Shown here: positions 1 through 64,000 of the stretch, in pieces
Layout of the letters: every line of letters begins with the position of its first letter
Position numbering within the stretch: position 1 is the first letter of the stretch
DNA from: Bryobacteraceae bacterium
Lineage (GTDB): Bacteria > Acidobacteriota > Terriglobia > Bryobacterales > Bryobacteraceae
Assembly: GCA_025055455.1 (NCBI GenBank)
Contig: JANWXD010000020.1
Span: forward strand, 1,593 to 65,592
Reading direction: 5' to 3'
Length of the DNA: 64,000 nt
The notes under the pieces: model-generated
Databases searched by the model: none
Told to the model about the DNA's origin: nothing
What the model saw: the letters and a program-made list of their open reading frames with translations, nothing else
Made by a program: the position numbers and the translations under genes

Positions 1-41
1 GACAACGACGACCAGCACCTCAACCCGACACATCCCGATCA

Positions 42-959
42 TTATTGCGCAGCCTGCCGGAAAGGATCCCATCCGCGGGGCGGAAGTGGCTTGCCCCGGA
101 ACCAAACCCGCCCGGGCCGTCCCAAGCGCACGAAGCCGATCTCGGTCAGCGGAATCCCCTCGAACACCGCCGGCGGCTTCGCTTTGGCCGGCACGGTGAA
201 CAGCAGCTCGTAGTCCTCGCCGCCGTGCAAAGCCTGTTCCAGCGTGGCGCCGGGAAATCGCGGCGGCTCCCGCTCGAGGACCGCCGAGACGCCGGAGGCC
301 AAGCACAGGCGGTGCAAATCCAGGGAAAGCCCGTCGCTGAGGTCCATGGCCGCGGTTGCGCCGACGTGGTCCCGAAGAAACTCGCCCAGCTCCAGGCGCG
401 GCGCAGGGCGCAAGTGCCGAGTCCAGGCAGGGCCGCGACGTTGCTCGAGCCCCAGCGCGGAACCGCCGAGGCGGCCGGAAACGAAGATGCGGTCTCCCGG
501 CCGTGCGCCGTCGCGCCGCAAAAACCGCCCGCGCGGCGCCGTGCCGCAAACCACAATGTCGCAAAAAGCCAGGCGGGCCCGGCTCAGATCGCCCCCGACA
601 ATGACCACGCCATGTTGCCGGGCGAGCGCGCTCAGTCCGCGGTAGAAGCCGTCGAGCCACCGTGTGCGCGTGTTCTCGCCCAAAGCCAGCGACACCAAGC
701 AGAAGCGCGGTCGTCCCCCCATGGCGGCGATGTCGCTCAAACCCCGAGCCAGTGCGCGGTAGCCCACCGAAACGGAAGGATGCACCCCGGCCAGAAAGTG
801 CACCCCTTCGATCATCAGATCGGTCGTCAGGAGCCAATCGTGACGCGCGCCGCGGGGCCGTAATACCGCACAGTCATCCCCGATGCCCAGCACCAGCTCG
901 TCAGAGTTGCCCCGCTCGACCCGTCGGGCGATCAGGGACAGCAAGCTCCGTTCGTTCAT
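42..959 (-). CDS. thiL: thiamine-monophosphate kinase
   Basis: 305-aa ORF with ThiL hallmarks (LGIGDDCAVL, TTDLMIEGVHF) and a PurM/AIR-synthase-like C-terminal half (AMDLSDGL). Confidence 0.9.
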   Translation of the reverse strand: MNERSLLSLIARRVERGNSDELVLGIGDDCAVLRPRGARHDWLLTTDLMIEGVHFLAGVHPSVSVGYRALARGLSDIAAMGGRPRFCLVSLALGENTRTRWLDGFYRGLSALARQHGVVIVGGDLSRARLAFCDIVVCGTAPRGRFLRRDGARPGDRIFVSGRLGGSALGLEQRRGPAWTRHLRPAPRLELGEFLRDHVGATAAMDLSDGLSLDLHRLCLASGVSAVLEREPPRFPGATLEQALHGGEDYELLFTVPAKAKPPAVFEGIPLTEIGFVRLGRPGRVWFRGKPLPPRGWDPFRQAAQ

Positions 960-1022
960 ACAAGCAGGCGAACTCGCCTGATTGTAGCCCGAGCCTCGAG
1001 CCTGCGCGCCGCCGGCGTCGGC

Positions 1023-4000
1023 CTACCAGATCAGCTTCAGAGCCATCTGAATGGTTCGCGGCAGGTTCTCCTGGCGCGTGATGGTGCCAAAGGCCGCGCT
1101 GGTCGGACTGATGTTAGGCGAATCAAACTGCGGGTGGTTGAGCGCGTTGAAGAACTCGGCCCGGTACTGAAGCCTCACCCGTTCCGTGATCGTCGTGTCC
1201 TTGAGGATCGAGATATCGAAGTTGTTCGTTGCCGCTTCGCGAAGGTTGCCGAAGCGCGTCGGGAACCGACGGATATTCCAGGCCAGCTGCCGGGCGCTCG
1301 CGCGTTCGAACCGGCTCGTATCGAAGGCGCCGTCCACCGCCCGAGGATTCAACCGCAAATCGCCGCCGAAGTAGATCACATTGCCCCAGTCGCCGATCGC
1401 TTGCCCGGAAGCGAAGGTGTAGATGCCGTTGAGCGACCAGCCGCCGATCAGCCGGTCGAGCACGGGACCGGCGCCGCCGGCTAGCGCTTTGCCCCGGCCG
1501 AACGGCAGCTCGTAGACGCCGCTGACGACCACGCGGTGCGGCACATCTTCGTTCGCCACGCGCTTCTCCGGCGCCCGATCGCTTAGGTTCAGGAAGGTGC
1601 GCTTCTCGAGCAGCTTGGAGTACTGATAATTCACCATGGCTGCGAATCCCCGGGCCAGGCGTCTCTCTAGGCGGGCCTGAAGCATGTGGTAGAAGGAACT
1701 ACCGAAGTTGTCCCCCAGGATGGTGACTCCGCCGTCGCCCGTGAACTGCGGGAAGGCCCGCAGCAGCTGGTTGACTGGCACCGTGCTGCCGTTCAAACCG
1801 GTTCCGGGGAGCAGATTGCGGAAGGGATTGGCGACATTGGCCGTCATGCGGTCAATCACGGGTTGGTCGCGCACCGGCAGGGTGCTCAAAAACTGCTCCG
1901 GCACCCAGTTCAAACCCCGGTTCCCGGTGAGGCGCACCGCATGGTTGCCCATGTAGCCCACTTCGAACACGGTGTTCGAAGCCAGCTCTCGCTGGATCGT
2001 GAAATTCCACCGCAGCGAATACGGGTTGTCGAATGCGAAGTGGTAAAAACTGACGCTTTGCCCGAGGAAGGTGTTGATGCCCTGCGCGTTGCCCACCGGC
2101 TGCTGGATTCCGCTCGGAAAAGGATTACTCAGCGTCGCCGCTGGCGTCAGAAATCCATCGAGGGTGGCCACAAACGGCGTGCGCTGGAAGTAACCCGGCT
2201 GCTGAGAAACTTGCAGTCCGGCCGTGAAGTAATACATCCCCACTCCGCCCCGCAGCACGGTCTTGCGTCCCAGTGCCTCGGGGCTCCAGGCGAAACCGAA
2301 ACGTGGGCTGACCAGGAAGTCCATCTCGGCGATGCCGCGCCGCCCGGGCCGGGCGAAGATCAGCCCACCTACCGGGTTGAAGCGCGCCACGGGCAGCTCC
2401 GGAATCGGGCTGGCGGCATAGGCCGCCTTAGCCGCCTCGGTGACTTGGTTCGGCGTGGTCCCGTCGAAGCCCACGATTTGCCGATCGAAGCGCTCGGTCG
2501 TCGTCATCTCCCGTTCGAGACGCACTCCCAGATTCAGCGTGAGCGTCGGAGTGACCTTCCAGTCATCCTGAACGAAGAGGGCCCAGTAGCCGGCTTGGTT
2601 GCTGCGGAACGTTCCGACGTCAAAACTGCCGCCCGTCGGCAGGCCCAACAAAAACGAGGCGAAGCTTTGTCCGAACGGGGCGGCCGGGGAATTGTCCAGC
2701 GGGCCCTGCACCCAGCTCGTACCGAACTCGTAGCGGCCGGAGGACCTCCCGAGGTTGGCGCCGCTCTCACGATACAGCCGCAAGTCGGCCCCGAACTTCA
2801 AGCTGTGCCCGCGCATGAACTTGCTGAGGCTGGTGAACACTTGAAACTGGTCATACGGCAGGGGGATGCTGGCGTCGTGCCCGAGCTCGGGAAAGCCCGC
2901 GATGACGACCTGCGGCAGCAAAGCCTGCGCAGAGGCCCTCGCCAGCGAAGCGGGAAAGCCGAGCGTGGTCATGTCGAACCCCAAACTGGGCCGCCGGTTC
3001 CCCTCCGTCCAGCGCATCCAGTTCAAGCGCGTGTTGAGGACAGTGGTGGGCGTAAAGCTGTAGACGTCATCGAACGTCGAGCCCCAGTTGATGCGTTTGA
3101 GGAAATTCCCGGTGGCGATGTTCTTGAACAAATTCCCGCGGAACTCCAGCCGCTCATTGTGGCGGAAATTGAAGAAAAACTTGTGGCGGTCGCTGAGGTT
3201 GAAATCGAGGCGGCCCAGTTCGCTGTTGTAGTCATCGCCGCGCGTGGTGTTGGCTAGGTAGTTATTCTGACCGTCCGGAGCCCCTCTCTGGTTGGGCTGA
3301 GGGAAGAACTCCAGGTAGCGCAGGGCGATGGGGTTCAGCCGCTCCCGGGGAATTGTATTATTTGGGAACGGCTGGCGCCGGACGCGCGCCCCTTCGCGAA
3401 CCCCTGTGGCCGGATCGTAGATCTGGTAGACGCTGCCCAGGCTGAGCAGCTGCGAAAAGTCACCTCGCCGCATGGCGTCGGTCGGAACCGTTGTGGTGAC
3501 CGGCTCGGGGAAACGATCCTTGATGCCCTCGTAAGCGAAGTACCAGAAGACGCGATTGCGGCCGTCCAGAAGCTTCGGGATATAAAGCGGCGCGCCCGCG
3601 TTGACCCCCCATTGGTTGTACACCAACTGGCTTTTGGTCTGACCGGCTTTGTTGACGAAAAAGTCCGTGGCGGCGGTTCTGGATACCTGATTGAAGTTGT
3701 AGGCGTTGCCGTGGAACTCGTTGGTGCCGCCGCGCAAGACGACGTTCACCGTGCCACCGCCCGTGTTGCCGTAGGCGGCATCCGCCTGGAAGGTCTCGAC
3801 CTTCACTTCCGTCACGCTGTCCACGGGCGGGTTGTACGCCACACGGCGGTCGCGCGTTGTATCCGGCGCTCCGTCCAGCAGTAACTCATTGGTCCGCCCC
3901 GGGGCGCCGCCCATGGAAAAGTCCGCGGGTCCGGCGTTGTCGAACGGTCGCTGGAACCGCGGGTCGGACAGGGGAATCACCCCGAAGGCGATCTGCGCCA

Positions 4001-4463
4001 GTGACAATGGGGTGCGCCCGTTCATGGGCAGATTCTCGATAAACCGCGAGGTGATCACCTGTCCGGTCGAGGCCGTAGCCGTGGTGAGCACCGGAGCGTC
4101 CGCCGTCACCGTCACGGTCTCGACGACTTGGCCGAGCTCGAGGGTGATATCCAAGGACAGGGGCTCGTTGGCGCTCACCTGGATCCGCTCGCGGACATAG
4201 CGCTTGAAACCGCGAGCTTCCGCCTCCAGGCGATACGGCCCTGGCTGTAAGTACGGCAGTGTGTACTGCCCGGCGGCGTTGGTTTCGGTCTGATAGCGCG
4301 CCTGTGTCTCCAGGTTCGTCGCCGTGATCACGACGTTCGGCACCACCGCTTCCTGGACATCCACGACGCGCCCGGTGACCGAACCTCGAAACTGCTGTGC
4401 CGCCGCCGGCTCGGCGCAGAGCCATGCCGAGACTAGTGCGCCACATACAAACCTTGTCCTCAT
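1023..4463 (-). CDS. TonB-dependent outer-membrane receptor with CarboxypepD_reg-like N-terminal domain
   Basis: ORF 1023..4853 trimmed to the ATG at 4461-4463, which is preceded by AGGAGG. Signal peptide (MRTRFVCGALVSAWLCAEPAAAQQ). Carboxypeptidase-regulatory-like fold (VTGRVVD...AAGQYTLPYLQPGPYRLEAEARGFK). Long barrel ending in an aromatic residue (LKLIW). Confidence 0.85.
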   Translation of the reverse strand: MRTRFVCGALVSAWLCAEPAAAQQFRGSVTGRVVDVQEAVVPNVVITATNLETQARYQTETNAAGQYTLPYLQPGPYRLEAEARGFKRYVRERIQVSANEPLSLDITLELGQVVETVTVTADAPVLTTATASTGQVITSRFIENLPMNGRTPLSLAQIAFGVIPLSDPRFQRPFDNAGPADFSMGGAPGRTNELLLDGAPDTTRDRRVAYNPPVDSVTEVKVETFQADAAYGNTGGGTVNVVLRGGTNEFHGNAYNFNQVSRTAATDFFVNKAGQTKSQLVYNQWGVNAGAPLYIPKLLDGRNRVFWYFAYEGIKDRFPEPVTTTVPTDAMRRGDFSQLLSLGSVYQIYDPATGVREGARVRRQPFPNNTIPRERLNPIALRYLEFFPQPNQRGAPDGQNNYLANTTRGDDYNSELGRLDFNLSDRHKFFFNFRHNERLEFRGNLFKNIATGNFLKRINWGSTFDDVYSFTPTTVLNTRLNWMRWTEGNRRPSLGFDMTTLGFPASLARASAQALLPQVVIAGFPELGHDASIPLPYDQFQVFTSLSKFMRGHSLKFGADLRLYRESGANLGRSSGRYEFGTSWVQGPLDNSPAAPFGQSFASFLLGLPTGGSFDVGTFRSNQAGYWALFVQDDWKVTPTLTLNLGVRLEREMTTTERFDRQIVGFDGTTPNQVTEAAKAAYAASPIPELPVARFNPVGGLIFARPGRRGIAEMDFLVSPRFGFAWSPEALGRKTVLRGGVGMYYFTAGLQVSQQPGYFQRTPFVATLDGFLTPAATLSNPFPSGIQQPVGNAQGINTFLGQSVSFYHFAFDNPYSLRWNFTIQRELASNTVFEVGYMGNHAVRLTGNRGLNWVPEQFLSTLPVRDQPVIDRMTANVANPFRNLLPGTGLNGSTVPVNQLLRAFPQFTGDGGVTILGDNFGSSFYHMLQARLERRLARGFAAMVNYQYSKLLEKRTFLNLSDRAPEKRVANEDVPHRVVVSGVYELPFGRGKALAGGAGPVLDRLIGGWSLNGIYTFASGQAIGDWGNVIYFGGDLRLNPRAVDGAFDTSRFERASARQLAWNIRRFPTRFGNLREAATNNFDISILKDTTITERVRLQYRAEFFNALNHPQFDSPNISPTSAAFGTITRQENLPRTIQMALKLIW

Positions 4464-4668
4464 CTTTCTTGGGCCCCTCCTGAGGTGAATCATTAGCGGA
4501 ATTCTACTGCCGAGGCAAACCGCTGTCAAGAGAAAACCTACGGCTAACACACTGATTTTACGGAGGAAATCCTTTAGCCTTGCGAAGATGCGGCGGATCC
4601 GGCTCCGCTCCGGCCGATACAGTGAACTTTGGCGGACAATGCGCCGATAAGAGGATCGAGGGTTACAG

Positions 4669-5808
4669 TTGAAAAACGGCAACGCCTCTCCTGCGGTCCT
4701 GACTGCTGCGTCCGAGGCCGGGCTACGACCCGGGAATGCGCTCCCCGGGTTACTGCCGTTCGAACCCTCCGACGTCGAGTACTCCGAAACTCCCACGGTG
4801 CTACTGCTCGACGGCTCCGAAACCAGCCGCAAGCTCCTGCGCGGCATGCTCAAATCCGAGCCCTACCGGGTGCTGGAGGCGAGCTGCCCTTCGGAAGCTT
4901 TCGAGATCCTGCAACGCGACACGGTGGATCTGATCGTCCTCGACCTCGTGCTTCCGGAAATGAGCGGGGCCGAGTTTTGCCGCGCGGTCAAATCCGACCG
5001 CAAGACCCAGCTCATTCCCCTGGTGATGCTCACCAGTGTTCAAGGCATCGAGACCGAGATCTCCGGCATCGCCTCCGGGGCGGATGAATTTCTCACCAAG
5101 CCGCTGAACGCCGCCGTCGTGCGTACCCGCTTGCGGGCCTTGCTGCGCATGCGCGCCGCCATCAACTCTCTTGAAGAGGCCGAGACCATTCTTTTTTCGC
5201 TGGCTCGCGCGGTTGAGCACCGGGACCGCTACACCGCGGGCCACTGCGAGCGTCTGGCCTTCTACAGCGTGGCCGTGGGGATGCGCCTTGGCCTGGATCG
5301 CCGCGACCTGCTCGCTCTCCACCGGGGCGGCTACCTCCACGACATCGGTAAGATCGCCATCCCCGACGCCATTCTTTACAAGCGCGGCCCCCTGAGCGAC
5401 GAGGAGTGGGTCATCATGAAGCGGCACACGGTCAAGGGCGAAGAGATCTGCCGCCCGATGAAATCGCTCCGTTCCGTGCTGCCCATCATTCGCAGCCACC
5501 ACGAGCGCTGGGACGGCTCCGGCTATCCGGACGGGTTGCGCGGCGAGCAAATTCCCCTGACCGCCCGCATCTTACAGATCGCGGACATCTTCGATGCGCT
5601 CACCACGGCGCGGCCCTACAAACCGGCTCTGAGCGCCGACCAGGCGCTCAAAATCCTCGAGGAGGAGGCTGAGCGAGGCTGGCGCGATCCCCGACTCGTC
5701 AAAGCCCTCGCGGAAGTGATCCCCGAGGCCCAAGCGCCGTGTAGCGGCCTTTGGCCCCAACTGGAGGCGCTGGAGCGGGCCGAACCTCGTGCTTCCTTGG
5801 AAGCCTAA
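4669..5808 (+). CDS. response regulator, REC domain fused to HD-GYP phosphohydrolase domain
   Basis: REC motifs (VLLLDGSE, DLIVLDLVLPEMSG, LTS...K). HD-GYP motifs (HCERLA, YLHDIGK, HHERWDGSGYPDGL). TTG start at 4669 with GAGGG 6 nt upstream; the start is uncertain. Confidence 0.85.
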   Translation: MKNGNASPAVLTAASEAGLRPGNALPGLLPFEPSDVEYSETPTVLLLDGSETSRKLLRGMLKSEPYRVLEASCPSEAFEILQRDTVDLIVLDLVLPEMSGAEFCRAVKSDRKTQLIPLVMLTSVQGIETEISGIASGADEFLTKPLNAAVVRTRLRALLRMRAAINSLEEAETILFSLARAVEHRDRYTAGHCERLAFYSVAVGMRLGLDRRDLLALHRGGYLHDIGKIAIPDAILYKRGPLSDEEWVIMKRHTVKGEEICRPMKSLRSVLPIIRSHHERWDGSGYPDGLRGEQIPLTARILQIADIFDALTTARPYKPALSADQALKILEEEAERGWRDPRLVKALAEVIPEAQAPCSGLWPQLEALERAEPRASLEA

Positions 5809-5846
5809 CAGGTGGTTGAAAAAGCGCCTCAGGGTGGATCGATTAT

Positions 5847-6053
5847 TTACGCGGGACATTTCACACGGAGCGCCTCTTGCCCCTCCCCCTGCAGCGAGGC
5901 GCGCAATAGGCGTTCGAGCGGGATGGCGGGCCGGCCAGTGTGGGTGTTGACGGTGTCAAACTTGCCGGAAGACCTGCGCAGCACCTCACCCACCAGGGCA
6001 AAATGGCGCGCCGGGGTGTTGCTTGGGGACGCGTTCTTCCAGCGAAGCGGAAC
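5847..6053 (-). pseudogene. IS5-family (InsH/DUF772-type N-terminal block) transposase fragment, truncated at both ends
   Basis: Minus-strand translation reads NTPARHFALVGEVLRRSSGKFDTVNTHTGRPAIPLERLLRASLLQ. This resembles the conserved HPLRxIRxxVD...GRPSIPPExLLRAxLLQ block. It is bounded by stops at 6054-6056 and 5847-5849. No DDE domain follows. Confidence 0.55.
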
Positions 6054-6329
6054 TTAGGATGCGGGGCTGGTCGGAATCCCGGTGACGCTAACACACAAAA
6101 GCCACCCCTGCAACACTCTGCCGCATATTATATTGCGTATCCTTTACTTCGTAAGTACTCGCCTGGGCTATCGAACCGATGGATGTTCTCCGTCACGCTT
6201 CAAAGCCCCACAAAACGAGCACGAGTCATCTTGTTGCTGAAACCAAGCGCCTCCCGAGAGGAGGCAAGGAGAAATCGTCACCCGAAAAAGCATAATGCAA
6301 ACCAGGCGAACTTCAAAGAGGAGCTTCGT

Positions 6330-6980
6330 TAACTTCCGGCGCGGCCAGAAAACTCTGGTGACGCCGTTGATAGAGACGTACCTGCGGGGTTTCCGCCCGC
6401 AAGGTGAACGCGGTGACCGAAGAGTTATGCGGACACGAGTTTTGGCCGGCGACCATCAACCGATTGATCGAAAGCTGGACGAGGAAATGGACAAGTTCGC
6501 CTGGAGGTGACTGGAAGAGGCTTATCCCTACCTGATTCTGGACGCGGGCTATGAAAAAGTGCGGCAAGATGGGCCGGAGCGCAGCCAGACGGTGCTAGTA
6601 GCGATCGCGGTAACCGGGGCGGTCGGCACTCGCTGCTAGCGGGCGGGGGCGTGACCATGCGGGAAAGCCAGTTTAGCCGAGAGTAGCTGTCCCGAGGCTT
6701 CGGCAGCGGGTCCCGCACGGGGTCAGGTCGGCGAAGCGCTAATCCAGGCTGTGCACTGAGCTTCTCCCGCTCGCCGCGGCAGCACCGCAAGCATCTGAAG
6801 TCGACCGACATGCTGGAACGGCGGATGGAGGAGTTCAAGCAGCGTACGCTTGTGGTCGGAATCTTCCCGAACCTGGCAGAGTGTCGGCGGCCTATCCGGG
6901 CGCTGGCGGTAGCGAGGCACAAGAACCGGATCGAGAGGACGCCAAACCTGAACGTGTGGCCGCTAGCGAAGCAGCGGTAG
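6330..6980 (+). pseudogene. IS256-family (Mutator-like) transposase remnant with frameshifts, in-frame stops and an internal deletion
   Basis: Pieces lie in different frames: LIETYL / VSARKVNAVTEELCGHEF..INRLIES / LDEEMDKFAWR* / LEEAYPYLILDAGYEKVRQDG...VLVAIAV / ...STDMLERRMEEFKQRTLVVGIFPNLAECRRPIRALAV. These match the IS256 order (YPYLxLDAxYxKVR ... STNxLERxNxExKRRTxVVGxFPN). The N-terminal third and most of the DDE core are missing. Confidence 0.7.
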
Positions 6981-7121
6981 GAGGTCCTCAGGCGGCTCGG
7001 CGAAGCGGACGCAACGCTACGCTGTTCCGTGCTGCGCGCTTGACAGCTTCGCATCCACCAACGAGAGGACCATTCCATTCATAGAATTTGCCGAACTTGA
7101 CAAGCACAACTCGGTGTCGAT

Positions 7122-8513
7122 ATGAGTAATGACATAATTTCCCACGTGCGGGCATTATTTCAAAGCGGCGACTCATGGCGGTTGCGCCCGCTAATCCGAT
7201 CTTCTATACCTTGGTCACAACTTCCGCTGTGGGATTTGTGCGCCGCAGTTTTCTGCCTCGCCCTCGCCGTCCGGCTGGGGGCGATCTTTGTAGGGGAGCT
7301 CCATGAACGGTCGGACCCTCGTGGGCAGTGGGAAAACATTGCGCGAAGCCTGGCGAGGACGGGTGAATTTGCTAATCCCTACGGCACGCAGACGGGCCCC
7401 ACCGCTCACTCCGCGCCAGCTTATCCATTTCTGCTCAGTTTGGCCTACCGCGCATCAGAGCAAGAGACAGCGGCCCGGCTGGCAGGAATCGTGCTCAATG
7501 CCGTGCTGGCCAGTTTGGGCTATGCACTGCTGCCGGCTCTAGCCGCCGCAGCCAACCTTCCAGTCTCGGTAGGCGTGGCGTCCGGTCTCATAGGTGCCCT
7601 CCTGCCATTTCGTCTTCTTAGCGAACTCATGCTTAGCGCAAGCGGTGCGCCATTGCGCGCCCTGACTTGGATCCTACTGCACTTGGTTACACTGCGATGG
7701 CTTTGCGTAGCGCCTGCGCCCGCCCTCCGCTGGGTGTTTTATGGGGTCTGTTGGGGGGCGGCCTTTCATGTGGATCCGGCGCTGCTTCCCGTTTACTTGT
7801 TCTGGCTGGCGGTTCTAGCCCGGCGAGAGTGGTCGATGAGCCGCCGGTCCGCGACTTTATCAGTTATACTGACTTTTCTTGGCGCTGCCTTAATTCTGTT
7901 GCCCTGGACTCTCCGCAACTACAGCCGGCTCGGCGGCTGGATATTCGTCCGGAGCAACATCGGGATGGAGCTGGCAATCAGTAACAATGACTTTGCCCTT
8001 CCGATTCTTCCGCACGAGGTCGTACCGGCTCGTCCAGACATATTCCGACTGTGGATGCGGCACCATCCGGAGGGCAGCGAGACTGAAAGAACCAAGATCC
8101 GTACGTTGGGCGAACTGGCTTATGACCGCGTGCGGTTGGCGGAGGCGATCGACTGGATCTGCCGAAACCCGGGCCGTTTCGCCACCCTTTCTCTCCAGCG
8201 CGTCCGTTATTTCTGGTTTTACCCCAGCATGGGCAAACGCTGGCGCAACGTCATCTTGTTTCCGATGGTCGTCGTCGCTGCCTGGGGCCTGTTTCGCATG
8301 CTCCAGCGCCACCGCTTCGCCGGCTTGCTGTTTCTCGGCGATTGGCTAGCCTACCCGCTGACCTATTACTTCATCCAGGTCAGCGGACGCTACCGCTACC
8401 CCATCGAGTGGACCATCCTGTTCCTGTGCTGCTACGCCGCTTGGGAAGGATGGCACGCCTTGCGTGGCCGCAGCCGCTCGAAGGAACCTTCCATGCCCCG
8501 TCCGCCCTTCTAA
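7122..8513 (+). CDS. polytopic membrane protein, putative GT-C fold glycosyltransferase (PMT_2/ArnT-like)
   Basis: 463-aa ORF with many hydrophobic segments. Resembles ArnT/PMT_2-type proteins, including the NxGxxLAISNN-type segment (RSNIGMELAISNND) and a C-terminal NPGRF...YFWF region. Assignment by eye only. Confidence 0.55.
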   Translation: MSNDIISHVRALFQSGDSWRLRPLIRSSIPWSQLPLWDLCAAVFCLALAVRLGAIFVGELHERSDPRGQWENIARSLARTGEFANPYGTQTGPTAHSAPAYPFLLSLAYRASEQETAARLAGIVLNAVLASLGYALLPALAAAANLPVSVGVASGLIGALLPFRLLSELMLSASGAPLRALTWILLHLVTLRWLCVAPAPALRWVFYGVCWGAAFHVDPALLPVYLFWLAVLARREWSMSRRSATLSVILTFLGAALILLPWTLRNYSRLGGWIFVRSNIGMELAISNNDFALPILPHEVVPARPDIFRLWMRHHPEGSETERTKIRTLGELAYDRVRLAEAIDWICRNPGRFATLSLQRVRYFWFYPSMGKRWRNVILFPMVVVAAWGLFRMLQRHRFAGLLFLGDWLAYPLTYYFIQVSGRYRYPIEWTILFLCCYAAWEGWHALRGRSRSKEPSMPRPPF

Positions 8514-8543
8514 CCCTGCCCCTCCGAGACCGGAGCCACCTTT

Positions 8544-8610
8544 GGTGGGTCGATCCTCGTTCGGAGCAAGATGGGCTTGGAGCTGGCTATCAGCAACAAC
8601 GACCTCGCCG
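8544..8610 (+). pseudogene. orphan fragment homologous to an internal segment of the preceding GT-C gene
   Basis: Translates as GGSILVRSKMGLELAISNNDL versus GGWIFVRSNIGMELAISNNDF encoded at 7932-7993. The best-aligned 42-nt core is about 83% identical (35/42, counted by hand). No start codon or continuing ORF. Confidence 0.45.
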
Positions 8611-8958
8611 TGCGCATGAGGAGGAGTCGCTCTTGGCCACTAAGCGCGTCTTGAAGTGCTGTCGCATGCTCACCAGATGAGCAGGGGCAGCCGCTCGGGC
8701 AACGCCGCCTTTTCCCCTCGACTGTATGGCCGCCCGGCGAATGCCGCCTTGCCCACGCGGCATGCGGACTGCTACGTGGCGGTAGAGCAGTCCCCGGGGT
8801 TCGATTCCGCGCGGTATAGCTGGAACGGGTCTCGCAACGCCCGTACCACACGATACCACCTTCCGTCCAGCCGGTAGGGCCGAGGAGACGCGCGCTGCGA
8901 CGGCGCGGTGCTGCTGAACTTTCCCGGCATCCCGCACCGGCACACACCCTGGGTCAGA

Positions 8959-10380
8959 ATGGTCGTTATGGACGACACAGCGATAGTGATTCTGGCCGCG
9001 GGTTTGGGCACGCGCATGAAGTCCCGACACGCGAAGGTGCTGCACCGCGCCGGCGGCCGCGCCTTGATCGAGCATGTGCTAGAGGCTGTTCTTGAAGTAG
9101 TCCCGCCGCAGCAGATCGTGGTGGTCACCGGATGCCAAGCCGAGGCGGTCGAGTCGCTCGTGCGCGACCGCGGCGTTCGCTTTGCCCGCCAGCAGGAGCC
9201 CAGGGGCACGGGCCACGCTGTCATGGCCGCGCGGGACGCCACGGCCGGCGCCAAGCGCGTGGCCGTGCTTTACGGCGATTGTCCGTTGCTGACGGCGGAG
9301 ACACTTCGCCGACTGATCGCGCACCAGGCCGCCTCGGACGCGGCGGCGGTCCTCCTCACGACCTTTCTGGACGATCCGACCGGCTACGGTCGCATCCTCC
9401 GCGACCCGGACGGCCGTATTGTCGAAATCGTCGAAGAGAAATCCGCCACAGAAGAGCAGCGGGCGATCCGCGAAATCAACGCGGGATTCTATTGTTTCGC
9501 CGCGGCCGCGTTGTGGGAGCACATCCGCGAAATCCGGCCGGACAACGCCGCTGGCGAGTACTACCTCACCGACCTCGTGAAAATTCTCCGGCAGGCCGGC
9601 AAAATGGTGCTGCCGCTTCCCCACGACAATTCGCAAGAGCTGCTCGGCATCAATACGCGCGCCGAACTAGCCGCCGCGGACCGGATCCTGCGGGAGCGCA
9701 TCGCGCGGCGCCTCATGCTCGAAGGCGTCACGATCGAGAAACCCGAGACCGTCACGATCGACCCGGAGGTGCGTATCGGCATGGACACGGTCATTGGCCC
9801 CTTCGCCCAAATTCTGGGCCGGAGCGTGATCGGAGAGAACTGCCGCGTGGGCGCCTGCGCCATCCTCGAAGATGCGCAACTGGAAGACGACGTCGCCGTG
9901 GAGCCGTTCAGTGTCGTGCGCAACGCCCGTTTGGAGCGCGGCGCGCAGGTGGGTCCATTCGCCCGGCTGCGGCAGCACGCCCACTTGGCGCCTGGGGCGC
10001 GCGTGGGCAATTTCGTCGAGCTGAAGAACACCTCTCTGGGCGCCGGCGCCCGCGCTCTGCACTTGGCCTATCTGGGCGACGCCACCGTCGGCCAAGACGT
10101 CAACATCGGTGCGGGAACGATCACGTGCAACTTCGACGGCTACACCAAGCATCCCACCCACATCGCGGCGCGGGCCTTCATCGGCAGCAATGCCACACTC
10201 GTCGCTCCAGTGGAGATCGGTGAGGAAAGCTATGTGGGCGCCGGCTCGGTCATCACGGACGATGTGCCGCCCGGCGCCCTGGCGTTGGGCCGCGCGCGCC
10301 AAGTGAACAAGCCCGGTTGGGTCGAAAAGCGCAAGCGGGAGCGCGCCGCGGAGAAGCGCCGCTCGGAGAGCCCGTTATAA
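8959..10380 (+). CDS. glmU: bifunctional UDP-N-acetylglucosamine diphosphorylase / glucosamine-1-phosphate N-acetyltransferase
   Basis: IVILAAGLGTRMKS...AKVLH nucleotidyltransferase motif followed by left-handed beta-helix hexapeptide repeats. ORF 8908.. trimmed to the ATG at 8959 (alternative ATG at 8968). Confidence 0.9.
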   Translation: MVVMDDTAIVILAAGLGTRMKSRHAKVLHRAGGRALIEHVLEAVLEVVPPQQIVVVTGCQAEAVESLVRDRGVRFARQQEPRGTGHAVMAARDATAGAKRVAVLYGDCPLLTAETLRRLIAHQAASDAAAVLLTTFLDDPTGYGRILRDPDGRIVEIVEEKSATEEQRAIREINAGFYCFAAAALWEHIREIRPDNAAGEYYLTDLVKILRQAGKMVLPLPHDNSQELLGINTRAELAAADRILRERIARRLMLEGVTIEKPETVTIDPEVRIGMDTVIGPFAQILGRSVIGENCRVGACAILEDAQLEDDVAVEPFSVVRNARLERGAQVGPFARLRQHAHLAPGARVGNFVELKNTSLGAGARALHLAYLGDATVGQDVNIGAGTITCNFDGYTKHPTHIAARAFIGSNATLVAPVEIGEESYVGAGSVITDDVPPGALALGRARQVNKPGWVEKRKRERAAEKRRSESPL

Positions 10381-10387
10381 TTCGGAA

Positions 10388-12436
10388 GTGCCCGAGGTTC
10401 GCCATTCCGTCTGCGCCTTGGACTGCCCGGACGCCTGCTCGCTGCTGGTGACGGTCGAAAACGGGCGCGCCGTGCGACTGCGCGGCAATCCGGAGCATCC
10501 GGTGACGCGCGGGTTCCTTTGCGCCAAGGTCGCGCGTTACCTAGAGCGCGAGTACTCCCCCGAGCGTTTGCTCTACCCCTTGCGCCGCACCGGACGCAAA
10601 GGTGAGGGACGGTTCGAGCGCATCTCGTGGGACCAGGCTCTCGACGAAATTGCCTCCCGGCTTCGGCAAATCGCGGCCGAAGAGGGACCCGAGGCGATTC
10701 TGCCCTACAGCTATGCCGGCACCATGGGCTTGCTGAACGGCTCCGGCATGGACCGGCGCTTTTTCCACCGGCTCGGAGCGTCACGCCTGGACCGGACCAT
10801 CTGCGCCGCCACCGGCTCGGCCGCCCTGGCCGAAACTATCGGCCTGCGCTACGGCACCGAGCCGGAGCAGTTCCGCCGTTCCCGGCTCATTCTGGCCTGG
10901 GGCGCGAACATCCTCGGGACCAATGTGCACCTCTGGCCGTTCCTCGTCGAGGCCCGGCGCAACGGCGCCAGGCTCTACACCATCGACCCGGTGCGAAACA
11001 AGACCGGACAGCTGGCCGACCGCCATTTCCCCATCAACCCGGGAAGCGACGCCGCGCTGGCCCTGGGCATGATGCATGTCATCGTCGCCGAACGGCTCTA
11101 CGATGCCGACTACGTCGCGCGCTTCACTACCGGCTTCGAAGCGCTGCGAGCGCGAGTGGCGGAATACCCCCCCGAGCGCGTCGCCACCCTGACGGGTCTT
11201 TCGACCCAAGACATCGTCGGCTTGGCCCGAGATTATGCCACCATCAGCCCCGCCGTCATCCGGCTCAACTACGGCGTGCAGCGCAACGAGCGCGGGGGCG
11301 CGGCCGTGAAAGCCATCTCCGTGCTGCCCGCCCTCACGGGCGCCTGGCGCCAGGAAGGCGGCGGACTGCTGCTCAGCACCTCACAAGCTTTTCACCTCAA
11401 CAAGGCGGCCCTCGAACGGCCCGACTTGCAGTGGAAGTCCCTCGGACGGCCGGCGCGCCTCGTCAACATGTGCCAGCTCGGCCAAGCGCTGACGGCTCTC
11501 GACGACCCGCCCGTCAAAGCGCTCGTCGTGTACAACTCCAACCCGGCGGCCGTCGCCCCCAACCGCAACTTAGTCCTGCAAGGGCTTCGGCGGGACGATC
11601 TCTTCACGGTCGTGCTCGAGCAGTTCCAGACCGACACGGCCGACTATGCTGACATCGTCCTGCCGGTCACCACCTTCTTGGAGCACACCGATCTGTATCT
11701 GTCCTACGGTCACTACTACTTGCAACTCGCGCGTCCGGTAGTTCCCCCGCCGGGGGAGACGAAGTCGAACGTGGAGATTTTTCGCCTGCTGGCAGCCCGC
11801 ATGGGCTTCGACGAGCCCTGCTTTTCGGAAACCGAAGACGACATGATTCGCGCGCTGCTTGCCAGCGATCACCCCTTTGTCCGGGGCATCACGCTCGAGG
11901 AGCTGGAACGCCAGCATTTCGTTCGTTTGCGCCTGGCTTCCGACGGCGCGCCATTCCTGCCCTTCGCCGAAGGCGGTTTCGGGACGCCCTCCGGAAAATG
12001 CGATCTGGCAGCCGGCGCGGTCGAATACTGCCCGCCGGAGGAGTCGCGCCTCGGTGACACCGCGCTCCGGAAGCGATATCCCCTGGAATTGATCTCACCC
12101 AAAAATGACGACAGCATGAACTCGACCTTCGGCAACCGGCCGGACGTGGACCGGCAGACGTCGGAGCTCACCCTGCATCCGGAGGACGCCGCGGCCCGCG
12201 GCATCGCCGACGGGGATCCGGTCCGGGTCTTCAACGAACGCGGGAGTCTGCTGCTGACCGCGCGAGTGGCCGAAACAGTGCGGCCCGGCGTGGTCCGGGC
12301 AGGCTCGGTGCGTTGGCCCAAGAAGGCGCCGGACCGCAACAATGTCAACGTGCTCACCTCGGACCGCCTGGCCGACCTCGGCGGCGGGCCGGTGTTCTAT
12401 AGCTGTCTGGTGGAAGTGGAGCGATGCGGAGATTGA
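10388..12436 (+). CDS. molybdopterin (bis-MGD) oxidoreductase family protein, substrate unknown
   Basis: N-terminal 4Fe-4S Mo/W-bis-MGD-type cysteine motif (CALDCPDACSLLV...FLCAKV). MopB core and C-terminal molydopterin-dinucleotide-binding-like barrel (HPEDAAARGIADGDPVRVFNERG). No partner subunits nearby. Confidence 0.8.
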   Translation: MPEVRHSVCALDCPDACSLLVTVENGRAVRLRGNPEHPVTRGFLCAKVARYLEREYSPERLLYPLRRTGRKGEGRFERISWDQALDEIASRLRQIAAEEGPEAILPYSYAGTMGLLNGSGMDRRFFHRLGASRLDRTICAATGSAALAETIGLRYGTEPEQFRRSRLILAWGANILGTNVHLWPFLVEARRNGARLYTIDPVRNKTGQLADRHFPINPGSDAALALGMMHVIVAERLYDADYVARFTTGFEALRARVAEYPPERVATLTGLSTQDIVGLARDYATISPAVIRLNYGVQRNERGGAAVKAISVLPALTGAWRQEGGGLLLSTSQAFHLNKAALERPDLQWKSLGRPARLVNMCQLGQALTALDDPPVKALVVYNSNPAAVAPNRNLVLQGLRRDDLFTVVLEQFQTDTADYADIVLPVTTFLEHTDLYLSYGHYYLQLARPVVPPPGETKSNVEIFRLLAARMGFDEPCFSETEDDMIRALLASDHPFVRGITLEELERQHFVRLRLASDGAPFLPFAEGGFGTPSGKCDLAAGAVEYCPPEESRLGDTALRKRYPLELISPKNDDSMNSTFGNRPDVDRQTSELTLHPEDAAARGIADGDPVRVFNERGSLLLTARVAETVRPGVVRAGSVRWPKKAPDRNNVNVLTSDRLADLGGGPVFYSCLVEVERCGD

Positions 12437-12957
12437 CGCGCGTTGCCCTGGCGCTCGCCTTTGGCCTCACCTTCGGCGGCTGCCGGCGGAGCGCGCAGAA
12501 CATCCCGGCGGACGCCACCCGGGAGGAAACGCGAGAACTCGCCACGATGGTCCACGTGGCCGACCCGCGAACCTCGCTACAACTGATTCGAGGGTTTCAT
12601 GAAATCGAGCAGAACGCCTGGCGTTGGACCATGGCGCGGTTCGCGGTCACCCTCCGCGCCCCGTCCGGGGCTTCGGAAAAAGGCGCGACGTTGGTGCTCC
12701 AAGGCGCCGTTCCGGACCCGGTCATCGCCCAGCTGAAGGCTGTGACCCTGACGGCCGACGTGGAAGGCGTGCCGCTGCCGCCCGAGACCTTCACCCGGCC
12801 CGGCGAATATCTCTACCGGCGCGACGTGCCCCCCAAGGCCTTCCCCGCCGAGGCCGTCACCGTGAATTTCACCCTCGACAAAGCTCTCGCGCCGGGCGAG
12901 GCAGACCATCGGGAACTGGGAATCGTCGTCACCTCCGTCGGCTTCGAAGCGAAATGA
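12424..12957 (+). CDS. lipoprotein, hypothetical (stand-alone copy of the C-terminal domain of the next gene)
   Basis: Signal peptide with lipobox (LAFGLTFGGC). Overlaps the upstream gene by 13 nt and the downstream gene by ATGA. Confidence 0.6.
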   Translation: MRRLTRVALALAFGLTFGGCRRSAQNIPADATREETRELATMVHVADPRTSLQLIRGFHEIEQNAWRWTMARFAVTLRAPSGASEKGATLVLQGAVPDPVIAQLKAVTLTADVEGVPLPPETFTRPGEYLYRRDVPPKAFPAEAVTVNFTLDKALAPGEADHRELGIVVTSVGFEAK

Positions 12958-14810
12958 AAGCCGTTGTGCGCGCCGCCTGGTGGCTGGTGCCGGTCGCGTT
13001 TTTCGCCTCCTTCTACTGGTTGGGCCTGCGAATCTGGTTTCACCAAGACGACTTCGCATGGCTGAATCTCAGCCTACACGTGCGAAGTTGGACAGATTTG
13101 TGGGAGGCGCTTTTTGCGCCGCGTTCGTTCGGCACCATCCGCCCGCTGAGCGAGCGCAGCTTCTTTCTAAGCTTCTACGCTCTGTTCGGGCTCGACGCCG
13201 TTCCCTTCCGCATCGCAGTGCACGTGACGCAATTCGCCAATCTGATCTTGCTGGCGCGGATCGCGCAACGGCTCACGGGCTCCCGCCTCGCCGGTATGCT
13301 CGCGGCCTTGTTCTGGGCCGCATCGAGTGTGCTGGCGGCGGCCCTGGCGTGGACCTCGTCCTACAACCAGATCCTATGCGCCTTGTTCCTGCTGCTGAGT
13401 TTGTATTGGCTGATCCGGTACGCCGAAACCGGCCGGCGCGGCTACTGGATCGCCCAATGGATGTCGTTTCTGGCCGGCTTCGGCGCTCTCGAAATCAACG
13501 TGGTCTACCCGGTGATCGCCGCCGCCTATGCTTGGTTCTGGGCGCGTGCGCACTTCCGCAAGACCTTGTGGCTTTTCCCGCCGTCCATTCTCTATGCCGT
13601 CATGCACCAGCTTGCGGCGCCGAAGCCGGAAAGCGGCGTCTACGCCCCGCGGTTCGACGCCACGGTTCTCACAGCGCTGTGGCGCTACTGGGAAATGGCG
13701 CTCGGGCCATCGAGGCTGACTCCAGTGTGGCCGGAGTTCGCCCGCTGGGAGCTTGCCGCCACCACCGCGTTGGGCGCAGCCTTGCTTGGGTTCGTCGCGT
13801 GGCATCTTGCCCGACGACGCTGGAGGTATGCCTTTCCGCTGATCTGGTTTCTCGCCCTGTTGGGGCCCTTTCTGCCCTTCAGCGGGCATGTCTCCGACTA
13901 CTACCTGACGGCGCCCATGAGCGGGCTGGCCGTTCTCGGGGCTTGGGCTGTCGCCTCCGGCTGGAACGCGGGCGGATGGCGGCGCGGCCTGGCGATCGCG
14001 CTGGCGGGGCTCTACCTTGCCGTGTCCCTTCCCACGACCCGCACGGTGCTGCGCTGGCATTACGAGCGGGGCCGCATGGCGCGCACGCTCGTCTACGGCC
14101 TGGCTCGCGCCAAGCAGCTCCATCCCGGCAAGACGATTCTGCTGACGGGCGTCAGCACGGATCTGTTCTGGACCGCCGTCTTCGACAAACCGTACCGCTT
14201 GCTGGGGCTGACTCAGGTTTACTTGGCGCCCGGGGCTGAGGAAAACATCAAAGCCGATCCGGAACTCGGCGACGTTTCGGAGTTCGTGCTGCCGCCGAGC
14301 GTCGCGCTGGAGGCGCTCGAGCGCAAGCAGGCGGTTGTCTATGACGCAAGCGGCGACCGCCTCGCCAACGTCACGGGTCCCTTCTATGCCGTCGCCCGGC
14401 GTCGCTGGTCGCGCGACGAGCTACCGCGCCGGGTGGATGCCGGTAATGCGCTGTTCTCTCGGTTCCTCGGCCCGGAATGGTATCCGGTCGAGGACGGTTA
14501 TCGCTGGATGCCGCAGCGCGCCACGGTCCGGCTCGGCGGGCCCGCCCGCAGCTTGCGCGTGAGGGGTTACTGTCCGAGCGCGCAAGTGGCCGCCGGGCCA
14601 CTCTACCTCACGGTGCGAGCGAACGGATATATGTTCCCTCGGGTGGAGCTCCGTCGCGGCGACGCTCCGTTCGATCTGTCCTTCCGGCTACCGGATGCCG
14701 TAGGGCGGGCTTCGGAAATCAGAGTCGCACTCGAAGTAGACCGGATCTTCGCACGGCCGGAGGATGGCCGTCCGCTCGGGCTGGTGTTCGGCGCGATCGA
14801 GGCTCGCTAG
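12954..14810 (+). CDS. polytopic membrane protein, putative GT-C glycosyltransferase with periplasmic C-terminal domain
   Basis: ORF 12624.. trimmed to the ATG at 12954, which overlaps the upstream stop as ATGA. First loop carries WFHQDDFAWLN (acidic GT-C-type motif). About 11 hydrophobic segments, then a soluble C-terminal domain of about 130 aa. Confidence 0.6.
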   Translation: MKAVVRAAWWLVPVAFFASFYWLGLRIWFHQDDFAWLNLSLHVRSWTDLWEALFAPRSFGTIRPLSERSFFLSFYALFGLDAVPFRIAVHVTQFANLILLARIAQRLTGSRLAGMLAALFWAASSVLAAALAWTSSYNQILCALFLLLSLYWLIRYAETGRRGYWIAQWMSFLAGFGALEINVVYPVIAAAYAWFWARAHFRKTLWLFPPSILYAVMHQLAAPKPESGVYAPRFDATVLTALWRYWEMALGPSRLTPVWPEFARWELAATTALGAALLGFVAWHLARRRWRYAFPLIWFLALLGPFLPFSGHVSDYYLTAPMSGLAVLGAWAVASGWNAGGWRRGLAIALAGLYLAVSLPTTRTVLRWHYERGRMARTLVYGLARAKQLHPGKTILLTGVSTDLFWTAVFDKPYRLLGLTQVYLAPGAEENIKADPELGDVSEFVLPPSVALEALERKQAVVYDASGDRLANVTGPFYAVARRRWSRDELPRRVDAGNALFSRFLGPEWYPVEDGYRWMPQRATVRLGGPARSLRVRGYCPSAQVAAGPLYLTVRANGYMFPRVELRRGDAPFDLSFRLPDAVGRASEIRVALEVDRIFARPEDGRPLGLVFGAIEAR

Positions 14811-14979
14811 ACCAAGCTTGAGGACGCAGCGCCGACGTCTCCGGAAATCGGTAGACGAACTGCCCGTAGGCTTCAAAAACACGTAATCGTTCCTGCTGCC
14901 GGCCGCTGAAGTACTACAGCTTCAAGCCCGGGGCAACTGGCACGGCAGTTGCGCAACTCGGCGGCGAGGAGGTCTGCAG

Positions 14980-17900
14980 GTGTCGAGGATCACTTCCGCA
15001 GCCGTCTTGTTCGCGTTTCTCATTCCGTCGCTGGCTTGGGCCCAGGCGATCACCGGCACCGTGGTCGGCACCGTGCGCGATGCCACGGGCGCGGTGGTCG
15101 TGGGGGCCAAAGTCACGGTGACCAACGAAGCCACAGGCGTTTCCACGGAACGCCTCACCGACGAACTTGGTAACTACGTGGCGCCCTACCTGCCGCCTGG
15201 GACGTACCGCGTCACGGCGGAGTTCCAGGGATTCCGCAAGGCGGAAACAGCCGCCGTGCCGGTCCGGGTCTATCAAACCACGCGAGTCGATTTCACGCTC
15301 ACGCCCGGGCCGGTGACCGAGTCGGTCACCGTCGAGGCAACGGCGCCCTTAGTGCGAAGCACCACTTCCGAAATTGGCCATGTCATCGAATCGCGCGAAA
15401 TCCAGAACTTGCCCCTCAACGGACGGCTCTTTCAGCAGTTGATCCTGCTGACGCCCGGGGCCGTGCAGCGCGGCTTCGCCGACTTCGGCGAGAACCCGGC
15501 GGCGGCCGGGGCGCGGAGCCCGATCCACGCCACGGTGAACGGCCTCAAGTGGTCGGGCAACAACTTCCTCATCGATGGCGTGGCCAACAACGAACCGCTC
15601 AACGCGTTCATCAACCTGACACCGCCCTTGGAAGCGATTCAAGAATTCAAGGTGCAGACCAATAACCCGACGGCGGAATTCGGCGTCTTCGGCGGCGCCG
15701 TGGTCAACCTGACGATCCGTTCCGGCACCAACGAACTGCACGGCTCCTTGTTCGAATATTTGCGCAACGACAAACTCAACGCTCGGGAATTCTTCGCCGC
15801 CCGCCGCGCTCCCATCAAGATGAACCAGTTCGGCGGAACCGTCGGGGGACCGATCGTCCGCAACAAAGCATTCTTTTTCGCAGACTACCAAGGCCTGCGG
15901 CAGCGCGTGGGCCGGACGTTTCTGATCACCGTTCCCACCCGGTTAATGCGAGAGGGCATCCTGACGGAAGATCCCGCCCAGCCGGAGATTTACGATCCGC
16001 TGTCCAGCGCACCCTTCCCGGGGAAGATCATTCCGCCGACGCGCATCAATCCGATTACGCGCAAAGTGGCGGACGTGTGGCCCCTGCCAAACCGCCCAGG
16101 GATCGTCGAGAACTACCTCGAGGCCACCAGCTTGAAGGGCAACACGCACCAGTTCGACGTCAAGATCGATCTTCACCTTCGAGACAGACTGCACCTCTAC
16201 GGCCGGGAGTCGTTCGCCGACCGGACGCTCAAAGATCCTCCCCCTGGCAATGTGTTCATGAACAACGCCTTCGGGATCAACGCGGACTCGCGCAACCAGA
16301 ACGCCGTGCTGGGGGCGATCTACACCCTGGCCCCGAACAAGATCAACGAGTTCCGGCTCGGCTTCAACCGCTATAACGTGTATCATTACGGCGCCGACTT
16401 CGGAATCCCCAAAAACAATGAGTTGGGGATCCCGAACGGCAACATTCCGGGTCATCCCTACACCTTCGGCATTGCCCGGTTCGACATTCCGGGCATCCAC
16501 CCGACGGGAACGTTGGGCTCGACGAATGCCGTGCGGATCGCCAACGCATTTCAGTACACCGACAACTTCACCTGGATCCGCGGCCGGCACGCCATGAAGT
16601 TCGGCGCCGACATCCGCCGGTATCAATCCACTTTGACCAATCCGCAAACCAATCCGCGCGGCTGGTTCGACTTTGACCGCAACATCACCAGCAATCGCGG
16701 AGCGCCGGGCACGGGGAGCCCCTGGGCGAGCTTCCTGCTCGGCTACCCGTGGCGCGTCCAGCGCGACTTCGTCGACACGCGCCCCGGGGTGCGCTTCACG
16801 TACTGGGGCTTCTACTTCCAGAACGACATCCGTGTCTCGCCTGCCGTGACGCTCAACCTGGGACTGCGCTGGGATCTGTTCACGCGTCCGGTCGAAAAGT
16901 ACAACCGGCAGTCGAATTTCAGCCTCGCGGACGGGTTGATCCACCTGGCGAGCAAGGACAACCGGGGGCCCAATGTGGATAACTTCCTGCGTGCCTGGGG
17001 CCCGCGCGTCGGCCTGGCCTACACGCCGGATCAAGGCCGCACCGCGTTCCGCTTAGCCTACGGCATCAGTTACTTCCCGGACAACTTCGGCGCCACCGGC
17101 GGCACACTGGAACGGAATTACCCGTTCTTCCGGATCATCCACTTGACCACGCCGGACATTTTCAGCGTCTGGCGCAGCGTCAGCGACGGCTTGCCCGGCT
17201 TCACGCCCGTGACGCTAGCGCCTCGGATGACGCCACCGGCGGGGTTTGCCGTGTTCATCATTCCACGCAACTTCCGCCAGGTCATGTCCCAGATGTGGAA
17301 CTTCAGCATCCAGCGGCAGCTTTCGCCCTCGATGATGCTCGAGGCGGCCTATGTCGGAACTCGCGCCACCCATCTGTACCGGAACCGCAACATCAACGTT
17401 CCGTTGCCGGGCCCCGGTTCGCTGGCCGAACGGCGCCCCTACCGCCCGATCGCTCCCACAGTTACAGATATCTTCCACCGGAGCGGCGATGGGGATTCCT
17501 ACTACCACGCCCTGCAAGCCAAGTTCGAACGGCGTTTGTCGGCCGGGCTGATGATGTTGGTTTCCTACACAGCTTCCAAGACGATCGACACCGTCACCAA
17601 CGTCATCTATCCGTTCTTCGACAAAGCCCTGAACCGTGGGGTGTCCTCGGGCTTCACCATGGTGGATATCCCGCAGAACTTGGCCATTAGCTACCGCTAC
17701 GAGCTCCCCTTCGGGGCCGGCCGAAGGTTTGCCTCCGGCGTGCGGGGGGTTGCTGGCAAGGTGGTCAGCGGTTGGTCGGTCAACGGGATCACGATGATTC
17801 AGAGCGGGCCCCCGCTCGTGATCAACGTCGCTACGAGCCGCCTCAACACCGGCACCGGCAACCGCGCGAACATCACGTGCACCAAGGTGGCTCGGCCCAA

Positions 17901-18201
17901 GCGAGTCGAGCGGTGGTTCGACACGGGCTGCTTTGCCGATCCGCCGCCGTTTGTCTTCGGCAACGGCGGCATCGGCCACGTGCGTGGCCCCGGTTTGGTC
18001 AACTTCGACTTCTCGGTGTTCAAGAACACGGCGATTGACGAGAAGCGTTCACTGGAATTCCGAGCGGAGTTCTTCAACTTCTTCAACAATCCGCACTTCG
18101 CTCCGCCCAACACGACCTTCGGCGTGGCGGCGTTTGGACGCATCAGCTCGACCGTGCTGACGCCTCGCGAAGTGCAACTCGGCCTGCGCCTGACCTTCTA
18201 G
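14980..18201 (+). CDS. TonB-dependent outer-membrane receptor with CarboxypepD_reg-like N-terminal domain
   Basis: GTG start preceded by GAGGAGG. Signal peptide (AFLIPSLAWAQA). ITGTVVGTVRD...LGNYVAPYLPPGTYRVTAEFQGFR. Barrel ends in GLRLTF. Paralogous to 1023..4463 and 24927..28208. Confidence 0.85.
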   Translation: MSRITSAAVLFAFLIPSLAWAQAITGTVVGTVRDATGAVVVGAKVTVTNEATGVSTERLTDELGNYVAPYLPPGTYRVTAEFQGFRKAETAAVPVRVYQTTRVDFTLTPGPVTESVTVEATAPLVRSTTSEIGHVIESREIQNLPLNGRLFQQLILLTPGAVQRGFADFGENPAAAGARSPIHATVNGLKWSGNNFLIDGVANNEPLNAFINLTPPLEAIQEFKVQTNNPTAEFGVFGGAVVNLTIRSGTNELHGSLFEYLRNDKLNAREFFAARRAPIKMNQFGGTVGGPIVRNKAFFFADYQGLRQRVGRTFLITVPTRLMREGILTEDPAQPEIYDPLSSAPFPGKIIPPTRINPITRKVADVWPLPNRPGIVENYLEATSLKGNTHQFDVKIDLHLRDRLHLYGRESFADRTLKDPPPGNVFMNNAFGINADSRNQNAVLGAIYTLAPNKINEFRLGFNRYNVYHYGADFGIPKNNELGIPNGNIPGHPYTFGIARFDIPGIHPTGTLGSTNAVRIANAFQYTDNFTWIRGRHAMKFGADIRRYQSTLTNPQTNPRGWFDFDRNITSNRGAPGTGSPWASFLLGYPWRVQRDFVDTRPGVRFTYWGFYFQNDIRVSPAVTLNLGLRWDLFTRPVEKYNRQSNFSLADGLIHLASKDNRGPNVDNFLRAWGPRVGLAYTPDQGRTAFRLAYGISYFPDNFGATGGTLERNYPFFRIIHLTTPDIFSVWRSVSDGLPGFTPVTLAPRMTPPAGFAVFIIPRNFRQVMSQMWNFSIQRQLSPSMMLEAAYVGTRATHLYRNRNINVPLPGPGSLAERRPYRPIAPTVTDIFHRSGDGDSYYHALQAKFERRLSAGLMMLVSYTASKTIDTVTNVIYPFFDKALNRGVSSGFTMVDIPQNLAISYRYELPFGAGRRFASGVRGVAGKVVSGWSVNGITMIQSGPPLVINVATSRLNTGTGNRANITCTKVARPKRVERWFDTGCFADPPPFVFGNGGIGHVRGPGLVNFDFSVFKNTAIDEKRSLEFRAEFFNFFNNPHFAPPNTTFGVAAFGRISSTVLTPREVQLGLRLTF

Positions 18202-18215
18202 TGCGCGGCGAAAAA

Positions 18216-18260
18216 GGGCGGCCGCTCGCCCTGGCGGGTGGCCGCCCCTACCGTCTTTCG
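18216..18260 (+). terminator. candidate intrinsic terminator after the TBDR gene
   Basis: GGGCGGCC (18216-18223) pairs with GGCCGCCC (18240-18247). Followed by a weak T-containing tail (ctaccgtctttcg). Confidence 0.3.
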
Positions 18261-18404
18261 CACACTTTCGCGATCCCACTCGCGGACTTGAGCTGAGCCG
18301 ATCCGAACACGAAATGAATCACGCCGGGCCGCCCCGGGGGGCGGGTCGCACCGTCCGCACCAAAGGCCACCTCGAGGCTAGCCTAACTACCGAGAGGCAG
18401 CCCC

Positions 18405-19463
18405 ATGATCGAGATTGACGGCTCGCTCCACTCGGGCAGCGGTACCGTCGTGCGCCAAGCGGTGGCATTTGCCGCCCTGACCGGCAGGCCGGTCCACCTC
18501 TACAACGTCCGGGCGCGACGCGACAAGCCGGGCCTTCAACCGCAACACTTGCGGGTCGTGGAAGCCATTTGCGAGATCGTCGGCGGCCAAACCGAGGGTG
18601 TCCGCAAGGGGGCCGTGGAATTTGTCTTCCGCCCCGGTCCGATCTGCCCCGCAAAGCACTACCTTTGGGATATCGGTTCAGCCGGATCTACCACTTTGCT
18701 GGCGCTGGCCGTGCTCCCTCTGCTTGCCTTCGCGCCGAGCTCCGTCACGGCGGAGATCCGCGGCGGCCTCTTCCAGGACTTCGCTCCTTCCGTGTTTCAC
18801 CTGCAGCACGTGATGCTCCCTCTGCTGGCGCGCATGGGTCTCAGCGCTCGAGTGGAGATGCGTCGCCCCGGCTACGTGCCGCGCGGCGGAGGAATCCTGG
18901 TGCTAACGGTGGAGCCGGTGCGTCGCGGATTGGATCCCCTGGTGCTCGATCGACCCGGCCCGGTGGAGAGGATCACCGGTATTGCTTTGGCCTCGCATCT
19001 GGCCGACCGCGATGTCGCCGGACGAATGGCCCGCACGGCGCACAAAGTCCTAGCGGAAGCCGGACACCGTGCCACGATCGAGGAGCGCGACGATCGCACC
19101 GCGCTTCAGCCCGGCGCCGCGCTCGCTCTGTTCGCGGATCTGGCCGGAGCGGGCCGGCTTGGCGCCGACTGGGCGGGCGCCCCCGGCCGCACGAGCGAAG
19201 CCATCGGGCGAAAAGTGGCCCGGCAGCTCCTCGAAGACCTCGCCACAGGGGCCACGCTCGACCGCTTCGCCGCCGACCAGATCATCCCCTTCGCCGCGCT
19301 GGCCCGGGGGGAAAGCCGCTTCCGGGTTCCTTCCATGACGGATCACATGCAGAGCAATGTCTGGCTGGCAAGCCTGTTCCTGGGGACGGACTACAAAATG
19401 GACGGCCAGATCCTCTCGATTCGGGGTGCCGGCTTCGAGCCCCCGATGAAGGGCTTGTGCTGA
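18405..19463 (+). CDS. rtcA: RNA 3'-terminal phosphate cyclase
   Basis: MIEIDGSLHSGSGTVVRQAVAFAALTGRPVHLYNVRARRDKPGLQPQHL matches the RtcA N-terminal signature. Length of 352 aa is typical. Confidence 0.85.
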   Translation: MIEIDGSLHSGSGTVVRQAVAFAALTGRPVHLYNVRARRDKPGLQPQHLRVVEAICEIVGGQTEGVRKGAVEFVFRPGPICPAKHYLWDIGSAGSTTLLALAVLPLLAFAPSSVTAEIRGGLFQDFAPSVFHLQHVMLPLLARMGLSARVEMRRPGYVPRGGGILVLTVEPVRRGLDPLVLDRPGPVERITGIALASHLADRDVAGRMARTAHKVLAEAGHRATIEERDDRTALQPGAALALFADLAGAGRLGADWAGAPGRTSEAIGRKVARQLLEDLATGATLDRFAADQIIPFAALARGESRFRVPSMTDHMQSNVWLASLFLGTDYKMDGQILSIRGAGFEPPMKGLC

Positions 19464-19511
19464 GCGTTGGCGGCTGGCGACACCGCGAAAAATGATGTGC
19501 CGGCGCTGTGG

Positions 19512-21143
19512 CTACTGTACGCTCAAGCCGCCCGAGGGCCGGAAGCGGAACACTTCGAAGACCGCGCGCCCGTGCCGGTCGCGGACGATGTAACGACGCT
19601 CCTTTTCGAATCCGTCCTCGCGCGCCAGCTCCAACAAGCGGCGGTTCACCCCGGGAAATTGCTCCTGGCCGTCGACATGCCCAACGAAAAGTCCACCGGA
19701 ATTGGCCAACCGCTGCCGCAGCTCTTGGCGTTGCGCTTCGCTCAACGAGCTTTGTTGCAACACGGCAGAGGCCTCCCGCAGTGGGAGCCTTCCACGATGC
19801 AGAAAGCGCAGCGGATCGAGAATTCCCCAGTCCGTTACGTAGATCTCCGTCGCCGGCGCGTGCCGCAAGGATTCTGAAAGGGCGTAGATGGCATCCGTCC
19901 ACGAACCCGGGGATCCGTATCGGATCAGCTGGGCGCGGTACTGATTGATCACCAGCAAGTTAGCGGCGCACAGGGCGCCGACCAGAAAAACCGCCACCCC
20001 GGTGGTGAGCCGCCCGGGCCACCGGCGCCGCGCCTGCTCCAACGCCACCCCGACCACGAACTGGGGCCACGGCCACAACAGGACTGCGTGGTGCACGGCA
20101 GCGCCCGCATCCCTCGTCGCCAGCATTTGCAACCACGCGCCGAGCATCGTGAGCAGTCCGAACAGCACGGGCCTCCGAGCCGGCGTGCGCCACAGCCATG
20201 GCAGCAGAGCCGCGGCCGCCATCAAGAGCCAGGGAAACGGCGACGCACGCACGGGACCCGCCGTTTGGCTCAAAGCCACCGACAATTGTTCTAGGTGCGA
20301 TTCCGGTTCCGCGGGCAGCGCGCCCGCCGGGCCGTCATGGACAAGGTATCCGAACAGCCCCGACCCATCCAGAGTGCTCCAAAGCACGTGACTTTTGTCG
20401 CGGAGTTTGGCCAGGGGAGATTCCAGAGCCGCCCGCAGGGTCGCGGCCGGGTGCTCGACGTTGTACAGGATCAGGGGCAACGCTCCGGCGGCAAGGCAGG
20501 CCAATGCCTCGATGGCTCGCCGACGCGTGCCATACCGGCCGATCTCGGCGCGCAACGTCAGGGCCGCCGCGATCCCCATTCCGCTCAATACCCACACGAA
20601 CAAGGCCTTGTTCCACAGCGCCAGTCCGAAGCACAACCAGCCTGCGCGGAACGCAACTCGGGATCCGGTTTGGTGAAACCGCAGCAGGGCCGAAACCCCG
20701 AGCATCGTCAGCGCATGTTGCAGCGCCACGGGGCCCCAATCGAAGGTGGTGGTGAGCAGGAAAGACGCGTCGGTGGCCAACAGAGCGCCCGCCGAGGCGG
20801 CGGCGAAAGTCCCGGCCACCGCCCTTACAAACCACGTGAAAGCCCACAGCGTAATAACGCCCACCACCAAAACGGGCACCCGCACGGACCATGGCGACGG
20901 AGGCCAAACTCGCACGATGGGCTCGTACATCCAGCTCTTCAATGCCCCCAAGTAGCTGAGCAGCATCAATGGAATGCGACGGCCGAACACTTCGAGGGAA
21001 TCCTCGCAATACCGGGCGGCGTAGATTCCGGCGGCAAACAGCACTTCGTCCTGCTGGAGCCCCGGGTAGGGGATCAAGGATAAGCCATTGAAAACGAAGA
21101 CGATGACTAGTCCCAGTACGAGCAGGATCCGCCGGGGCTCCAT
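19512..21143 (-). CDS. polytopic membrane protein, putative GT-C glycosyltransferase (PMT_2/ArnT-like)
   Basis: Multi-TM ORF. First loop is PYPGLQQDEVLFAAGIY (DE motif after TM1). ATG at 21143 preferred over the TTG at 21164. Confidence 0.6.
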   Translation of the reverse strand: MEPRRILLVLGLVIVFVFNGLSLIPYPGLQQDEVLFAAGIYAARYCEDSLEVFGRRIPLMLLSYLGALKSWMYEPIVRVWPPSPWSVRVPVLVVGVITLWAFTWFVRAVAGTFAAASAGALLATDASFLLTTTFDWGPVALQHALTMLGVSALLRFHQTGSRVAFRAGWLCFGLALWNKALFVWVLSGMGIAAALTLRAEIGRYGTRRRAIEALACLAAGALPLILYNVEHPAATLRAALESPLAKLRDKSHVLWSTLDGSGLFGYLVHDGPAGALPAEPESHLEQLSVALSQTAGPVRASPFPWLLMAAAALLPWLWRTPARRPVLFGLLTMLGAWLQMLATRDAGAAVHHAVLLWPWPQFVVGVALEQARRRWPGRLTTGVAVFLVGALCAANLLVINQYRAQLIRYGSPGSWTDAIYALSESLRHAPATEIYVTDWGILDPLRFLHRGRLPLREASAVLQQSSLSEAQRQELRQRLANSGGLFVGHVDGQEQFPGVNRRLLELAREDGFEKERRYIVRDRHGRAVFEVFRFRPSGGLSVQ

Positions 21144-21463
21144 GCGATGTCGGGGTACGCTCAATCATAGCATCCGACGTATGGACGGCGCCCTTGGCCT
21201 ACCTTTCTAGCCAGGGGAGCGAAACTAAAGCCTGAGCATGAAACTTTGTCCGCCGCAGAGCGTCCATAGGATAGTTTGGCATGAAAGGTGCAGCCCGATT
21301 GTAGCGTGAGACGCCATGGACATTTAGTGTTATATGCTAAGATTTTTTGTAACCAGGAAGCGCAAAACGGCATCTAGGTAATGTCAGGACAAATGATCAA
21401 AGGCAGTTCGAAGAAAGACCGGAACGTGACCGCGTTGCCGGCCGAAGAGGAGGGTGAAGAACC

Positions 21464-21847
21464 ATGACCAAAGCTGAACTGAACCGGTTCAAGCAAATCT
21501 TGGAAGAAAAGCAAGCAGAGCTTGCCAAGGTGTTGCGCAAACGCGAGGGAATCGCCATCGAAAAGGCGGCCGATGCGCTGGACGAAGTGCAGTACGCCGC
21601 CGAGCGCGAGCTCGCCATCCGCAACCTGGATCGCGAGTCGCAGTTATTCCGGCAAGTGCGTGCCGCCCTCCGTCGGATCGACGAAGGAACCTTTGGCGTC
21701 TGCGTCCACTGTGACCAAGAGATCAGCCAGAAACGGCTGCAGGCCGTGCCATGGGCTGCGTATTGTTTGCAGTGCCAGGAAATTGTCGACCGCCAACAGG
21801 AGCGCGGCGAGGAGATCCTCGAAGAGTTCCTCGTGGACGCCGCCTGA
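21464..21847 (+). CDS. DksA/TraR-family C4 zinc-finger protein
   Basis: 127 aa. Coiled-coil N-terminal part, then CVHCDQEISQKRLQAVPWAAYCLQCQ (CxxC-17-CxxC). Strong RBS (GAGGAGGG). Confidence 0.85.
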   Translation: MTKAELNRFKQILEEKQAELAKVLRKREGIAIEKAADALDEVQYAAERELAIRNLDRESQLFRQVRAALRRIDEGTFGVCVHCDQEISQKRLQAVPWAAYCLQCQEIVDRQQERGEEILEEFLVDAA

Positions 21848-21863
21848 TCGGGTCTGCCAATCT

Positions 21864-21889
21864 AGGGCGCGGGCTTGGGCCTGCGCCCT
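21864..21889. terminator. candidate bidirectional hairpin between convergent genes
   Basis: AGGGCGC (21864-21870) pairs with GCGCCCT (21883-21889), between the DksA-like stop and the pgeF stop. Confidence 0.3.
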
Positions 21890-21897
21890 TGCTGTCT

Positions 21898-22575
21898 TCA
21901 GCCGCGGATTCCGATTACCGACAGCATGCGGCCCGCAGTGGGTCCCTCTCGCCGCCATGAGTAGAACTCCCCGCTGAGGCAGCGAGTGCACAAGCCCACA
22001 CACCAGATCTGTCCTGCCGGAACCCCCGCCGCGACCAACTGACGGCGAGCGGCCTCGCTCAAGTCGATGTGGGCACGCCCCGTCAGATCGGTGCGCTCGG
22101 GGAAGAGTTCGCCGAACCGGCGGGCCACCTCTGGCCCGACATCGTAACAGCATGGGCCGATGGCTGGCCCGATGGCGGCTACCAGCGAGGCGGGCCGAGA
22201 CCCGAAGCGTTCCGCCATGGCTTCCACGGTCCGAAGCAGAACTCCCGCCACCAAGCCCCGCCAGCCGGCGTGGATCGCGGCCACGGCCTTGTGCGTGGAA
22301 TCCGCCATGAGCACCGGTAGACAGTCCGCCGTACGGACGCCGAGCAGCAACCCGGGCCGGTTCGTGACGAGTGCGTCGCCGTCGCCGGCGTGCCCGGGAG
22401 CCATCACATCGAGGCACCGACTGGAGTGAAGCTGTCTGGCCCAAGCCAACCGTCCCGCGGCGTCCCATAGCGTGTGCCGGGTTCCAAAGCCATGCTCCAC
22501 CCACTCCAACCGCGACAGTGGTTCGGCTCGCCAAACTTGATCTGCCTGGCGGGAGAACGACTCGGAGGGCGTCAA
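21898..22575 (-). CDS. pgeF: peptidoglycan editing factor / YfiH-family (DUF152, laccase-domain) protein
   Basis: VEHGFGTRH, GDALVT, RTADCLPVLMAD and AIHAGWRGLVAGV motifs. Confidence 0.85.
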   Translation of the reverse strand: MTPSESFSRQADQVWRAEPLSRLEWVEHGFGTRHTLWDAAGRLAWARQLHSSRCLDVMAPGHAGDGDALVTNRPGLLLGVRTADCLPVLMADSTHKAVAAIHAGWRGLVAGVLLRTVEAMAERFGSRPASLVAAIGPAIGPCCYDVGPEVARRFGELFPERTDLTGRAHIDLSEAARRQLVAAGVPAGQIWCVGLCTRCLSGEFYSWRREGPTAGRMLSVIGIRG

Positions 22576-22580
22576 GGAGA

Positions 22581-23150
<570 letters not shown>

Positions 23151-23167
23151 CCCCAGCTACCGCTTTA

Positions 23168-23500
23168 TCATATCATTCCCGCAGACGATGGCGGCGGCAA
23201 GCGCCGCACGATGCCGTCCACGACGCTGATCAGCACATCCAGCCGCTCCTCGGTGTGCCGCTGTGCTTCGGCCAAGCGCTGCAAATGCTCCTCGGTGCGG
23301 CGCTGCGCCTCGCGTAGCTCGCGGAGCTGGCGCGAGCCCGCCCGAATGGCTACCGTCACAATGCGCTCCAGCCGGTCCAGACGCCGCTCGGCTCGCTCCA
23401 TGCGCTGCTCGGCCCGCTCCATGCGCATCTCCCAGCGCACGAAGTTGTCCGCCAGGAAATTCTCCAGCCGCTCGAACCGCTCCCGGACGTCGTCTTCCAC
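23168..23500 (-). CDS. small coiled-coil protein, hypothetical (downstream copy of tandem duplicate)
   Basis: 110 aa, GTG start, charged heptad-like sequence (RFERLENFLADNFVRWEMRMERAEQRMERAERRLDRLERIV...). Identical to the copy at 23510..23830 over about 102 aa. Confidence 0.55.
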   Translation of the reverse strand: MEDDVRERFERLENFLADNFVRWEMRMERAEQRMERAERRLDRLERIVTVAIRAGSRQLRELREAQRRTEEHLQRLAEAQRHTEERLDVLISVVDGIVRRLPPPSSAGMI

Positions 23501-23830
23501 CTTCGCCCCTCACTGCGCGGCCGGCGGCAAGCGCCGCACGATGCCGTCCACGACGCTGATCAGCACATCCAGCCGCTCCTCGGTGTGCCGCTGTGCTTCG
23601 GCCAAGCGCTGCAAATGCTCCTCGGTACGGCGCTGCGCCTCGCGCAGCTCGCGGAGCTGGCGCGAGCCCGCCCGAATGGCTACCGTCACAATGCGCTCCA
23701 GCCGGTCCAGACGCCGCTCGGCTCGCTCCATGCGCTGCTCGGCCCGCTCCATGCGCATCTCCCAGCGCACGAAGTTGTCCGCCAGGAAATTCTCCAGCCG
23801 CTCGAACCGCTCCCGGACGTCGTCTTCCAT
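23192..23830. repeat. tandem direct repeat, 2 x 309 bp with 330-bp period
   Basis: 23192-23500 versus 23522-23830 differ at only 3 positions by hand comparison: 23297/23627, 23315/23645 and 23500/23830. The 21-bp spacer is unique. Confidence 0.95.
23510..23830 (-). CDS. small coiled-coil protein, hypothetical (upstream copy of tandem duplicate)
   Basis: 106 aa, ATG start with AGGCGG upstream. Ends at TGA 23510-23512, in the same frame as the next copy. Confidence 0.55.
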   Translation of the reverse strand: MEDDVRERFERLENFLADNFVRWEMRMERAEQRMERAERRLDRLERIVTVAIRAGSRQLRELREAQRRTEEHLQRLAEAQRHTEERLDVLISVVDGIVRRLPPAAQ

Positions 23831-23846
23831 GACCGCCTGTCTACGA

Positions 23847-24686
23847 TTATGACGCCGCCGCGACGGGGTTGTGCAGTATCCCGATCCCCTCGATTTCCAC
23901 TTCGACGACGTCGCCAGGTTTCATCGGGCCAGTGGTGCCCGGCGTTCCCGTGTAAATCACGTCGCCCGGAAGCAATGTGACGTACCGGCTGACCCAACTC
24001 ACAATTTCCGGCGGACCAAAGATCAAATCCGTTACGTATTGTTCCTGCACGACCTCGCCGTTGAGGCGCGTGCGCAGCAGCCGCTTGCCGGCGTCCGAAG
24101 CCCGCAGAATCGCAGGCCCGAGGGGGGCGAAGGTGTCGGCGCCTTTGGCCCGCCACCATTGCAGGTCTTTGTCCGGCCCATTCTGCCAGTCCCGTTCGCT
24201 CACGTCATTGCCGCAGGTGTAGCCGAAAATTGCCGCCCGCGCTTCCTCGAGGGAGGCATTCTTGACCCGGCGGCCGATGACCACCACGAGCTCCCCTTCG
24301 TAGTGCACGTTGCGCGCGTCTCGGGGAATCAGAATGGGGTCGCCGGGATGTTGGAGCGCCGTCACCGGCTTGTAGAAGATCTCGGGACGCGACGGCGCCG
24401 GCCGGCCCGCCAAGTGGCTCCGATAGTTCAGCCCTACCGCCAGTACTTTCGGCGGCTCGCACGGATACAGGAGCTTCACCGCCGACAGCGGGTAACGCTC
24501 GCCGGTTTCCTCGTGCGTTCCGAAGAGCTCTCCGCGCACCGCGCGAACCGTGTCGCCGTCCAGGATCCCGTAGGAGACCGCCCCGCCGCGACGAAACCGC
24601 ACGTACTTGAGACCCTCTTTTGTCTGGGCATTCGCCAGTGTTGCCGCCGCCATCCAGCCGAGCACCTCTCTGCGAGTTTGTGCCAT
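23847..24686 (-). CDS. fumarylacetoacetate hydrolase (FAH)-family protein with Tat/Sec-like signal peptide
   Basis: The 895-aa ORF is trimmed to the ATG at 24686 (GGGGAGG RBS). MAQTRREVLGWMAAATLANAQ, then a typical FAH-family body (KYVRF...YGILDGD, GLNYRSH, HYEGELVVVIG, GNDVSERDWQ, LLPGDVIYTGTPG). Confidence 0.8.
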   Translation of the reverse strand: MAQTRREVLGWMAAATLANAQTKEGLKYVRFRRGGAVSYGILDGDTVRAVRGELFGTHEETGERYPLSAVKLLYPCEPPKVLAVGLNYRSHLAGRPAPSRPEIFYKPVTALQHPGDPILIPRDARNVHYEGELVVVIGRRVKNASLEEARAAIFGYTCGNDVSERDWQNGPDKDLQWWRAKGADTFAPLGPAILRASDAGKRLLRTRLNGEVVQEQYVTDLIFGPPEIVSWVSRYVTLLPGDVIYTGTPGTTGPMKPGDVVEVEIEGIGILHNPVAAAS

Positions 24687-24926
24687 CGAAACCTCCCCGT
24701 CCCGGTTCCCCCGCCATCTTATCAAGCCGGCTCTGGGCGTCGACGCTCGACCCAGGCTTCCCGGCATCGGGATGACGTCCCCTGCGCTGTCACCTGCGGA
24801 GCTCCCGGCCGACCGAGGGGGCCCGTGCCGACCCGTGGCGGAGCATTTCCTCCTCTTGGCCGCGCCTGCGAGTGGACCACCGGAAAGCCGTGATACGATT
24901 GAGACGAAACAACTGGGAGTCGGCTT

Positions 24927-27900
24927 ATGCGATTGGGTGCGACAGTACTCTTCCTGGTCACGTTCACCGCAAACTGCACTTTGCTCAGGGCGCAGACCAC
25001 GTTCGCCAGCATCAGCGGCACGGTCACCGATCCCGCCGGGGCCGCGATACCGCGCGCCACGATCACGGCCACGCACGAGGCCACGGGCTACCAGTACACC
25101 GCCACCTCGAACGAAGTGGGCTACTACACTCTGGCGCAGTTGCGCGAGGGCCGCTACTCCGTCCGAGCGACGGCGCCCGGGTTTCAGGAGTTCGTCGCGC
25201 GGGACGTCGAGCTCGTGGCGCGAGACCAGCGCCGGCTGGACATTCAACTCCAAGTGGGCCGGGTCGAGGTGACGGTGGAGGTCTCCGCCGGGGCCACGCT
25301 CATCGAAGCCGAGACCGCGCGGATCGGCGACTCCAAGACCACGCGTCAGCTGCTCTCGCTGCCCCTCAACACACGATCCTTGTATTCGTTTCTCGTGCTG
25401 TCGCCGGCGGTGGTCAAAGCCGACGGACAGGCGGCCCGGCGCTTCGCAGGCAGCCGCGTCAACCAGTCCGACCAGTCTATCGACGGCATCACCGTGTCCA
25501 ACGGCTTCGATGGCACCCAGATCAGCCCCCTGGTGGACTATGTGGAAAGCTACGCCGAGGTTCGCGTGGACATGGCGAACAACAGCGCCGACATCGGCTC
25601 GGTGGGCCAGGTGACCGTGATTTCCAAAAGCGGCACCAACCAGCTCCACGGCAGCCTGTTCGACTACTACGCCACGCCCTGGTTCCGGGCGCGAAACCCG
25701 TTTGCCGCGCAGCGTTCCACGGGAGTGCGGCACTGGCCCGGAGGGAGCCTCGGCGGCCCCATCGTTTTGCCCAAGCTCTACAACGGTCGCAACCGGACAT
25801 TTTTCTTTTTCTCGTTCGAAACCTCGCGGGGCAGTGTAGCGCAGCAATTGCTCAATCCCACCGTCCCCCTGCCGAGTTGGCGGGCGGGCGACTTTTCCGG
25901 CGAGTTGCCGGGGACGGTGGTCCGGGACCCCTTCACACGCCAACCCCTGCCGGGCAATCGCATCCCCGCCTCGCAGCTCAATCCGGTCGCTGTAAAGATT
26001 CAGCAGCGTTTCTACCCGCTGCCCAACGTGGGCAACCCGAACGTGCTGCAGGCCCGCAATTATCTGGAGCAGAAACTCCGGCCTTTCGATCCCAACACCT
26101 ACTGGACGGCGCGGATTGACCACCGCTTCTCCGAACGCAGCTTTGTGTTCGCCCGGTACACGTGGGACCGGACCCACAGTCGCGAGTGGGAAAGCAATCT
26201 GCCCACGGTAGGCATTCGCTGGCAGACCCGAAACACTCGCGCCGTCAGCGTATCGTACACCCACACGCTTCGACCCACACTCATCGCCGAGTCCCGCTGG
26301 GGTTATGCCTTCAACAACAATCCGCGGAACGGGCCGCTCCGAGGGCTCGAGATTGTCCGTGAGCTCGGCTTGGTCGGTTTGGCGCCCAATCTGCCGGACA
26401 TCAACGGGATTTTCGACATCAGTTTTTCCGGTTTGGGTATCCAGGGAATCACGCAGACGCAGTGGCGCCATCCCGGCTTTCGGAACTTCGCCCAGCAGTT
26501 CCAGCAGCACCTGAATTGGTACTCGGGACGCCACACCCTGAAGGCCGGCTTAATCATCGACCGTGTGAACTTCCAGGACCGCCAGGCCAACGCCAACCTT
26601 TTCGGTCGCGCCGTATTTTCCAACCGCTTCACCGGACACCCATACGCAGACTTCCTCTATGGGATTCCCACGACGACCAACCGGGCCTTCCCGCCCGTGT
26701 TGATCGATCGCGACCGCTGGGGGCACAACCTGTTCGTCACCGACGAGTTCCGCGTGCATCCGCGCCTTACCCTGAACCTTGGGTTGCGATACGAGTGGAA
26801 ACCCACCTGGAGCGAGGCCGCTCACATGCAGGCGCTGTTCGACATTGCCAGCGGCAAGATCGTGGTGCCGGATGGCGGGCTTCGCCTGGCGAGTCCCCTC
26901 ATGCCTCTCGGCTATGTGGAGGTGGTCGAGGCCAGCCGGGCCGGCTACGATTCGAAGTTGCTGCTCCGCACGGACCGCAACAACTTCGCCCCGCGCCTGG
27001 GTCTGGCGTGGCGACCGTTCGGAGCGGACACCGTAATCCGAGGCGGCTTCGGTATCTTCTACGACGTGGTGCCCCGCCCCTTGACCGCTGGTGGCGTGCC
27101 GTTCGTCGTCAACGAGCCCAGCTACACGAACCCGACGCCCACTCCGGCGGTGATTCTGCCGCGCGTTTTCCCGGACTCGGTCGGTGGGCCCTCCACGGTG
27201 ACGTTGCCCTCCGCGGTGCGTCCCGACATCCGTACACCCTACAGCATGCAGTACAACTTCACGATCGAGCACCAGCGTTGGGAGACCGGTTTTCGGCTAT
27301 CCTACATTGGCACCAACACCCGCCAGGGCGAGTGGAGCTACAACATCAATCAACCTGTGGCCGACGCGCGCCCCTTCTGGGAGAAGCCGCGACGCTTCCC
27401 GCAGTATCCAGCCATCAGCTATCTCACGAACGGCGCCGGCCACCAGTACCATTCGCTGAACGCGGAAATCGAGCGTCGCTTCCATCACGGCTTTGGCTAT
27501 CAGTTCTCCTGGGTGTGGGCTCGCGATATCGGCGACCTGGACCGCGGTGGCTCGCCCGAGGACGCCTACGACCGCCGGCGCGAGCGCGCCGTCTGGACCG
27601 ACATTCCCACCCACCGCGTCGCGGCGAACTTGATCTACGAGCTACCCTTCGGCCGCGGCAAGAAATTCGCAACCGGCCTGGGACGGGCTGCCGATCTCGT
27701 AGTCGGCGGCTGGGAGCTGTCCACGGTTTTCCTCTACAGCTCGGGGCAGTTCCTGACCCCGCAATGGACCGGTGCCGATCCGACGGGCACCGCCTTCACC
27801 AGCACGCGCACGCCGGCTCAGGTGACGATCCGGCCCGACATCCTCCGCAACCCCAATTTGCCGGAAGCGCAACGAAGTCCGGAACGCTGGTTCGACGCCG

Positions 27901-28208
27901 CCGCCTTCGCCCCGCCGGCCGCGGGCCGGTTCGGCACCTCGGCCAAGGGAGTGATCAAAGGTCCCCCATCGAACGTGCTCCACGCCGGCTTGGCCAAGTG
28001 GCTCCGGTTGCACGAGCGGTTCCGGGCGCGGATGGAGATTACGGCCACGAACCTGTTCAACCACCCCAACTACAACGACCCGGCGCTGAACATCTCCAGT
28101 GTGGCGACCGTGGCGACGATCAGCGGCGTTGGAGGCGGGGAAGGCGCCACGCAATACGACCAGGCAGGCGCCCGCTCGTTCCGCGCGGGCTTTCGCCTGG
28201 AATGGTAG
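24927..28208 (+). CDS. TonB-dependent outer-membrane receptor with CarboxypepD_reg-like N-terminal domain
   Basis: Signal peptide (LFLVTFTANCTLLRAQ). ISGTVTDPAGAAIPRATITATHEATGYQYTATSNEVGYYTLAQLREGRYSVRATAPGFQEF. Barrel ends in GFRLEW. Confidence 0.85.
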   Translation: MRLGATVLFLVTFTANCTLLRAQTTFASISGTVTDPAGAAIPRATITATHEATGYQYTATSNEVGYYTLAQLREGRYSVRATAPGFQEFVARDVELVARDQRRLDIQLQVGRVEVTVEVSAGATLIEAETARIGDSKTTRQLLSLPLNTRSLYSFLVLSPAVVKADGQAARRFAGSRVNQSDQSIDGITVSNGFDGTQISPLVDYVESYAEVRVDMANNSADIGSVGQVTVISKSGTNQLHGSLFDYYATPWFRARNPFAAQRSTGVRHWPGGSLGGPIVLPKLYNGRNRTFFFFSFETSRGSVAQQLLNPTVPLPSWRAGDFSGELPGTVVRDPFTRQPLPGNRIPASQLNPVAVKIQQRFYPLPNVGNPNVLQARNYLEQKLRPFDPNTYWTARIDHRFSERSFVFARYTWDRTHSREWESNLPTVGIRWQTRNTRAVSVSYTHTLRPTLIAESRWGYAFNNNPRNGPLRGLEIVRELGLVGLAPNLPDINGIFDISFSGLGIQGITQTQWRHPGFRNFAQQFQQHLNWYSGRHTLKAGLIIDRVNFQDRQANANLFGRAVFSNRFTGHPYADFLYGIPTTTNRAFPPVLIDRDRWGHNLFVTDEFRVHPRLTLNLGLRYEWKPTWSEAAHMQALFDIASGKIVVPDGGLRLASPLMPLGYVEVVEASRAGYDSKLLLRTDRNNFAPRLGLAWRPFGADTVIRGGFGIFYDVVPRPLTAGGVPFVVNEPSYTNPTPTPAVILPRVFPDSVGGPSTVTLPSAVRPDIRTPYSMQYNFTIEHQRWETGFRLSYIGTNTRQGEWSYNINQPVADARPFWEKPRRFPQYPAISYLTNGAGHQYHSLNAEIERRFHHGFGYQFSWVWARDIGDLDRGGSPEDAYDRRRERAVWTDIPTHRVAANLIYELPFGRGKKFATGLGRAADLVVGGWELSTVFLYSSGQFLTPQWTGADPTGTAFTSTRTPAQVTIRPDILRNPNLPEAQRSPERWFDAAAFAPPAAGRFGTSAKGVIKGPPSNVLHAGLAKWLRLHERFRARMEITATNLFNHPNYNDPALNISSVATVATISGVGGGEGATQYDQAGARSFRAGFRLEW

Positions 28209-28230
28209 CGCGGCGCCTCGGAAGCCGCCC

Positions 28231-29922
28231 ATGACCGCAGCAGGCCGCGTGACAGCCCTTATAGCGTCGTTGTGCGCGGGCGCTTGGGCGGCTGAAATCC
28301 CCACTCGCGCTCAGCTCCTGGAGGCGATGCTCAAGGCCGCCCGCTTTTACCGCCACCAGGTGGCCACCCAGGGCGGCTATCACGCTTATTACACGGCCGA
28401 TCTCTCCTACGGACGTTCCGAGGTCTCCGAGGGGCCGACGCAGGTGGAGGTGCAGCGAGGAGCGACGCCGGCTGTGGCCCTCGCGTTTCTGGAGGCGTAC
28501 GAAGCCACCGGCGAGCGAGAATTTCTCGAGTTCGCCCGCGCCGCGGCGCACGCCCTGGTCCGCGGACAATTGTGCAGCGGCGGCTGGGATTACTTCATCG
28601 AGTTGGACCCGGAAAAACGGAAGAGTTATCAATACCGCGCCGATAACAACTGCGGGGCCGATAAACGCGGCCTGACGACCCTCGACGACAACGTGACCCA
28701 AGGAGCCCTACGGGTCCTCATGCGGGTCGACCGGGCCCTGAACTTCTCCGATCCGCCGATCCACGAAGCGGCGCGGTATGCCCTCGGCAAGCTGCTCGAA
28801 GCGCAATATCCCAACGGCGCATGGCCACAGCGTTTTCACCGGCCGCCGGACCCGAACAAGTATCCGGTCAAGCCGGCAAGCTATCCTCCCTCCTGGTCCC
28901 GCACGTGGCCCGGCGGCGACTACCAGGCCCATTACACGTTCAACGACAACGCGATCTGTGACGTAATCGACGCTCTGCTCGAAGCCGCTCGCATTTATCA
29001 CGAGCCGCGCTACCGGGCGGCAGCGGAAAAGGGGGGCGACTTCATCTTGCTGGCGCAGATGCCCGAGCCCCAGCCGGCCTGGGCGCAGCAATACGACGCC
29101 GACATGCACCCGGCGTGGGCGCGCCCTTTCGAGCCGCCCGCGATTGCGGGCGGCGAGTCCCAAGCGGTTCTCCGCACCCTGCTTGTGCTCTACCGCGAAA
29201 CGGGCAACCGCAAATATCTGGCGCCGGTCCCCCGGGCGCTCGCCTACCTGAAGCGCTCCATCGTTCCCCGCGGCGACGCCGAGGTGTTCCGCCGCATGCC
29301 CGAGGGGCCAGTGCTCGCCCGGTTCTACGAGCTCAAGACCAACCGCCCGTTGTACGTCACCAAAGGCACACGCATCCAAGCCGACGGTTTGGGCAGCCGC
29401 ATCCTGGACGGCTACGAGCTGAGCTACTCCCCCGAGTCCGTGATCGCTCACTACGGGATGCTGGTCAGCGGCCGGGAATTGAGCGCCATCGAGGAGGACT
29501 ACCAGTGGCTGTCGCAGGCGGATCCGGCCATGGTGCGTCGGCCGGATAAGCTGCAAGGTCTGTCGCCTTGGATGGAGCGCATCAAACCTGGGCCCGCGGC
29601 GCCCGTCAGTCCCAAGGAGGTCCAGCGCGTGATCGCCTCCCTGGATGAGCGCGGCGCCTGGGTGCGGCCGGGCGCGATCGGAAAGCCCGGCCGAGTCGTC
29701 TCCGTCTACGTGGCCCGGCCGATGCTGCTCCGCATTGCGCGCCGCCAGTGGACGGATCCCGCAGCAGAGGTCGCAACCACCGACCGAGTCATCCAGCTCC
29801 GCCCGGACGACACGGTGGACGTGTTTCTCGGGTCGGAACCCCTGGTGGAGCAGATCATCAGCTCCGCGGACTTCGCCCGCAACCTGACGTTGCTGGCGCG
29901 CTGGTATGCGCAGGCTCGTTGA
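28231..29922 (+). CDS. secreted alpha/alpha-toroid protein resembling PL10 pectate lyase family, with extra C-terminal region
   Basis: ORF trimmed to the ATG at 28231, 23 bp after the TBDR stop. Signal peptide (LIASLCAGAWAAE). TTLDDNVTQGALRVLMRV, LLEAQYPNGAWPQRFH and HYTFNDNAICDVIDALLEA resemble Pec_lyase (PL10) motifs as I recall them. Confidence 0.5.
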   Translation: MTAAGRVTALIASLCAGAWAAEIPTRAQLLEAMLKAARFYRHQVATQGGYHAYYTADLSYGRSEVSEGPTQVEVQRGATPAVALAFLEAYEATGEREFLEFARAAAHALVRGQLCSGGWDYFIELDPEKRKSYQYRADNNCGADKRGLTTLDDNVTQGALRVLMRVDRALNFSDPPIHEAARYALGKLLEAQYPNGAWPQRFHRPPDPNKYPVKPASYPPSWSRTWPGGDYQAHYTFNDNAICDVIDALLEAARIYHEPRYRAAAEKGGDFILLAQMPEPQPAWAQQYDADMHPAWARPFEPPAIAGGESQAVLRTLLVLYRETGNRKYLAPVPRALAYLKRSIVPRGDAEVFRRMPEGPVLARFYELKTNRPLYVTKGTRIQADGLGSRILDGYELSYSPESVIAHYGMLVSGRELSAIEEDYQWLSQADPAMVRRPDKLQGLSPWMERIKPGPAAPVSPKEVQRVIASLDERGAWVRPGAIGKPGRVVSVYVARPMLLRIARRQWTDPAAEVATTDRVIQLRPDDTVDVFLGSEPLVEQIISSADFARNLTLLARWYAQAR

Positions 29923-29940
29923 CGGGGCCAGTTCCCCGCA

Positions 29941-30669
29941 TCAGCGGTAGCGGCCCCGCAGATCGTTCCAGCGGATCCGCAACAAATCCAAGAACATGCT
30001 CAAACCGTCTCGCCACACTCTGACCTTGGTCCCCTCGGAGTGACGCCAACGCACCGGCACCTCGACAGCGCGAAACCCGAGCCGCTTGGCCACGTAGAGG
30101 ACCTCGACGTCGAAGCCGAACCGATCCAGGCGCTGGCGGCGAAAAATCTCACGGGCCGCCTGGCGCTGGAACAGCTTGAAGCCGCACTGGGTGTCGGCGT
30201 AGGGCAGCCCGGCCAGCAGACGCACGAAGAGGTTGAATAGACGGCCGGCCGTTTCCCGGAACCAGGATTGGTGCACTTCGATGAGCGAGCGGTCCAGGCC
30301 TCGCGAGCCGAAGGCGAGTTGCGCGTGGCGTTCCCGGACCGCCTGGAACAACTTGCAAGCTTCCTCGATGGGCGCCGACAGATCCGCGTCCGTGAAGAGG
30401 ATCCAGTCCCCCCGAGCATCGAGCATCCCGTGGCGGACCGCGTAGCCTTTGCCGCGGTTCCCGGGATTCCGCAGGAGACGAACCTCCGGGTGGGTCGCCG
30501 CGTAGCGTTCCGTGGCCCGCGCGGTGCCGTCCGTGGAGCCGTCGTCCACCACGACGATCTCCGCAAACCGCCAGCAACCCTGACGGACGTACTGCGTGAC
30601 CGCGTCCAGCGAGGCGGGCAAACGCGTTTCTTCGTTGTAGGCGGGAATGACGATAGAGAGGGAATCCAA
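29941..30669 (-). CDS. glycosyltransferase family 2, polyprenol-phosphate glycosyltransferase-like (DPM1/ALG5-type)
   Basis: LSIVIPAYNEE, VVVDDGSTDGT, NRGKGYAV and FTDADLS (DxD). TTG start. Confidence 0.8.
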   Translation of the reverse strand: MDSLSIVIPAYNEETRLPASLDAVTQYVRQGCWRFAEIVVVDDGSTDGTARATERYAATHPEVRLLRNPGNRGKGYAVRHGMLDARGDWILFTDADLSAPIEEACKLFQAVRERHAQLAFGSRGLDRSLIEVHQSWFRETAGRLFNLFVRLLAGLPYADTQCGFKLFQRQAAREIFRRQRLDRFGFDVEVLYVAKRLGFRAVEVPVRWRHSEGTKVRVWRDGLSMFLDLLRIRWNDLRGRYR

Positions 30670-30677
30670 GGGTCAAT

Positions 30678-30683
30678 TATAAT
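30678..30683 (+). promoter_or_regulatory. candidate -10 element (TATAAT) upstream of lysS
   Basis: Perfect TATAAT 27 nt upstream of the lysS TTG start and about 14 nt upstream of the AAGGAG RBS. No good -35 element. Confidence 0.2.
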
Positions 30684-30709
30684 GAGGGTTCCCGCAAAGG
30701 AGAACCTGC

Positions 30710-32215
30710 TTGCCGCTCGGACACGAGCTGTTAGCGCAGCGGATCCAGCGGCTGCGCGAGATTCAGGCTCTGGGTTTTCAGCCCTACGGCCGCCGGTACG
30801 ACTTCACTCACACCATTCCGGAAATCGTCTCACGCTACGGCGACAAGGACGCCGAGGAGTTGAACCCTCGCGTGACCGTGCGCGTGTGCGGCCGCATCCA
30901 CACCATCCGCCACATGGGCAAGGCGGGCTTCGCCCATCTGCACCAAGGCGGCGAGCGGTTGCAGATCTACGTGCGCCAGGATTCGGTGCCGGAGACGCAC
31001 TTCCGGCTCTGGCGCGGGCTGGATGCCGGCGACATCATCGGCGCCGAGGGATATCTGTTTCGGACGCGCACGGGCGAGCTCACGGTCCACGTCGAGCGTT
31101 TGGAGCATCTGGCCAAGACGCTGCTGAACATGCCCGAGAAGTGGCACGGCCTGGAAGACGTGGAGACCCGCTACCGCCAGCGGTACCTGGATCTGATCGC
31201 CAATCTCCAGGTGCGCCAGGTCTTCCTCACCCGCAGCCGCGTCATCGCTTCCTTCCGCCGCCAGCTCGAGGCGCGGGGTTTCCTCGAAGTGGAAACCCCC
31301 ATGATGCAGCCGCTGTACGGCGGCGCCACCGCCCGCCCGTTCGTGACCCACCACAACGCCCTCGACATGGACCTGTACCTACGCATCGCCCCCGAACTGT
31401 ATCTGAAGCGGCTGGTGGTGGGAGGCCTGGACCGGGTCTACGAGATCAACCGCAACTTTCGCAACGAGGGCATCTCGGCGCAGCACAATCCCGAGTTCAC
31501 TATGCTCGAGTTCTACCAGGCCTACACCGACTACCGCGGCCTGATGGATTTCTCCGAAGAGCTCTTGCGGCAGGTGGCCGTGGACGCCACCGGTTCGACC
31601 GAAGTCGAATATCAGGGACAGAAGCTGGATTTCGGTCGGCTGCGGCGCCTGAGCCTGCGGGAGGCCGTCCTGGAATACTGGGAGGACGGCGAGCGCCCGA
31701 CGCCGGAACAGCTGACCGATCCGGAGTGGCTTAAGTGGCGGTCGACCCGCGCCACGCCGGGCGAAGCGCTCCAGGATCTGTTCGAGCGCGTGGCCGAGAA
31801 ACACCTCATCCAACCCACGATCGTTTACGATTATCCGGTCGAGACGTCGCCCCTCGCCAAGAACAAGCCGGACGAGCCCCAGTTTGTGGAGCGCTTCGAG
31901 ATCTACGCGGCCGGCATGGAGATCGCCAACGCCTACACCGAGCTCAACGATCCCCTGGAACAGCTTCGGCGCTTTCAGGCGCAGCTCCGCTTGCGCGAAA
32001 AAGGCGACGAAGAAGCGCACCAGATGGACGAGGATTTCCTGCGGGCGCTCTGCTACGGGATGCCGCCCACGGCCGGCGAGGGCATCGGCATCGATCGTCT
32101 CGTGATGGTCCTCACCAATTGCCGCTCCATCCGCGACGTCATCCTGTTCCCACTGTTACGCCCGGAGGGCCCCATCGGTCTGGCCGAGCGCCTGCGCGCC
32201 CTCGATGGCTGCTAG
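30710..32215 (+). CDS. lysS: lysine--tRNA ligase (class II)
   Basis: OB-fold N-terminus, class II motifs ([44 protein letters not shown]). TTG start with AAGGAG RBS. Confidence 0.92.
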
Positions 32216-33452
32216 ACCGCGTCCGGCGCGCTTCGAGCTGTTGGTGGCGGCGCGCTATCTCAAGGCCAAGCGAAAACAGACCGTCATTTCCGTCATCACG
32301 CTCCTCTCCGTGCTCGGCGTGGCAGCCGGCGTCATGGCCTTGGTTATTGCTCTGGCGATCAACAACGGGTTCCGGAGCACCCTCGAACGCAACCTGCTCG
32401 GCGCCACGGCGCACGTCACCGTGCTCGAGAAGGAGCCCGGATACGGCCTCGCCAACTGGCGCGAGCTTGTTGCGCAGCTGCGCCGCCTGCCCCATGTGGT
32501 GAGCGCGGCGCCCAGCCTCTATGGGTCGGTCTTTCTCTCCAGCCCCTTGCAATCGGACGGGTGCGTCCTCAAGGGGATCCAAGCCGGATCGCACCAGGCC
32601 TCGGACTTGGCGCGGTATCTCAAGGAGGGCGCCCTCGACCGGCTGGAGCAAGACGGCCGCTTGCCGGGAATCATTCTGGGTTCGCGCCTGGCGGCCCGCA
32701 CCGGGCTTCCGTTGAACAGCGTCGCCACCGTCATCAGCCCGCAAGGGGAACTGACGCCCTTCGGCCCCAAACCGAGTTATTTCCGTTTCCGCGTGGTCGG
32801 CATCTTCGAGACGGGATTCTACGATCTGGACTCGGCCTGGGCGTTCACTTCAGTGCGGAATGCACAGAAGGTGCTCTCGCTGGGCGACGTCGTCAACGCC
32901 ATCGAGCTCAAGATCGACGACCTCGACCGCGCGCCGGAGGTGGCTCGCCAGGCCGAGCGCCTGATCGGCCCGCGTCTGGCCGCCACGCACTGGATCGAAC
33001 AGAACCGCCAGATCTTCAATGCCCTCCGCATGGAGAGAACGGTCGCCATCATCACGATTGGCCTCATCGAGCTGGTGGCGGCCATGAACATTCTGGTGGC
33101 GCTAGTGATGATGGTCATGGAGAAATATCGGGACATCGCGGTGCTCATGTCCATGGGGGCACGCCGGGAACAGATTCGCCGAATCTTCGTCTATCAAGGA
33201 CTCATCATCGGAACTGTGGGAGTCGCCCTCGGACTGGCGGCCGGCTACACGCTCAGTTACCTGGCGGACCGCTACCGCTGGGTGCGTCTGGACGAAGAAG
33301 TCTACTCGCTGAGCTTCGTGCCCTTCGAACCGCGCTGGGGGGATGGTGTCTGGATTGCGGCCGCCGCCCTCCTGGTCAGCTTTCTGGCGACGATTTATCC
33401 TGCCAGTCACGCCGCCAAGATCGCTCCAGCCGAGGCTTTACGCTATGAGTAA
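32205..33452 (+). CDS. lipoprotein-releasing system permease (LolC/LolE family, FtsX-type)
   Basis: [42 protein letters not shown], a periplasmic domain, and a C-terminal FtsX 3-TM module. Overlaps the lysS stop by 11 nt. Confidence 0.85.
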
Positions 33453-33461
33453 CCGTGAGGT

Positions 33462-33494
33462 CCGTCCAGATCCGCGCACAGAGCGGTTGGACGG
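33462..33494. terminator. candidate bidirectional hairpin between convergent genes
   Basis: CCGTCCA (33462-33468) pairs with TGGACGG (33488-33494), with inner CCGC/GCGG pairing. Confidence 0.3.
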
Positions 33495-33537
33495 CTACCG
33501 TCGACCCCTGCGGCCAGCTCCCTTTTCGACATGACGG

Positions 33538-34170
33538 TCACAGTCCCCGTAAGAACCAGTTGTACTCCTTCTCGCGGCCGATGGTCGTTTCCGGACCGTG
33601 GCCTGGGATCACGAGGGTTTCCTCGGGAAGCGTCAGCAGCTTGTCCCGGATCGACGCCAGGATGAGCCGGCTATTGCCACCGGGCAAATCCGTGCGCCCG
33701 ATGCTGTCGCGGAAGAGCGTGTCGCCGGCCATGAGCTTGCCTTCCGCCGGCAGCCAGAGGCTCACGCTCCCGGGCGTGTGCCCCGGGGTATGCAGCACCG
33801 TGAACTCGGCGGCGCCTACGCGGAGGGTGTCGCCGTCACGCGGAGAAACGTCCACGCCCGTGCGCGCTGGCATCGGGATGCCGAGCCAGGCCGCCTGCCA
33901 GTCCAGTTGCTCGTACAGCTCCAAGTCGCGATCGTTCAGGTACACAGGCGCGCCCGTGGCCTCCTTGAGTTTGGCAGCGCCGCCGACGTGGTCGATGTGC
34001 GCGTGGGTGATGAAGATAGCTGTGACCCGCAAGCCGTACCGGGCGACAATCTGCAAGATCTGCTCGACATCATCGCCCGGGTCGATGACCAGCGCCTCGC
34101 CGCTCGCCTCGTCGCCGAAAATCGAGCAGTTGCAGGCGAGTACGCCGACGGGCAGAATCTCGTGGATCAC
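33538..34170 (-). CDS. MBL-fold metallo-hydrolase (glyoxalase II/YcbL-like)
   Basis: THAHIDHVGG, HTPGHTPGS and GDTLF...GRTD motifs. 210 aa. Confidence 0.85.
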   Translation of the reverse strand: MIHEILPVGVLACNCSIFGDEASGEALVIDPGDDVEQILQIVARYGLRVTAIFITHAHIDHVGGAAKLKEATGAPVYLNDRDLELYEQLDWQAAWLGIPMPARTGVDVSPRDGDTLRVGAAEFTVLHTPGHTPGSVSLWLPAEGKLMAGDTLFRDSIGRTDLPGGNSRLILASIRDKLLTLPEETLVIPGHGPETTIGREKEYNWFLRGL

Positions 34171-35120
34171 CCTCCGATTGTATACTTCGGTTGATGGAAG
34201 CGGGCTACCGCGCGCTACGGGAGGGCGCGGCGTGGCTGGATTTGTCCGGGCGGGGCAAGATCCTCATCCGCGGCGCGGACCGGGCGCGCCTGCTGCACGC
34301 CTTGTGCACCAACCATGTGCAACAGCTTGCGCCGGGCCAGGGCTGCTACGCCTTCTTTTTGAACGCTCAGGGACATATCCTCGCTGACGCCATCGTTTTG
34401 TGCTTCGAAGACCATTTCCTCCTGGACACCGAGCCGGAAACCGCATCGAAACTCCAGGCCCACATCGACCGGTACATCATCGCCGACGACGTGACGCTGG
34501 AAGACGCGACGTCGGCTCTGGCGACGCTCGCGCTCGAAGGACCGCGCGCCGGCGCCATTTTGGCCTCGCTCGGGGCGCCAGCGCCTGCTGAAGCGTTCGG
34601 CCACGCCCGTTGGAATACGGCGCTCGTGGTACGGGCCAGCGCGACGGGCGGCGAGGGTTTTCGGCTGATCGCTCCTGCCACAGAAAAGCCTGCGCTCGTG
34701 GCGGCATTGGAAGGGGCCGGAGCGCTCTTCGCGGGTCCCGCGGAGGCGTTCATAGTGCGGCTGGAACATGGCAAACCGCGCTACGGTGACGACATCACCG
34801 AACAGCACCTGCCGCAGGAAACGCAGCAGTGGCACGCTGTTCACTTCAACAAGGGCTGTTATCTCGGCCAGGAGATTGTCGAACGCATCCGGTCCCGGGG
34901 CCACGTCAACCGGGTGTTGGTGCAGCTCGAAATCGACGGCGCCGACGTACCCGATCGCGGCACCTCGGTCTCGGCGGGCGGAGCGCTGGTCGGGCAAATC
35001 ACCTCGGCGGCGTTCTCCCCCGCCCTTGGCAAGGCGGTGGCGCTCGCCTATGTCCGCACCGCTCATGCCGCGGCGGGGAGTCTACTGGACTGCGAGGGCC
35101 GGACGGCTCGCGTGGCGGCG

Positions 35121-37283
<2,163 letters not shown>

Positions 37284-37438
37284 TCCCTATCGAGATTATC
37301 ATATTTCCGGGGGGCGAGCAAGCAAAAACCGATCCGAGGCAGCCCCGCCGCGCGGGTTGAGTTGCCCTTCCGGGACGGGGTACAGTGGCGGGTGGAGTGG
37401 CAAAGCCACCGCCGATTCACGCAGGTGGCAATCCCCCC

Positions 37439-38116
37439 ATGCTTTCGAAAGCTGAAGTTTTGTCGCGAATCCCTCTGTTTGGGGACTTGTCGGGAGAAGA
37501 AATTGCGGAGTTGGCCGAGCGGACGCTCGAGCGGCGCTATGCCCCTGGCGATGTGCTGTTCCGCGAGGGCGACGCTTGCGCGGGCTTTTTCGTGTTGGCG
37601 CAAGGCCGCGTCAAGATCGTCAAGACTTCCCCGGCGGGCCGCGAGATCATGCTCGCCGTCGAATCGGCGCCCTCGAGCATAGCGGAAATCCCAATGTTCG
37701 ACGGCGGACCGTACCCGGCCACGGTCACGGCTCTGGACGACGTCGTGGCTTACCTAATTCGGAAAGAGGATTTCCGGAAAATCTGCCTGGCGCGGCCGGG
37801 GGTGGCGCTCAAAGTCTTGGCGGTCGTGGGGCGGCGACTGCGGCAGCTCGTGAGCATCGTCGAAAGCGTCAGTTTCGGCAGCGTGCGCCAGCGTCTGGCC
37901 CAGACGCTGCTAGAGGTGGTCCGCGCCGAGGGCAGGAATCCTGCGCCATTCCCGCTGACGCATCAGGAGCTGGCCTCGCGGCTCGGCACTGTTCGGGAAG
38001 TGGTGAGCCGCAACTTGAGTCGCTTTCAAGCGCAAGGACTAATCCGGATCGAAAAGCGGGAGCTCTGGGTTCGGGACGAAGCCGGCCTGATTCGGGAGGC
38101 AGAGACGGAACTCTAA
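37439..38116 (+). CDS. Crp/Fnr-family transcriptional regulator
   Basis: cNMP-binding domain (IPLFGDLSGEEIAELA...GDVLFREGD) and C-terminal HTH (THQELASRLGTVREVVSRNLSRF). ORF trimmed to the ATG at 37439. Confidence 0.85.
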   Translation: MLSKAEVLSRIPLFGDLSGEEIAELAERTLERRYAPGDVLFREGDACAGFFVLAQGRVKIVKTSPAGREIMLAVESAPSSIAEIPMFDGGPYPATVTALDDVVAYLIRKEDFRKICLARPGVALKVLAVVGRRLRQLVSIVESVSFGSVRQRLAQTLLEVVRAEGRNPAPFPLTHQELASRLGTVREVVSRNLSRFQAQGLIRIEKRELWVRDEAGLIREAETEL

Positions 38117-38255
38117 GGAGCCGTTTCCGGAGGGAAGAACTTTGGCCGGATGAGGAGCTGGGCTGCCGGAGGCGGGGCGCGGCGCGCGGGAGAACGGATG
38201 GTAGAAGCTCGCACAATCCCGCGCGCTCAGACGGCGCCGCTTGTGACGCGGCCCG

Positions 38256-38284
38256 TTGCAGCGCTGCGTCCGGGCCGGTACAAT
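38256..38284 (+). promoter_or_regulatory. candidate sigma70-type promoter giving a leaderless or near-leaderless GNAT mRNA
   Basis: TTGCAG (38256-38261), 17-nt spacer, TACAAT (38279-38284), then 6 nt to the ATG at 38291. No Shine-Dalgarno sequence upstream of the ATG. Confidence 0.3.
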
Positions 38285-38290
38285 CGCGCC

Positions 38291-38761
38291 ATGCCGTTGC
38301 GGTTTCGGGTGGCTGAACCAGCCGATTACGAGGAGGTCGAGAGGTTGCTGCTGGCGAGCTTCGAACCCGTCACCTGGTTTCGCCGCGTGGATGAACAATT
38401 CGGCCCGTTGAACGGAAGGGACTGGCGCGAGCGGTGGCGGCTGCGCGTGGCGCACATCTTCCGCACGCAAACGGTACTGCTCGGCGAGGACGAAACCCGG
38501 CTGGTGGCGGTAGCGACCGGGGACGTCGACCCGATCCTGCGCCTGGGTTACATCGAACTGCTGGCTGTTGCGCCGGAGGCTCAGGGGCGCGGCTACGGCA
38601 GAGAAATGTTGCGGGGCATGCTGCGCCACATGAAACAGCAGGGCGCGCTGTACGCCAGCCTGGACTGCCTCGCCGAAAACGACCGCGCCAACTCCCTGTA
38701 CCGCTCCGAAGGGTTCCGGGAGGTGGCTTGCCACATCCGGTGGTTGGTCCGAATCCCCTGA
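38291..38761 (+). CDS. GNAT-family N-acetyltransferase
   Basis: IELLAVAPEAQGRGYGREMLRGML (acetyl-CoA binding Q/RxxGxG/A motif). ORF trimmed to the ATG at 38291. Confidence 0.8.
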   Translation: MPLRFRVAEPADYEEVERLLLASFEPVTWFRRVDEQFGPLNGRDWRERWRLRVAHIFRTQTVLLGEDETRLVAVATGDVDPILRLGYIELLAVAPEAQGRGYGREMLRGMLRHMKQQGALYASLDCLAENDRANSLYRSEGFREVACHIRWLVRIP

Positions 38762-38813
38762 GTCAGCCCGAGCGAGGTTGCGGTCTGCTGCGAGCCTGCG
38801 ATGTGATGGAGCC

Positions 38814-39956
38814 ATGAAATACTCGAGGCGAGTTTGGTGGCTCTTGCTCGTGTTGCTCCAGGGCGGGCGGTTGTCGGCCGCAGAATACTTGGTTTACATC
38901 GGCACCTACACCCGGGGTGAAAGCAAAGGCATTTACGCCTGGCGGTTCGACGCCACCTCGGGCCGGCTCACGGAACTTGGCCTCGCCGCCGAGGCAACCA
39001 ACCCTTCGTTTCTGGCGGTTCATCCGAGTGCGCGGTATTTGTACGCCGTGAGCGAAATCGCGGAGTTCAGCGGCCAGAAAAGCGGCGCCGTGAATGCCTA
39101 CGCGATCGACCGCAAGACGGGGAGGCTGGCGCTGCTCAATCAGGTTTCCTCCGGGGGACTCGGACCGTGTTACGTCTCTGTGGACGCGACCGGACGCTGT
39201 GTGCTGGTAGCCAACTACGGGGGCGGCAGCGTGGCGGCGTTCCCGGTCGGAACCGACGGGCGTCTGCGCGACGCGTCGGCGCTCCGCCAGCATACGGGCG
39301 CGAGCGTCCATCCCCGGCGACAGCGGCAACCCCACCCCCATTCGATTCAGCCGTCGCCCGATAACCGGTTCGCCCTGGCCGCCGATTTGGGCGTGGACAA
39401 GCTTTTCGTCTACCGTTTCCATGCTCTCAAGGGATCGCTCGAGCCGCACGATCCTCCTGCCATGGATCTGGCACCGGGTAGCGGGCCACGGCACTTTGCC
39501 TTTCATCCCTCCGGCCGCTTCGTGTACGTCATCAACGAGTTGGCTTCCACCGTCACGGCCTTCCGCTGGGAGGCGACGAGCGGCCGGTTGCGGGAGCTGC
39601 ACACCGTCTCCACCCTGCCCGAGGGATTTGCCGGCGAAAACACCACCGCCGAGATCCGAGTCCACCCCAATGGAAAGTTCCTCTACGGCTCGAACCGCGG
39701 CCACGACAGCATCGCGGTGTTTGCCGTGGATCCGAAGACGGGCCTGCTTTCCGGCCGGGGACATGTGCCCACAGGCGGCAAGACGCCGCGCAACTTCAAT
39801 CTGGATCCGTCCGGGCGCTACCTGTGGGCCGCGAATCAGAATTCCAACAACGTCACGGTCTTCCGCGTCGATCCGGCGACGGGCGGTCTGACACCCACCG
39901 GGCAACGGCTCAACGTACCGTCGCCGGTCTGTGTGCGGTTCGTGCGTCTCCGGTGA
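38814..39956 (+). CDS. secreted lactonase-family 7-bladed beta-propeller protein (Pgl/YbhE-like)
   Basis: Signal peptide (WWLLLVLLQGGRLSAAE). YIGTYT...GIYAWRFD, repeated NPSFLAVHPSARYLYAV / GPRHFAFHPSGRFVYVINE / HPNGKFLYGSNRG / PSGRYLWAANQ blades. Confidence 0.75.
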   Translation: MKYSRRVWWLLLVLLQGGRLSAAEYLVYIGTYTRGESKGIYAWRFDATSGRLTELGLAAEATNPSFLAVHPSARYLYAVSEIAEFSGQKSGAVNAYAIDRKTGRLALLNQVSSGGLGPCYVSVDATGRCVLVANYGGGSVAAFPVGTDGRLRDASALRQHTGASVHPRRQRQPHPHSIQPSPDNRFALAADLGVDKLFVYRFHALKGSLEPHDPPAMDLAPGSGPRHFAFHPSGRFVYVINELASTVTAFRWEATSGRLRELHTVSTLPEGFAGENTTAEIRVHPNGKFLYGSNRGHDSIAVFAVDPKTGLLSGRGHVPTGGKTPRNFNLDPSGRYLWAANQNSNNVTVFRVDPATGGLTPTGQRLNVPSPVCVRFVRLR

Positions 39957-39987
39957 CTGTGGCAATCTAGGAGTTTGGGATACGACA

Positions 39988-41154
39988 ATGACGGTTGGCG
40001 TCCCGAAGGAAACTTATCCTGGCGAGCGGCGTGTGGCCCTCGTCCCGGCCGTCGTACCCTCGCTGCGAAAGGCGGCGCTCGATGTGCTCGTGGAGTCCGG
40101 TGCGGGCCTGGAAGCCGGTTTTGCCGACTCGGCTTATGCGGAGAAAGGAGCACGGATCGCCGGCAGCCGTGAGGAAGTTTTCGAAGCCGCCGACGTCATC
40201 GTGCAAGTGCGGGCGTACGGGAGCAACCCCGAGGCGGGTGGCAATGACTTGAGGTTGCTGAGAGCGAGCCACACGGTGATCGGGTTTTTCGACCCGCTGG
40301 GGGCGCCCGAGCGCGTGCGGGACGCCGCCGGCACGGGAGCGACCCTGTTCGCCCTGGAGCTGATGCCCCGCATCACGCGCGCACAGGGGATGGACGCACT
40401 GTCCTCGATGGCTACGATCGCCGGCTACAAAGCTGTCATCCTCGCCGCGGAGCGGCTGTCGAAAATTTTCCCCATGCTGATGACGGCCGCCGGAACGCTG
40501 GCGCCGGCTCGCGTCTTTGTGATCGGGGCGGGGGTGGCCGGCTTGCAAGCCATCGCCACGGCCAAGCGGCTTGGCGGCGTCGTGCAGGCCTATGATGTAC
40601 GGCCCTCGGTCAAGGAGCAGGTGCAGAGCGTGGGAGCCAAGTTCGTGGAGTTGCCCCTTGAAACCGCCGGCGCCGAAGACACGGGCGGATACGCCCGCGC
40701 GTTCGATGAATCCTTCTACCGGCGGCAGCGCGAACTCATGGCTCGAGTAGTGGCCGACAGCGACGTCGTGATCTCGACAGCGGCGGTACCGGGCGAACGG
40801 GCTCCGATCCTCATCACCGAGCCAATGGTGGCCTCCATGGCCCCCGGGTCGGTGATCGTGGATTTGGCGGCGGAGCGCGGCGGCAACTGCGAGCTGACCC
40901 GTCCGGGCGAAACGGTCACGGTTCACGGCGTGTCGATCCTCGGCCCGCTGAACCTGCCGGCGACCGTGCCTCACCATGCCAGCCAGATGTACGCCCGCAA
41001 CGTGGCCACCTTCCTCACTCACCTGATCAAGAATGGAACGTTGACCCTGGATGGGGACGACGCCATCACGCGCGATACCCTGATCGCGCGCCACGGTCAG
41101 GTGGTGCACCCGCGCGTGCTCGAAAAGCTCCAAGTCATCGTCAGGGAGAATTGA
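39988..41154 (+). CDS. pntAA: NAD(P) transhydrogenase subunit alpha, part 1
   Basis: VGVPKETYPGERRVALVP and VIGAGVAGLQAIATAKRLGG (NAD-binding). ORF trimmed to the ATG at 39988. Confidence 0.9.
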   Translation: MTVGVPKETYPGERRVALVPAVVPSLRKAALDVLVESGAGLEAGFADSAYAEKGARIAGSREEVFEAADVIVQVRAYGSNPEAGGNDLRLLRASHTVIGFFDPLGAPERVRDAAGTGATLFALELMPRITRAQGMDALSSMATIAGYKAVILAAERLSKIFPMLMTAAGTLAPARVFVIGAGVAGLQAIATAKRLGGVVQAYDVRPSVKEQVQSVGAKFVELPLETAGAEDTGGYARAFDESFYRRQRELMARVVADSDVVISTAAVPGERAPILITEPMVASMAPGSVIVDLAAERGGNCELTRPGETVTVHGVSILGPLNLPATVPHHASQMYARNVATFLTHLIKNGTLTLDGDDAITRDTLIARHGQVVHPRVLEKLQVIVREN

Positions 41155-41433
41155 ATGGAGACTCTGGTCGCCGCCATCACGATTTTCGTGCTGGCGATCT
41201 TCGTCGGATTCGAGGTCATCACCAAGGTTCCGCCAACGCTCCACACGCCGCTGATGTCCGGCTCGAACGCCATCTCCGGCATTACGATCGTGGGAGCGAT
41301 TCTTTCTGCCGGTACGCAGCACACCACGCTCACCACGGTGCTGGGCTTCTTGGCTGTGGTCTTTGCCACGATCAACGTGGTCGGCGGCTTCCTGGTGACC
41401 CACCGCATGCTCGAAATGTTCCGGAGGAAGTAG
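41155..41433 (+). CDS. pntAB: NAD(P) transhydrogenase subunit alpha, part 2 (membrane)
   Basis: 92-aa 3-TM protein (LHTPLMSGSNAISGI). Starts immediately after the pntAA stop. Confidence 0.88.
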   Translation: METLVAAITIFVLAIFVGFEVITKVPPTLHTPLMSGSNAISGITIVGAILSAGTQHTTLTTVLGFLAVVFATINVVGGFLVTHRMLEMFRRK

Positions 41434-41436
41434 CCG

Positions 41437-42831
41437 ATGCCGGCCTACCTGGTCAACCTGGCCTACTTGCTCGCTTCGGCGCTGTTCATCTTCGGCCTGA
41501 AAGGCTTGGCGCACCCCCGCACGGCGGTACGGGGCAACCTGCTCGGCGCCACGGGGATGCTCATCGCCATCGTGGTGACCCTCGCCGACCGGAGCATTCT
41601 GAGCTACGAACTGATCGTGGCCGGCTTTGTGGTGGGCGGGTTCGCCGGTGCGGTGATGGCGGTTAAAGTGCCCATGACGGGGATGCCGCAGATGGTGGCC
41701 CTGTTGAACGGCTTCGGGGGCGCAGCGTCAGCGCTCGTGGCCGGCGCCGCCCTTTTCGAGGCCCATGCGGCAGGTCTGGAGCTGAGCCGGCAATTCACCG
41801 TGGCCACGGCGGCATCGGCGCTGATTGGTGGCGTCACGTTCTGGGGCAGCCTCGTGGCCTTCGCCAAGCTCCAGGAGCTGATCTCGGGCCACGCTGTCGT
41901 CTTCCGCGGCCAGCATGTCTTGAACGCCCTCATCGCGGCGGTGTGTCTGGCACTGGGAATCTGGCTCGTCGCGGAGCCGGAAACCGACCGTGTCTACTGG
42001 TTGCTCGTGGCGGCTTCGTCCGTGCTCGGCGTACTCACCACGATCCCGATCGGCGGCGCCGACATGCCGGTCGTCATCTCACTGCTGAACTCGTACTCCG
42101 GACTGGCGGCGGCGGCCACCGGATTCGTTTTGTCCAACAACATGCTCATTATCGCGGGCTCGCTAGTGGGCGCTTCGGGCCTCATCCTCACCCAAATCAT
42201 GTGCCGGGCCATGAACCGCTCCCTCGCCAACGTCTTGTTCGGTGGTCTCGGGGCGGTGGCGGTCAGCAAGGCCGAGGAGGACAAAGTCTACGCGGGTAAA
42301 GTCAAGGCCGCCTCGCCCGAGGAGATCGCCATGATGCTCGAGACGGCGCGACGGGTGATCATCGTGCCGGGCTACGGCATGGCCGTCTCGCAAGCCCAAC
42401 ACGCGGTTCAGGCTCTGGCCAAGCTGCTCGAGTCCCGGGGCACGGAGGTGCTTTACGCCATTCACCCGGTGGCAGGCCGCATGCCCGGTCACATGAACGT
42501 GCTGCTCGCGGAAGCCGACGTGCCCTACGAGGCGCTGAAGGACATGGACGAAGTCAATCCGCTCTTTCCCGAAACGGATGTGGCCATCGTCATCGGCGCC
42601 AACGACGTGGTGAATCCGTTGGCGCGCACGGACCCCAAATCGCCCATTGCCGGCATGCCCATCCTGGACGTGGACAAGGCGCGCACGGTGGTGGTGATCA
42701 AACGCAGCCTCAGCCCCGGGTTCGCCGGGATTCCGAACCCCTTGTTCGCGGCGGACAACACCTTGATGTACTTCTCCGACGGCAAGAAGGCCGTCAACGA
42801 CCTGATCCACGCCCTCAAAGAAGCGGCGTGA
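41437..42831 (+). CDS. pntB: NAD(P) transhydrogenase subunit beta
   Basis: Membrane N-terminal half plus NADP(H) domain (VPGYGMAVSQAQH, YAIHPVAGRMPGHMNVLLAEADVPY). Confidence 0.92.
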   Translation: MPAYLVNLAYLLASALFIFGLKGLAHPRTAVRGNLLGATGMLIAIVVTLADRSILSYELIVAGFVVGGFAGAVMAVKVPMTGMPQMVALLNGFGGAASALVAGAALFEAHAAGLELSRQFTVATAASALIGGVTFWGSLVAFAKLQELISGHAVVFRGQHVLNALIAAVCLALGIWLVAEPETDRVYWLLVAASSVLGVLTTIPIGGADMPVVISLLNSYSGLAAAATGFVLSNNMLIIAGSLVGASGLILTQIMCRAMNRSLANVLFGGLGAVAVSKAEEDKVYAGKVKAASPEEIAMMLETARRVIIVPGYGMAVSQAQHAVQALAKLLESRGTEVLYAIHPVAGRMPGHMNVLLAEADVPYEALKDMDEVNPLFPETDVAIVIGANDVVNPLARTDPKSPIAGMPILDVDKARTVVVIKRSLSPGFAGIPNPLFAADNTLMYFSDGKKAVNDLIHALKEAA

Positions 42832-42889
42832 GAGCCACGTGCGGGGTCAAGGGCCGCGGCCGGCGCTCGAGTTGCCGGGGCGGCATTCC

Positions 42890-44038
42890 TCAAGACGCTC
42901 GTTTTTCTGCCGCCTCCTGGCGGGTCGCCACCAGCGGCCGCAGCGTGGCCAGCGTTTTCAGTGCGTTGAACCAGAAGGGCGCGCCCAGGCTGAGCAAACC
43001 CGCGGAGATCAGAATGCCCCAGAACTGGCGGTTCAATGGGCACATACTCCACAGCAGCGCCCGCCCACTTGGGTAGGGATCGGGCAGTAGCGTCAGGCGG
43101 CTCTCGGAGAGCTCGGCCCGCAGGGCGCCGGCTTGATCCTCGAGCCGGTCCAGAGCGGCCGCGAGCTTGCTGCTGACGATTTCGCGGTACCGCCGGATGA
43201 GAGGCTCGGCGCCCGCGGCGAGTTGCGCCCGTAACCAGACCTCCGCATCCAGGCGCGTGGTGAAGGCGGGCGGGTCGGGCAACCCGCTCGCTTCCGGCGC
43301 CTGTTGCTTCAACTCGCGGACGGCTTCGCTATACACCCACGGGATCGCACTCGACGATGGGCTGAGGATGGCGGCGGCCTGCTGGGCGACGGCATCCGCG
43401 CTCGCCACCAGGCGGGCGCGCACGTCGGCATGGAGCGAAAGCCGTTCGAGCAGCTTCGCCGCGTCGAGCTGAAGGCCGAAAGCCAGGACTGCGGAAAAAA
43501 TCACGGTCAACAACCGCATCTGGGCGGCAAATCGTTGTGACGCTCGGTCCATCGCAGTATCGAACCAGACCCGGAACGCCGCGATGCGGTCCGCGGCCCC
43601 GGCAATCGTTCCCGCCACGGCCGCGGCGGCTTTGCGGAGATCCTCCGGGTAGCGCCCGGCCGCGTCCTTGGCCATCGCCTCGATGACGCCGACCAGCTCG
43701 TCGGGCCGGACCGCCGTTGCCAACCGCCACCGCTCCAATTTCGGCCAGTTGGAATTCGATGTTGGCCGGTGGGAATCCGATTTCCAACGGTAGGAACCCA
43801 AGTTCGCGAAGTTGGAATCGGAGATCAGCGGATGCAACAAGGCCTCGGTGGCAAGGGCCCGCGCGTGCTCGGCAACGTTGGGGCACAGCGCGTCAATCAA
43901 TTCCGCCACCGTCCGCCGCAGGTTCACTCCGCGCAGCCCGAGCAGCGCCGAGGTGGCTTGGACGAGTAGCGTAATCATGAGGCTCAGGATGGCCATCACC
44001 ACCGCAAAGGCGATCAGCGTGTCCAGGTGCTGTAACAT
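42890..44038 (-). CDS. hypothetical membrane protein (3 predicted TM segments and a long helical soluble region)
   Basis: 382-aa ORF. N-terminal TM (LIAFAVVMAILSLMITLLV), central TM (LLTVIFSAVLAFGL), C-terminal TM with GAPFWFNALKTL. No family recognised. Confidence 0.55.
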   Translation of the reverse strand: MLQHLDTLIAFAVVMAILSLMITLLVQATSALLGLRGVNLRRTVAELIDALCPNVAEHARALATEALLHPLISDSNFANLGSYRWKSDSHRPTSNSNWPKLERWRLATAVRPDELVGVIEAMAKDAAGRYPEDLRKAAAAVAGTIAGAADRIAAFRVWFDTAMDRASQRFAAQMRLLTVIFSAVLAFGLQLDAAKLLERLSLHADVRARLVASADAVAQQAAAILSPSSSAIPWVYSEAVRELKQQAPEASGLPDPPAFTTRLDAEVWLRAQLAAGAEPLIRRYREIVSSKLAAALDRLEDQAGALRAELSESRLTLLPDPYPSGRALLWSMCPLNRQFWGILISAGLLSLGAPFWFNALKTLATLRPLVATRQEAAEKRAS

Positions 44039-44074
44039 CGGGCACCTCCACCGCGGACAGTGTACCCTGAGGGC

Positions 44075-45004
44075 TCAGGTAGCCGTGCTAGGACGCACTG
44101 ACGGCGCGATGAGCCGAAGCACTCGGGGCAGCACCCGAACCTCCACGGGCAAGCTGCCGAACGGCTCGCCGTCGGTCTCCACTTCGACCGAGCCCGAAGA
44201 CTCCGCCAGCAGCCGCCGGGCGCGGTACCGCTCCACCCTGGGGTGTCGGGAGATCATCCCGCGGTACAGCCAATGCACACTTCGCAACAGGTCCGGAACA
44301 CCGACCGGCCGGATCACCGTGACGTCCAGCCAGCCGTCGTCGAGCCGTGCCGTCGGGCAGAGCTCCATGCCTGCGCCCTGAAACCGTCCGTTGCCGACCG
44401 CCACGTGCGTCACCGGTCCGGAAACCGGCTCGGGCGCGTCCTCCAGGGCGATAGCGATGGGCGCGGGTTTGTGGCAGCTCAGTTCTGTGAGGACCGCGCG
44501 AAAATAGCGCCACGGGCTCCAGGACCGCGCCTCGCTTGCGCGCAAGCGCCGGGCTACGGCGGCCCCCAGGCCGAAACTCGCGACATTCAGGAAAAAGCGG
44601 CGGCCCGAGGTGGCCGACCGGATCTCACCGACGTCCACCGACGCCACGACGCCCCGCGCCAGCACTTCGACTGCCGCCTCCGGGCGGCGTGGAATGCCGA
44701 CGCTGCGGGCGAAATCGCTGGCGCTGCCCAGAGGAAGAACGCCGAGGGCACTGCCGCGGCCCTCGGCCAGAACGGCGTTGGCCGCTTCGTGCGCCGTGCC
44801 GTCGCCGCCGGCCGCCACGACGCATTCCAGGCCGGCCCGGATCATGGCCCGCGCCAGCTCAAAACCCTCTCCGGGACCGGACGTAAACTCGACGGCGCTC
44901 GGCTTCAGCCGCTGGAGCACGAGGTGCCGGATTCGGGCCCACTGCCGCTGTGCCCGGCCGCCGCCGGCCAAGGGGTTCACCACAATTCCCGTCGGTCCTA
45001 CCAC
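44075..45004 (-). CDS. diacylglycerol kinase-family lipid kinase (YegS/BmrU-like)
   Basis: IVVNPLAGGGRA and VVAAGGDGTAHEAANA motifs. GTG start overlaps the upstream stop by 7 nt. Confidence 0.8.
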   Translation of the reverse strand: MVGPTGIVVNPLAGGGRAQRQWARIRHLVLQRLKPSAVEFTSGPGEGFELARAMIRAGLECVVAAGGDGTAHEAANAVLAEGRGSALGVLPLGSASDFARSVGIPRRPEAAVEVLARGVVASVDVGEIRSATSGRRFFLNVASFGLGAAVARRLRASEARSWSPWRYFRAVLTELSCHKPAPIAIALEDAPEPVSGPVTHVAVGNGRFQGAGMELCPTARLDDGWLDVTVIRPVGVPDLLRSVHWLYRGMISRHPRVERYRARRLLAESSGSVEVETDGEPFGSLPVEVRVLPRVLRLIAPSVRPSTAT

Positions 45005-45567
45005 ACCAGGGGGATAAAGCGCTTAGTCCGCCGGCAATAGTCTTCGTAACCCGGCAGAGCGGCGGCCAGCAGTCGTTCCTCCCGCAAAGCTTGGTAGACC
45101 ACAACCGCCGCCAGCGGTACTACGCCGACCACGAGCCAAGAGTTCACCGCAAGCTCCAGCCCAAGCAACAGCAGCAGGTCACCCGTGTAAATGGGATGCC
45201 GCAGGTAGCGGTAAATGCCCCGCGAAACCAAGGCCTGCGAGGGGCGCACACCCTCGGCCTCGATATCGGCCCAGCTGCCGCCGAGCTGAATCCGCGCTGT
45301 AATGGCCAGCAGCAAGCCGCCGGTGAAGAGCACTGCCCCCACCGCTCGCAGCAGCCCGGGATCGGAGGCCAACGGCCAGATGTCCGGAAGCAGCGTTTGC
45401 GCTACGATTACCGCCAGGATGACGAGCTTGGCAGCCTTGGCAGCGACTGCCTTCAACGAGATGGCCCCGACCGTTTCCGACCGTACCCCGCGGCGCTTCC
45501 AGATCTCCCAAATCAGCTTGTGCGCCACCAGCCCCGCCAGAAGATACACGCGCAGGGGATCCATCAC
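44998..45567 (-). CDS. isoprenylcysteine carboxyl methyltransferase (ICMT)/phospholipid methyltransferase-family membrane protein
   Basis: LVSRGIYRYLRHPIYTGDLLLLLG motif. Polytopic, 189 aa. Start overlaps the upstream stop by 4 nt. Confidence 0.75.
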   Translation of the reverse strand: MMDPLRVYLLAGLVAHKLIWEIWKRRGVRSETVGAISLKAVAAKAAKLVILAVIVAQTLLPDIWPLASDPGLLRAVGAVLFTGGLLLAITARIQLGGSWADIEAEGVRPSQALVSRGIYRYLRHPIYTGDLLLLLGLELAVNSWLVVGVVPLAAVVVYQALREERLLAAALPGYEDYCRRTKRFIPLVW

Positions 45568-46502
45568 CGCGCTCCGGAATCGTGACGTGCCGGGCTTTCC
45601 AGGTGTTCGACGGGGCGGCTCTCGACGCCCGTCACGAGGTTGGCGTTAAGCTTCCCCAACCGCATGGCTAGGGCGTCGGCGAGCATCCCGATCAGCAGCA
45701 GCAGCAGGGCGCTCATCAAGGCCAGCAGGGCGGAGGCGGAGATGTTCGGGTCGCGGCTGAGGTCAATGGACATCTTGACAATGCCGTAGAGCAAGCAGAT
45801 CACCACCAGAGGGAGAAATACCCGCAGCGGGCGGAACAGCATCGCCATGCGCAGGATCAGCACCAAGAAACTGCCGGCGTCCCAGGGCACGATTTTCGAG
45901 CGGCCCTTGCGGGGGCGGTATTCGATGGGCACGTACGCCACGGCGTAGTTGTCGCAGTGCATTGCCAGCGTGAGGGTAGTTGTCCAGCTGAACTGGTCAG
46001 GCAGGATCGGAAAGTACTGCGCCACCACGTCCCGGCGGAAAACCCGCAGCCCGCTGTTCAGGTCCGGGATGCGCGCCCCGGAGACGTAGTTGGCCAGCCG
46101 GTTGAGCACCCACTTGGCGGGACGGCGCGCCAGGGGGATATGCACGTTGCGACCGACGCGAGCACCCACGACCATGTCGGCGCGCTCGAGGCGCCGGAGC
46201 ATCTCCGGCAGCGCCTCGATGGGGTAAGTGGCGTCGGCATCGAGGATCGCGACCACGTCGTGCCGGGCCGCCGCGATCCCGGTCTTCAGAGCAGCGCCGT
46301 AACCATGATTGCTGCGGTGGCGCAGCACGCGCGCTCCGGCTTCCAGCGCCGCCTGAGCCGTGCCGTCGGTGGAGCCGTCGTCCACCACGAGGATCTCGCC
46401 CGCGATGCCCTCGGCTCTCATGAATCGGCGCAGCTCGCGCACAACTGCCCCGACGCCCTCTTCTTCCTGGTAAGCTGGGATCACGACACTGATTGGTTCC
46501 AT
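45564..46502 (-). CDS. glycosyltransferase family 2, polyprenyl-phosphate glycosyltransferase (GtrB/ArnC-like) with C-terminal TM pair
   Basis: ISVVIPAYQEE, LVVDDGSTDGT, NHGYGAALKTG, LDADATY (DxD), then two C-terminal hydrophobic helices. Confidence 0.82.
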   Translation of the reverse strand: MEPISVVIPAYQEEEGVGAVVRELRRFMRAEGIAGEILVVDDGSTDGTAQAALEAGARVLRHRSNHGYGAALKTGIAAARHDVVAILDADATYPIEALPEMLRRLERADMVVGARVGRNVHIPLARRPAKWVLNRLANYVSGARIPDLNSGLRVFRRDVVAQYFPILPDQFSWTTTLTLAMHCDNYAVAYVPIEYRPRKGRSKIVPWDAGSFLVLILRMAMLFRPLRVFLPLVVICLLYGIVKMSIDLSRDPNISASALLALMSALLLLLIGMLADALAMRLGKLNANLVTGVESRPVEHLESPARHDSGAR

Positions 46503-46731
46503 CGCCCATACCCATCGTCACTTTCGGCGGTCTCCATCGACTTCGCCGCGGCGGAGGGCTCCGATGAGGCTCTGACCCCCTCATCACAACGCCGTGGAAT
46601 CAACGGTCACAAACGCGATTCTACCCCACAGTTTCCTTCGAGCGCCGCCGCCACTCGATACTTGTCGCAATCGTGGAAGCCGCCCCCGGCGCAGAGCAAA
46701 CTGCTCGCAGTGACCCATCCTATCAATTCAA

Positions 46732-46740
46732 TGTTAAACT
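46732..46740 (+). promoter_or_regulatory. candidate extended -10 element (TGtTAAACT) immediately upstream of the start codon
   Basis: TGnTAAACT ends 7 nt before the ATG at 46748. No SD sequence. Would give a leaderless transcript. Confidence 0.2.
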
Positions 46741-46747
46741 ACGGTGC

Positions 46748-48769
46748 ATGATCTTCACACCGAAAGGCCGGGCGCTCCCGGCCTTCTCGGCGCTGCTCGC
46801 TCTGGCCGGGCTCCTCGCAATCGTGCACTCGCGGTCCTCTTCCAACGCCCCAGCCGGCGTGACCGTCACCCTCGAACCGGAGACTACTTTTCAAACGATT
46901 CTCGGCTGGGGCGTCTCGGCACCCCTGCCCGAAGATGTCACTCGCTACCTCCCCGAGGTGGTGCTCGAGGAGCTTCTCAATGACGCCGTGCGGCAGTTCG
47001 GCCTGAACCGAATCCGCTACTTCCCCTCTACTTACGCGGAACCGTGGGAACCGATCAATGACAATGCTAACCCACGTTTGATCAACTTCAACGCATTCAA
47101 CCTATCCTTCCATCAACGCAAAGTTCGCAATTTTTTCGCTCCCTTGAAGACCCGCGTCCAAGCCTTGGGCGAAAGCTTAGACTTCTACCTCAGTTTTAGC
47201 TTCGGACCTATCAATCACTTGCCGGACTGGCTTCTGCAAAATCCACAAGAATATGCCGAACATGTCGTTGCCCTGGCAATGCTCTTGAATGACCAGTATG
47301 GGATGCCACCGAACTACGTGGTGATCCAAAATGAACCTGGCAGCGGACACCCGACTCCCCGTTTCCACGCCGACGTCATTCAGGCCCTCGGTCCTCGATT
47401 GCGGGAGCTCGGCCTTCCAACACGCATACAGTTCGTGGACGGGATCGATGCTCGGACTACATGGCACTACATTCAGGACCTCCAAAATGTAACGGAGATT
47501 TGGCCGTTCGTCGGCCTGCTCTCCCATCACCTTTACGGAACCTCGGACCCCTACCGCAGTCTCATACGAGATTTTGGTGTGGCGCGCGGGATTCCGACTG
47601 GCCAGACCGAAACCATGAATGCCGGAATCCACACACTGTTCGACGATCTGATCCTCGGTGGCGTGTCCTACTGGGAGGCGTCATTCGGCCTTGCGTGGTG
47701 GAACGACCAACCGGGGCGAGGGGCACTGTACCAAATTCCCCTGTCGGGAACGTCCTTTAGCCGACATCCGGACTTTTGGTGCTTCCGGCAGATCACCCAT
47801 TACGTCCGGAGGGGCGCCGTTCGAATTGAGGCGCGAAGTTCGTCTGGGCAGGTGCGCAGCTTGGCGTTCTCAACTGGAGGACGGGCCACCGTGGTGCTAT
47901 ACAACACGGGGCCGGAACAACCGGTTCACGTCCAGAACATCCCCCGGGGTGCCTACGGACTTAGCCGTGTTACGGGAGGAGGGCTACCTGTAGAACTCGG
48001 CGTCAGGAACCTCAGCTCCCCGGGGCCTCTCACGCTAACCCTGCCACCCAACTCCCTCACCACGATCTATCCGTACGAGGGGCCGGACTTGCCGCCCCAA
48101 ATCCTCGATGCCTGGGCCTCGCCACGAGGTCCCATCGGGCCCGGCGCCAAAGTGACGTTGTCGGCTCGGGCCAGCGATCCAGAGCTGGATCCGATTCACT
48201 ACTCTTGGGCCATACGGTCCGCGCCGCCAGGAGCGAGCGTTGCTCTTAGCGCCCCAAAATCCCACACCACAGATGCCTTCGGCTTCTCCGCGCCCGGGGA
48301 TTATGTGTTTACCGTGACCGCACAAAGCAATCATCAATCCGCCCGTCGAGATGTCCTCGTCCGGGTCGCCGTGAGTAATCAACCGCCCCGGCTGATCGAT
48401 CTTCACAACCGAACTCCGTCCGTGGTCGTCTCGCCCGCCGCCGCCACCACGCTTCGCAGCGCGGCCATCGACCCGGAGGGGGACAACGTCCGATTCCAAT
48501 GGCAGGTCGCGGCCCACCCCGCGGGAGCGTCCCCGCGCCTGGCGACTCCTTCAGAATCCTCTTGCTTGGTCTCCGGCTTGACCGTTCCAGGGCTCTACGT
48601 CTTCCAGATCACTCTTCGCGATGGACATAACACTGTTACCGACCAGCTCACCGTCCGTGTGTACCCTCGCGACGTCACGGGGGATAGCATCTTTACCTCG
48701 CCCCAACCGCTGCCGCGGAGTCCGAAGGGCCCCGACGACCGCCCGCGGCTTCCCGGACCGCCCAAGTAG
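46748..48769 (+). CDS. secreted clan GH-A glycoside hydrolase (GH30/GH5-like) with two C-terminal PKD/Ig-like repeats
   Basis: Signal peptide/anchor (ALLALAGLLAIVHS). FQTILGWGVS, VIQNEPG (acid/base NEP) and GQTET (nucleophile). Two repeats of about 95 aa (DPELDPIHYSW... / DPEGDNVRFQW...). ORF trimmed to the ATG at 46748. Confidence 0.6.
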   Translation: MIFTPKGRALPAFSALLALAGLLAIVHSRSSSNAPAGVTVTLEPETTFQTILGWGVSAPLPEDVTRYLPEVVLEELLNDAVRQFGLNRIRYFPSTYAEPWEPINDNANPRLINFNAFNLSFHQRKVRNFFAPLKTRVQALGESLDFYLSFSFGPINHLPDWLLQNPQEYAEHVVALAMLLNDQYGMPPNYVVIQNEPGSGHPTPRFHADVIQALGPRLRELGLPTRIQFVDGIDARTTWHYIQDLQNVTEIWPFVGLLSHHLYGTSDPYRSLIRDFGVARGIPTGQTETMNAGIHTLFDDLILGGVSYWEASFGLAWWNDQPGRGALYQIPLSGTSFSRHPDFWCFRQITHYVRRGAVRIEARSSSGQVRSLAFSTGGRATVVLYNTGPEQPVHVQNIPRGAYGLSRVTGGGLPVELGVRNLSSPGPLTLTLPPNSLTTIYPYEGPDLPPQILDAWASPRGPIGPGAKVTLSARASDPELDPIHYSWAIRSAPPGASVALSAPKSHTTDAFGFSAPGDYVFTVTAQSNHQSARRDVLVRVAVSNQPPRLIDLHNRTPSVVVSPAAATTLRSAAIDPEGDNVRFQWQVAAHPAGASPRLATPSESSCLVSGLTVPGLYVFQITLRDGHNTVTDQLTVRVYPRDVTGDSIFTSPQPLPRSPKGPDDRPRLPGPPK

Positions 48770-48801
48770 GCGCCTGCTCCCCGCCCGGGGTTGTTCCAAA
48801 G

Positions 48802-49845
48802 ATGCGACTCACGAAGGAATATTCAGGCGGTCAAATGCTCGAAGTCCGAACATTAATCGTCAGTTTGCTTGTACCACCGGCGATTTATTTCTTTGTGAGC
48901 TATGTTTATTTATGCCTCTGGCATGGTACGCCTTGGCTATTCAGCACCGTCGTTCACGAAAACGGACGCTTGACCTTGCTCGGAAGTCTTTTTTATTTCG
49001 ACCACTTCCTAGGCTGCGCCCCCTCGGTCGTCTTCTTGAGCCTTTGTCTGGCCGGAGCCTGCGCTTGGAACACGGCAGGATATCAAGTCGCGGAGGCCTC
49101 GCGCGCACGCCGGATCGGCCTGGGATTGCTCGCCGCCGCCTCCATTTTGGTCCTGATTTCCTTCGTCGCCGCGATCCATTTGGCGGGATGGCAACGGACT
49201 GTCGACTACTTGTTCCAGAGCATCGAACGCGATGGGGTCTCGTCGAAGGGCGGCACGTGGAATCTCTTACAGCTGAGCAACATACCCATGGCGCTCGCGG
49301 TCATCGGTATCGTCACGAGCTTCGTCGGCCATGGCGTTCCCGCCGGCGCGCGTGAAACGCGGAGCCAGCGGAACCTTGGCCTGCTCCTGCTCGCTGCCGC
49401 CGCGCTGCTGTCGGCCGCTATGACCTGGTGGAGCTGGCCCGGGGCTGCGGCGTTTGGAAATCCCCGCTGGCTGGCGCACAGTCTCCGCGAGCTGGCCACG
49501 TACCCGCTGACCGCCGTTCCTATCGCCGCGGCGGCCGTTCTGGGCACGGAACGTTGGGCCGCGGGGATCGGCCACGTCCGGCTGAAACTCTCCCCTCCCT
49601 CCGTGCTTCTCATCGCTATTAGCCTTACCATGGCCCTGACTCAATGGCTCCTGGTGGCGCGCGTCGATGTGCTCGCCTTGGCCCAACGGCCGCCATTTGC
49701 ACCGCACGGCTTACCGATCGGCTACTTGCTGGCCTCGCACGTGTTTGAGCACTTCCTTGATTTCCTCTTTTTTGCGATGCTCAGCGGAGGCCTTTACGCC
49801 GCAATTCGCGGGCTGGCTTGCCAGCGCCGACTAGATCGGTCCTGA
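48802..49845 (+). CDS. hypothetical polytopic membrane protein
   Basis: 347-aa ORF with about 8 hydrophobic segments and a visibly lower-GC 5' end. Alternative start at 48835. No family recognised. Confidence 0.5.
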   Translation: MRLTKEYSGGQMLEVRTLIVSLLVPPAIYFFVSYVYLCLWHGTPWLFSTVVHENGRLTLLGSLFYFDHFLGCAPSVVFLSLCLAGACAWNTAGYQVAEASRARRIGLGLLAAASILVLISFVAAIHLAGWQRTVDYLFQSIERDGVSSKGGTWNLLQLSNIPMALAVIGIVTSFVGHGVPAGARETRSQRNLGLLLLAAAALLSAAMTWWSWPGAAAFGNPRWLAHSLRELATYPLTAVPIAAAAVLGTERWAAGIGHVRLKLSPPSVLLIAISLTMALTQWLLVARVDVLALAQRPPFAPHGLPIGYLLASHVFEHFLDFLFFAMLSGGLYAAIRGLACQRRLDRS

Positions 49846-49866
49846 ACCCTTCTTCCCGCGGCGGCT

Positions 49867-51573
49867 TTAGTCAGTGTTCGAAAACCCTGTCTCGAGTGGC
49901 TCTCCTACCGAAGTTTCCGATCGAGCACCGCTGCGAAGCCGGCACACATAAACTTCGCCTCCGCGCAGGGTGCCCCCAAAGCTTCGCTCGACGAGGAAGT
50001 GGTTTTCAACCAATCGCCACATCTCCGGATGGAAACCCCGGAGCTGCGTCGGGAGAGTATAGACGAGCCATAACCCTTGTCCCGACTGGATCCAAAAATA
50101 CAGTTCCTCCGCGGTTTCCACCCCATGCCAGGCTGGGGCGTAGTAACCAGGCAAGGCGATATTGGCCAGACCGACTGTAAGCGCGACCTCTCCTGGCCGC
50201 CGTCGCGCCTCCACGTAATCCCGCGCACCCGTAAAGTCTTGCTTGGGCGCTTCGTAGCATCTCGGCACCATCACGGCCGCAAGGACAACCATGGCGGTGA
50301 GCAGCAGCACCGCTGCCCTCTCATGCGCCGCAGCTGACCCGCCGGGAAGCAATCTGCGCGGAATTTCAACCGCGCCCGAAACGACGCACAGGATCGCAAA
50401 TCCCATCGCGAAGAAAAAGTAACGCGGAAACAAATTCTGCTGGCGTACAGCGAACGTGAAGGCGACCAAAAATATCGGGACGAGCATTGAAAATCCCGCC
50501 GCGGGCTCGCGACGCCAGATTCGCCACAGGCCGTATGCCAACGCAACCGCTGCCAGCGCTACCGACAAGGACCCGGTGAAGGCTCGAGTGAGATTCGCCA
50601 GCGTTTCTGCGATCACCCAAGTCAAATCGCTCCACTCCGACCGCGGCGAGGGCTCGTGCATACCCTCTCGCACGAACTGCGGCAAAGACAACGAATAAAA
50701 CTGCAAGGTCCACGTCGCCGCCAGCGACCACGCAGCCAGCGCTCGCCACTCCAGCCGTCGCTGACGGACTCCAGCCAGCAACCAGAAGCTGACATGAGCC
50801 GCGGTAAGAAATGCCATACTGATGTGCGCCGCAAAACCCCCCGTGGTTGCCACCGCATACGCCAACCACTGTCGAAACTGCGCCGTCTCCAGGGCGTGAA
50901 CCCAGAAGTACGTCGCCGCCACGACGAAAAACAGCAAGGCGGTGTAAGCCCGCGCATTTTGCGAGAACCACACGTGGTGATACGACACGGCCAATAGTGC
51001 GCATGAGAATAACGCATATTTTGTCCCGAGGAGCCTGCGACCCAGAAAAAACAACGGCCAAAGCGAAGCGACGCCAAAGGCCACCGCCGGCAATCGCAGG
51101 GCTGCCGGGCTCTCTCCGAGGGCTAGCGTCGAGATGCGCCCCAGCAGCGAGTACAGCATATGCTGGTTGCCATGTGGAAACAACGTCAAAATCTCCCGGA
51201 ACGGCCGACGGACAAAATCCCGGAGAGTTCCAATCTCATCGAGCCAGAGCGTCGAATCCAGCTGATACACGCGCAGCACAAGGGCAACTGCTGTCAGAAT
51301 TCCGAGCGCGATCCAATCTCGCCGGCTCAGTGTGGATTTCAGAACCCTACCGGTCAGCGTGAACCGCCCTGTCCTCAGCCACCAGGCGCCGGTCAGGAGC
51401 CAGCAGCCGTTTACAAACAGCGTAACCCGCAGCAGGAGGGGACCCCACCCCAGGGCCCCCGTCGCCTCGCCAAGTATCCAGCGCTCCACAACTGCTGGCG
51501 AAACCACCGCAGCCCCCAGCCAGGAAGCAAAACCCGCCGTAAGAGCTGCATAAGTCAGAACCTGTTCCCTCAT
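49867..51573 (-). CDS. GT-C fold glycosyltransferase (PMT_2 / family 39-like)
   Basis: RVYQLDSTLWLDEIGTLRDF (WxDE motif after the first TM) and HMLYSLLGRIS. Polytopic. ATG at 51573 overlaps the upstream stop (ATGA). The longer ORF to 51705 is rejected. Confidence 0.7.
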   Translation of the reverse strand: MREQVLTYAALTAGFASWLGAAVVSPAVVERWILGEATGALGWGPLLLRVTLFVNGCWLLTGAWWLRTGRFTLTGRVLKSTLSRRDWIALGILTAVALVLRVYQLDSTLWLDEIGTLRDFVRRPFREILTLFPHGNQHMLYSLLGRISTLALGESPAALRLPAVAFGVASLWPLFFLGRRLLGTKYALFSCALLAVSYHHVWFSQNARAYTALLFFVVAATYFWVHALETAQFRQWLAYAVATTGGFAAHISMAFLTAAHVSFWLLAGVRQRRLEWRALAAWSLAATWTLQFYSLSLPQFVREGMHEPSPRSEWSDLTWVIAETLANLTRAFTGSLSVALAAVALAYGLWRIWRREPAAGFSMLVPIFLVAFTFAVRQQNLFPRYFFFAMGFAILCVVSGAVEIPRRLLPGGSAAAHERAAVLLLTAMVVLAAVMVPRCYEAPKQDFTGARDYVEARRRPGEVALTVGLANIALPGYYAPAWHGVETAEELYFWIQSGQGLWLVYTLPTQLRGFHPEMWRLVENHFLVERSFGGTLRGGEVYVCRLRSGARSETSVGEPLETGFSNTD

Positions 51574-53051
51574 GTTTGCGGTTTCCAGTTCCTCCAGATG
51601 CCATACAGCAGGGCAGCGGTGAACACGAACAGCGGCAGGGGCGAGAAGCCGTTCTCGATATATTGCGGCACCAAGCCTTCGATGCGAGACATAACCACGA
51701 GCCACGGGAGCTGGAAACCGCCTATGAATACGTGAAGCAGGGGTTCCAGAAGGCCATAACCATGTTCCACTTCACGGTACATCGCCATGCACCAGGCCTG
51801 CGTTATGGATAGCAGGCCGATGAAATAAACTGACCGGGGGGATAGACGAAGCAGCGCTAAAGAAACGGGCAAATATAAGAACGGCAGCACGGCGGTCAGA
51901 TATCGAACGCCTGTGTACGATTGCAGCCGACTGTAATGCACGCCTCCGTAAAACAACCATGTGCCGATGCTGACTCCCATGATGAGAAACAGCTCGCGCC
52001 TTCCGAGGACCTCCAGGCGACCGCGAGACGATAAAAACAGCACCAGCCCCACCAGCAGCAAGGGACAGCTAGTGAACAAACCATAGCGGTAATCAAACAG
52101 CGAAGCCACCAGAAGCTCCGGATGGGGCCATGTAAGCCCTTGGTAACCTTGGCCGCTCCAATGCACCGGAGGCATCCAGTGCTGCGCCGGGTAGAAGGGA
52201 TGTCCAAAACTGCGCCACTGGTAGAACCACAGCAGTAAGATCGGACCGGCCGCCCCGGCCAGGAATGCGCTCAACCGACGCTCCCGCTGCACGGTGGCAT
52301 AGAGGAACAGGCCGGCCAGGAGCACCACCCCCCCGTAGTCGAACAATACGGCCGCGCCTCCGGCCATGCCCGCCAGCGCGTGCCGCCACTGGGTGCTCAG
52401 CGCGAGGCTGCCGCCCGGATTCCACAATGCCAGAAATCCCAAGAACGCGAAATGGCCCAACATGAGGTTGTGGTTGAGCGTGCCGGTGCGGAAGAACACC
52501 GGCGTGCCGAAGGCGTACAGCAGCGCGAGCCACAAGGCGGTTCGTTCGTTGGCGAGCAATCGCCCCAACAGCCAGAACATCGCAACCACCGCGACGGCAG
52601 AGATCGGAGCCATGGCGAACGCCTGCATCACGAACGCCGCCAAGCCAAACTTCACGTCGAACCCCCGCTTCCAAGCCTCCCGATAGAAGTCCCGCGCCAT
52701 CGCCAGGGGTGAATGATAGGAAGGCGGGCGGTTTACAGGCGACCTCGCCCGCCGCCCGTTTACCTCCTTCACGATCCGATCCGTAAGTGGGCGAAACAGT
52801 GTGTACGGTATCGCCGCCACCATGGACGCGCCGGGGTTGGAGTTGATGTGCCACCCGTAGCCGGGTTTTTCGAACAGATCCGGGTGCAGTCCGGCGTATT
52901 CGTCCACGCGGAACGAGAAGTGGTCGCCGATAGCTAGAGCCAGAAAAATCTCGCGCACAGTGTTCGTGGCGAAATGCAAGACGTAGATCAGCCAGCAAGT
53001 GAGAAAGAGGCGCCATGCAGTCGCCCGGAAATTGCGATCGCTGCCAGTCAT
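51570..53051 (-). CDS. polytopic membrane protein, possible GT-C-type glycosyltransferase or polymerase
   Basis: 493 aa, more than 10 hydrophobic segments. Loop 1 is HFSFRVDEYAGLHPDLF (DE motif). Family not securely recognised. Confidence 0.5.
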   Translation of the reverse strand: MTGSDRNFRATAWRLFLTCWLIYVLHFATNTVREIFLALAIGDHFSFRVDEYAGLHPDLFEKPGYGWHINSNPGASMVAAIPYTLFRPLTDRIVKEVNGRRARSPVNRPPSYHSPLAMARDFYREAWKRGFDVKFGLAAFVMQAFAMAPISAVAVVAMFWLLGRLLANERTALWLALLYAFGTPVFFRTGTLNHNLMLGHFAFLGFLALWNPGGSLALSTQWRHALAGMAGGAAVLFDYGGVVLLAGLFLYATVQRERRLSAFLAGAAGPILLLWFYQWRSFGHPFYPAQHWMPPVHWSGQGYQGLTWPHPELLVASLFDYRYGLFTSCPLLLVGLVLFLSSRGRLEVLGRRELFLIMGVSIGTWLFYGGVHYSRLQSYTGVRYLTAVLPFLYLPVSLALLRLSPRSVYFIGLLSITQAWCMAMYREVEHGYGLLEPLLHVFIGGFQLPWLVVMSRIEGLVPQYIENGFSPLPLFVFTAALLYGIWRNWKPQT

Positions 53052-53076
53052 GCCGCTCGCAAAGAGCCGTCTCCGT

Positions 53077-54597
53077 TCACGACTCCCTTTGTGGCCGCGC
53101 AGCGGTCCTGCAGCGGCCTAACAGCTCTCGTTCCGCAAGGAACGCCAGCCCGACGTAAATCACGGCAGAGATCGCCATGGCCGCCGGAACGCTCAGGCGA
53201 TCGGCGGCAAGCCCATAGGCCAGCGCCGAAATTGCCAACGCCGCAAAGGGGCGTCGCACAGCGGGGAGAAATGGGATTCGCGTCAGCCGTCGCTGTACAA
53301 AACCATACGCGCAAGCAAAGTCCACCACGGCGCCCCCCAGCAAGCAGACCACGGCTCCCGAAGCGCCCCAGCGTGGAATGAGCAGTAACCCGCCGGCAGC
53401 GCCGGCCAAAGCGCCCGCGGTGGTACTTGCCAAGAGCCACTTCTGAAGACCAGAGGCGATCAACAAATAGCGGTAGTGGCCACTCAACATGGTGACCGGA
53501 ATCATCCAGGTTAACGCAGCCAGCATCCAGCCGCCTCCTGCGAAGCCGCTTCCGAAGGCCAGCGGCAACACGAAATGCGCCGGCAAGCCAACCAGCAGCA
53601 CCACCGAGAGGCTGCCCCAGGCTGTGACGCGCAGCGAGTCGGTCAGTAGCACCGGCAGCACTCCAGAGGATGCTGCAGCCCGGGAGATCGCCGGAAGCAA
53701 ATTGTAAAAATACAGCCAGACGAACGTATGGAGCGCCATCACGACACGGTGCGACGCCCCGAACCAGCCGAGGGAGGCGTCTGCGCGCCAAAACCCCAGC
53801 ATTGTGGTGGAAAGATACCACATCGAAGCCCAGGTGAGCTCCGCCAAGCCGATCGGCATAGCTTCTGTCAGGCGCCTCCAGGCCGCGCTCCCGCGTGGCA
53901 GAACTCCGAACAGCGAGACACCGAAACGCCGTTTCGCCACAGTCGCACACAAGAGCCCAGCCGCGGCCACCGCCGCGCATTCGATCCAGCCGACCCGCCA
54001 CAGAGGCGTTTCGGCTCTCACCCAAGCCAGCACCAACGCCGCAAACACGCCGTTCCGCACCACGGACGCGGCGGCGACCCAATGCATCTCTTCGCGACCT
54101 TGAAAGTACCACTGCACCAACAGGGGCGATAACAGCAAGCTTGCGCCATAGAGGTACAAAAGATAGCGGACCGCCTGGGGTTTGGGGAGCCATTGGATGC
54201 CTAGAAAGACGATCGCCGCAGAAGCCAACGAGAGCGCCGCCCGGAGCCACACCACTTCGCCGACCAGCCGTTGCGCGGCCCGAGGATTCTTCGCGACCTC
54301 CCGGGCTCCCCAGACACTAAGCCCCATATCCGCGCTGAGGGTAAAGAACGCCATCACCGCCAGCGTGAACTCCAGAAGTCCATACTGTTCCGGACCGAGG
54401 GTGCGGCCCAGATGGGTGAAGGCGGCAAAGTTAAACAGCTTGCCGGTGGCCTCCGCTGCGCTTAGGGTGAGATAATTCCCCGCGCGTCGCAACGAGCCGA
54501 GTGTAGTTTCGGACTCTCCGACGGCAGTGGTCTCCGAGGCGTTAGCAGGCGCGGGATTGGCCTTGTCCGTAACGAAACTCCTCCGTACCTTCGGCAA
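53077..54597 (-). CDS. oligosaccharide/polysaccharide flippase (Wzx-like, MOP superfamily)
   Basis: LSAAEATGKLFNFAAFTHLGRTLGPEQYGLLEFTLAV...WGAREVAKNP and about 12-14 TM segments. The start overlaps the upstream gene by 56 nt and may lie further downstream. Confidence 0.75.
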   Translation of the reverse strand: MPKVRRSFVTDKANPAPANASETTAVGESETTLGSLRRAGNYLTLSAAEATGKLFNFAAFTHLGRTLGPEQYGLLEFTLAVMAFFTLSADMGLSVWGAREVAKNPRAAQRLVGEVVWLRAALSLASAAIVFLGIQWLPKPQAVRYLLYLYGASLLLSPLLVQWYFQGREEMHWVAAASVVRNGVFAALVLAWVRAETPLWRVGWIECAAVAAAGLLCATVAKRRFGVSLFGVLPRGSAAWRRLTEAMPIGLAELTWASMWYLSTTMLGFWRADASLGWFGASHRVVMALHTFVWLYFYNLLPAISRAAASSGVLPVLLTDSLRVTAWGSLSVVLLVGLPAHFVLPLAFGSGFAGGGWMLAALTWMIPVTMLSGHYRYLLIASGLQKWLLASTTAGALAGAAGGLLLIPRWGASGAVVCLLGGAVVDFACAYGFVQRRLTRIPFLPAVRRPFAALAISALAYGLAADRLSVPAAMAISAVIYVGLAFLAERELLGRCRTAARPQRES

Positions 54598-55564
54598 TTC
54601 GTTCCGCCACCAACCAGTCGCGCGTCCTGCGGAGCGCTTCGTCGAGCGGCACCTGAGGACGGTAACCGGTCAGCGAAGCAACTTTCGAGATATCCGGAAC
54701 GCGCCGCTCCATGTCCTCGAACCCTGTCTCGTAAGCCTGATCGTACGGGACATAGTCAATGCCCACGGCCGCCCCCGTAATGGCGATCACACGGCGCGCC
54801 AAGTCTTCGATCGTCACTTCTTCCGGATTGCCGAGATTAAAAATCTCGCCCACTGCCTGGTCCGAGCCCGCCAGACGCAACAGCCACTCCACCACGTCCG
54901 AGACATAGGTGAAGCAACGCGTTTGCCGGCCGGTTCCGTAGACGGTCAGATTCCGGCCGCTCAGTGCCTGACACAGGAACCGCGGCACCACCATCCCGTA
55001 ACGGCCGGTTTGCCGCGGCCCGATCGTATTGAACAGCCGGACGATGACGGTCGGAACTTTCCGCTCGCGCCAGTAGGCCAGCGCCAGGAATTCGTCAATT
55101 ACTTTGCTGGCGGCATAACTCCACCGGGCCTTGGTCGTGGCACCGAAGACTAAGTCGCCGTCTTCGCGGAAGGGCGCATGGTTACTCTTGCCGTAGACCT
55201 CCGACGTCGAGGCCAGGATCACTTTCTTTTTTTTGTGGGACGCCGCCCGCAGAACCGCCTCCGTGCCGGCCACGTTGTTTTCGATGGTGGCCACCGGGCT
55301 GTGGACGATATTGAGAACGCCGACCGAGGCGGCCAGGTGGAATATGATGTCCGCGGCATCCGCCATCTCGGCTAGCGCGCGCGTAGCCAGAACACTCTCC
55401 GGCACGAATTCCAGGCGGGGGTGGCGGCGGAAGCCGGCGATGTTGTGGACGCTGCCGGTGGACAAGTCGTCGAGGATCAGCACGCGGTGGCCCAGGCCGA
55501 GAAGAGCTTCGGCCAAGTGGGAGCCGATGAAACCTGCTCCGCCCGTAATCAGGAAGGCCGGCAC
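54542..55564 (-). CDS. NAD-dependent epimerase/dehydratase (extended SDR; UDP-sugar 4-epimerase/decarboxylase-like)
   Basis: ORF trimmed to the GTG at 55564 (AAGGGAG 5 nt upstream). FLITGGAGFIGSHL, STSEVYG and YAASK (YxxxK). Confidence 0.82.
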   Translation of the reverse strand: MPAFLITGGAGFIGSHLAEALLGLGHRVLILDDLSTGSVHNIAGFRRHPRLEFVPESVLATRALAEMADAADIIFHLAASVGVLNIVHSPVATIENNVAGTEAVLRAASHKKKKVILASTSEVYGKSNHAPFREDGDLVFGATTKARWSYAASKVIDEFLALAYWRERKVPTVIVRLFNTIGPRQTGRYGMVVPRFLCQALSGRNLTVYGTGRQTRCFTYVSDVVEWLLRLAGSDQAVGEIFNLGNPEEVTIEDLARRVIAITGAAVGIDYVPYDQAYETGFEDMERRVPDISKVASLTGYRPQVPLDEALRRTRDWLVAERIAEGTEEFRYGQGQSRAC

Positions 55565-56874
55565 GTTTGCTCCCTTCCGGCAAGGAGGCTCGACGGCACG
55601 GGGGAAAGGCGGGAATTCTCCTCCCACGGCACGGACCCGAACTTTCGCTCCGCCGCCTCCCGAAGGAACCGGAAGTACTGAGTTAGGTGCGCCTCCGTGC
55701 ACCAGTACTCGAGAAAGGCTTGATAACCTTTCTCGCCGAGCTGATCGCGGAGGCCTGGCGAGGCCGCCAGCCGCCGTACCGCTGCCAACAATTCGGCATC
55801 CGTCCGATACACAAACCCTCCCCCACTATCCTCGACGGGCTCCGGCAGCGCGCCCAGATCGCGCACGATCACCGGCGTCTTCCGGGCAAAGGCTTCGATC
55901 GAGATCATGCCAAACGTTTCATAAGTAATCGAAGGAACGATCGCAGCGACGGCATGCACGTAGAAAGCGCCCAGCTGTTTTTGCGAAAGCGGACCCAGGA
56001 ACTTGACGTTCGGCATCGCCGCGGCCATCTTTCGCAATTCCCCCTCGTAAGTCCCCGTGCCGGCGACAAGCAGATCCACTTCGGGCAGCGACCGCCACAA
56101 CGGAATCAGCGTTTGCAAACCCTTGATCTTTTCCAGCCGGCCTACGAACAGAAAGTACGGTCGTTCCTGCGGCCGCGGACCCGGATCCTTCCATTCGCTG
56201 TCCCGCCGTTCGATGAAGTAGGGCAGATGGGCTACCGGCCGCGGGAAGCCACGCTCGGCGTGCATTCGAGCCGTAAAACGGCTCGGCGAAACGAACTGAT
56301 CCACCGCCTGAGCCGCCCGCTGCAAGAGTCCGGTGTAACGCCACAGCTGGGGCGGCCGTTTGCCCAGGATCACGCACGGCAGGCAGTGCGGCTTCTCGCA
56401 AGGCCACCGGTTGAATTTCCAGAGCACGTGCATGGGACAGATGAGCCAGTGCTCGTGCGTGGTGTAGATCTTTACGGAAGGGCCGACCGCATTGTCGAGC
56501 CACAACACCGCCGGACCTAACAAAGAGATATTGTGGAAATGGATCACATCGAAATGCCGCTGGCGCAGCACGTCGCGCAAGAGGCGTCCTTTGAGCCACG
56601 GCCTCCCCGTCTGGTGGCTCAGCAACGGTGAAAGCGCCCCGAAGCGAGATCGCAGCTCGCGGCGAACCACGCCCGGATGCTCCGGGAACTCGACTTCCGG
56701 GGCGGTCGGATGCAACAGGTGGTACGAGTCCCGGCAATGGACCACTTCGACGTAGTGCCCCAGATCCGCCAAGGCGTGCGAGAGCCGGTAGATGTGCATG
56801 GCATCGCCGCCGAAGCTGTAAGGGGGATAGAACGTCGTTACGTGAAGAAAGTTCACCGGCCCCTCAAGAAGCAC
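55549..56874 (-). CDS. glycosyltransferase family 4 (GT-B, group 1)
   Basis: FLHVTTFYPPYSFGGDAMHIYRLSHALADLGHYVEVV N-terminal domain. C-terminal ETFGMISIEAFARKTPVIV (E-x7-E-type motif). Confidence 0.8.
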   Translation of the reverse strand: MLLEGPVNFLHVTTFYPPYSFGGDAMHIYRLSHALADLGHYVEVVHCRDSYHLLHPTAPEVEFPEHPGVVRRELRSRFGALSPLLSHQTGRPWLKGRLLRDVLRQRHFDVIHFHNISLLGPAVLWLDNAVGPSVKIYTTHEHWLICPMHVLWKFNRWPCEKPHCLPCVILGKRPPQLWRYTGLLQRAAQAVDQFVSPSRFTARMHAERGFPRPVAHLPYFIERRDSEWKDPGPRPQERPYFLFVGRLEKIKGLQTLIPLWRSLPEVDLLVAGTGTYEGELRKMAAAMPNVKFLGPLSQKQLGAFYVHAVAAIVPSITYETFGMISIEAFARKTPVIVRDLGALPEPVEDSGGGFVYRTDAELLAAVRRLAASPGLRDQLGEKGYQAFLEYWCTEAHLTQYFRFLREAAERKFGSVPWEENSRLSPVPSSLLAGREQTCRPS

Positions 56875-56921
56875 GTTGTGCGCCTAGGGCGTGTCCGCAA
56901 CATAGTACCATAAACGTTCGA

Positions 56922-57902
56922 CTACGATCCGGGCGATGCTGGGCCGATTGAGGAATCCGGCTTTGCGCTTACGCCGGTCAGGTAGCCTGCTGCTTCGCCC
57001 AAACTCCAAGCACAAGTCAGCAAGAGGGTTAAGGGCAGTGCCCGCAGGAATGCTCCCCTGTTGCGGCGGCGGGCCCAGGTCGTGCGAGCCATGCGGGCCA
57101 TAAGGACGGCGGGCAGCAGAGGGGAAAGCAAAAAGTATACGATCCGGCGCGAGGCGGGTACCCATTGGGTCCGCGAGGCGCCGAAGTGCCTTCCCCAGAT
57201 GAAGCGCTCCAGTAGCGCGCTCCAAAGCCCGAGCCGCACACGCTGCTGATAGACGACGATTTCGGATGAAATCGCCAGCTTCCTGCCCCGCGCCAGCAGC
57301 GCCTGGTTCACCGCCACCTGGTTGAAAGCCTCCCGCCAGACCTCCCGGGTCTCTTCCAGCGCGGCGCGTTTGTAGGACGAATTGGCGTCACTGATCATCC
57401 CGGTCTCTCCGTCGGGCACCGGGTTCTGGTAAGCGGCAAAATCTGAAAAATACACAGCCCAGCTCAGGGTGGTACTTAAACCATTCTCGATGGCGCCTCC
57501 GACCCCGGCGACGTCCTTCTGGTGGGCTCGGACGATGGCAGCGCACCAATCCTCGCGGGGGCGCGCGTGGTCTTCGATCAAGCAGACGATTTCGCCCCGC
57601 GCCGCCGCCAGACCACGTGCCCGCAACTCATTGTGATGCTGATGGCGGCGTCCTAAGCCCCGGTAGCGCGGAAGATCATCCACGGGCAGGAACCGCACTG
57701 CGGGATAGCGCCGTTTGAGGTCCGCGATGGCAGGGATGTGGGCGTGGTGGGGCACGATAATTTCCATCGGCGGAGGGCCCTTCTGACTGTGCAATCCCTC
57801 CAGGCAACGGACAAGATGCGAGCAGTCGTAGGAGGCGTCGGTCGTGTCGCTGACCATAGCCACGACCACCGAAAGCGTGCAGGCCACGGGCTCCACCGGC
57901 AT
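56922..57902 (-). CDS. GT-A (family 2-like) glycosyltransferase with C-terminal membrane helices, atypical acidic motif
   Basis: LSVVVAM...CLEGLHSQ and GEIVCLIEDH in place of DxD. Paralogous to 57909..58799. Confidence 0.6.
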   Translation of the reverse strand: MPVEPVACTLSVVVAMVSDTTDASYDCSHLVRCLEGLHSQKGPPPMEIIVPHHAHIPAIADLKRRYPAVRFLPVDDLPRYRGLGRRHQHHNELRARGLAAARGEIVCLIEDHARPREDWCAAIVRAHQKDVAGVGGAIENGLSTTLSWAVYFSDFAAYQNPVPDGETGMISDANSSYKRAALEETREVWREAFNQVAVNQALLARGRKLAISSEIVVYQQRVRLGLWSALLERFIWGRHFGASRTQWVPASRRIVYFLLSPLLPAVLMARMARTTWARRRNRGAFLRALPLTLLLTCAWSLGEAAGYLTGVSAKPDSSIGPASPGS

Positions 57903-57908
57903 GGCGGG

Positions 57909-58799
57909 CTACTCCACCTCCAACAGGGCCTGCCCAGGGCCCGCCGCATAGCCCACCCATTCGCCGGCCGCGTAGACCGTCAGCGCCACCGCGATCCAGG
58001 GAAGGGTTCGCACGAACTCCCGCTTCAGGCGTGCGTCGTGCCCTACACGCCGGGCCATGCGCAGCAGTAACAGCAACGGCACCGCCGGCGCCGCCACCAA
58101 ATACGCCAGGCGGCTCTGCGGAGCAAGTAACTCCCGGCGCGCCCCGGCGAAAGCGCGGCTGAACAGATACCGCTGCCTCAGGTAGTAACCAAACGGAAAC
58201 GGACCGCAATGCCGCACCCGCATGCGGGGAGCGGCGCGGAAGCGGATGCCTTTCGCCAGCAACACCGGGTGCAGCGCAGCTTCCCAGAACCCCTTCTCGA
58301 GCAAATCCGCGTGCTCGAGCAGAACGCGGCGCCGGTAGGCGATATTGGCGCCGTTCAACTCCGCGTATTCGCGGTCCGGAAAGGGCGGCAGGAAGCCGCT
58401 GTATTCACAGAAATACACCACCCAGTCGCGCCGCCGCTTATAGCCGTTGTCGAGCACGGGCCCGCCCACGGCCCCGTAGTGGCCCGAGCTGTGGGTGGCT
58501 TGCGCCTCGACAATCCAGCCGGGTTCGGCCACGCAATGTTCCTCGATAATTCCGACCAGCTCGCCTTGCGCCGCCATGACTCCGAGCCGCCTGAGCTGGG
58601 GCACCGTGGCCGGTCCCGGGTGATGCATCACCCGTACCCACGGAAATGCCGTTCGGATTCGCTCGGCGCGCTCTGGCGGACCGGCCGCCACCACAATCGT
58701 CTCGGCCCGGGCTTCGGCGACCTGTCCCTCGAGCGAGCGCAGGCACTGCTCGAGGAAATGCAGCTCCACCTTGGAGGCGATGACGACGGAAAAGGACAT
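57909..58799 (-). CDS. GT-A (family 2-like) glycosyltransferase with C-terminal membrane helices, atypical acidic motif
   Basis: The 494-aa ORF is trimmed to the ATG at 58799. FSVVIAS...CLRSLEGQ and GELVGIIEEH. Collinear with 56922..57902. Confidence 0.6.
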   Translation of the reverse strand: MSFSVVIASKVELHFLEQCLRSLEGQVAEARAETIVVAAGPPERAERIRTAFPWVRVMHHPGPATVPQLRRLGVMAAQGELVGIIEEHCVAEPGWIVEAQATHSSGHYGAVGGPVLDNGYKRRRDWVVYFCEYSGFLPPFPDREYAELNGANIAYRRRVLLEHADLLEKGFWEAALHPVLLAKGIRFRAAPRMRVRHCGPFPFGYYLRQRYLFSRAFAGARRELLAPQSRLAYLVAAPAVPLLLLLRMARRVGHDARLKREFVRTLPWIAVALTVYAAGEWVGYAAGPGQALLEVE

Positions 58800-58834
58800 A
58801 AAAAGGCCCTTATTATAGCAGCCCGCCTCGGGAA

Positions 58835-59773
58835 CTATCGGGCCGTGTAAATGACCACTGCATTGAACAGAGCCCAGCCCACTACCGCGGCGATCAACGG
58901 CTTGTCGTTCAAGACGGCCCAGCTCGGGTCTTCCCCCGCGCGGCCCTGCTGCACGAGCGCGAGATAGCGCAGCAGGCCGTAGATGACGAAGGCGGTTCCG
59001 TAGATCAGCCGGTCCGTTCCGAACCGAGCAATGGTTTCCGGCGCCACCGTGTAGAGCGCGTAAGAGACGATGGCGCAGCCCAGCAGGATGTTCGTCACTT
59101 GGTCCAAATACGCCGGGCTGTAGCCCGCAAGTACCGAGCGGTGCTGACTTGCGTTCTCGCCGAGCAACAACAGCTCCTGGCGGCGCTTGGCGAATGCCAG
59201 ATACAAAGCCAGCAGGAAGGCGCAAACGATCAGCCAGTGGGAAGCCTCCACGCCCGCGGCCACCGCCCCCCCGACGACTCGCAAAACGAACCCAGCGGCA
59301 ATTGCCATTGCGTCTAGTACCAGAAGGCGCTTCAGACCCGCGCTGTAGCCGGCCATGAGAAGGCCGTAGCTTAAAACCACCCCCAGCAGCCACGGGTCCA
59401 GCCAGAAGGCTCCAGCCAGAGATGCGGAAGCCAAGACCAAGGCCGCTCCCAGCGCGACGTTCGCCGGGAGCGCGCCGGAGGCCACCGGCCGGAAACGCTT
59501 GACGGGGTGAAGCCGGTCGCGCTCGGCATCGGCCACGTCATTGACGAGATAGATGGCCGACGACAACAACGAGAAGATCGCGGCTGCGCCCGCGCATCGC
59601 CCGATCGCCTCGATGTCCATCAGCCGGCGGCCGAACAGCAGCGGGGCGAACACGAACAGGTTCTTCAACCACTGGTACGGGCGCATGGCGGAGACGACGA
59701 GGGCCAGACGCGAGGCCCCGGACACAGCCAGCTCTAACTCCGCAGCCGGCTTCGGGTCCCCGGATGCATTCAT
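58835..59773 (-). CDS. UbiA-family prenyltransferase resembling decaprenyl-phosphate phosphoribosyltransferase (DPPR synthase)
   Basis: RPYQWLKNLFVFAPLLF and YLVNDVADAERDRLHPVKRFRPVASG (NDxxDxxxD followed by KRxRPxAxG). About 8-9 TM segments. 312 aa. Confidence 0.7.
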   Translation of the reverse strand: MNASGDPKPAAELELAVSGASRLALVVSAMRPYQWLKNLFVFAPLLFGRRLMDIEAIGRCAGAAAIFSLLSSAIYLVNDVADAERDRLHPVKRFRPVASGALPANVALGAALVLASASLAGAFWLDPWLLGVVLSYGLLMAGYSAGLKRLLVLDAMAIAAGFVLRVVGGAVAAGVEASHWLIVCAFLLALYLAFAKRRQELLLLGENASQHRSVLAGYSPAYLDQVTNILLGCAIVSYALYTVAPETIARFGTDRLIYGTAFVIYGLLRYLALVQQGRAGEDPSWAVLNDKPLIAAVVGWALFNAVVIYTAR

Positions 59774-59783
59774 GGCGGTCGCC

Positions 59784-61229
59784 TCAGTCCTCGACGACGT
59801 GCTCTTCGAAACGAAGGCGGTGCTGCGCCCAGCGTTCGCGGTCGAACTCGCCGGCCGCGGTCAAGCAGTCGGCGGCAGCGTAAGCCATCGCCAGAGCGTG
59901 GTGGGTGTTGTCGTGGGCAAACAGTCCCTGACGCCCGAAGCTGACCAAGCCCTCGAGCTGCGAGGCCCAGGCGTCCAAGACGTCGAAGTGCCGCCGGAAT
60001 CCCAACATGTACACCGGGTATGCCTGCTCCAGGCGGCGGACAGCTGCGGCTCGGATCGGAACGCGGAGCGGCAGCCCTGCCGCGCCCAGCGCGTCCTGAA
60101 CTAGTGCCGCGAGCTCCGAATCGGCCGCCGACCACACCGCGTCCTCCGTCGAGCAGGGCAGTTCCGCACACAGCACCGTGCGGTCGGGCGGATGCGCCAG
60201 CCCGTAGTTTTTCGGCTCCGAGAGGCGAGTTATGGGAATCTCCCGCTCCGGGAAGTAGTGCGCGTCATATTCCGTGAATTGATCGGCTTCGAGCACCAAA
60301 TAGATCAGAATCATCGCGCGGTACCGCAAGGCCGCGGCGGCCTCCTGCACTTCGCTCGGCGGCGGCGGATCCGCCAGTCGCGCCAACAACGGCAGGGGGA
60401 TGGTGGAGAAAACGTGCTGCGCCGGGATCTCTCCTCGACCGGCGCCGCAGCAGACCACGCCGGCGACGCGGTTCCCGTTGATCACGATCCTCTGGACCGG
60501 GGACTGAAGCAAGACGCGCGCTCCGGCCTGTTCGGCGGCCTGGCGATACGCTTCACTGATCTGACCGTATCCCCGGCGCGGGTAGAAAAAACGGCCGCTG
60601 CCGGGGGGACGGAGTCCCGGGATGGCGTTCCGCAGTTTGGCGAGCAGCTTCGCGAACGACCGGGCGCCGACGCGGCGACGGGCTTGCTCGGCGTCGATCT
60701 CCGTGGGAGGCAGGCCCCAGATCTTTTCGGCGTAGGGGAAATAGAACTCGCGGCAGATGGTGGGCCCGAGGCCCCGCTCGAGCACCGAGGCAAAGGTGTC
60801 ACCGACAGTGGAGTTGTTCCGCGGCGTGAAGCGATCTCGCAGCACTCCGACGAGGAACGCTGGCGGCAGGTGCAGCACAGCATCCACCGGCTGCAAGGGG
60901 AAGTGAATCCAACGGTCCCTCAGGCGGATCCGCCCGTGCCGTCGGCGTTCGAGCAGATCCTCGCCGAGCAAGGCGCGGATGTCGGCCAGAATCTCCGGAG
61001 CGCAGGACGGATGCAGGCGGTGGCTGCCGTAGTCCACCCGCAGCCCCTCAATTTCAAAGCTGCCCGCATTGCCTCCGACGGCTGCGCTCCGCTCGACGAC
61101 CGTCACCGGGAATCCCCGGCGAGCCAGCTGGAAGGCCGCCCCCAGGCCCGCCGGCCCGGCGCCCAAGATGACGACCGGGTTGTCGCGCAACCTGCTCATT
61201 TCGCATTGTCCAGGCGAGGCCGAACTCAT
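59784..61229 (-). CDS. FAD/NAD(P)-binding Rossmann-type oxidoreductase (UDP-galactopyranose mutase / protoporphyrinogen oxidase-like)
   Basis: VVILGAGPAGLGAAFQLARRGFPVTVVERSAAVGGNA dinucleotide motif. C-terminal GRQGLFAHDNTHHAL. The ATG overlaps the upstream stop (ATGA). Confidence 0.7.
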   Translation of the reverse strand: MSSASPGQCEMSRLRDNPVVILGAGPAGLGAAFQLARRGFPVTVVERSAAVGGNAGSFEIEGLRVDYGSHRLHPSCAPEILADIRALLGEDLLERRRHGRIRLRDRWIHFPLQPVDAVLHLPPAFLVGVLRDRFTPRNNSTVGDTFASVLERGLGPTICREFYFPYAEKIWGLPPTEIDAEQARRRVGARSFAKLLAKLRNAIPGLRPPGSGRFFYPRRGYGQISEAYRQAAEQAGARVLLQSPVQRIVINGNRVAGVVCCGAGRGEIPAQHVFSTIPLPLLARLADPPPPSEVQEAAAALRYRAMILIYLVLEADQFTEYDAHYFPEREIPITRLSEPKNYGLAHPPDRTVLCAELPCSTEDAVWSAADSELAALVQDALGAAGLPLRVPIRAAAVRRLEQAYPVYMLGFRRHFDVLDAWASQLEGLVSFGRQGLFAHDNTHHALAMAYAAADCLTAAGEFDRERWAQHRLRFEEHVVED

Positions 61230-61933
61230 CCTGAGACGCGCTTGGGCCTAACCCCGCGCAGCCCCTCCCACAGGATTCGCAACAGGAATCGCGTTCCGTG
61301 CCGAACCACCCTGGATTTCATCTCCCCGCCGGCGCGCGCCCGTTCGTGACTGCTCACTTCGACGATGCGGTACCCTTTCCGCAACGTGTTGGCGATGATT
61401 TCGATTTCGATCTCAAAGGCGGTGGAAGTGTAGCGGAAGTCCCGGAATATCTCGGCCCGAAACACCTTGAATCCATTCAATGCATCGGAAAGATAGCGCC
61501 CGGTGCACAGACCCAGCGCCGCACTGAGAAATACATTACCCAGGGCCCGAATGTGGGTGTACTCCTCGCTGCCGCCCACCACGCGAGAGCCGATGACAAG
61601 GCCCACCCCGTCAGTCAGGGCCTCGAGCAACAGCGGCAGCTCTTCGGCCCGGTGCGAATAATCGGCATCCATCATCGCCAGGATGTCTCCGGTGGCGCGG
61701 CTAAAGCCGGCGCGCAAGGCCATGCCTTTTCCCGGCTTGCCCGTGTTACGAACCACTGTGGCCCCGAACGAGCAGGCGATTTCCGCCGTGCGGTCCGTAG
61801 AGTGGTCGTCCACGCAGATCACCTCGAAGCGGTATCCGTTCAGCTTCGGCAGAACCGTTTGCAGGTCCTCAAGCACCCACGGTAGGGTGGCCTCTTCGTT
61901 CTGCGCGGGGATCACAAGGCTGACGGATTTCAT
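61226..61933 (-). CDS. glycosyltransferase family 2, polyprenol-phosphate glycosyltransferase-like (DPM1-type)
   Basis: VSLVIPAQNEE, ICVDDHSTDRT, KPGKGMALRAG and MMDADYS (DxD). ATG at 61933 overlaps the upstream stop (ATGA); an alternative GTG lies at 61939. Confidence 0.8.
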   Translation of the reverse strand: MKSVSLVIPAQNEEATLPWVLEDLQTVLPKLNGYRFEVICVDDHSTDRTAEIACSFGATVVRNTGKPGKGMALRAGFSRATGDILAMMDADYSHRAEELPLLLEALTDGVGLVIGSRVVGGSEEYTHIRALGNVFLSAALGLCTGRYLSDALNGFKVFRAEIFRDFRYTSTAFEIEIEIIANTLRKGYRIVEVSSHERARAGGEMKSRVVRHGTRFLLRILWEGLRGVRPKRVSG

Positions 61934-63030
61934 CGGCACGCGCCTCCAGGCAGCGGCGCACGGGGCTGCGTCCCTTCGGGCATAACCAGTTCCCAGTGAT
62001 CTTTTAACCAGCGGAGGAGTCTCCGGATGCCGTCCTGCACGCTCACCCTCGGTCTCCAGCCCAGCAGCGCGGAAGCCTTGCGAATATCGCTCACGAATAC
62101 CCGCTGATCCGCTGGGCGCCAGCGCTCGAACGAGTGGGGCACGGGTCTGCCCAGCTCCGCCTCGAGCATTGCGATGAGCTCCCTCAAAGACAATGTATTC
62201 TCCGGCCCGCCACCGATGTTGAAAGCTTGCGCCGCCACATCATCGGCCCGTCGCACCGCAGCCTCAAAGGCGGCCAACAAATCGTCTACGTAAAGAACGT
62301 CGCGCACCTGTTTGCCGTCCCCGTAAATGGTAATCGGCAAACCCGCCAGGGCGCGGAGCGCGAACCACGCCACCCAGCCTTGATCTTCCAGACCGAACTG
62401 ACGCGGGCCGTAGATGCACGACTGGCGGAAAACCACTGTCTTCAACCCGTAGACGCGGCCGTAATCGAGCACGTACTGATCGGCGGCCCCTTTCGAGCAC
62501 CCGTACGGCGACTGGAAGTCGAGCGGGTACGTCTCGGGGATCCCCTCGGGCAGGTCCGCCAACACGTAGCGGCTGGCTTCGGCGACAACTCGGCAAGCTT
62601 CCAGGCTGCCATAGACCTTGTTCGTCGAGCTGTAGATGACCACCGGCTTGCTGCGGGCCGCTCGGGCCGCTTCCAAGACGTTCAGCGTGCCGCGGGCGTT
62701 AATCTCAAAATCGGTGCGCGGGTCGGCTACCGACGTGGTTACGGCCACCTGCGCCGCCAAGTGGAACACCACGCCTGCCTGGGCGATCTCGTCTTGCCAG
62801 GCGCCCTCCGCACGGACATCCGCCCGCATGACCTTAAGCTTCCCGCCGTAGCGGCTCAACAACCAAGCGGCGTTGTCCTCGCTGCCCCGGCGAGAGAAAT
62901 TATCCAGGATGACAACGTTCCGCCCTTGGCTCAGGTAGCAATCCGCAAGATTGGATCCAATGAAGCCCGCCCCGCCGGTGATCAGAACCGGCTCCTCGCT
63001 CCTCTGTCCGCCTTCCCGGGCCTTGGACAC
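61930..63030 (-). CDS. NAD-dependent epimerase (extended SDR, CDP-paratose 2-epimerase-like)
   Basis: ORF trimmed to the GTG at 63030 (GAAGGGGG upstream). VLITGGAGFIGSNL, SSTNKVYG, YGCSKGAADQY and EDQGWVAWF. Confidence 0.78.
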   Translation of the reverse strand: MSKAREGGQRSEEPVLITGGAGFIGSNLADCYLSQGRNVVILDNFSRRGSEDNAAWLLSRYGGKLKVMRADVRAEGAWQDEIAQAGVVFHLAAQVAVTTSVADPRTDFEINARGTLNVLEAARAARSKPVVIYSSTNKVYGSLEACRVVAEASRYVLADLPEGIPETYPLDFQSPYGCSKGAADQYVLDYGRVYGLKTVVFRQSCIYGPRQFGLEDQGWVAWFALRALAGLPITIYGDGKQVRDVLYVDDLLAAFEAAVRRADDVAAQAFNIGGGPENTLSLRELIAMLEAELGRPVPHSFERWRPADQRVFVSDIRKASALLGWRPRVSVQDGIRRLLRWLKDHWELVMPEGTQPRAPLPGGACR

Positions 63031-63053
63031 ACATTCCCCCTTCGAGAAAGTAC

Positions 63054-64000
63054 TTACTTCGGCACCAGAATGCTGATTTCGTCCAGTAGATACGGCGCCG
63101 GCGAGTCGGGAGTTACGGGCCAGCCCGGCGCGATCTTCCCCACTTCCCGATAATTGCTCAACAACGCTTTTCGGATGCCGCTCGAGTTCGGCCACAAATA
63201 ATGGTCATACCAGAAATCGGGCGAGTGCAACCTTCGGATCAGGATCTTCCGATAGTAGCGTTTGTGGAGGCGTTCCAGGATCCCCCCAAAATCGCCAGTA
63301 CCGCCATAGCCCCGATCGCCCATGCAGGGCCCCCGGTCCTTCATCACAATGCCGTGCGGCAAGTACACCCAGGAGCCTACATCGAGCAGAGTCGTTGCCG
63401 GTGAACCTGCGGCGAATTGTTGCTCAATCTCCGCCACATAACGGTAGGCCTCTTGCGGGATGGCTGGCAGCGGAACACGGATGAAACCCAATCCTCCAAA
63501 CAGAAGCAAAAGCGCCGCGACCACGACTGCCGCCCGAAACCACGCCCGTCCGCGGGCTGCGGTTCTTGCTCGGCCGATCAGGCTCGCCCACACACGATGT
63601 AACAAGGCCAACAACCAGCATGCCGCCAGCAACGAACCGGGCCCAATGTGATTGGTCATCCACGCGATACCACTGGAGAACACCTCCGTCAATGTCAACA
63701 GTAACCATACCAGCCAAGGCCCGGCCAGCCGGCTGGCGCCCTCGCCACGCAGCAAGCCCCAGCCCGCCACGAGACCCACGGCGACATACGGCCACACCGT
63801 GATCAGGTGCCGGAAGCTCCGGAGAACCGAAACTCCGCTGCCAGCTAGTACCGTGAAAATCCAGTACCGAAACGGCTCACCCCAAAGCCAATAGCCCGCC
63901 GCAACGACCGCTGCCACCAACGCCCCTCCTCCCACTACCACGAACACTACCCGCCGCCAACTCCGCGGGCGATCGAAGATCGCCAGGTGCAGCCCGAACA
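63054..64000 (-). CDS. polytopic membrane protein with periplasmic C-terminal domain, probable GT-C glycosyltransferase (5' end outside the window)
   Basis: The listed ORF starts at 63947, but the frame stays open with no stop up to base 64000 (...FGLHLAIFDRPRSWRRV-). Several TM segments, then a soluble C-terminal domain of about 130 aa. Confidence 0.55.
   Translation of the reverse strand, partial: FGLHLAIFDRPRSWRRVVFVVVGGGALVAAVVAAGYWLWGEPFRYWIFTVLAGSGVSVLRSFRHLITVWPYVAVGLVAGWGLLRGEGASRLAGPWLVWLLLTLTEVFSSGIAWMTNHIGPGSLLAACWLLALLHRVWASLIGRARTAARGRAWFRAAVVVAALLLLFGGLGFIRVPLPAIPQEAYRYVAEIEQQFAAGSPATTLLDVGSWVYLPHGIVMKDRGPCMGDRGYGGTGDFGGILERLHKRYYRKILIRRLHSPDFWYDHYLWPNSSGIRKALLSNYREVGKIAPGWPVTPDSPAPYLLDEISILVPK

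Follow-up and report, generated by a model that had tools for sequence, protein, structure and literature searches.

The window, the whole stretch of 64,000 nucleotides that was analysed, derives from a Bryobacterales (Acidobacteriota) MAG, called a soil acidobacterium. The region singled out by an earlier reading from the letters alone (the sequence-only reading) probably forms the 5' portion of an operon of 12 genes for envelope glycosylation. The four ORFs on which that reading centred all lie where it had placed them, on the minus strand, which also carries the other genes of the operon. The first gene encodes memb567, a GT-C-like polytopic membrane protein of 567 aa whose C-terminal part falls in the window (63054..64000); the gene starts outside the window and is found complete on the source contig (L081 3936-5639). 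It is followed by an extended SDR resembling CDP-tyvelose (paratose) 2-epimerases (61930..63030, 366 aa; a 421-aa ORF is an over-extension), a soluble GT2 resembling Dol-P-mannose synthase, AglJ and ArnC (61226..61933, 235 aa), a FAD protein similar to UDP-galactopyranose mutase (UGM; 59784..61199, 471 aa) and a UbiA-family polyprenyl-phosphate 5-phosphoribosyltransferase of the DPPR-synthase type (58835..59773, 312 aa). Pfam, NCBIfam and PDB matches uphold the family assignments of these last four genes.

Downstream of the UbiA gene lie a second GT2 with C-terminal hydrophobic segments (GT2b, 57909..58799, 296 aa; Glycos_transf_2, E=6.7e-9, and a weak AglG-like NCBIfam match), a further GT2 paralogue (GT2c, 56922..57902, 326 aa), a GT4 glycosyltransferase (55549..56856, 435 aa, from the gene call and Pfam Glycos_transf_1 and Glyco_transf_4), a second extended SDR (SDR2, 54542..55564, 340 aa; Pfam GDP_Man_Dehyd and Epimerase) and a MOP-superfamily flippase (53077..54597; Polysacc_synt, PF01943, E=1.1e-24), for which gene calls give 471-506 aa according to the start. 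Then come a 493-aa polytopic membrane protein recurrently paired with the flippase (51570..53051) and, as the last gene, a PMT_2-type GT-C of 568 aa (49867..51573; PMT_2, E=1.3e-12). GT-C proteins had been described as flanking the four genes. This holds for the 568-aa protein, whereas the PMT_2 match of memb567 is weak and under the cut-off (E=0.0024) and the immediate downstream neighbours of UbiA are the two GT2s, the GT4, SDR2 and the flippase, none of them a GT-C. The proposed coupling by ATGA overlaps is also partial. An overlap is present at the SDR/GT2 junction, and at the GT2/flavoprotein junction only with the long flavoprotein start (ATG 61229, an ORF of 481 aa at 59784..61229), while public gene calls and homologue N-termini favour ATG 61199; the flavoprotein and UbiA genes are separated by a 10-nt spacer without overlap.

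The UbiA homologue and its neighbours

The UbiA protein carries YLVNDVADAERDRLHPVKRFRPVASG, with the NDxxDxxxD motif, and matches Pfam UbiA (E=1.6e-20). It exceeds the cut-offs of two NCBIfam equivalog models, NF008977 'decaprenyl-phosphate phosphoribosyltransferase' (246 bits, cut-off 234), which is also NCBI's own name for the protein, and NF008978 (220 bits, cut-off 207), while the NCBIfam models of quinone, haem and chlorophyll prenyltransferases give at most 40 bits each. The M. tuberculosis structure 8j8j matches residues 20-301 (E=3.2e-38) with NDxxDxxxD conserved. These matches place the homologue firmly in the DPPR-synthase branch, where the sequence-only reading had put it. From this placement, production of a polyprenyl-phosphate pentofuranose donor by this non-actinobacterial locus is very probable, again as had been suggested.

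Judging from its family, the enzyme would move ribose-5-phosphate from PRPP onto polyprenyl phosphate, and a phosphatase would then take off the 5-phosphate. Phosphatases of the PAP2, HAD and PgpA kinds, the known partners of such enzymes, were found neither by tblastn with representatives in the window nor by Pfam scans of the tested window ORFs (mostly 18-64 kb), so that the dephosphorylation step is without a candidate. In the mycobacterial decaprenyl-P-arabinose pathway (Rv3806c, Rv3807c, DprE1, DprE2), homologues of which serve pilin arabinosylation in Pseudomonas aeruginosa, the first enzyme is homologous to that found here (8j8j, E=3e-38) and the logic is likewise that of a lipid-linked furanose donor with GT-C users. 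No VAO-type DprE1, classical-SDR DprE2 or PAP2 phosphatase was found in the window.

The possibilities raised for this locus had been called undescribed. Lipid-linked pentofuranose donor systems of non-actinobacteria have in fact been reported as widespread, with epimerisation by a single SDR among the steps proposed (Kelly et al., PNAS 2024, PMC11127046). The precedents consist of a PPPRS, a flippase and a GT-C, as in the three-component pentofuranose side-chain system of Citrobacter youngae O1/O2 (ORF12-15), and the role of epimerase, yielding Xylf rather than Ribf, was assigned to a single GalE-like SDR on the basis of genetics and NMR (PMC11127046). Following this scheme, polyprenyl-P-ribofuranose, possibly epimerised by an SDR, would be flipped and then consumed by an extracytoplasmic GT-C. 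The present locus shares with these systems a UbiA/DPPRS-type phosphoribosyltransferase in a non-actinobacterial surface-glycan setting, a MOP-superfamily flippase and GT-C-type membrane proteins in the operon, and nucleotide-sugar-type extended SDRs beside the synthase as candidate epimerases. It lacks the fused HAD phosphoribose-phosphatase domain, and no phosphatase encoded separately was found in the window; it also differs from them in its GT-C candidates (PMT_2-like or unclassified), in an SDR that is tyvelose-2-epimerase-like rather than GalE-like, and in the Dol-P-Man-synthase-like GT2 and UGM-like flavoprotein, neither of which is mentioned in PMC11127046.

Sister loci suggest that memb567, the SDR, the GT2 and UbiA would form one module, module A, of which memb567 is the first gene. 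The four are contiguous and uninterrupted by the flavoprotein in L091 and L104, and the GT2 adjoins UbiA directly in L094 and L103; in sister loci this GT2, 77-86% identical, stands directly before UbiA. Homologues of memb567 (45-50% identity) precede SDR-GT2(-UbiA) in L038, L091, L104 and L119. The Dol-P-Man-synthase-like GT2 invariably comes immediately after the SDR, and another 7 sister loci have an extended SDR as the gene just upstream of UbiA.

The SDR matches Pfam Epimerase (E=2.6e-50), retains the Tyr-x-x-x-Lys motif as YGCSK, and has CDP-tyvelose 2-epimerases as its closest solved relatives (9rl0, E=7e-106, over the full length; 1orr, E=2.5e-93), in agreement with its earlier designation as CDP-paratose-epimerase-like. 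Its setting differs: its neighbours are a synthase of lipid-phosphate sugars and a phosphoribosyltransferase, and the scanned ORFs of the window showed no genes of a 3,6-dideoxyhexose pathway. The designation of the GT2 as DPM1-like also holds, its best solved relative being the Pyrococcus Dol-P-Man synthase 5mlz (E=7.5e-25), with ArnC next, and its best NCBIfam match AglJ (E=6e-34, under cut-off); it is presumed to be a polyprenyl-phosphate hexosyltransferase. C2 is the sole difference between ribose and arabinose, and this C2-epimerase-type SDR, conserved together with UbiA as part of module A (L091, L104, L083), might alone convert polyprenyl-P-ribofuranose into polyprenyl-P-arabinofuranose, making module A an Araf donor system without DprE1/DprE2. 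The genetic and NMR precedent of a nucleotide-sugar-type SDR assigned to Und-P-Ribf (PMC11127046) would be analogous, with C3 epimerisation assigned to ORF13. This appears unlikely, however: similarity to the CDP-sugar enzyme (357 bits across ~330 residues) suggests a nucleotide-sugar substrate, the constant SDR-GT2 pairing fits a route from NDP-hexose to polyprenyl-P-hexose, L038 has SDR-GT2 and memb567 ~10 kb from UbiA, and other sister loci carry a different, generic extended SDR beside UbiA. More probably, the SDR and GT2 would use a 2-epimerised nucleotide sugar to build a polyprenyl-P-hexose as a second donor.

The UGM-like flavoprotein and its partners

The flavoprotein matches Pfam Amino_oxidase, NAD_binding_8 and, marginally, GLF. 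The Pfam scan detects no FAD_binding_4 (VAO-type) domain, and the protein is Rossmann-type rather than of the VAO/DprE1 fold, as had been noted. A profile of 24 orthologues searched against the PDB matches only UGMs over >270-330 residues (E=9e-20 to 1e-17), eukaryote-type UGM being the closest group; PPOX, CrtI and amine oxidases match just at the N-terminal FAD-binding stretch. The Foldseek comparison suggested by the sequence-only reading is less selective: the AF2 model (pLDDT 86.7) has the fold of eukaryote-type UGMs (T. cruzi 4dsg, TM 0.79; A. fumigatus 3ute), with protoporphyrinogen oxidase almost equal (TM 0.76-0.79).

Counterparts of A. fumigatus UGM residues H63, R182, Y317, R327 and Y419 (H60, R176, Y315, R325 and Y394) are conserved in every sequence examined, as is R423, the presumed counterpart of R447 in the UGM C-terminus, and a PYxxKxW motif is present. 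Other UGM residues have been lost in the subfamily (GGH to GSH, Y104 to F, N163 to A), N207 is replaced by S and, in the C-terminus, Y453 and D459 are presumably both replaced by H. Identity to eukaryote-type UGM is ~20%, and the score with the UGM equivalog TIGR00031 is 40.8 bits, far under its cut-off of 303.75. The retained phosphate-binding and catalytic residues point to a mutase rather than an oxidase, with a mutase-type active site and a fold different from that of DprE1. Using reduced flavin, the protein would interconvert the pyranose and furanose forms of a sugar-1-phosphate ester and supply a hexofuranose, and would not act as an oxidase on polyprenyl-P-ribose. Ring contraction, offered earlier as a fallback chemistry, fits this signature of profile and residues.

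Orthologues with 53-79% identity occur in 80 genomes examined, spread over Acidobacteriota, Planctomycetota, Chloroflexota, Myxococcota, Gemmatimonadota and others. In these genomes the flavoprotein locus includes a GtrB-like GT2 in 42, a PMT_2 GT-C in 39, a PEMT in 22 and a flippase-like LPG_synthase_TM in 10. The usual order is GT-C, GT2, PEMT, flavoprotein, with the GT2 at most three genes from the flavoprotein in 32 of the 62 loci that have enough upstream sequence. These four would constitute a second module, module B. Two minus-strand stretches of the window, 45.0-46.5 kb and 49.9-51.6 kb, encode its remaining members: a GtrB-like GT2 (45564..46502, 312 aa; Glycos_transf_2, E=1.9e-31), 13 kb from the flavoprotein and 62% identical to the cluster-1 representative; a small PEMT/ICMT-like membrane protein, the usual third member (44998..45567), 45% identical to the cluster-4 representative, which itself matches Pfam PEMT (E=3.3e-12); and the 568-aa GT-C, 36% identical to the GT-C cluster accompanying the family. 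Homologues of the 493-aa protein occur in 25 of the 80 loci; it has no Pfam, NCBIfam or PDB match and no GT-C signal (hhalign against the PMT_2 GT-C cluster, 5.5% probability).

On the plus strand, a secreted-type protein of 698 aa with a K319L-like PKD domain by Pfam (46673..48769) is a candidate glycosylation target. With tblastn, weak matches to it (26-30% identity) appear after the flavoprotein module in L090-L092, and in at least 8 loci giant K319L-PKD proteins are encoded ahead of UbiA.

The flavoprotein might instead be an ordinary cytoplasmic UGM delivering UDP-Galf to the Leloir-type enzymes GT2b, GT2c and GT4, with no special link to lipid monophosphates. UGM is indeed its closest characterised family, three such transferases lie in the operon, and in L120 and L121 paralogues bearing the full UGM signature stand ahead of two GT4 genes. 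This is nevertheless decidedly improbable in view of the TIGR00031 score, of the conserved neighbourhood, dominated by a GtrB-like polyprenyl-phosphate GT2 and GT-C, and of the altered uridine- and galactose-contacting positions (104, 163, 207 and presumably 453). The checked ones among these (F100, A157 and H429) are identical in all sequences examined, which points to a different substrate. Like the three-component periplasmic glycosylation systems of the GtrA/GtrB/GtrC type (also ArnC/ArnT and CsbB/YfhO), module B and memb567-SDR-GT2 pair a polyprenyl-phosphate GT2 with a GT-C-type protein, and LPG_synthase_TM recalls the flippase of such systems. Unlike them, a UGM-like flavoprotein is the recurrent fourth component, often with the PEMT/ICMT-like protein, and a GtrA-type flippase is absent here.

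A probable juxtaposition of two modules

The sequence-only reading had joined all four genes in one pathway, in which UbiA would form polyprenyl-P-ribose(-5-P), the flavoprotein would oxidise C2 in place of DprE1 and the SDR would reduce in place of DprE2, giving polyprenyl-P-D-arabinofuranose for a GT-C. The genes are neighbours here as well as in the close relatives L001 and L002, DprE1- and DprE2-type genes were not found in the window, the SDR is of C2-epimerase type and, in ~9 of the 15 long loci of the close UbiA clade, UbiA has a UGM-like orthologue or paralogue no more than 8 kb away. Yet this pathway is very improbable, since mapped co-occurrence puts UbiA within 7 kb of the flavoprotein in only 5 of the 80 genomes, the flavoprotein has its own conserved partners and UGM residues, it does not interrupt the SDR, GT2 and UbiA genes of L091 and L104, and non-actinobacterial loci of DprE1/E2 logic, for example on a Flammeovirgaceae plasmid, use true homologues. 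Tyvelose-epimerase-type and GalE-type SDRs carry out both oxidation and reduction by themselves. No separate oxidase is therefore required with them (ORF13, PMC11127046).

The best explanation, which we consider probable, is that two separately conserved lipid-linked donor modules have been brought together in this lineage and do not constitute one linear pathway. The flavoprotein, a member of module B, would have moved into module A, with the GT2 on one side and UbiA on the other; in L090, L091 and L092 an intact module B follows UbiA. On this view the phosphoribosyltransferase and the UGM-like flavoenzyme would each belong to a sugar-supply module of its own, and would not together make up a new arabinose pathway; the substrates ascribed to flavoprotein, SDR and GT2 are all inferred.

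Seen from UbiA, linkage to UGM-like genes is far commoner than the flavoprotein side suggests, and there may be a direct functional link between them. A parallel exists in the mycobacterial arabinogalactan cluster, where the UGM gene glf (Rv3809c) lies three genes from ubiA (Rv3806c). The repeated presence of UbiA and UGM-like genes in shared islands probably reflects the supply of different furanoses to one and the same glycan or glycoprotein. The interest that remains lies in a C2-epimerase-type SDR adjoining a phosphoribosyltransferase and in a large UGM-like subfamily embedded in GtrB/GT-C modules.

Operon layout and gene junctions

The four genes at 58835-63030 are the second to fifth of twelve in a minus-strand operon, as deduced from open reading frames and gene calls in the window. 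Gene 1 encodes a 567-aa polytopic protein and its 5' end lies outside the window. It is followed, always on the minus strand, by the genes for an SDR (366 aa), a GT2 (235 aa), a flavoprotein (471 aa) and a UbiA homologue (312 aa), then by three glycosyltransferase genes (GT2b, GT2c and GT4; genes 6, 7 and 8), a second SDR (gene 9), a MOP-family flippase (Polysacc_synt; gene 10), a 493-aa membrane protein without family match (gene 11, 51570..53051) and a 568-aa PMT_2-type GT-C (gene 12, 49867..51573). Pfam profiles identify both the MOP protein and PMT_2-type GT-Cs in the locus.

The sequence-only reading described the four genes as coupled by ATGA overlaps and flanked by GT-C proteins. Reading the junctions directly, the overlap is present between SDR and GT2, exists between GT2 and flavoprotein only with the longer flavoprotein start, and is replaced by a 10-nt gap between flavoprotein and UbiA. 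The flavoprotein has two candidate starts: the ATG at 61229 (-) creates the ATGA overlap with the stop of the upstream GT2, and the ATG at 61199 (-) is preferred by public gene calls and by homologue N-termini. As for the flanks, the GT-C reading holds in part: gene 12 matches PMT_2, gene 1 does so only weakly (E=0.0024, below cut-off), and the 493-aa protein gives no GT-C signal. The latter is not called a GT-C because there was no Pfam or NCBIfam match, no PDB profile match, and a profile-profile probability of 5.5% with the PMT_2 GT-C cluster. It carries a conserved NNNPGAS motif and has homologues in 25 of 80 flavoprotein loci, mostly right after the MOP flippase.

The flavoprotein and its usual partners

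The flavoprotein carries a GxGxxG Rossmann FAD domain and matches only the Pfam profiles Amino_oxidase, NAD_binding_8, DAO and GLF. Unlike DprE1, it shows no FAD_binding_4 (VAO-type) domain in Pfam searches, and its fold matches UDP-galactopyranose mutase (UGM) or protoporphyrinogen oxidase (PPOX), as had been supposed from the sequence alone. Eukaryote-type UGMs are its top PDB matches in a single-sequence search. They also come first with a profile of 24 orthologues (E=9e-20 to 1e-17, 270-330 residues aligned), to which PPOX, carotenoid desaturases and amine oxidases align over the first 50-110 residues only. Foldseek comparison of an AlphaFold (AF2) model (pLDDT 86.7) supports a UGM/PPOX-like rather than a DprE1-like fold but does not separate UGM (T. 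cruzi enzyme, TM 0.79) from PPOX (TM 0.76-0.79). Since these scores are nearly equal, the distinction is taken from sequence profiles and residues. The score against the UGM equivalog TIGR00031 (40.8 bits) is below the cut-off of 303.75 and that against Pfam GLF is marginal (27.8 bits versus 26.3). TIGR00562 gives 31.9 bits and crtI_fam 61 bits for a cut-off of 238. A carotenoid or porphyrin enzyme was rejected because no full-length PPOX or CrtI similarity exists and such matches stay within the FAD-binding N-terminus; the likeness in fold is of a generic kind.

UGM residues were mapped from printed alignments, where chain numbering equals literature numbering plus 3. Six residues of the A. 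fumigatus enzyme, H63, R182, Y317, R327, Y419 and W167, are kept in the flavoprotein as H60, R176, Y315, R325, Y394 and W161, and are invariant in the 24-sequence alignment and in all further sequences compared. Other positions are changed (Y104 to F100, N163 to A157, N207 to S201, and the GGH motif to GSH), and Q107 corresponds to K/Q103. Within the uridine- and galactose-contacting set (Y104, Q107, N163, W167, N207), the Trp alone is retained. The C-terminal motif GRQGLFAHDNTHH is probably the counterpart of what we take to be the GRFGxWKYEVGNQDH motif of UGM. R423, conserved in all sequences examined, would presumably correspond to UGM R447, and the presumed equivalent of Y453 is His in all. 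A PDB search with the C-terminal 93 residues, covering the R447/Y453/N457 mapping, gave no match even at E<=10. Distant paralogues carry Y, N, D and H exactly at the positions of this motif, supporting the mapping. The signature is that predicted for a mutase binding a sugar-1-phosphate ester, with an altered nucleotide/aglycone pocket, and not that of an oxidase.

Relatives of the flavoprotein are very abundant (more than 6,000 at E<=1e-10) in Acidobacteriota, Planctomycetota, Chloroflexota, Myxococcota and other phyla. A 503-aa paralogue with 27-28% identity occurs in three of the relatives' loci (L121, 9670-11181; L120, 7045-8553; L108, 2236-3741). It has the complete UGM signature, including GGH and the C-terminal Tyr, Asn, Asp and His, and is encoded some 0.8 kb downstream of UbiA, with two GT4 genes and a radical SAM/SPASM gene after it.

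The genomic context of the flavoprotein was surveyed with one genome per species, giving 80 loci from many phyla with orthologues at 53-79% identity. Only 5 of them have a UbiA gene within 7 kb, and only in two loci closely related to the window does it adjoin the flavoprotein gene. Clustering of ORFs reveals another recurrent order, here called module B: PMT_2 GT-C, GtrB-like GT2, PEMT/ICMT-like or LPG_synthase_TM protein, flavoprotein. The GtrB-like GT2 (about 330 aa) is present in 42 of the 80 loci, the PMT_2 GT-C in 39, the PEMT/ICMT-like protein in 22 and the LPG_synthase_TM flippase-like protein in 10. Where at least 3.5 kb of upstream sequence is available (62 loci), the GtrB-like GT2 is found within three genes of the flavoprotein in 32. 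The other members of module B sit elsewhere in the window: the GtrB-like GT2 at 45564..46502 (62% identity to the cluster representative), the PEMT-like gene at 44998..45567 (45%) and the PMT_2 GT-C at 49867..51573 (36% to the GT-C cluster). In this lineage the flavoprotein has therefore moved into a second module, A, which comprises the 567-aa GT-C-like membrane protein, the SDR, the GT2 and UbiA. Two relatives' loci, L091 and L104, have module A without the flavoprotein. The four-gene set is a local rearrangement, and the proposal that it forms one conserved module is abandoned. Immediately downstream of the GtrB-like GT2 and PEMT-like genes, the ends overlapping, comes a gene for a YegS/diacylglycerol-kinase-type lipid kinase (44075..45004, -), which could act on the lipid carrier.

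UbiA, the SDR and the GT2 of module A

The UbiA protein exceeds the cut-offs of two NCBIfam equivalogs named decaprenyl-phosphate phosphoribosyltransferase (DPPRS, or DPPR synthase): NF008977, 246 bits versus 234, and NF008978, 220 versus 207. It scores only 18-40 bits with the CtaB, UbiA, ChlG and homogentisate models (haem, quinone, chlorophyll and tocopherol prenyltransferases). Its alignment with the M. tuberculosis structure 8j8j spans essentially the whole protein (E=3.2e-38, residues 20-301 of 312), and the loop-II NDxxDxxxD motif, confirmed in the ORF translation, is kept (YLVNDVADAERD opposite YLVNDVRDVEAD of 8j8j). These data uphold the earlier placement in the DPPR-synthase branch, a known kind of enzyme, and by family similarity the protein would transfer ribose-5-P from PRPP to polyprenyl phosphate.

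Close relatives of UbiA (53-61% identity) share its surroundings to various extents. In L091 and L104 the 567-aa membrane protein, tyvelose-epimerase-like SDR, Dol-P-Man-synthase-like GT2 and UbiA are contiguous. In the short contigs L094 and L103 the GT2 adjoins UbiA. Seven loci have a different extended SDR immediately upstream of UbiA. In L090, L091 and L092, UbiA is followed by an intact module B and then by a protein weakly similar (26-28% identity, tblastn) to the 698-aa PKD protein of the window. A UGM-like orthologue or paralogue occurs within 8 kb of UbiA in about 9 of the 15 long loci of this clade. By analogy, we read this proximity as a sign that different furanoses are supplied in parallel to one glycan, as presumably happens in mycobacteria, whose arabinogalactan cluster has glf (Rv3809c) close to ubiA (Rv3806c). 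A direct link between UbiA and the UGM-like enzymes is also possible. K319L-like PKD proteins, 698 aa in the window (46673..48769, +) and 1,065-1,808 aa elsewhere, may be glycosylation targets of the island. In at least 8 loci (e.g. L083, 2512-7938; L084, 2874-7877; L086, 962-7910) the gene just upstream of UbiA encodes a giant K319L-type member.

DPPRS-like UbiA proteins of a more distant clade (37-42% identity; L136-L165, e.g. L140 and L149, around 8001-8870) keep a housekeeping context of DHFR, MutL, methylmalonyl-CoA mutase, UbiA, CNNM/CorC, DCC1-like, EF-P, TGT and YajC genes. The absence of neighbouring glycan genes suggests a different, constitutive role, and this clade was set aside as uninformative for the window locus.

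The SDR is similar over its full length to CDP-tyvelose 2-epimerase (9rl0, E=7e-106 over residues 16-343; second structure, E=2.5e-93) and its catalytic YxxxK motif is present as YGCSK. It is accordingly classed by sequence as a C2-epimerase type, in line with the CDP-paratose-epimerase likeness first noticed. Both SDRs of the operon are of the extended type (340-366 aa), whereas DprE2 is classical (about 250 aa), and a DprE2-like query from L087 found no match in the window by tblastn. Among solved structures the GT2 is closest to Pyrococcus Dol-P-mannose synthase and then to ArnC, which agrees with its description as DPM1-like. This GT2 (61226..61933, -) is 77-86% identical across L083, L091, L094, L103 and L104, where the neighbouring UbiA, SDR and membrane proteins reach only 45-61%; conservation of the GT2 is thus unusually high. 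A second soluble AglJ/Dol-P-hexose-synthase-like GT2 (29941..30669, -; 242 aa, 37% identical to the first) adjoins a pectate-lyase-like protein (28099..29922).

Proposed pathways and their significance

A lipid-linked pentofuranose donor outside the Actinobacteria is not in itself undescribed. The Citrobacter system described by Kelly et al. (2024, PMC11127046) has three components: a UbiA/DPPRS-type enzyme that makes polyprenyl-P-ribofuranose from PRPP, a MATE flippase, and a GT-C of family GT136. A single GalE-like SDR, assigned as an epimerase by genetics and NMR, decides between Ribf and Xylf side chains, and in the examples that contain arabinofuranose, homologues of DprE1/E2 are employed. 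That work makes no mention of flavoproteins, mutases or GT2s. Reference contexts from phage and plasmid collections fit this picture: DPPRS is found with DprE1/E2-like genes on a Flammeovirgaceae plasmid, with PAP2 in Marivivens and with HAD and GtrA in Lactococcus. None of these UbiA-bearing contexts includes the flavoprotein.

The present locus differs from the Citrobacter prototype in three respects: the neighbouring SDR is of the C2-epimerase type, the locus is set in a larger island with two further polyprenyl-phosphate sugar donor systems, and a phosphoribose phosphatase was not found in the window. No PAP2, HAD or PgpA homologue was detected there by tblastn with representatives, nor were such domains present in the Pfam-scanned ORFs (mostly at 18-64 kb). 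UbiA itself (312 aa) has no fused phosphatase domain. Three relatives' loci (L084, 2157-2762; L097; L168) carry a gene for a PgpA-type phosphatidylglycerophosphatase in the neighbourhood of UbiA, and its product is a plausible candidate for a polyprenyl-P-ribose-5-phosphate phosphatase, a role so far undescribed.

The following combination of routes appears to us the most likely, and we hold it with moderate confidence. UbiA would form polyprenyl-P-ribose-5-P, a phosphatase would act on the product, an SDR may then epimerise the sugar, and by analogy a flippase and a GT-C would deliver the pentofuranose outside the cytoplasm. Judging from similarity and strict adjacency, the tyvelose-epimerase-like SDR and the GT2 next to it more probably make, as a pair, a polyprenyl-P-hexose from a 2-epimerised nucleotide sugar. 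The flavoprotein would act as a UGM-type mutase for the GtrB-like GT2 and the GT-C of module B, as its residues and co-occurrence suggest. The earlier idea that it replaces DprE1 as an oxidase is not retained: it keeps mutase-type residues and has its own module B partners.

A bolder reading, which we consider rather improbable, makes this UGM-derived subfamily a fourth component of GtrB/GT-C periplasmic glycosylation that yields a lipid-linked hexofuranose donor. The flavoprotein might supply NDP-hexofuranose to the GtrB-like enzyme, or might contract the ring directly on a polyprenyl-phosphate-hexopyranose, with polyprenyl phosphate leaving instead of UDP. Together with the phosphoribosyltransferase, the island would place several furanoses on PKD-domain surface proteins or on a polysaccharide outside the cytoplasm. 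We know of no description of extracytoplasmic hexofuranosylation from a polyprenyl-monophosphate donor, and none was found in the literature searched. Nothing directly relevant was found there either on DPPR synthase in Acidobacteria or on UGM with GT-C, GtrB or polyprenyl donors; a paper on Actinoplanes proved to have no bearing on the subject.

If the favoured combination of routes is correct, the phosphoribosyltransferase is an acidobacterial example of a pathway already recognised as widespread and the claim of a new DprE1-independent oxidase drops out. Two uncharacterised elements stand out: the UGM-like subfamily inside GtrB/GT-C modules and the C2-epimerase-type SDR beside the phosphoribosyltransferase. 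With the latter, a single enzyme could turn lipid-linked ribose into arabinose; this deserves attention, since the DprE1/DprE2 route, which needs two enzymes, is a major target for tuberculosis drugs. PKD-domain proteins recur nearby and suggest protein glycosylation in Acidobacteria, a subject on which, to our knowledge, little is known. The very abundant UGM-like subfamily, tied to polyprenyl-phosphate GT2/GT-C modules in many poorly studied soil phyla, could explain the addition of hexofuranoses outside the cytoplasm and would widen the known chemistry of flavin-dependent mutases.
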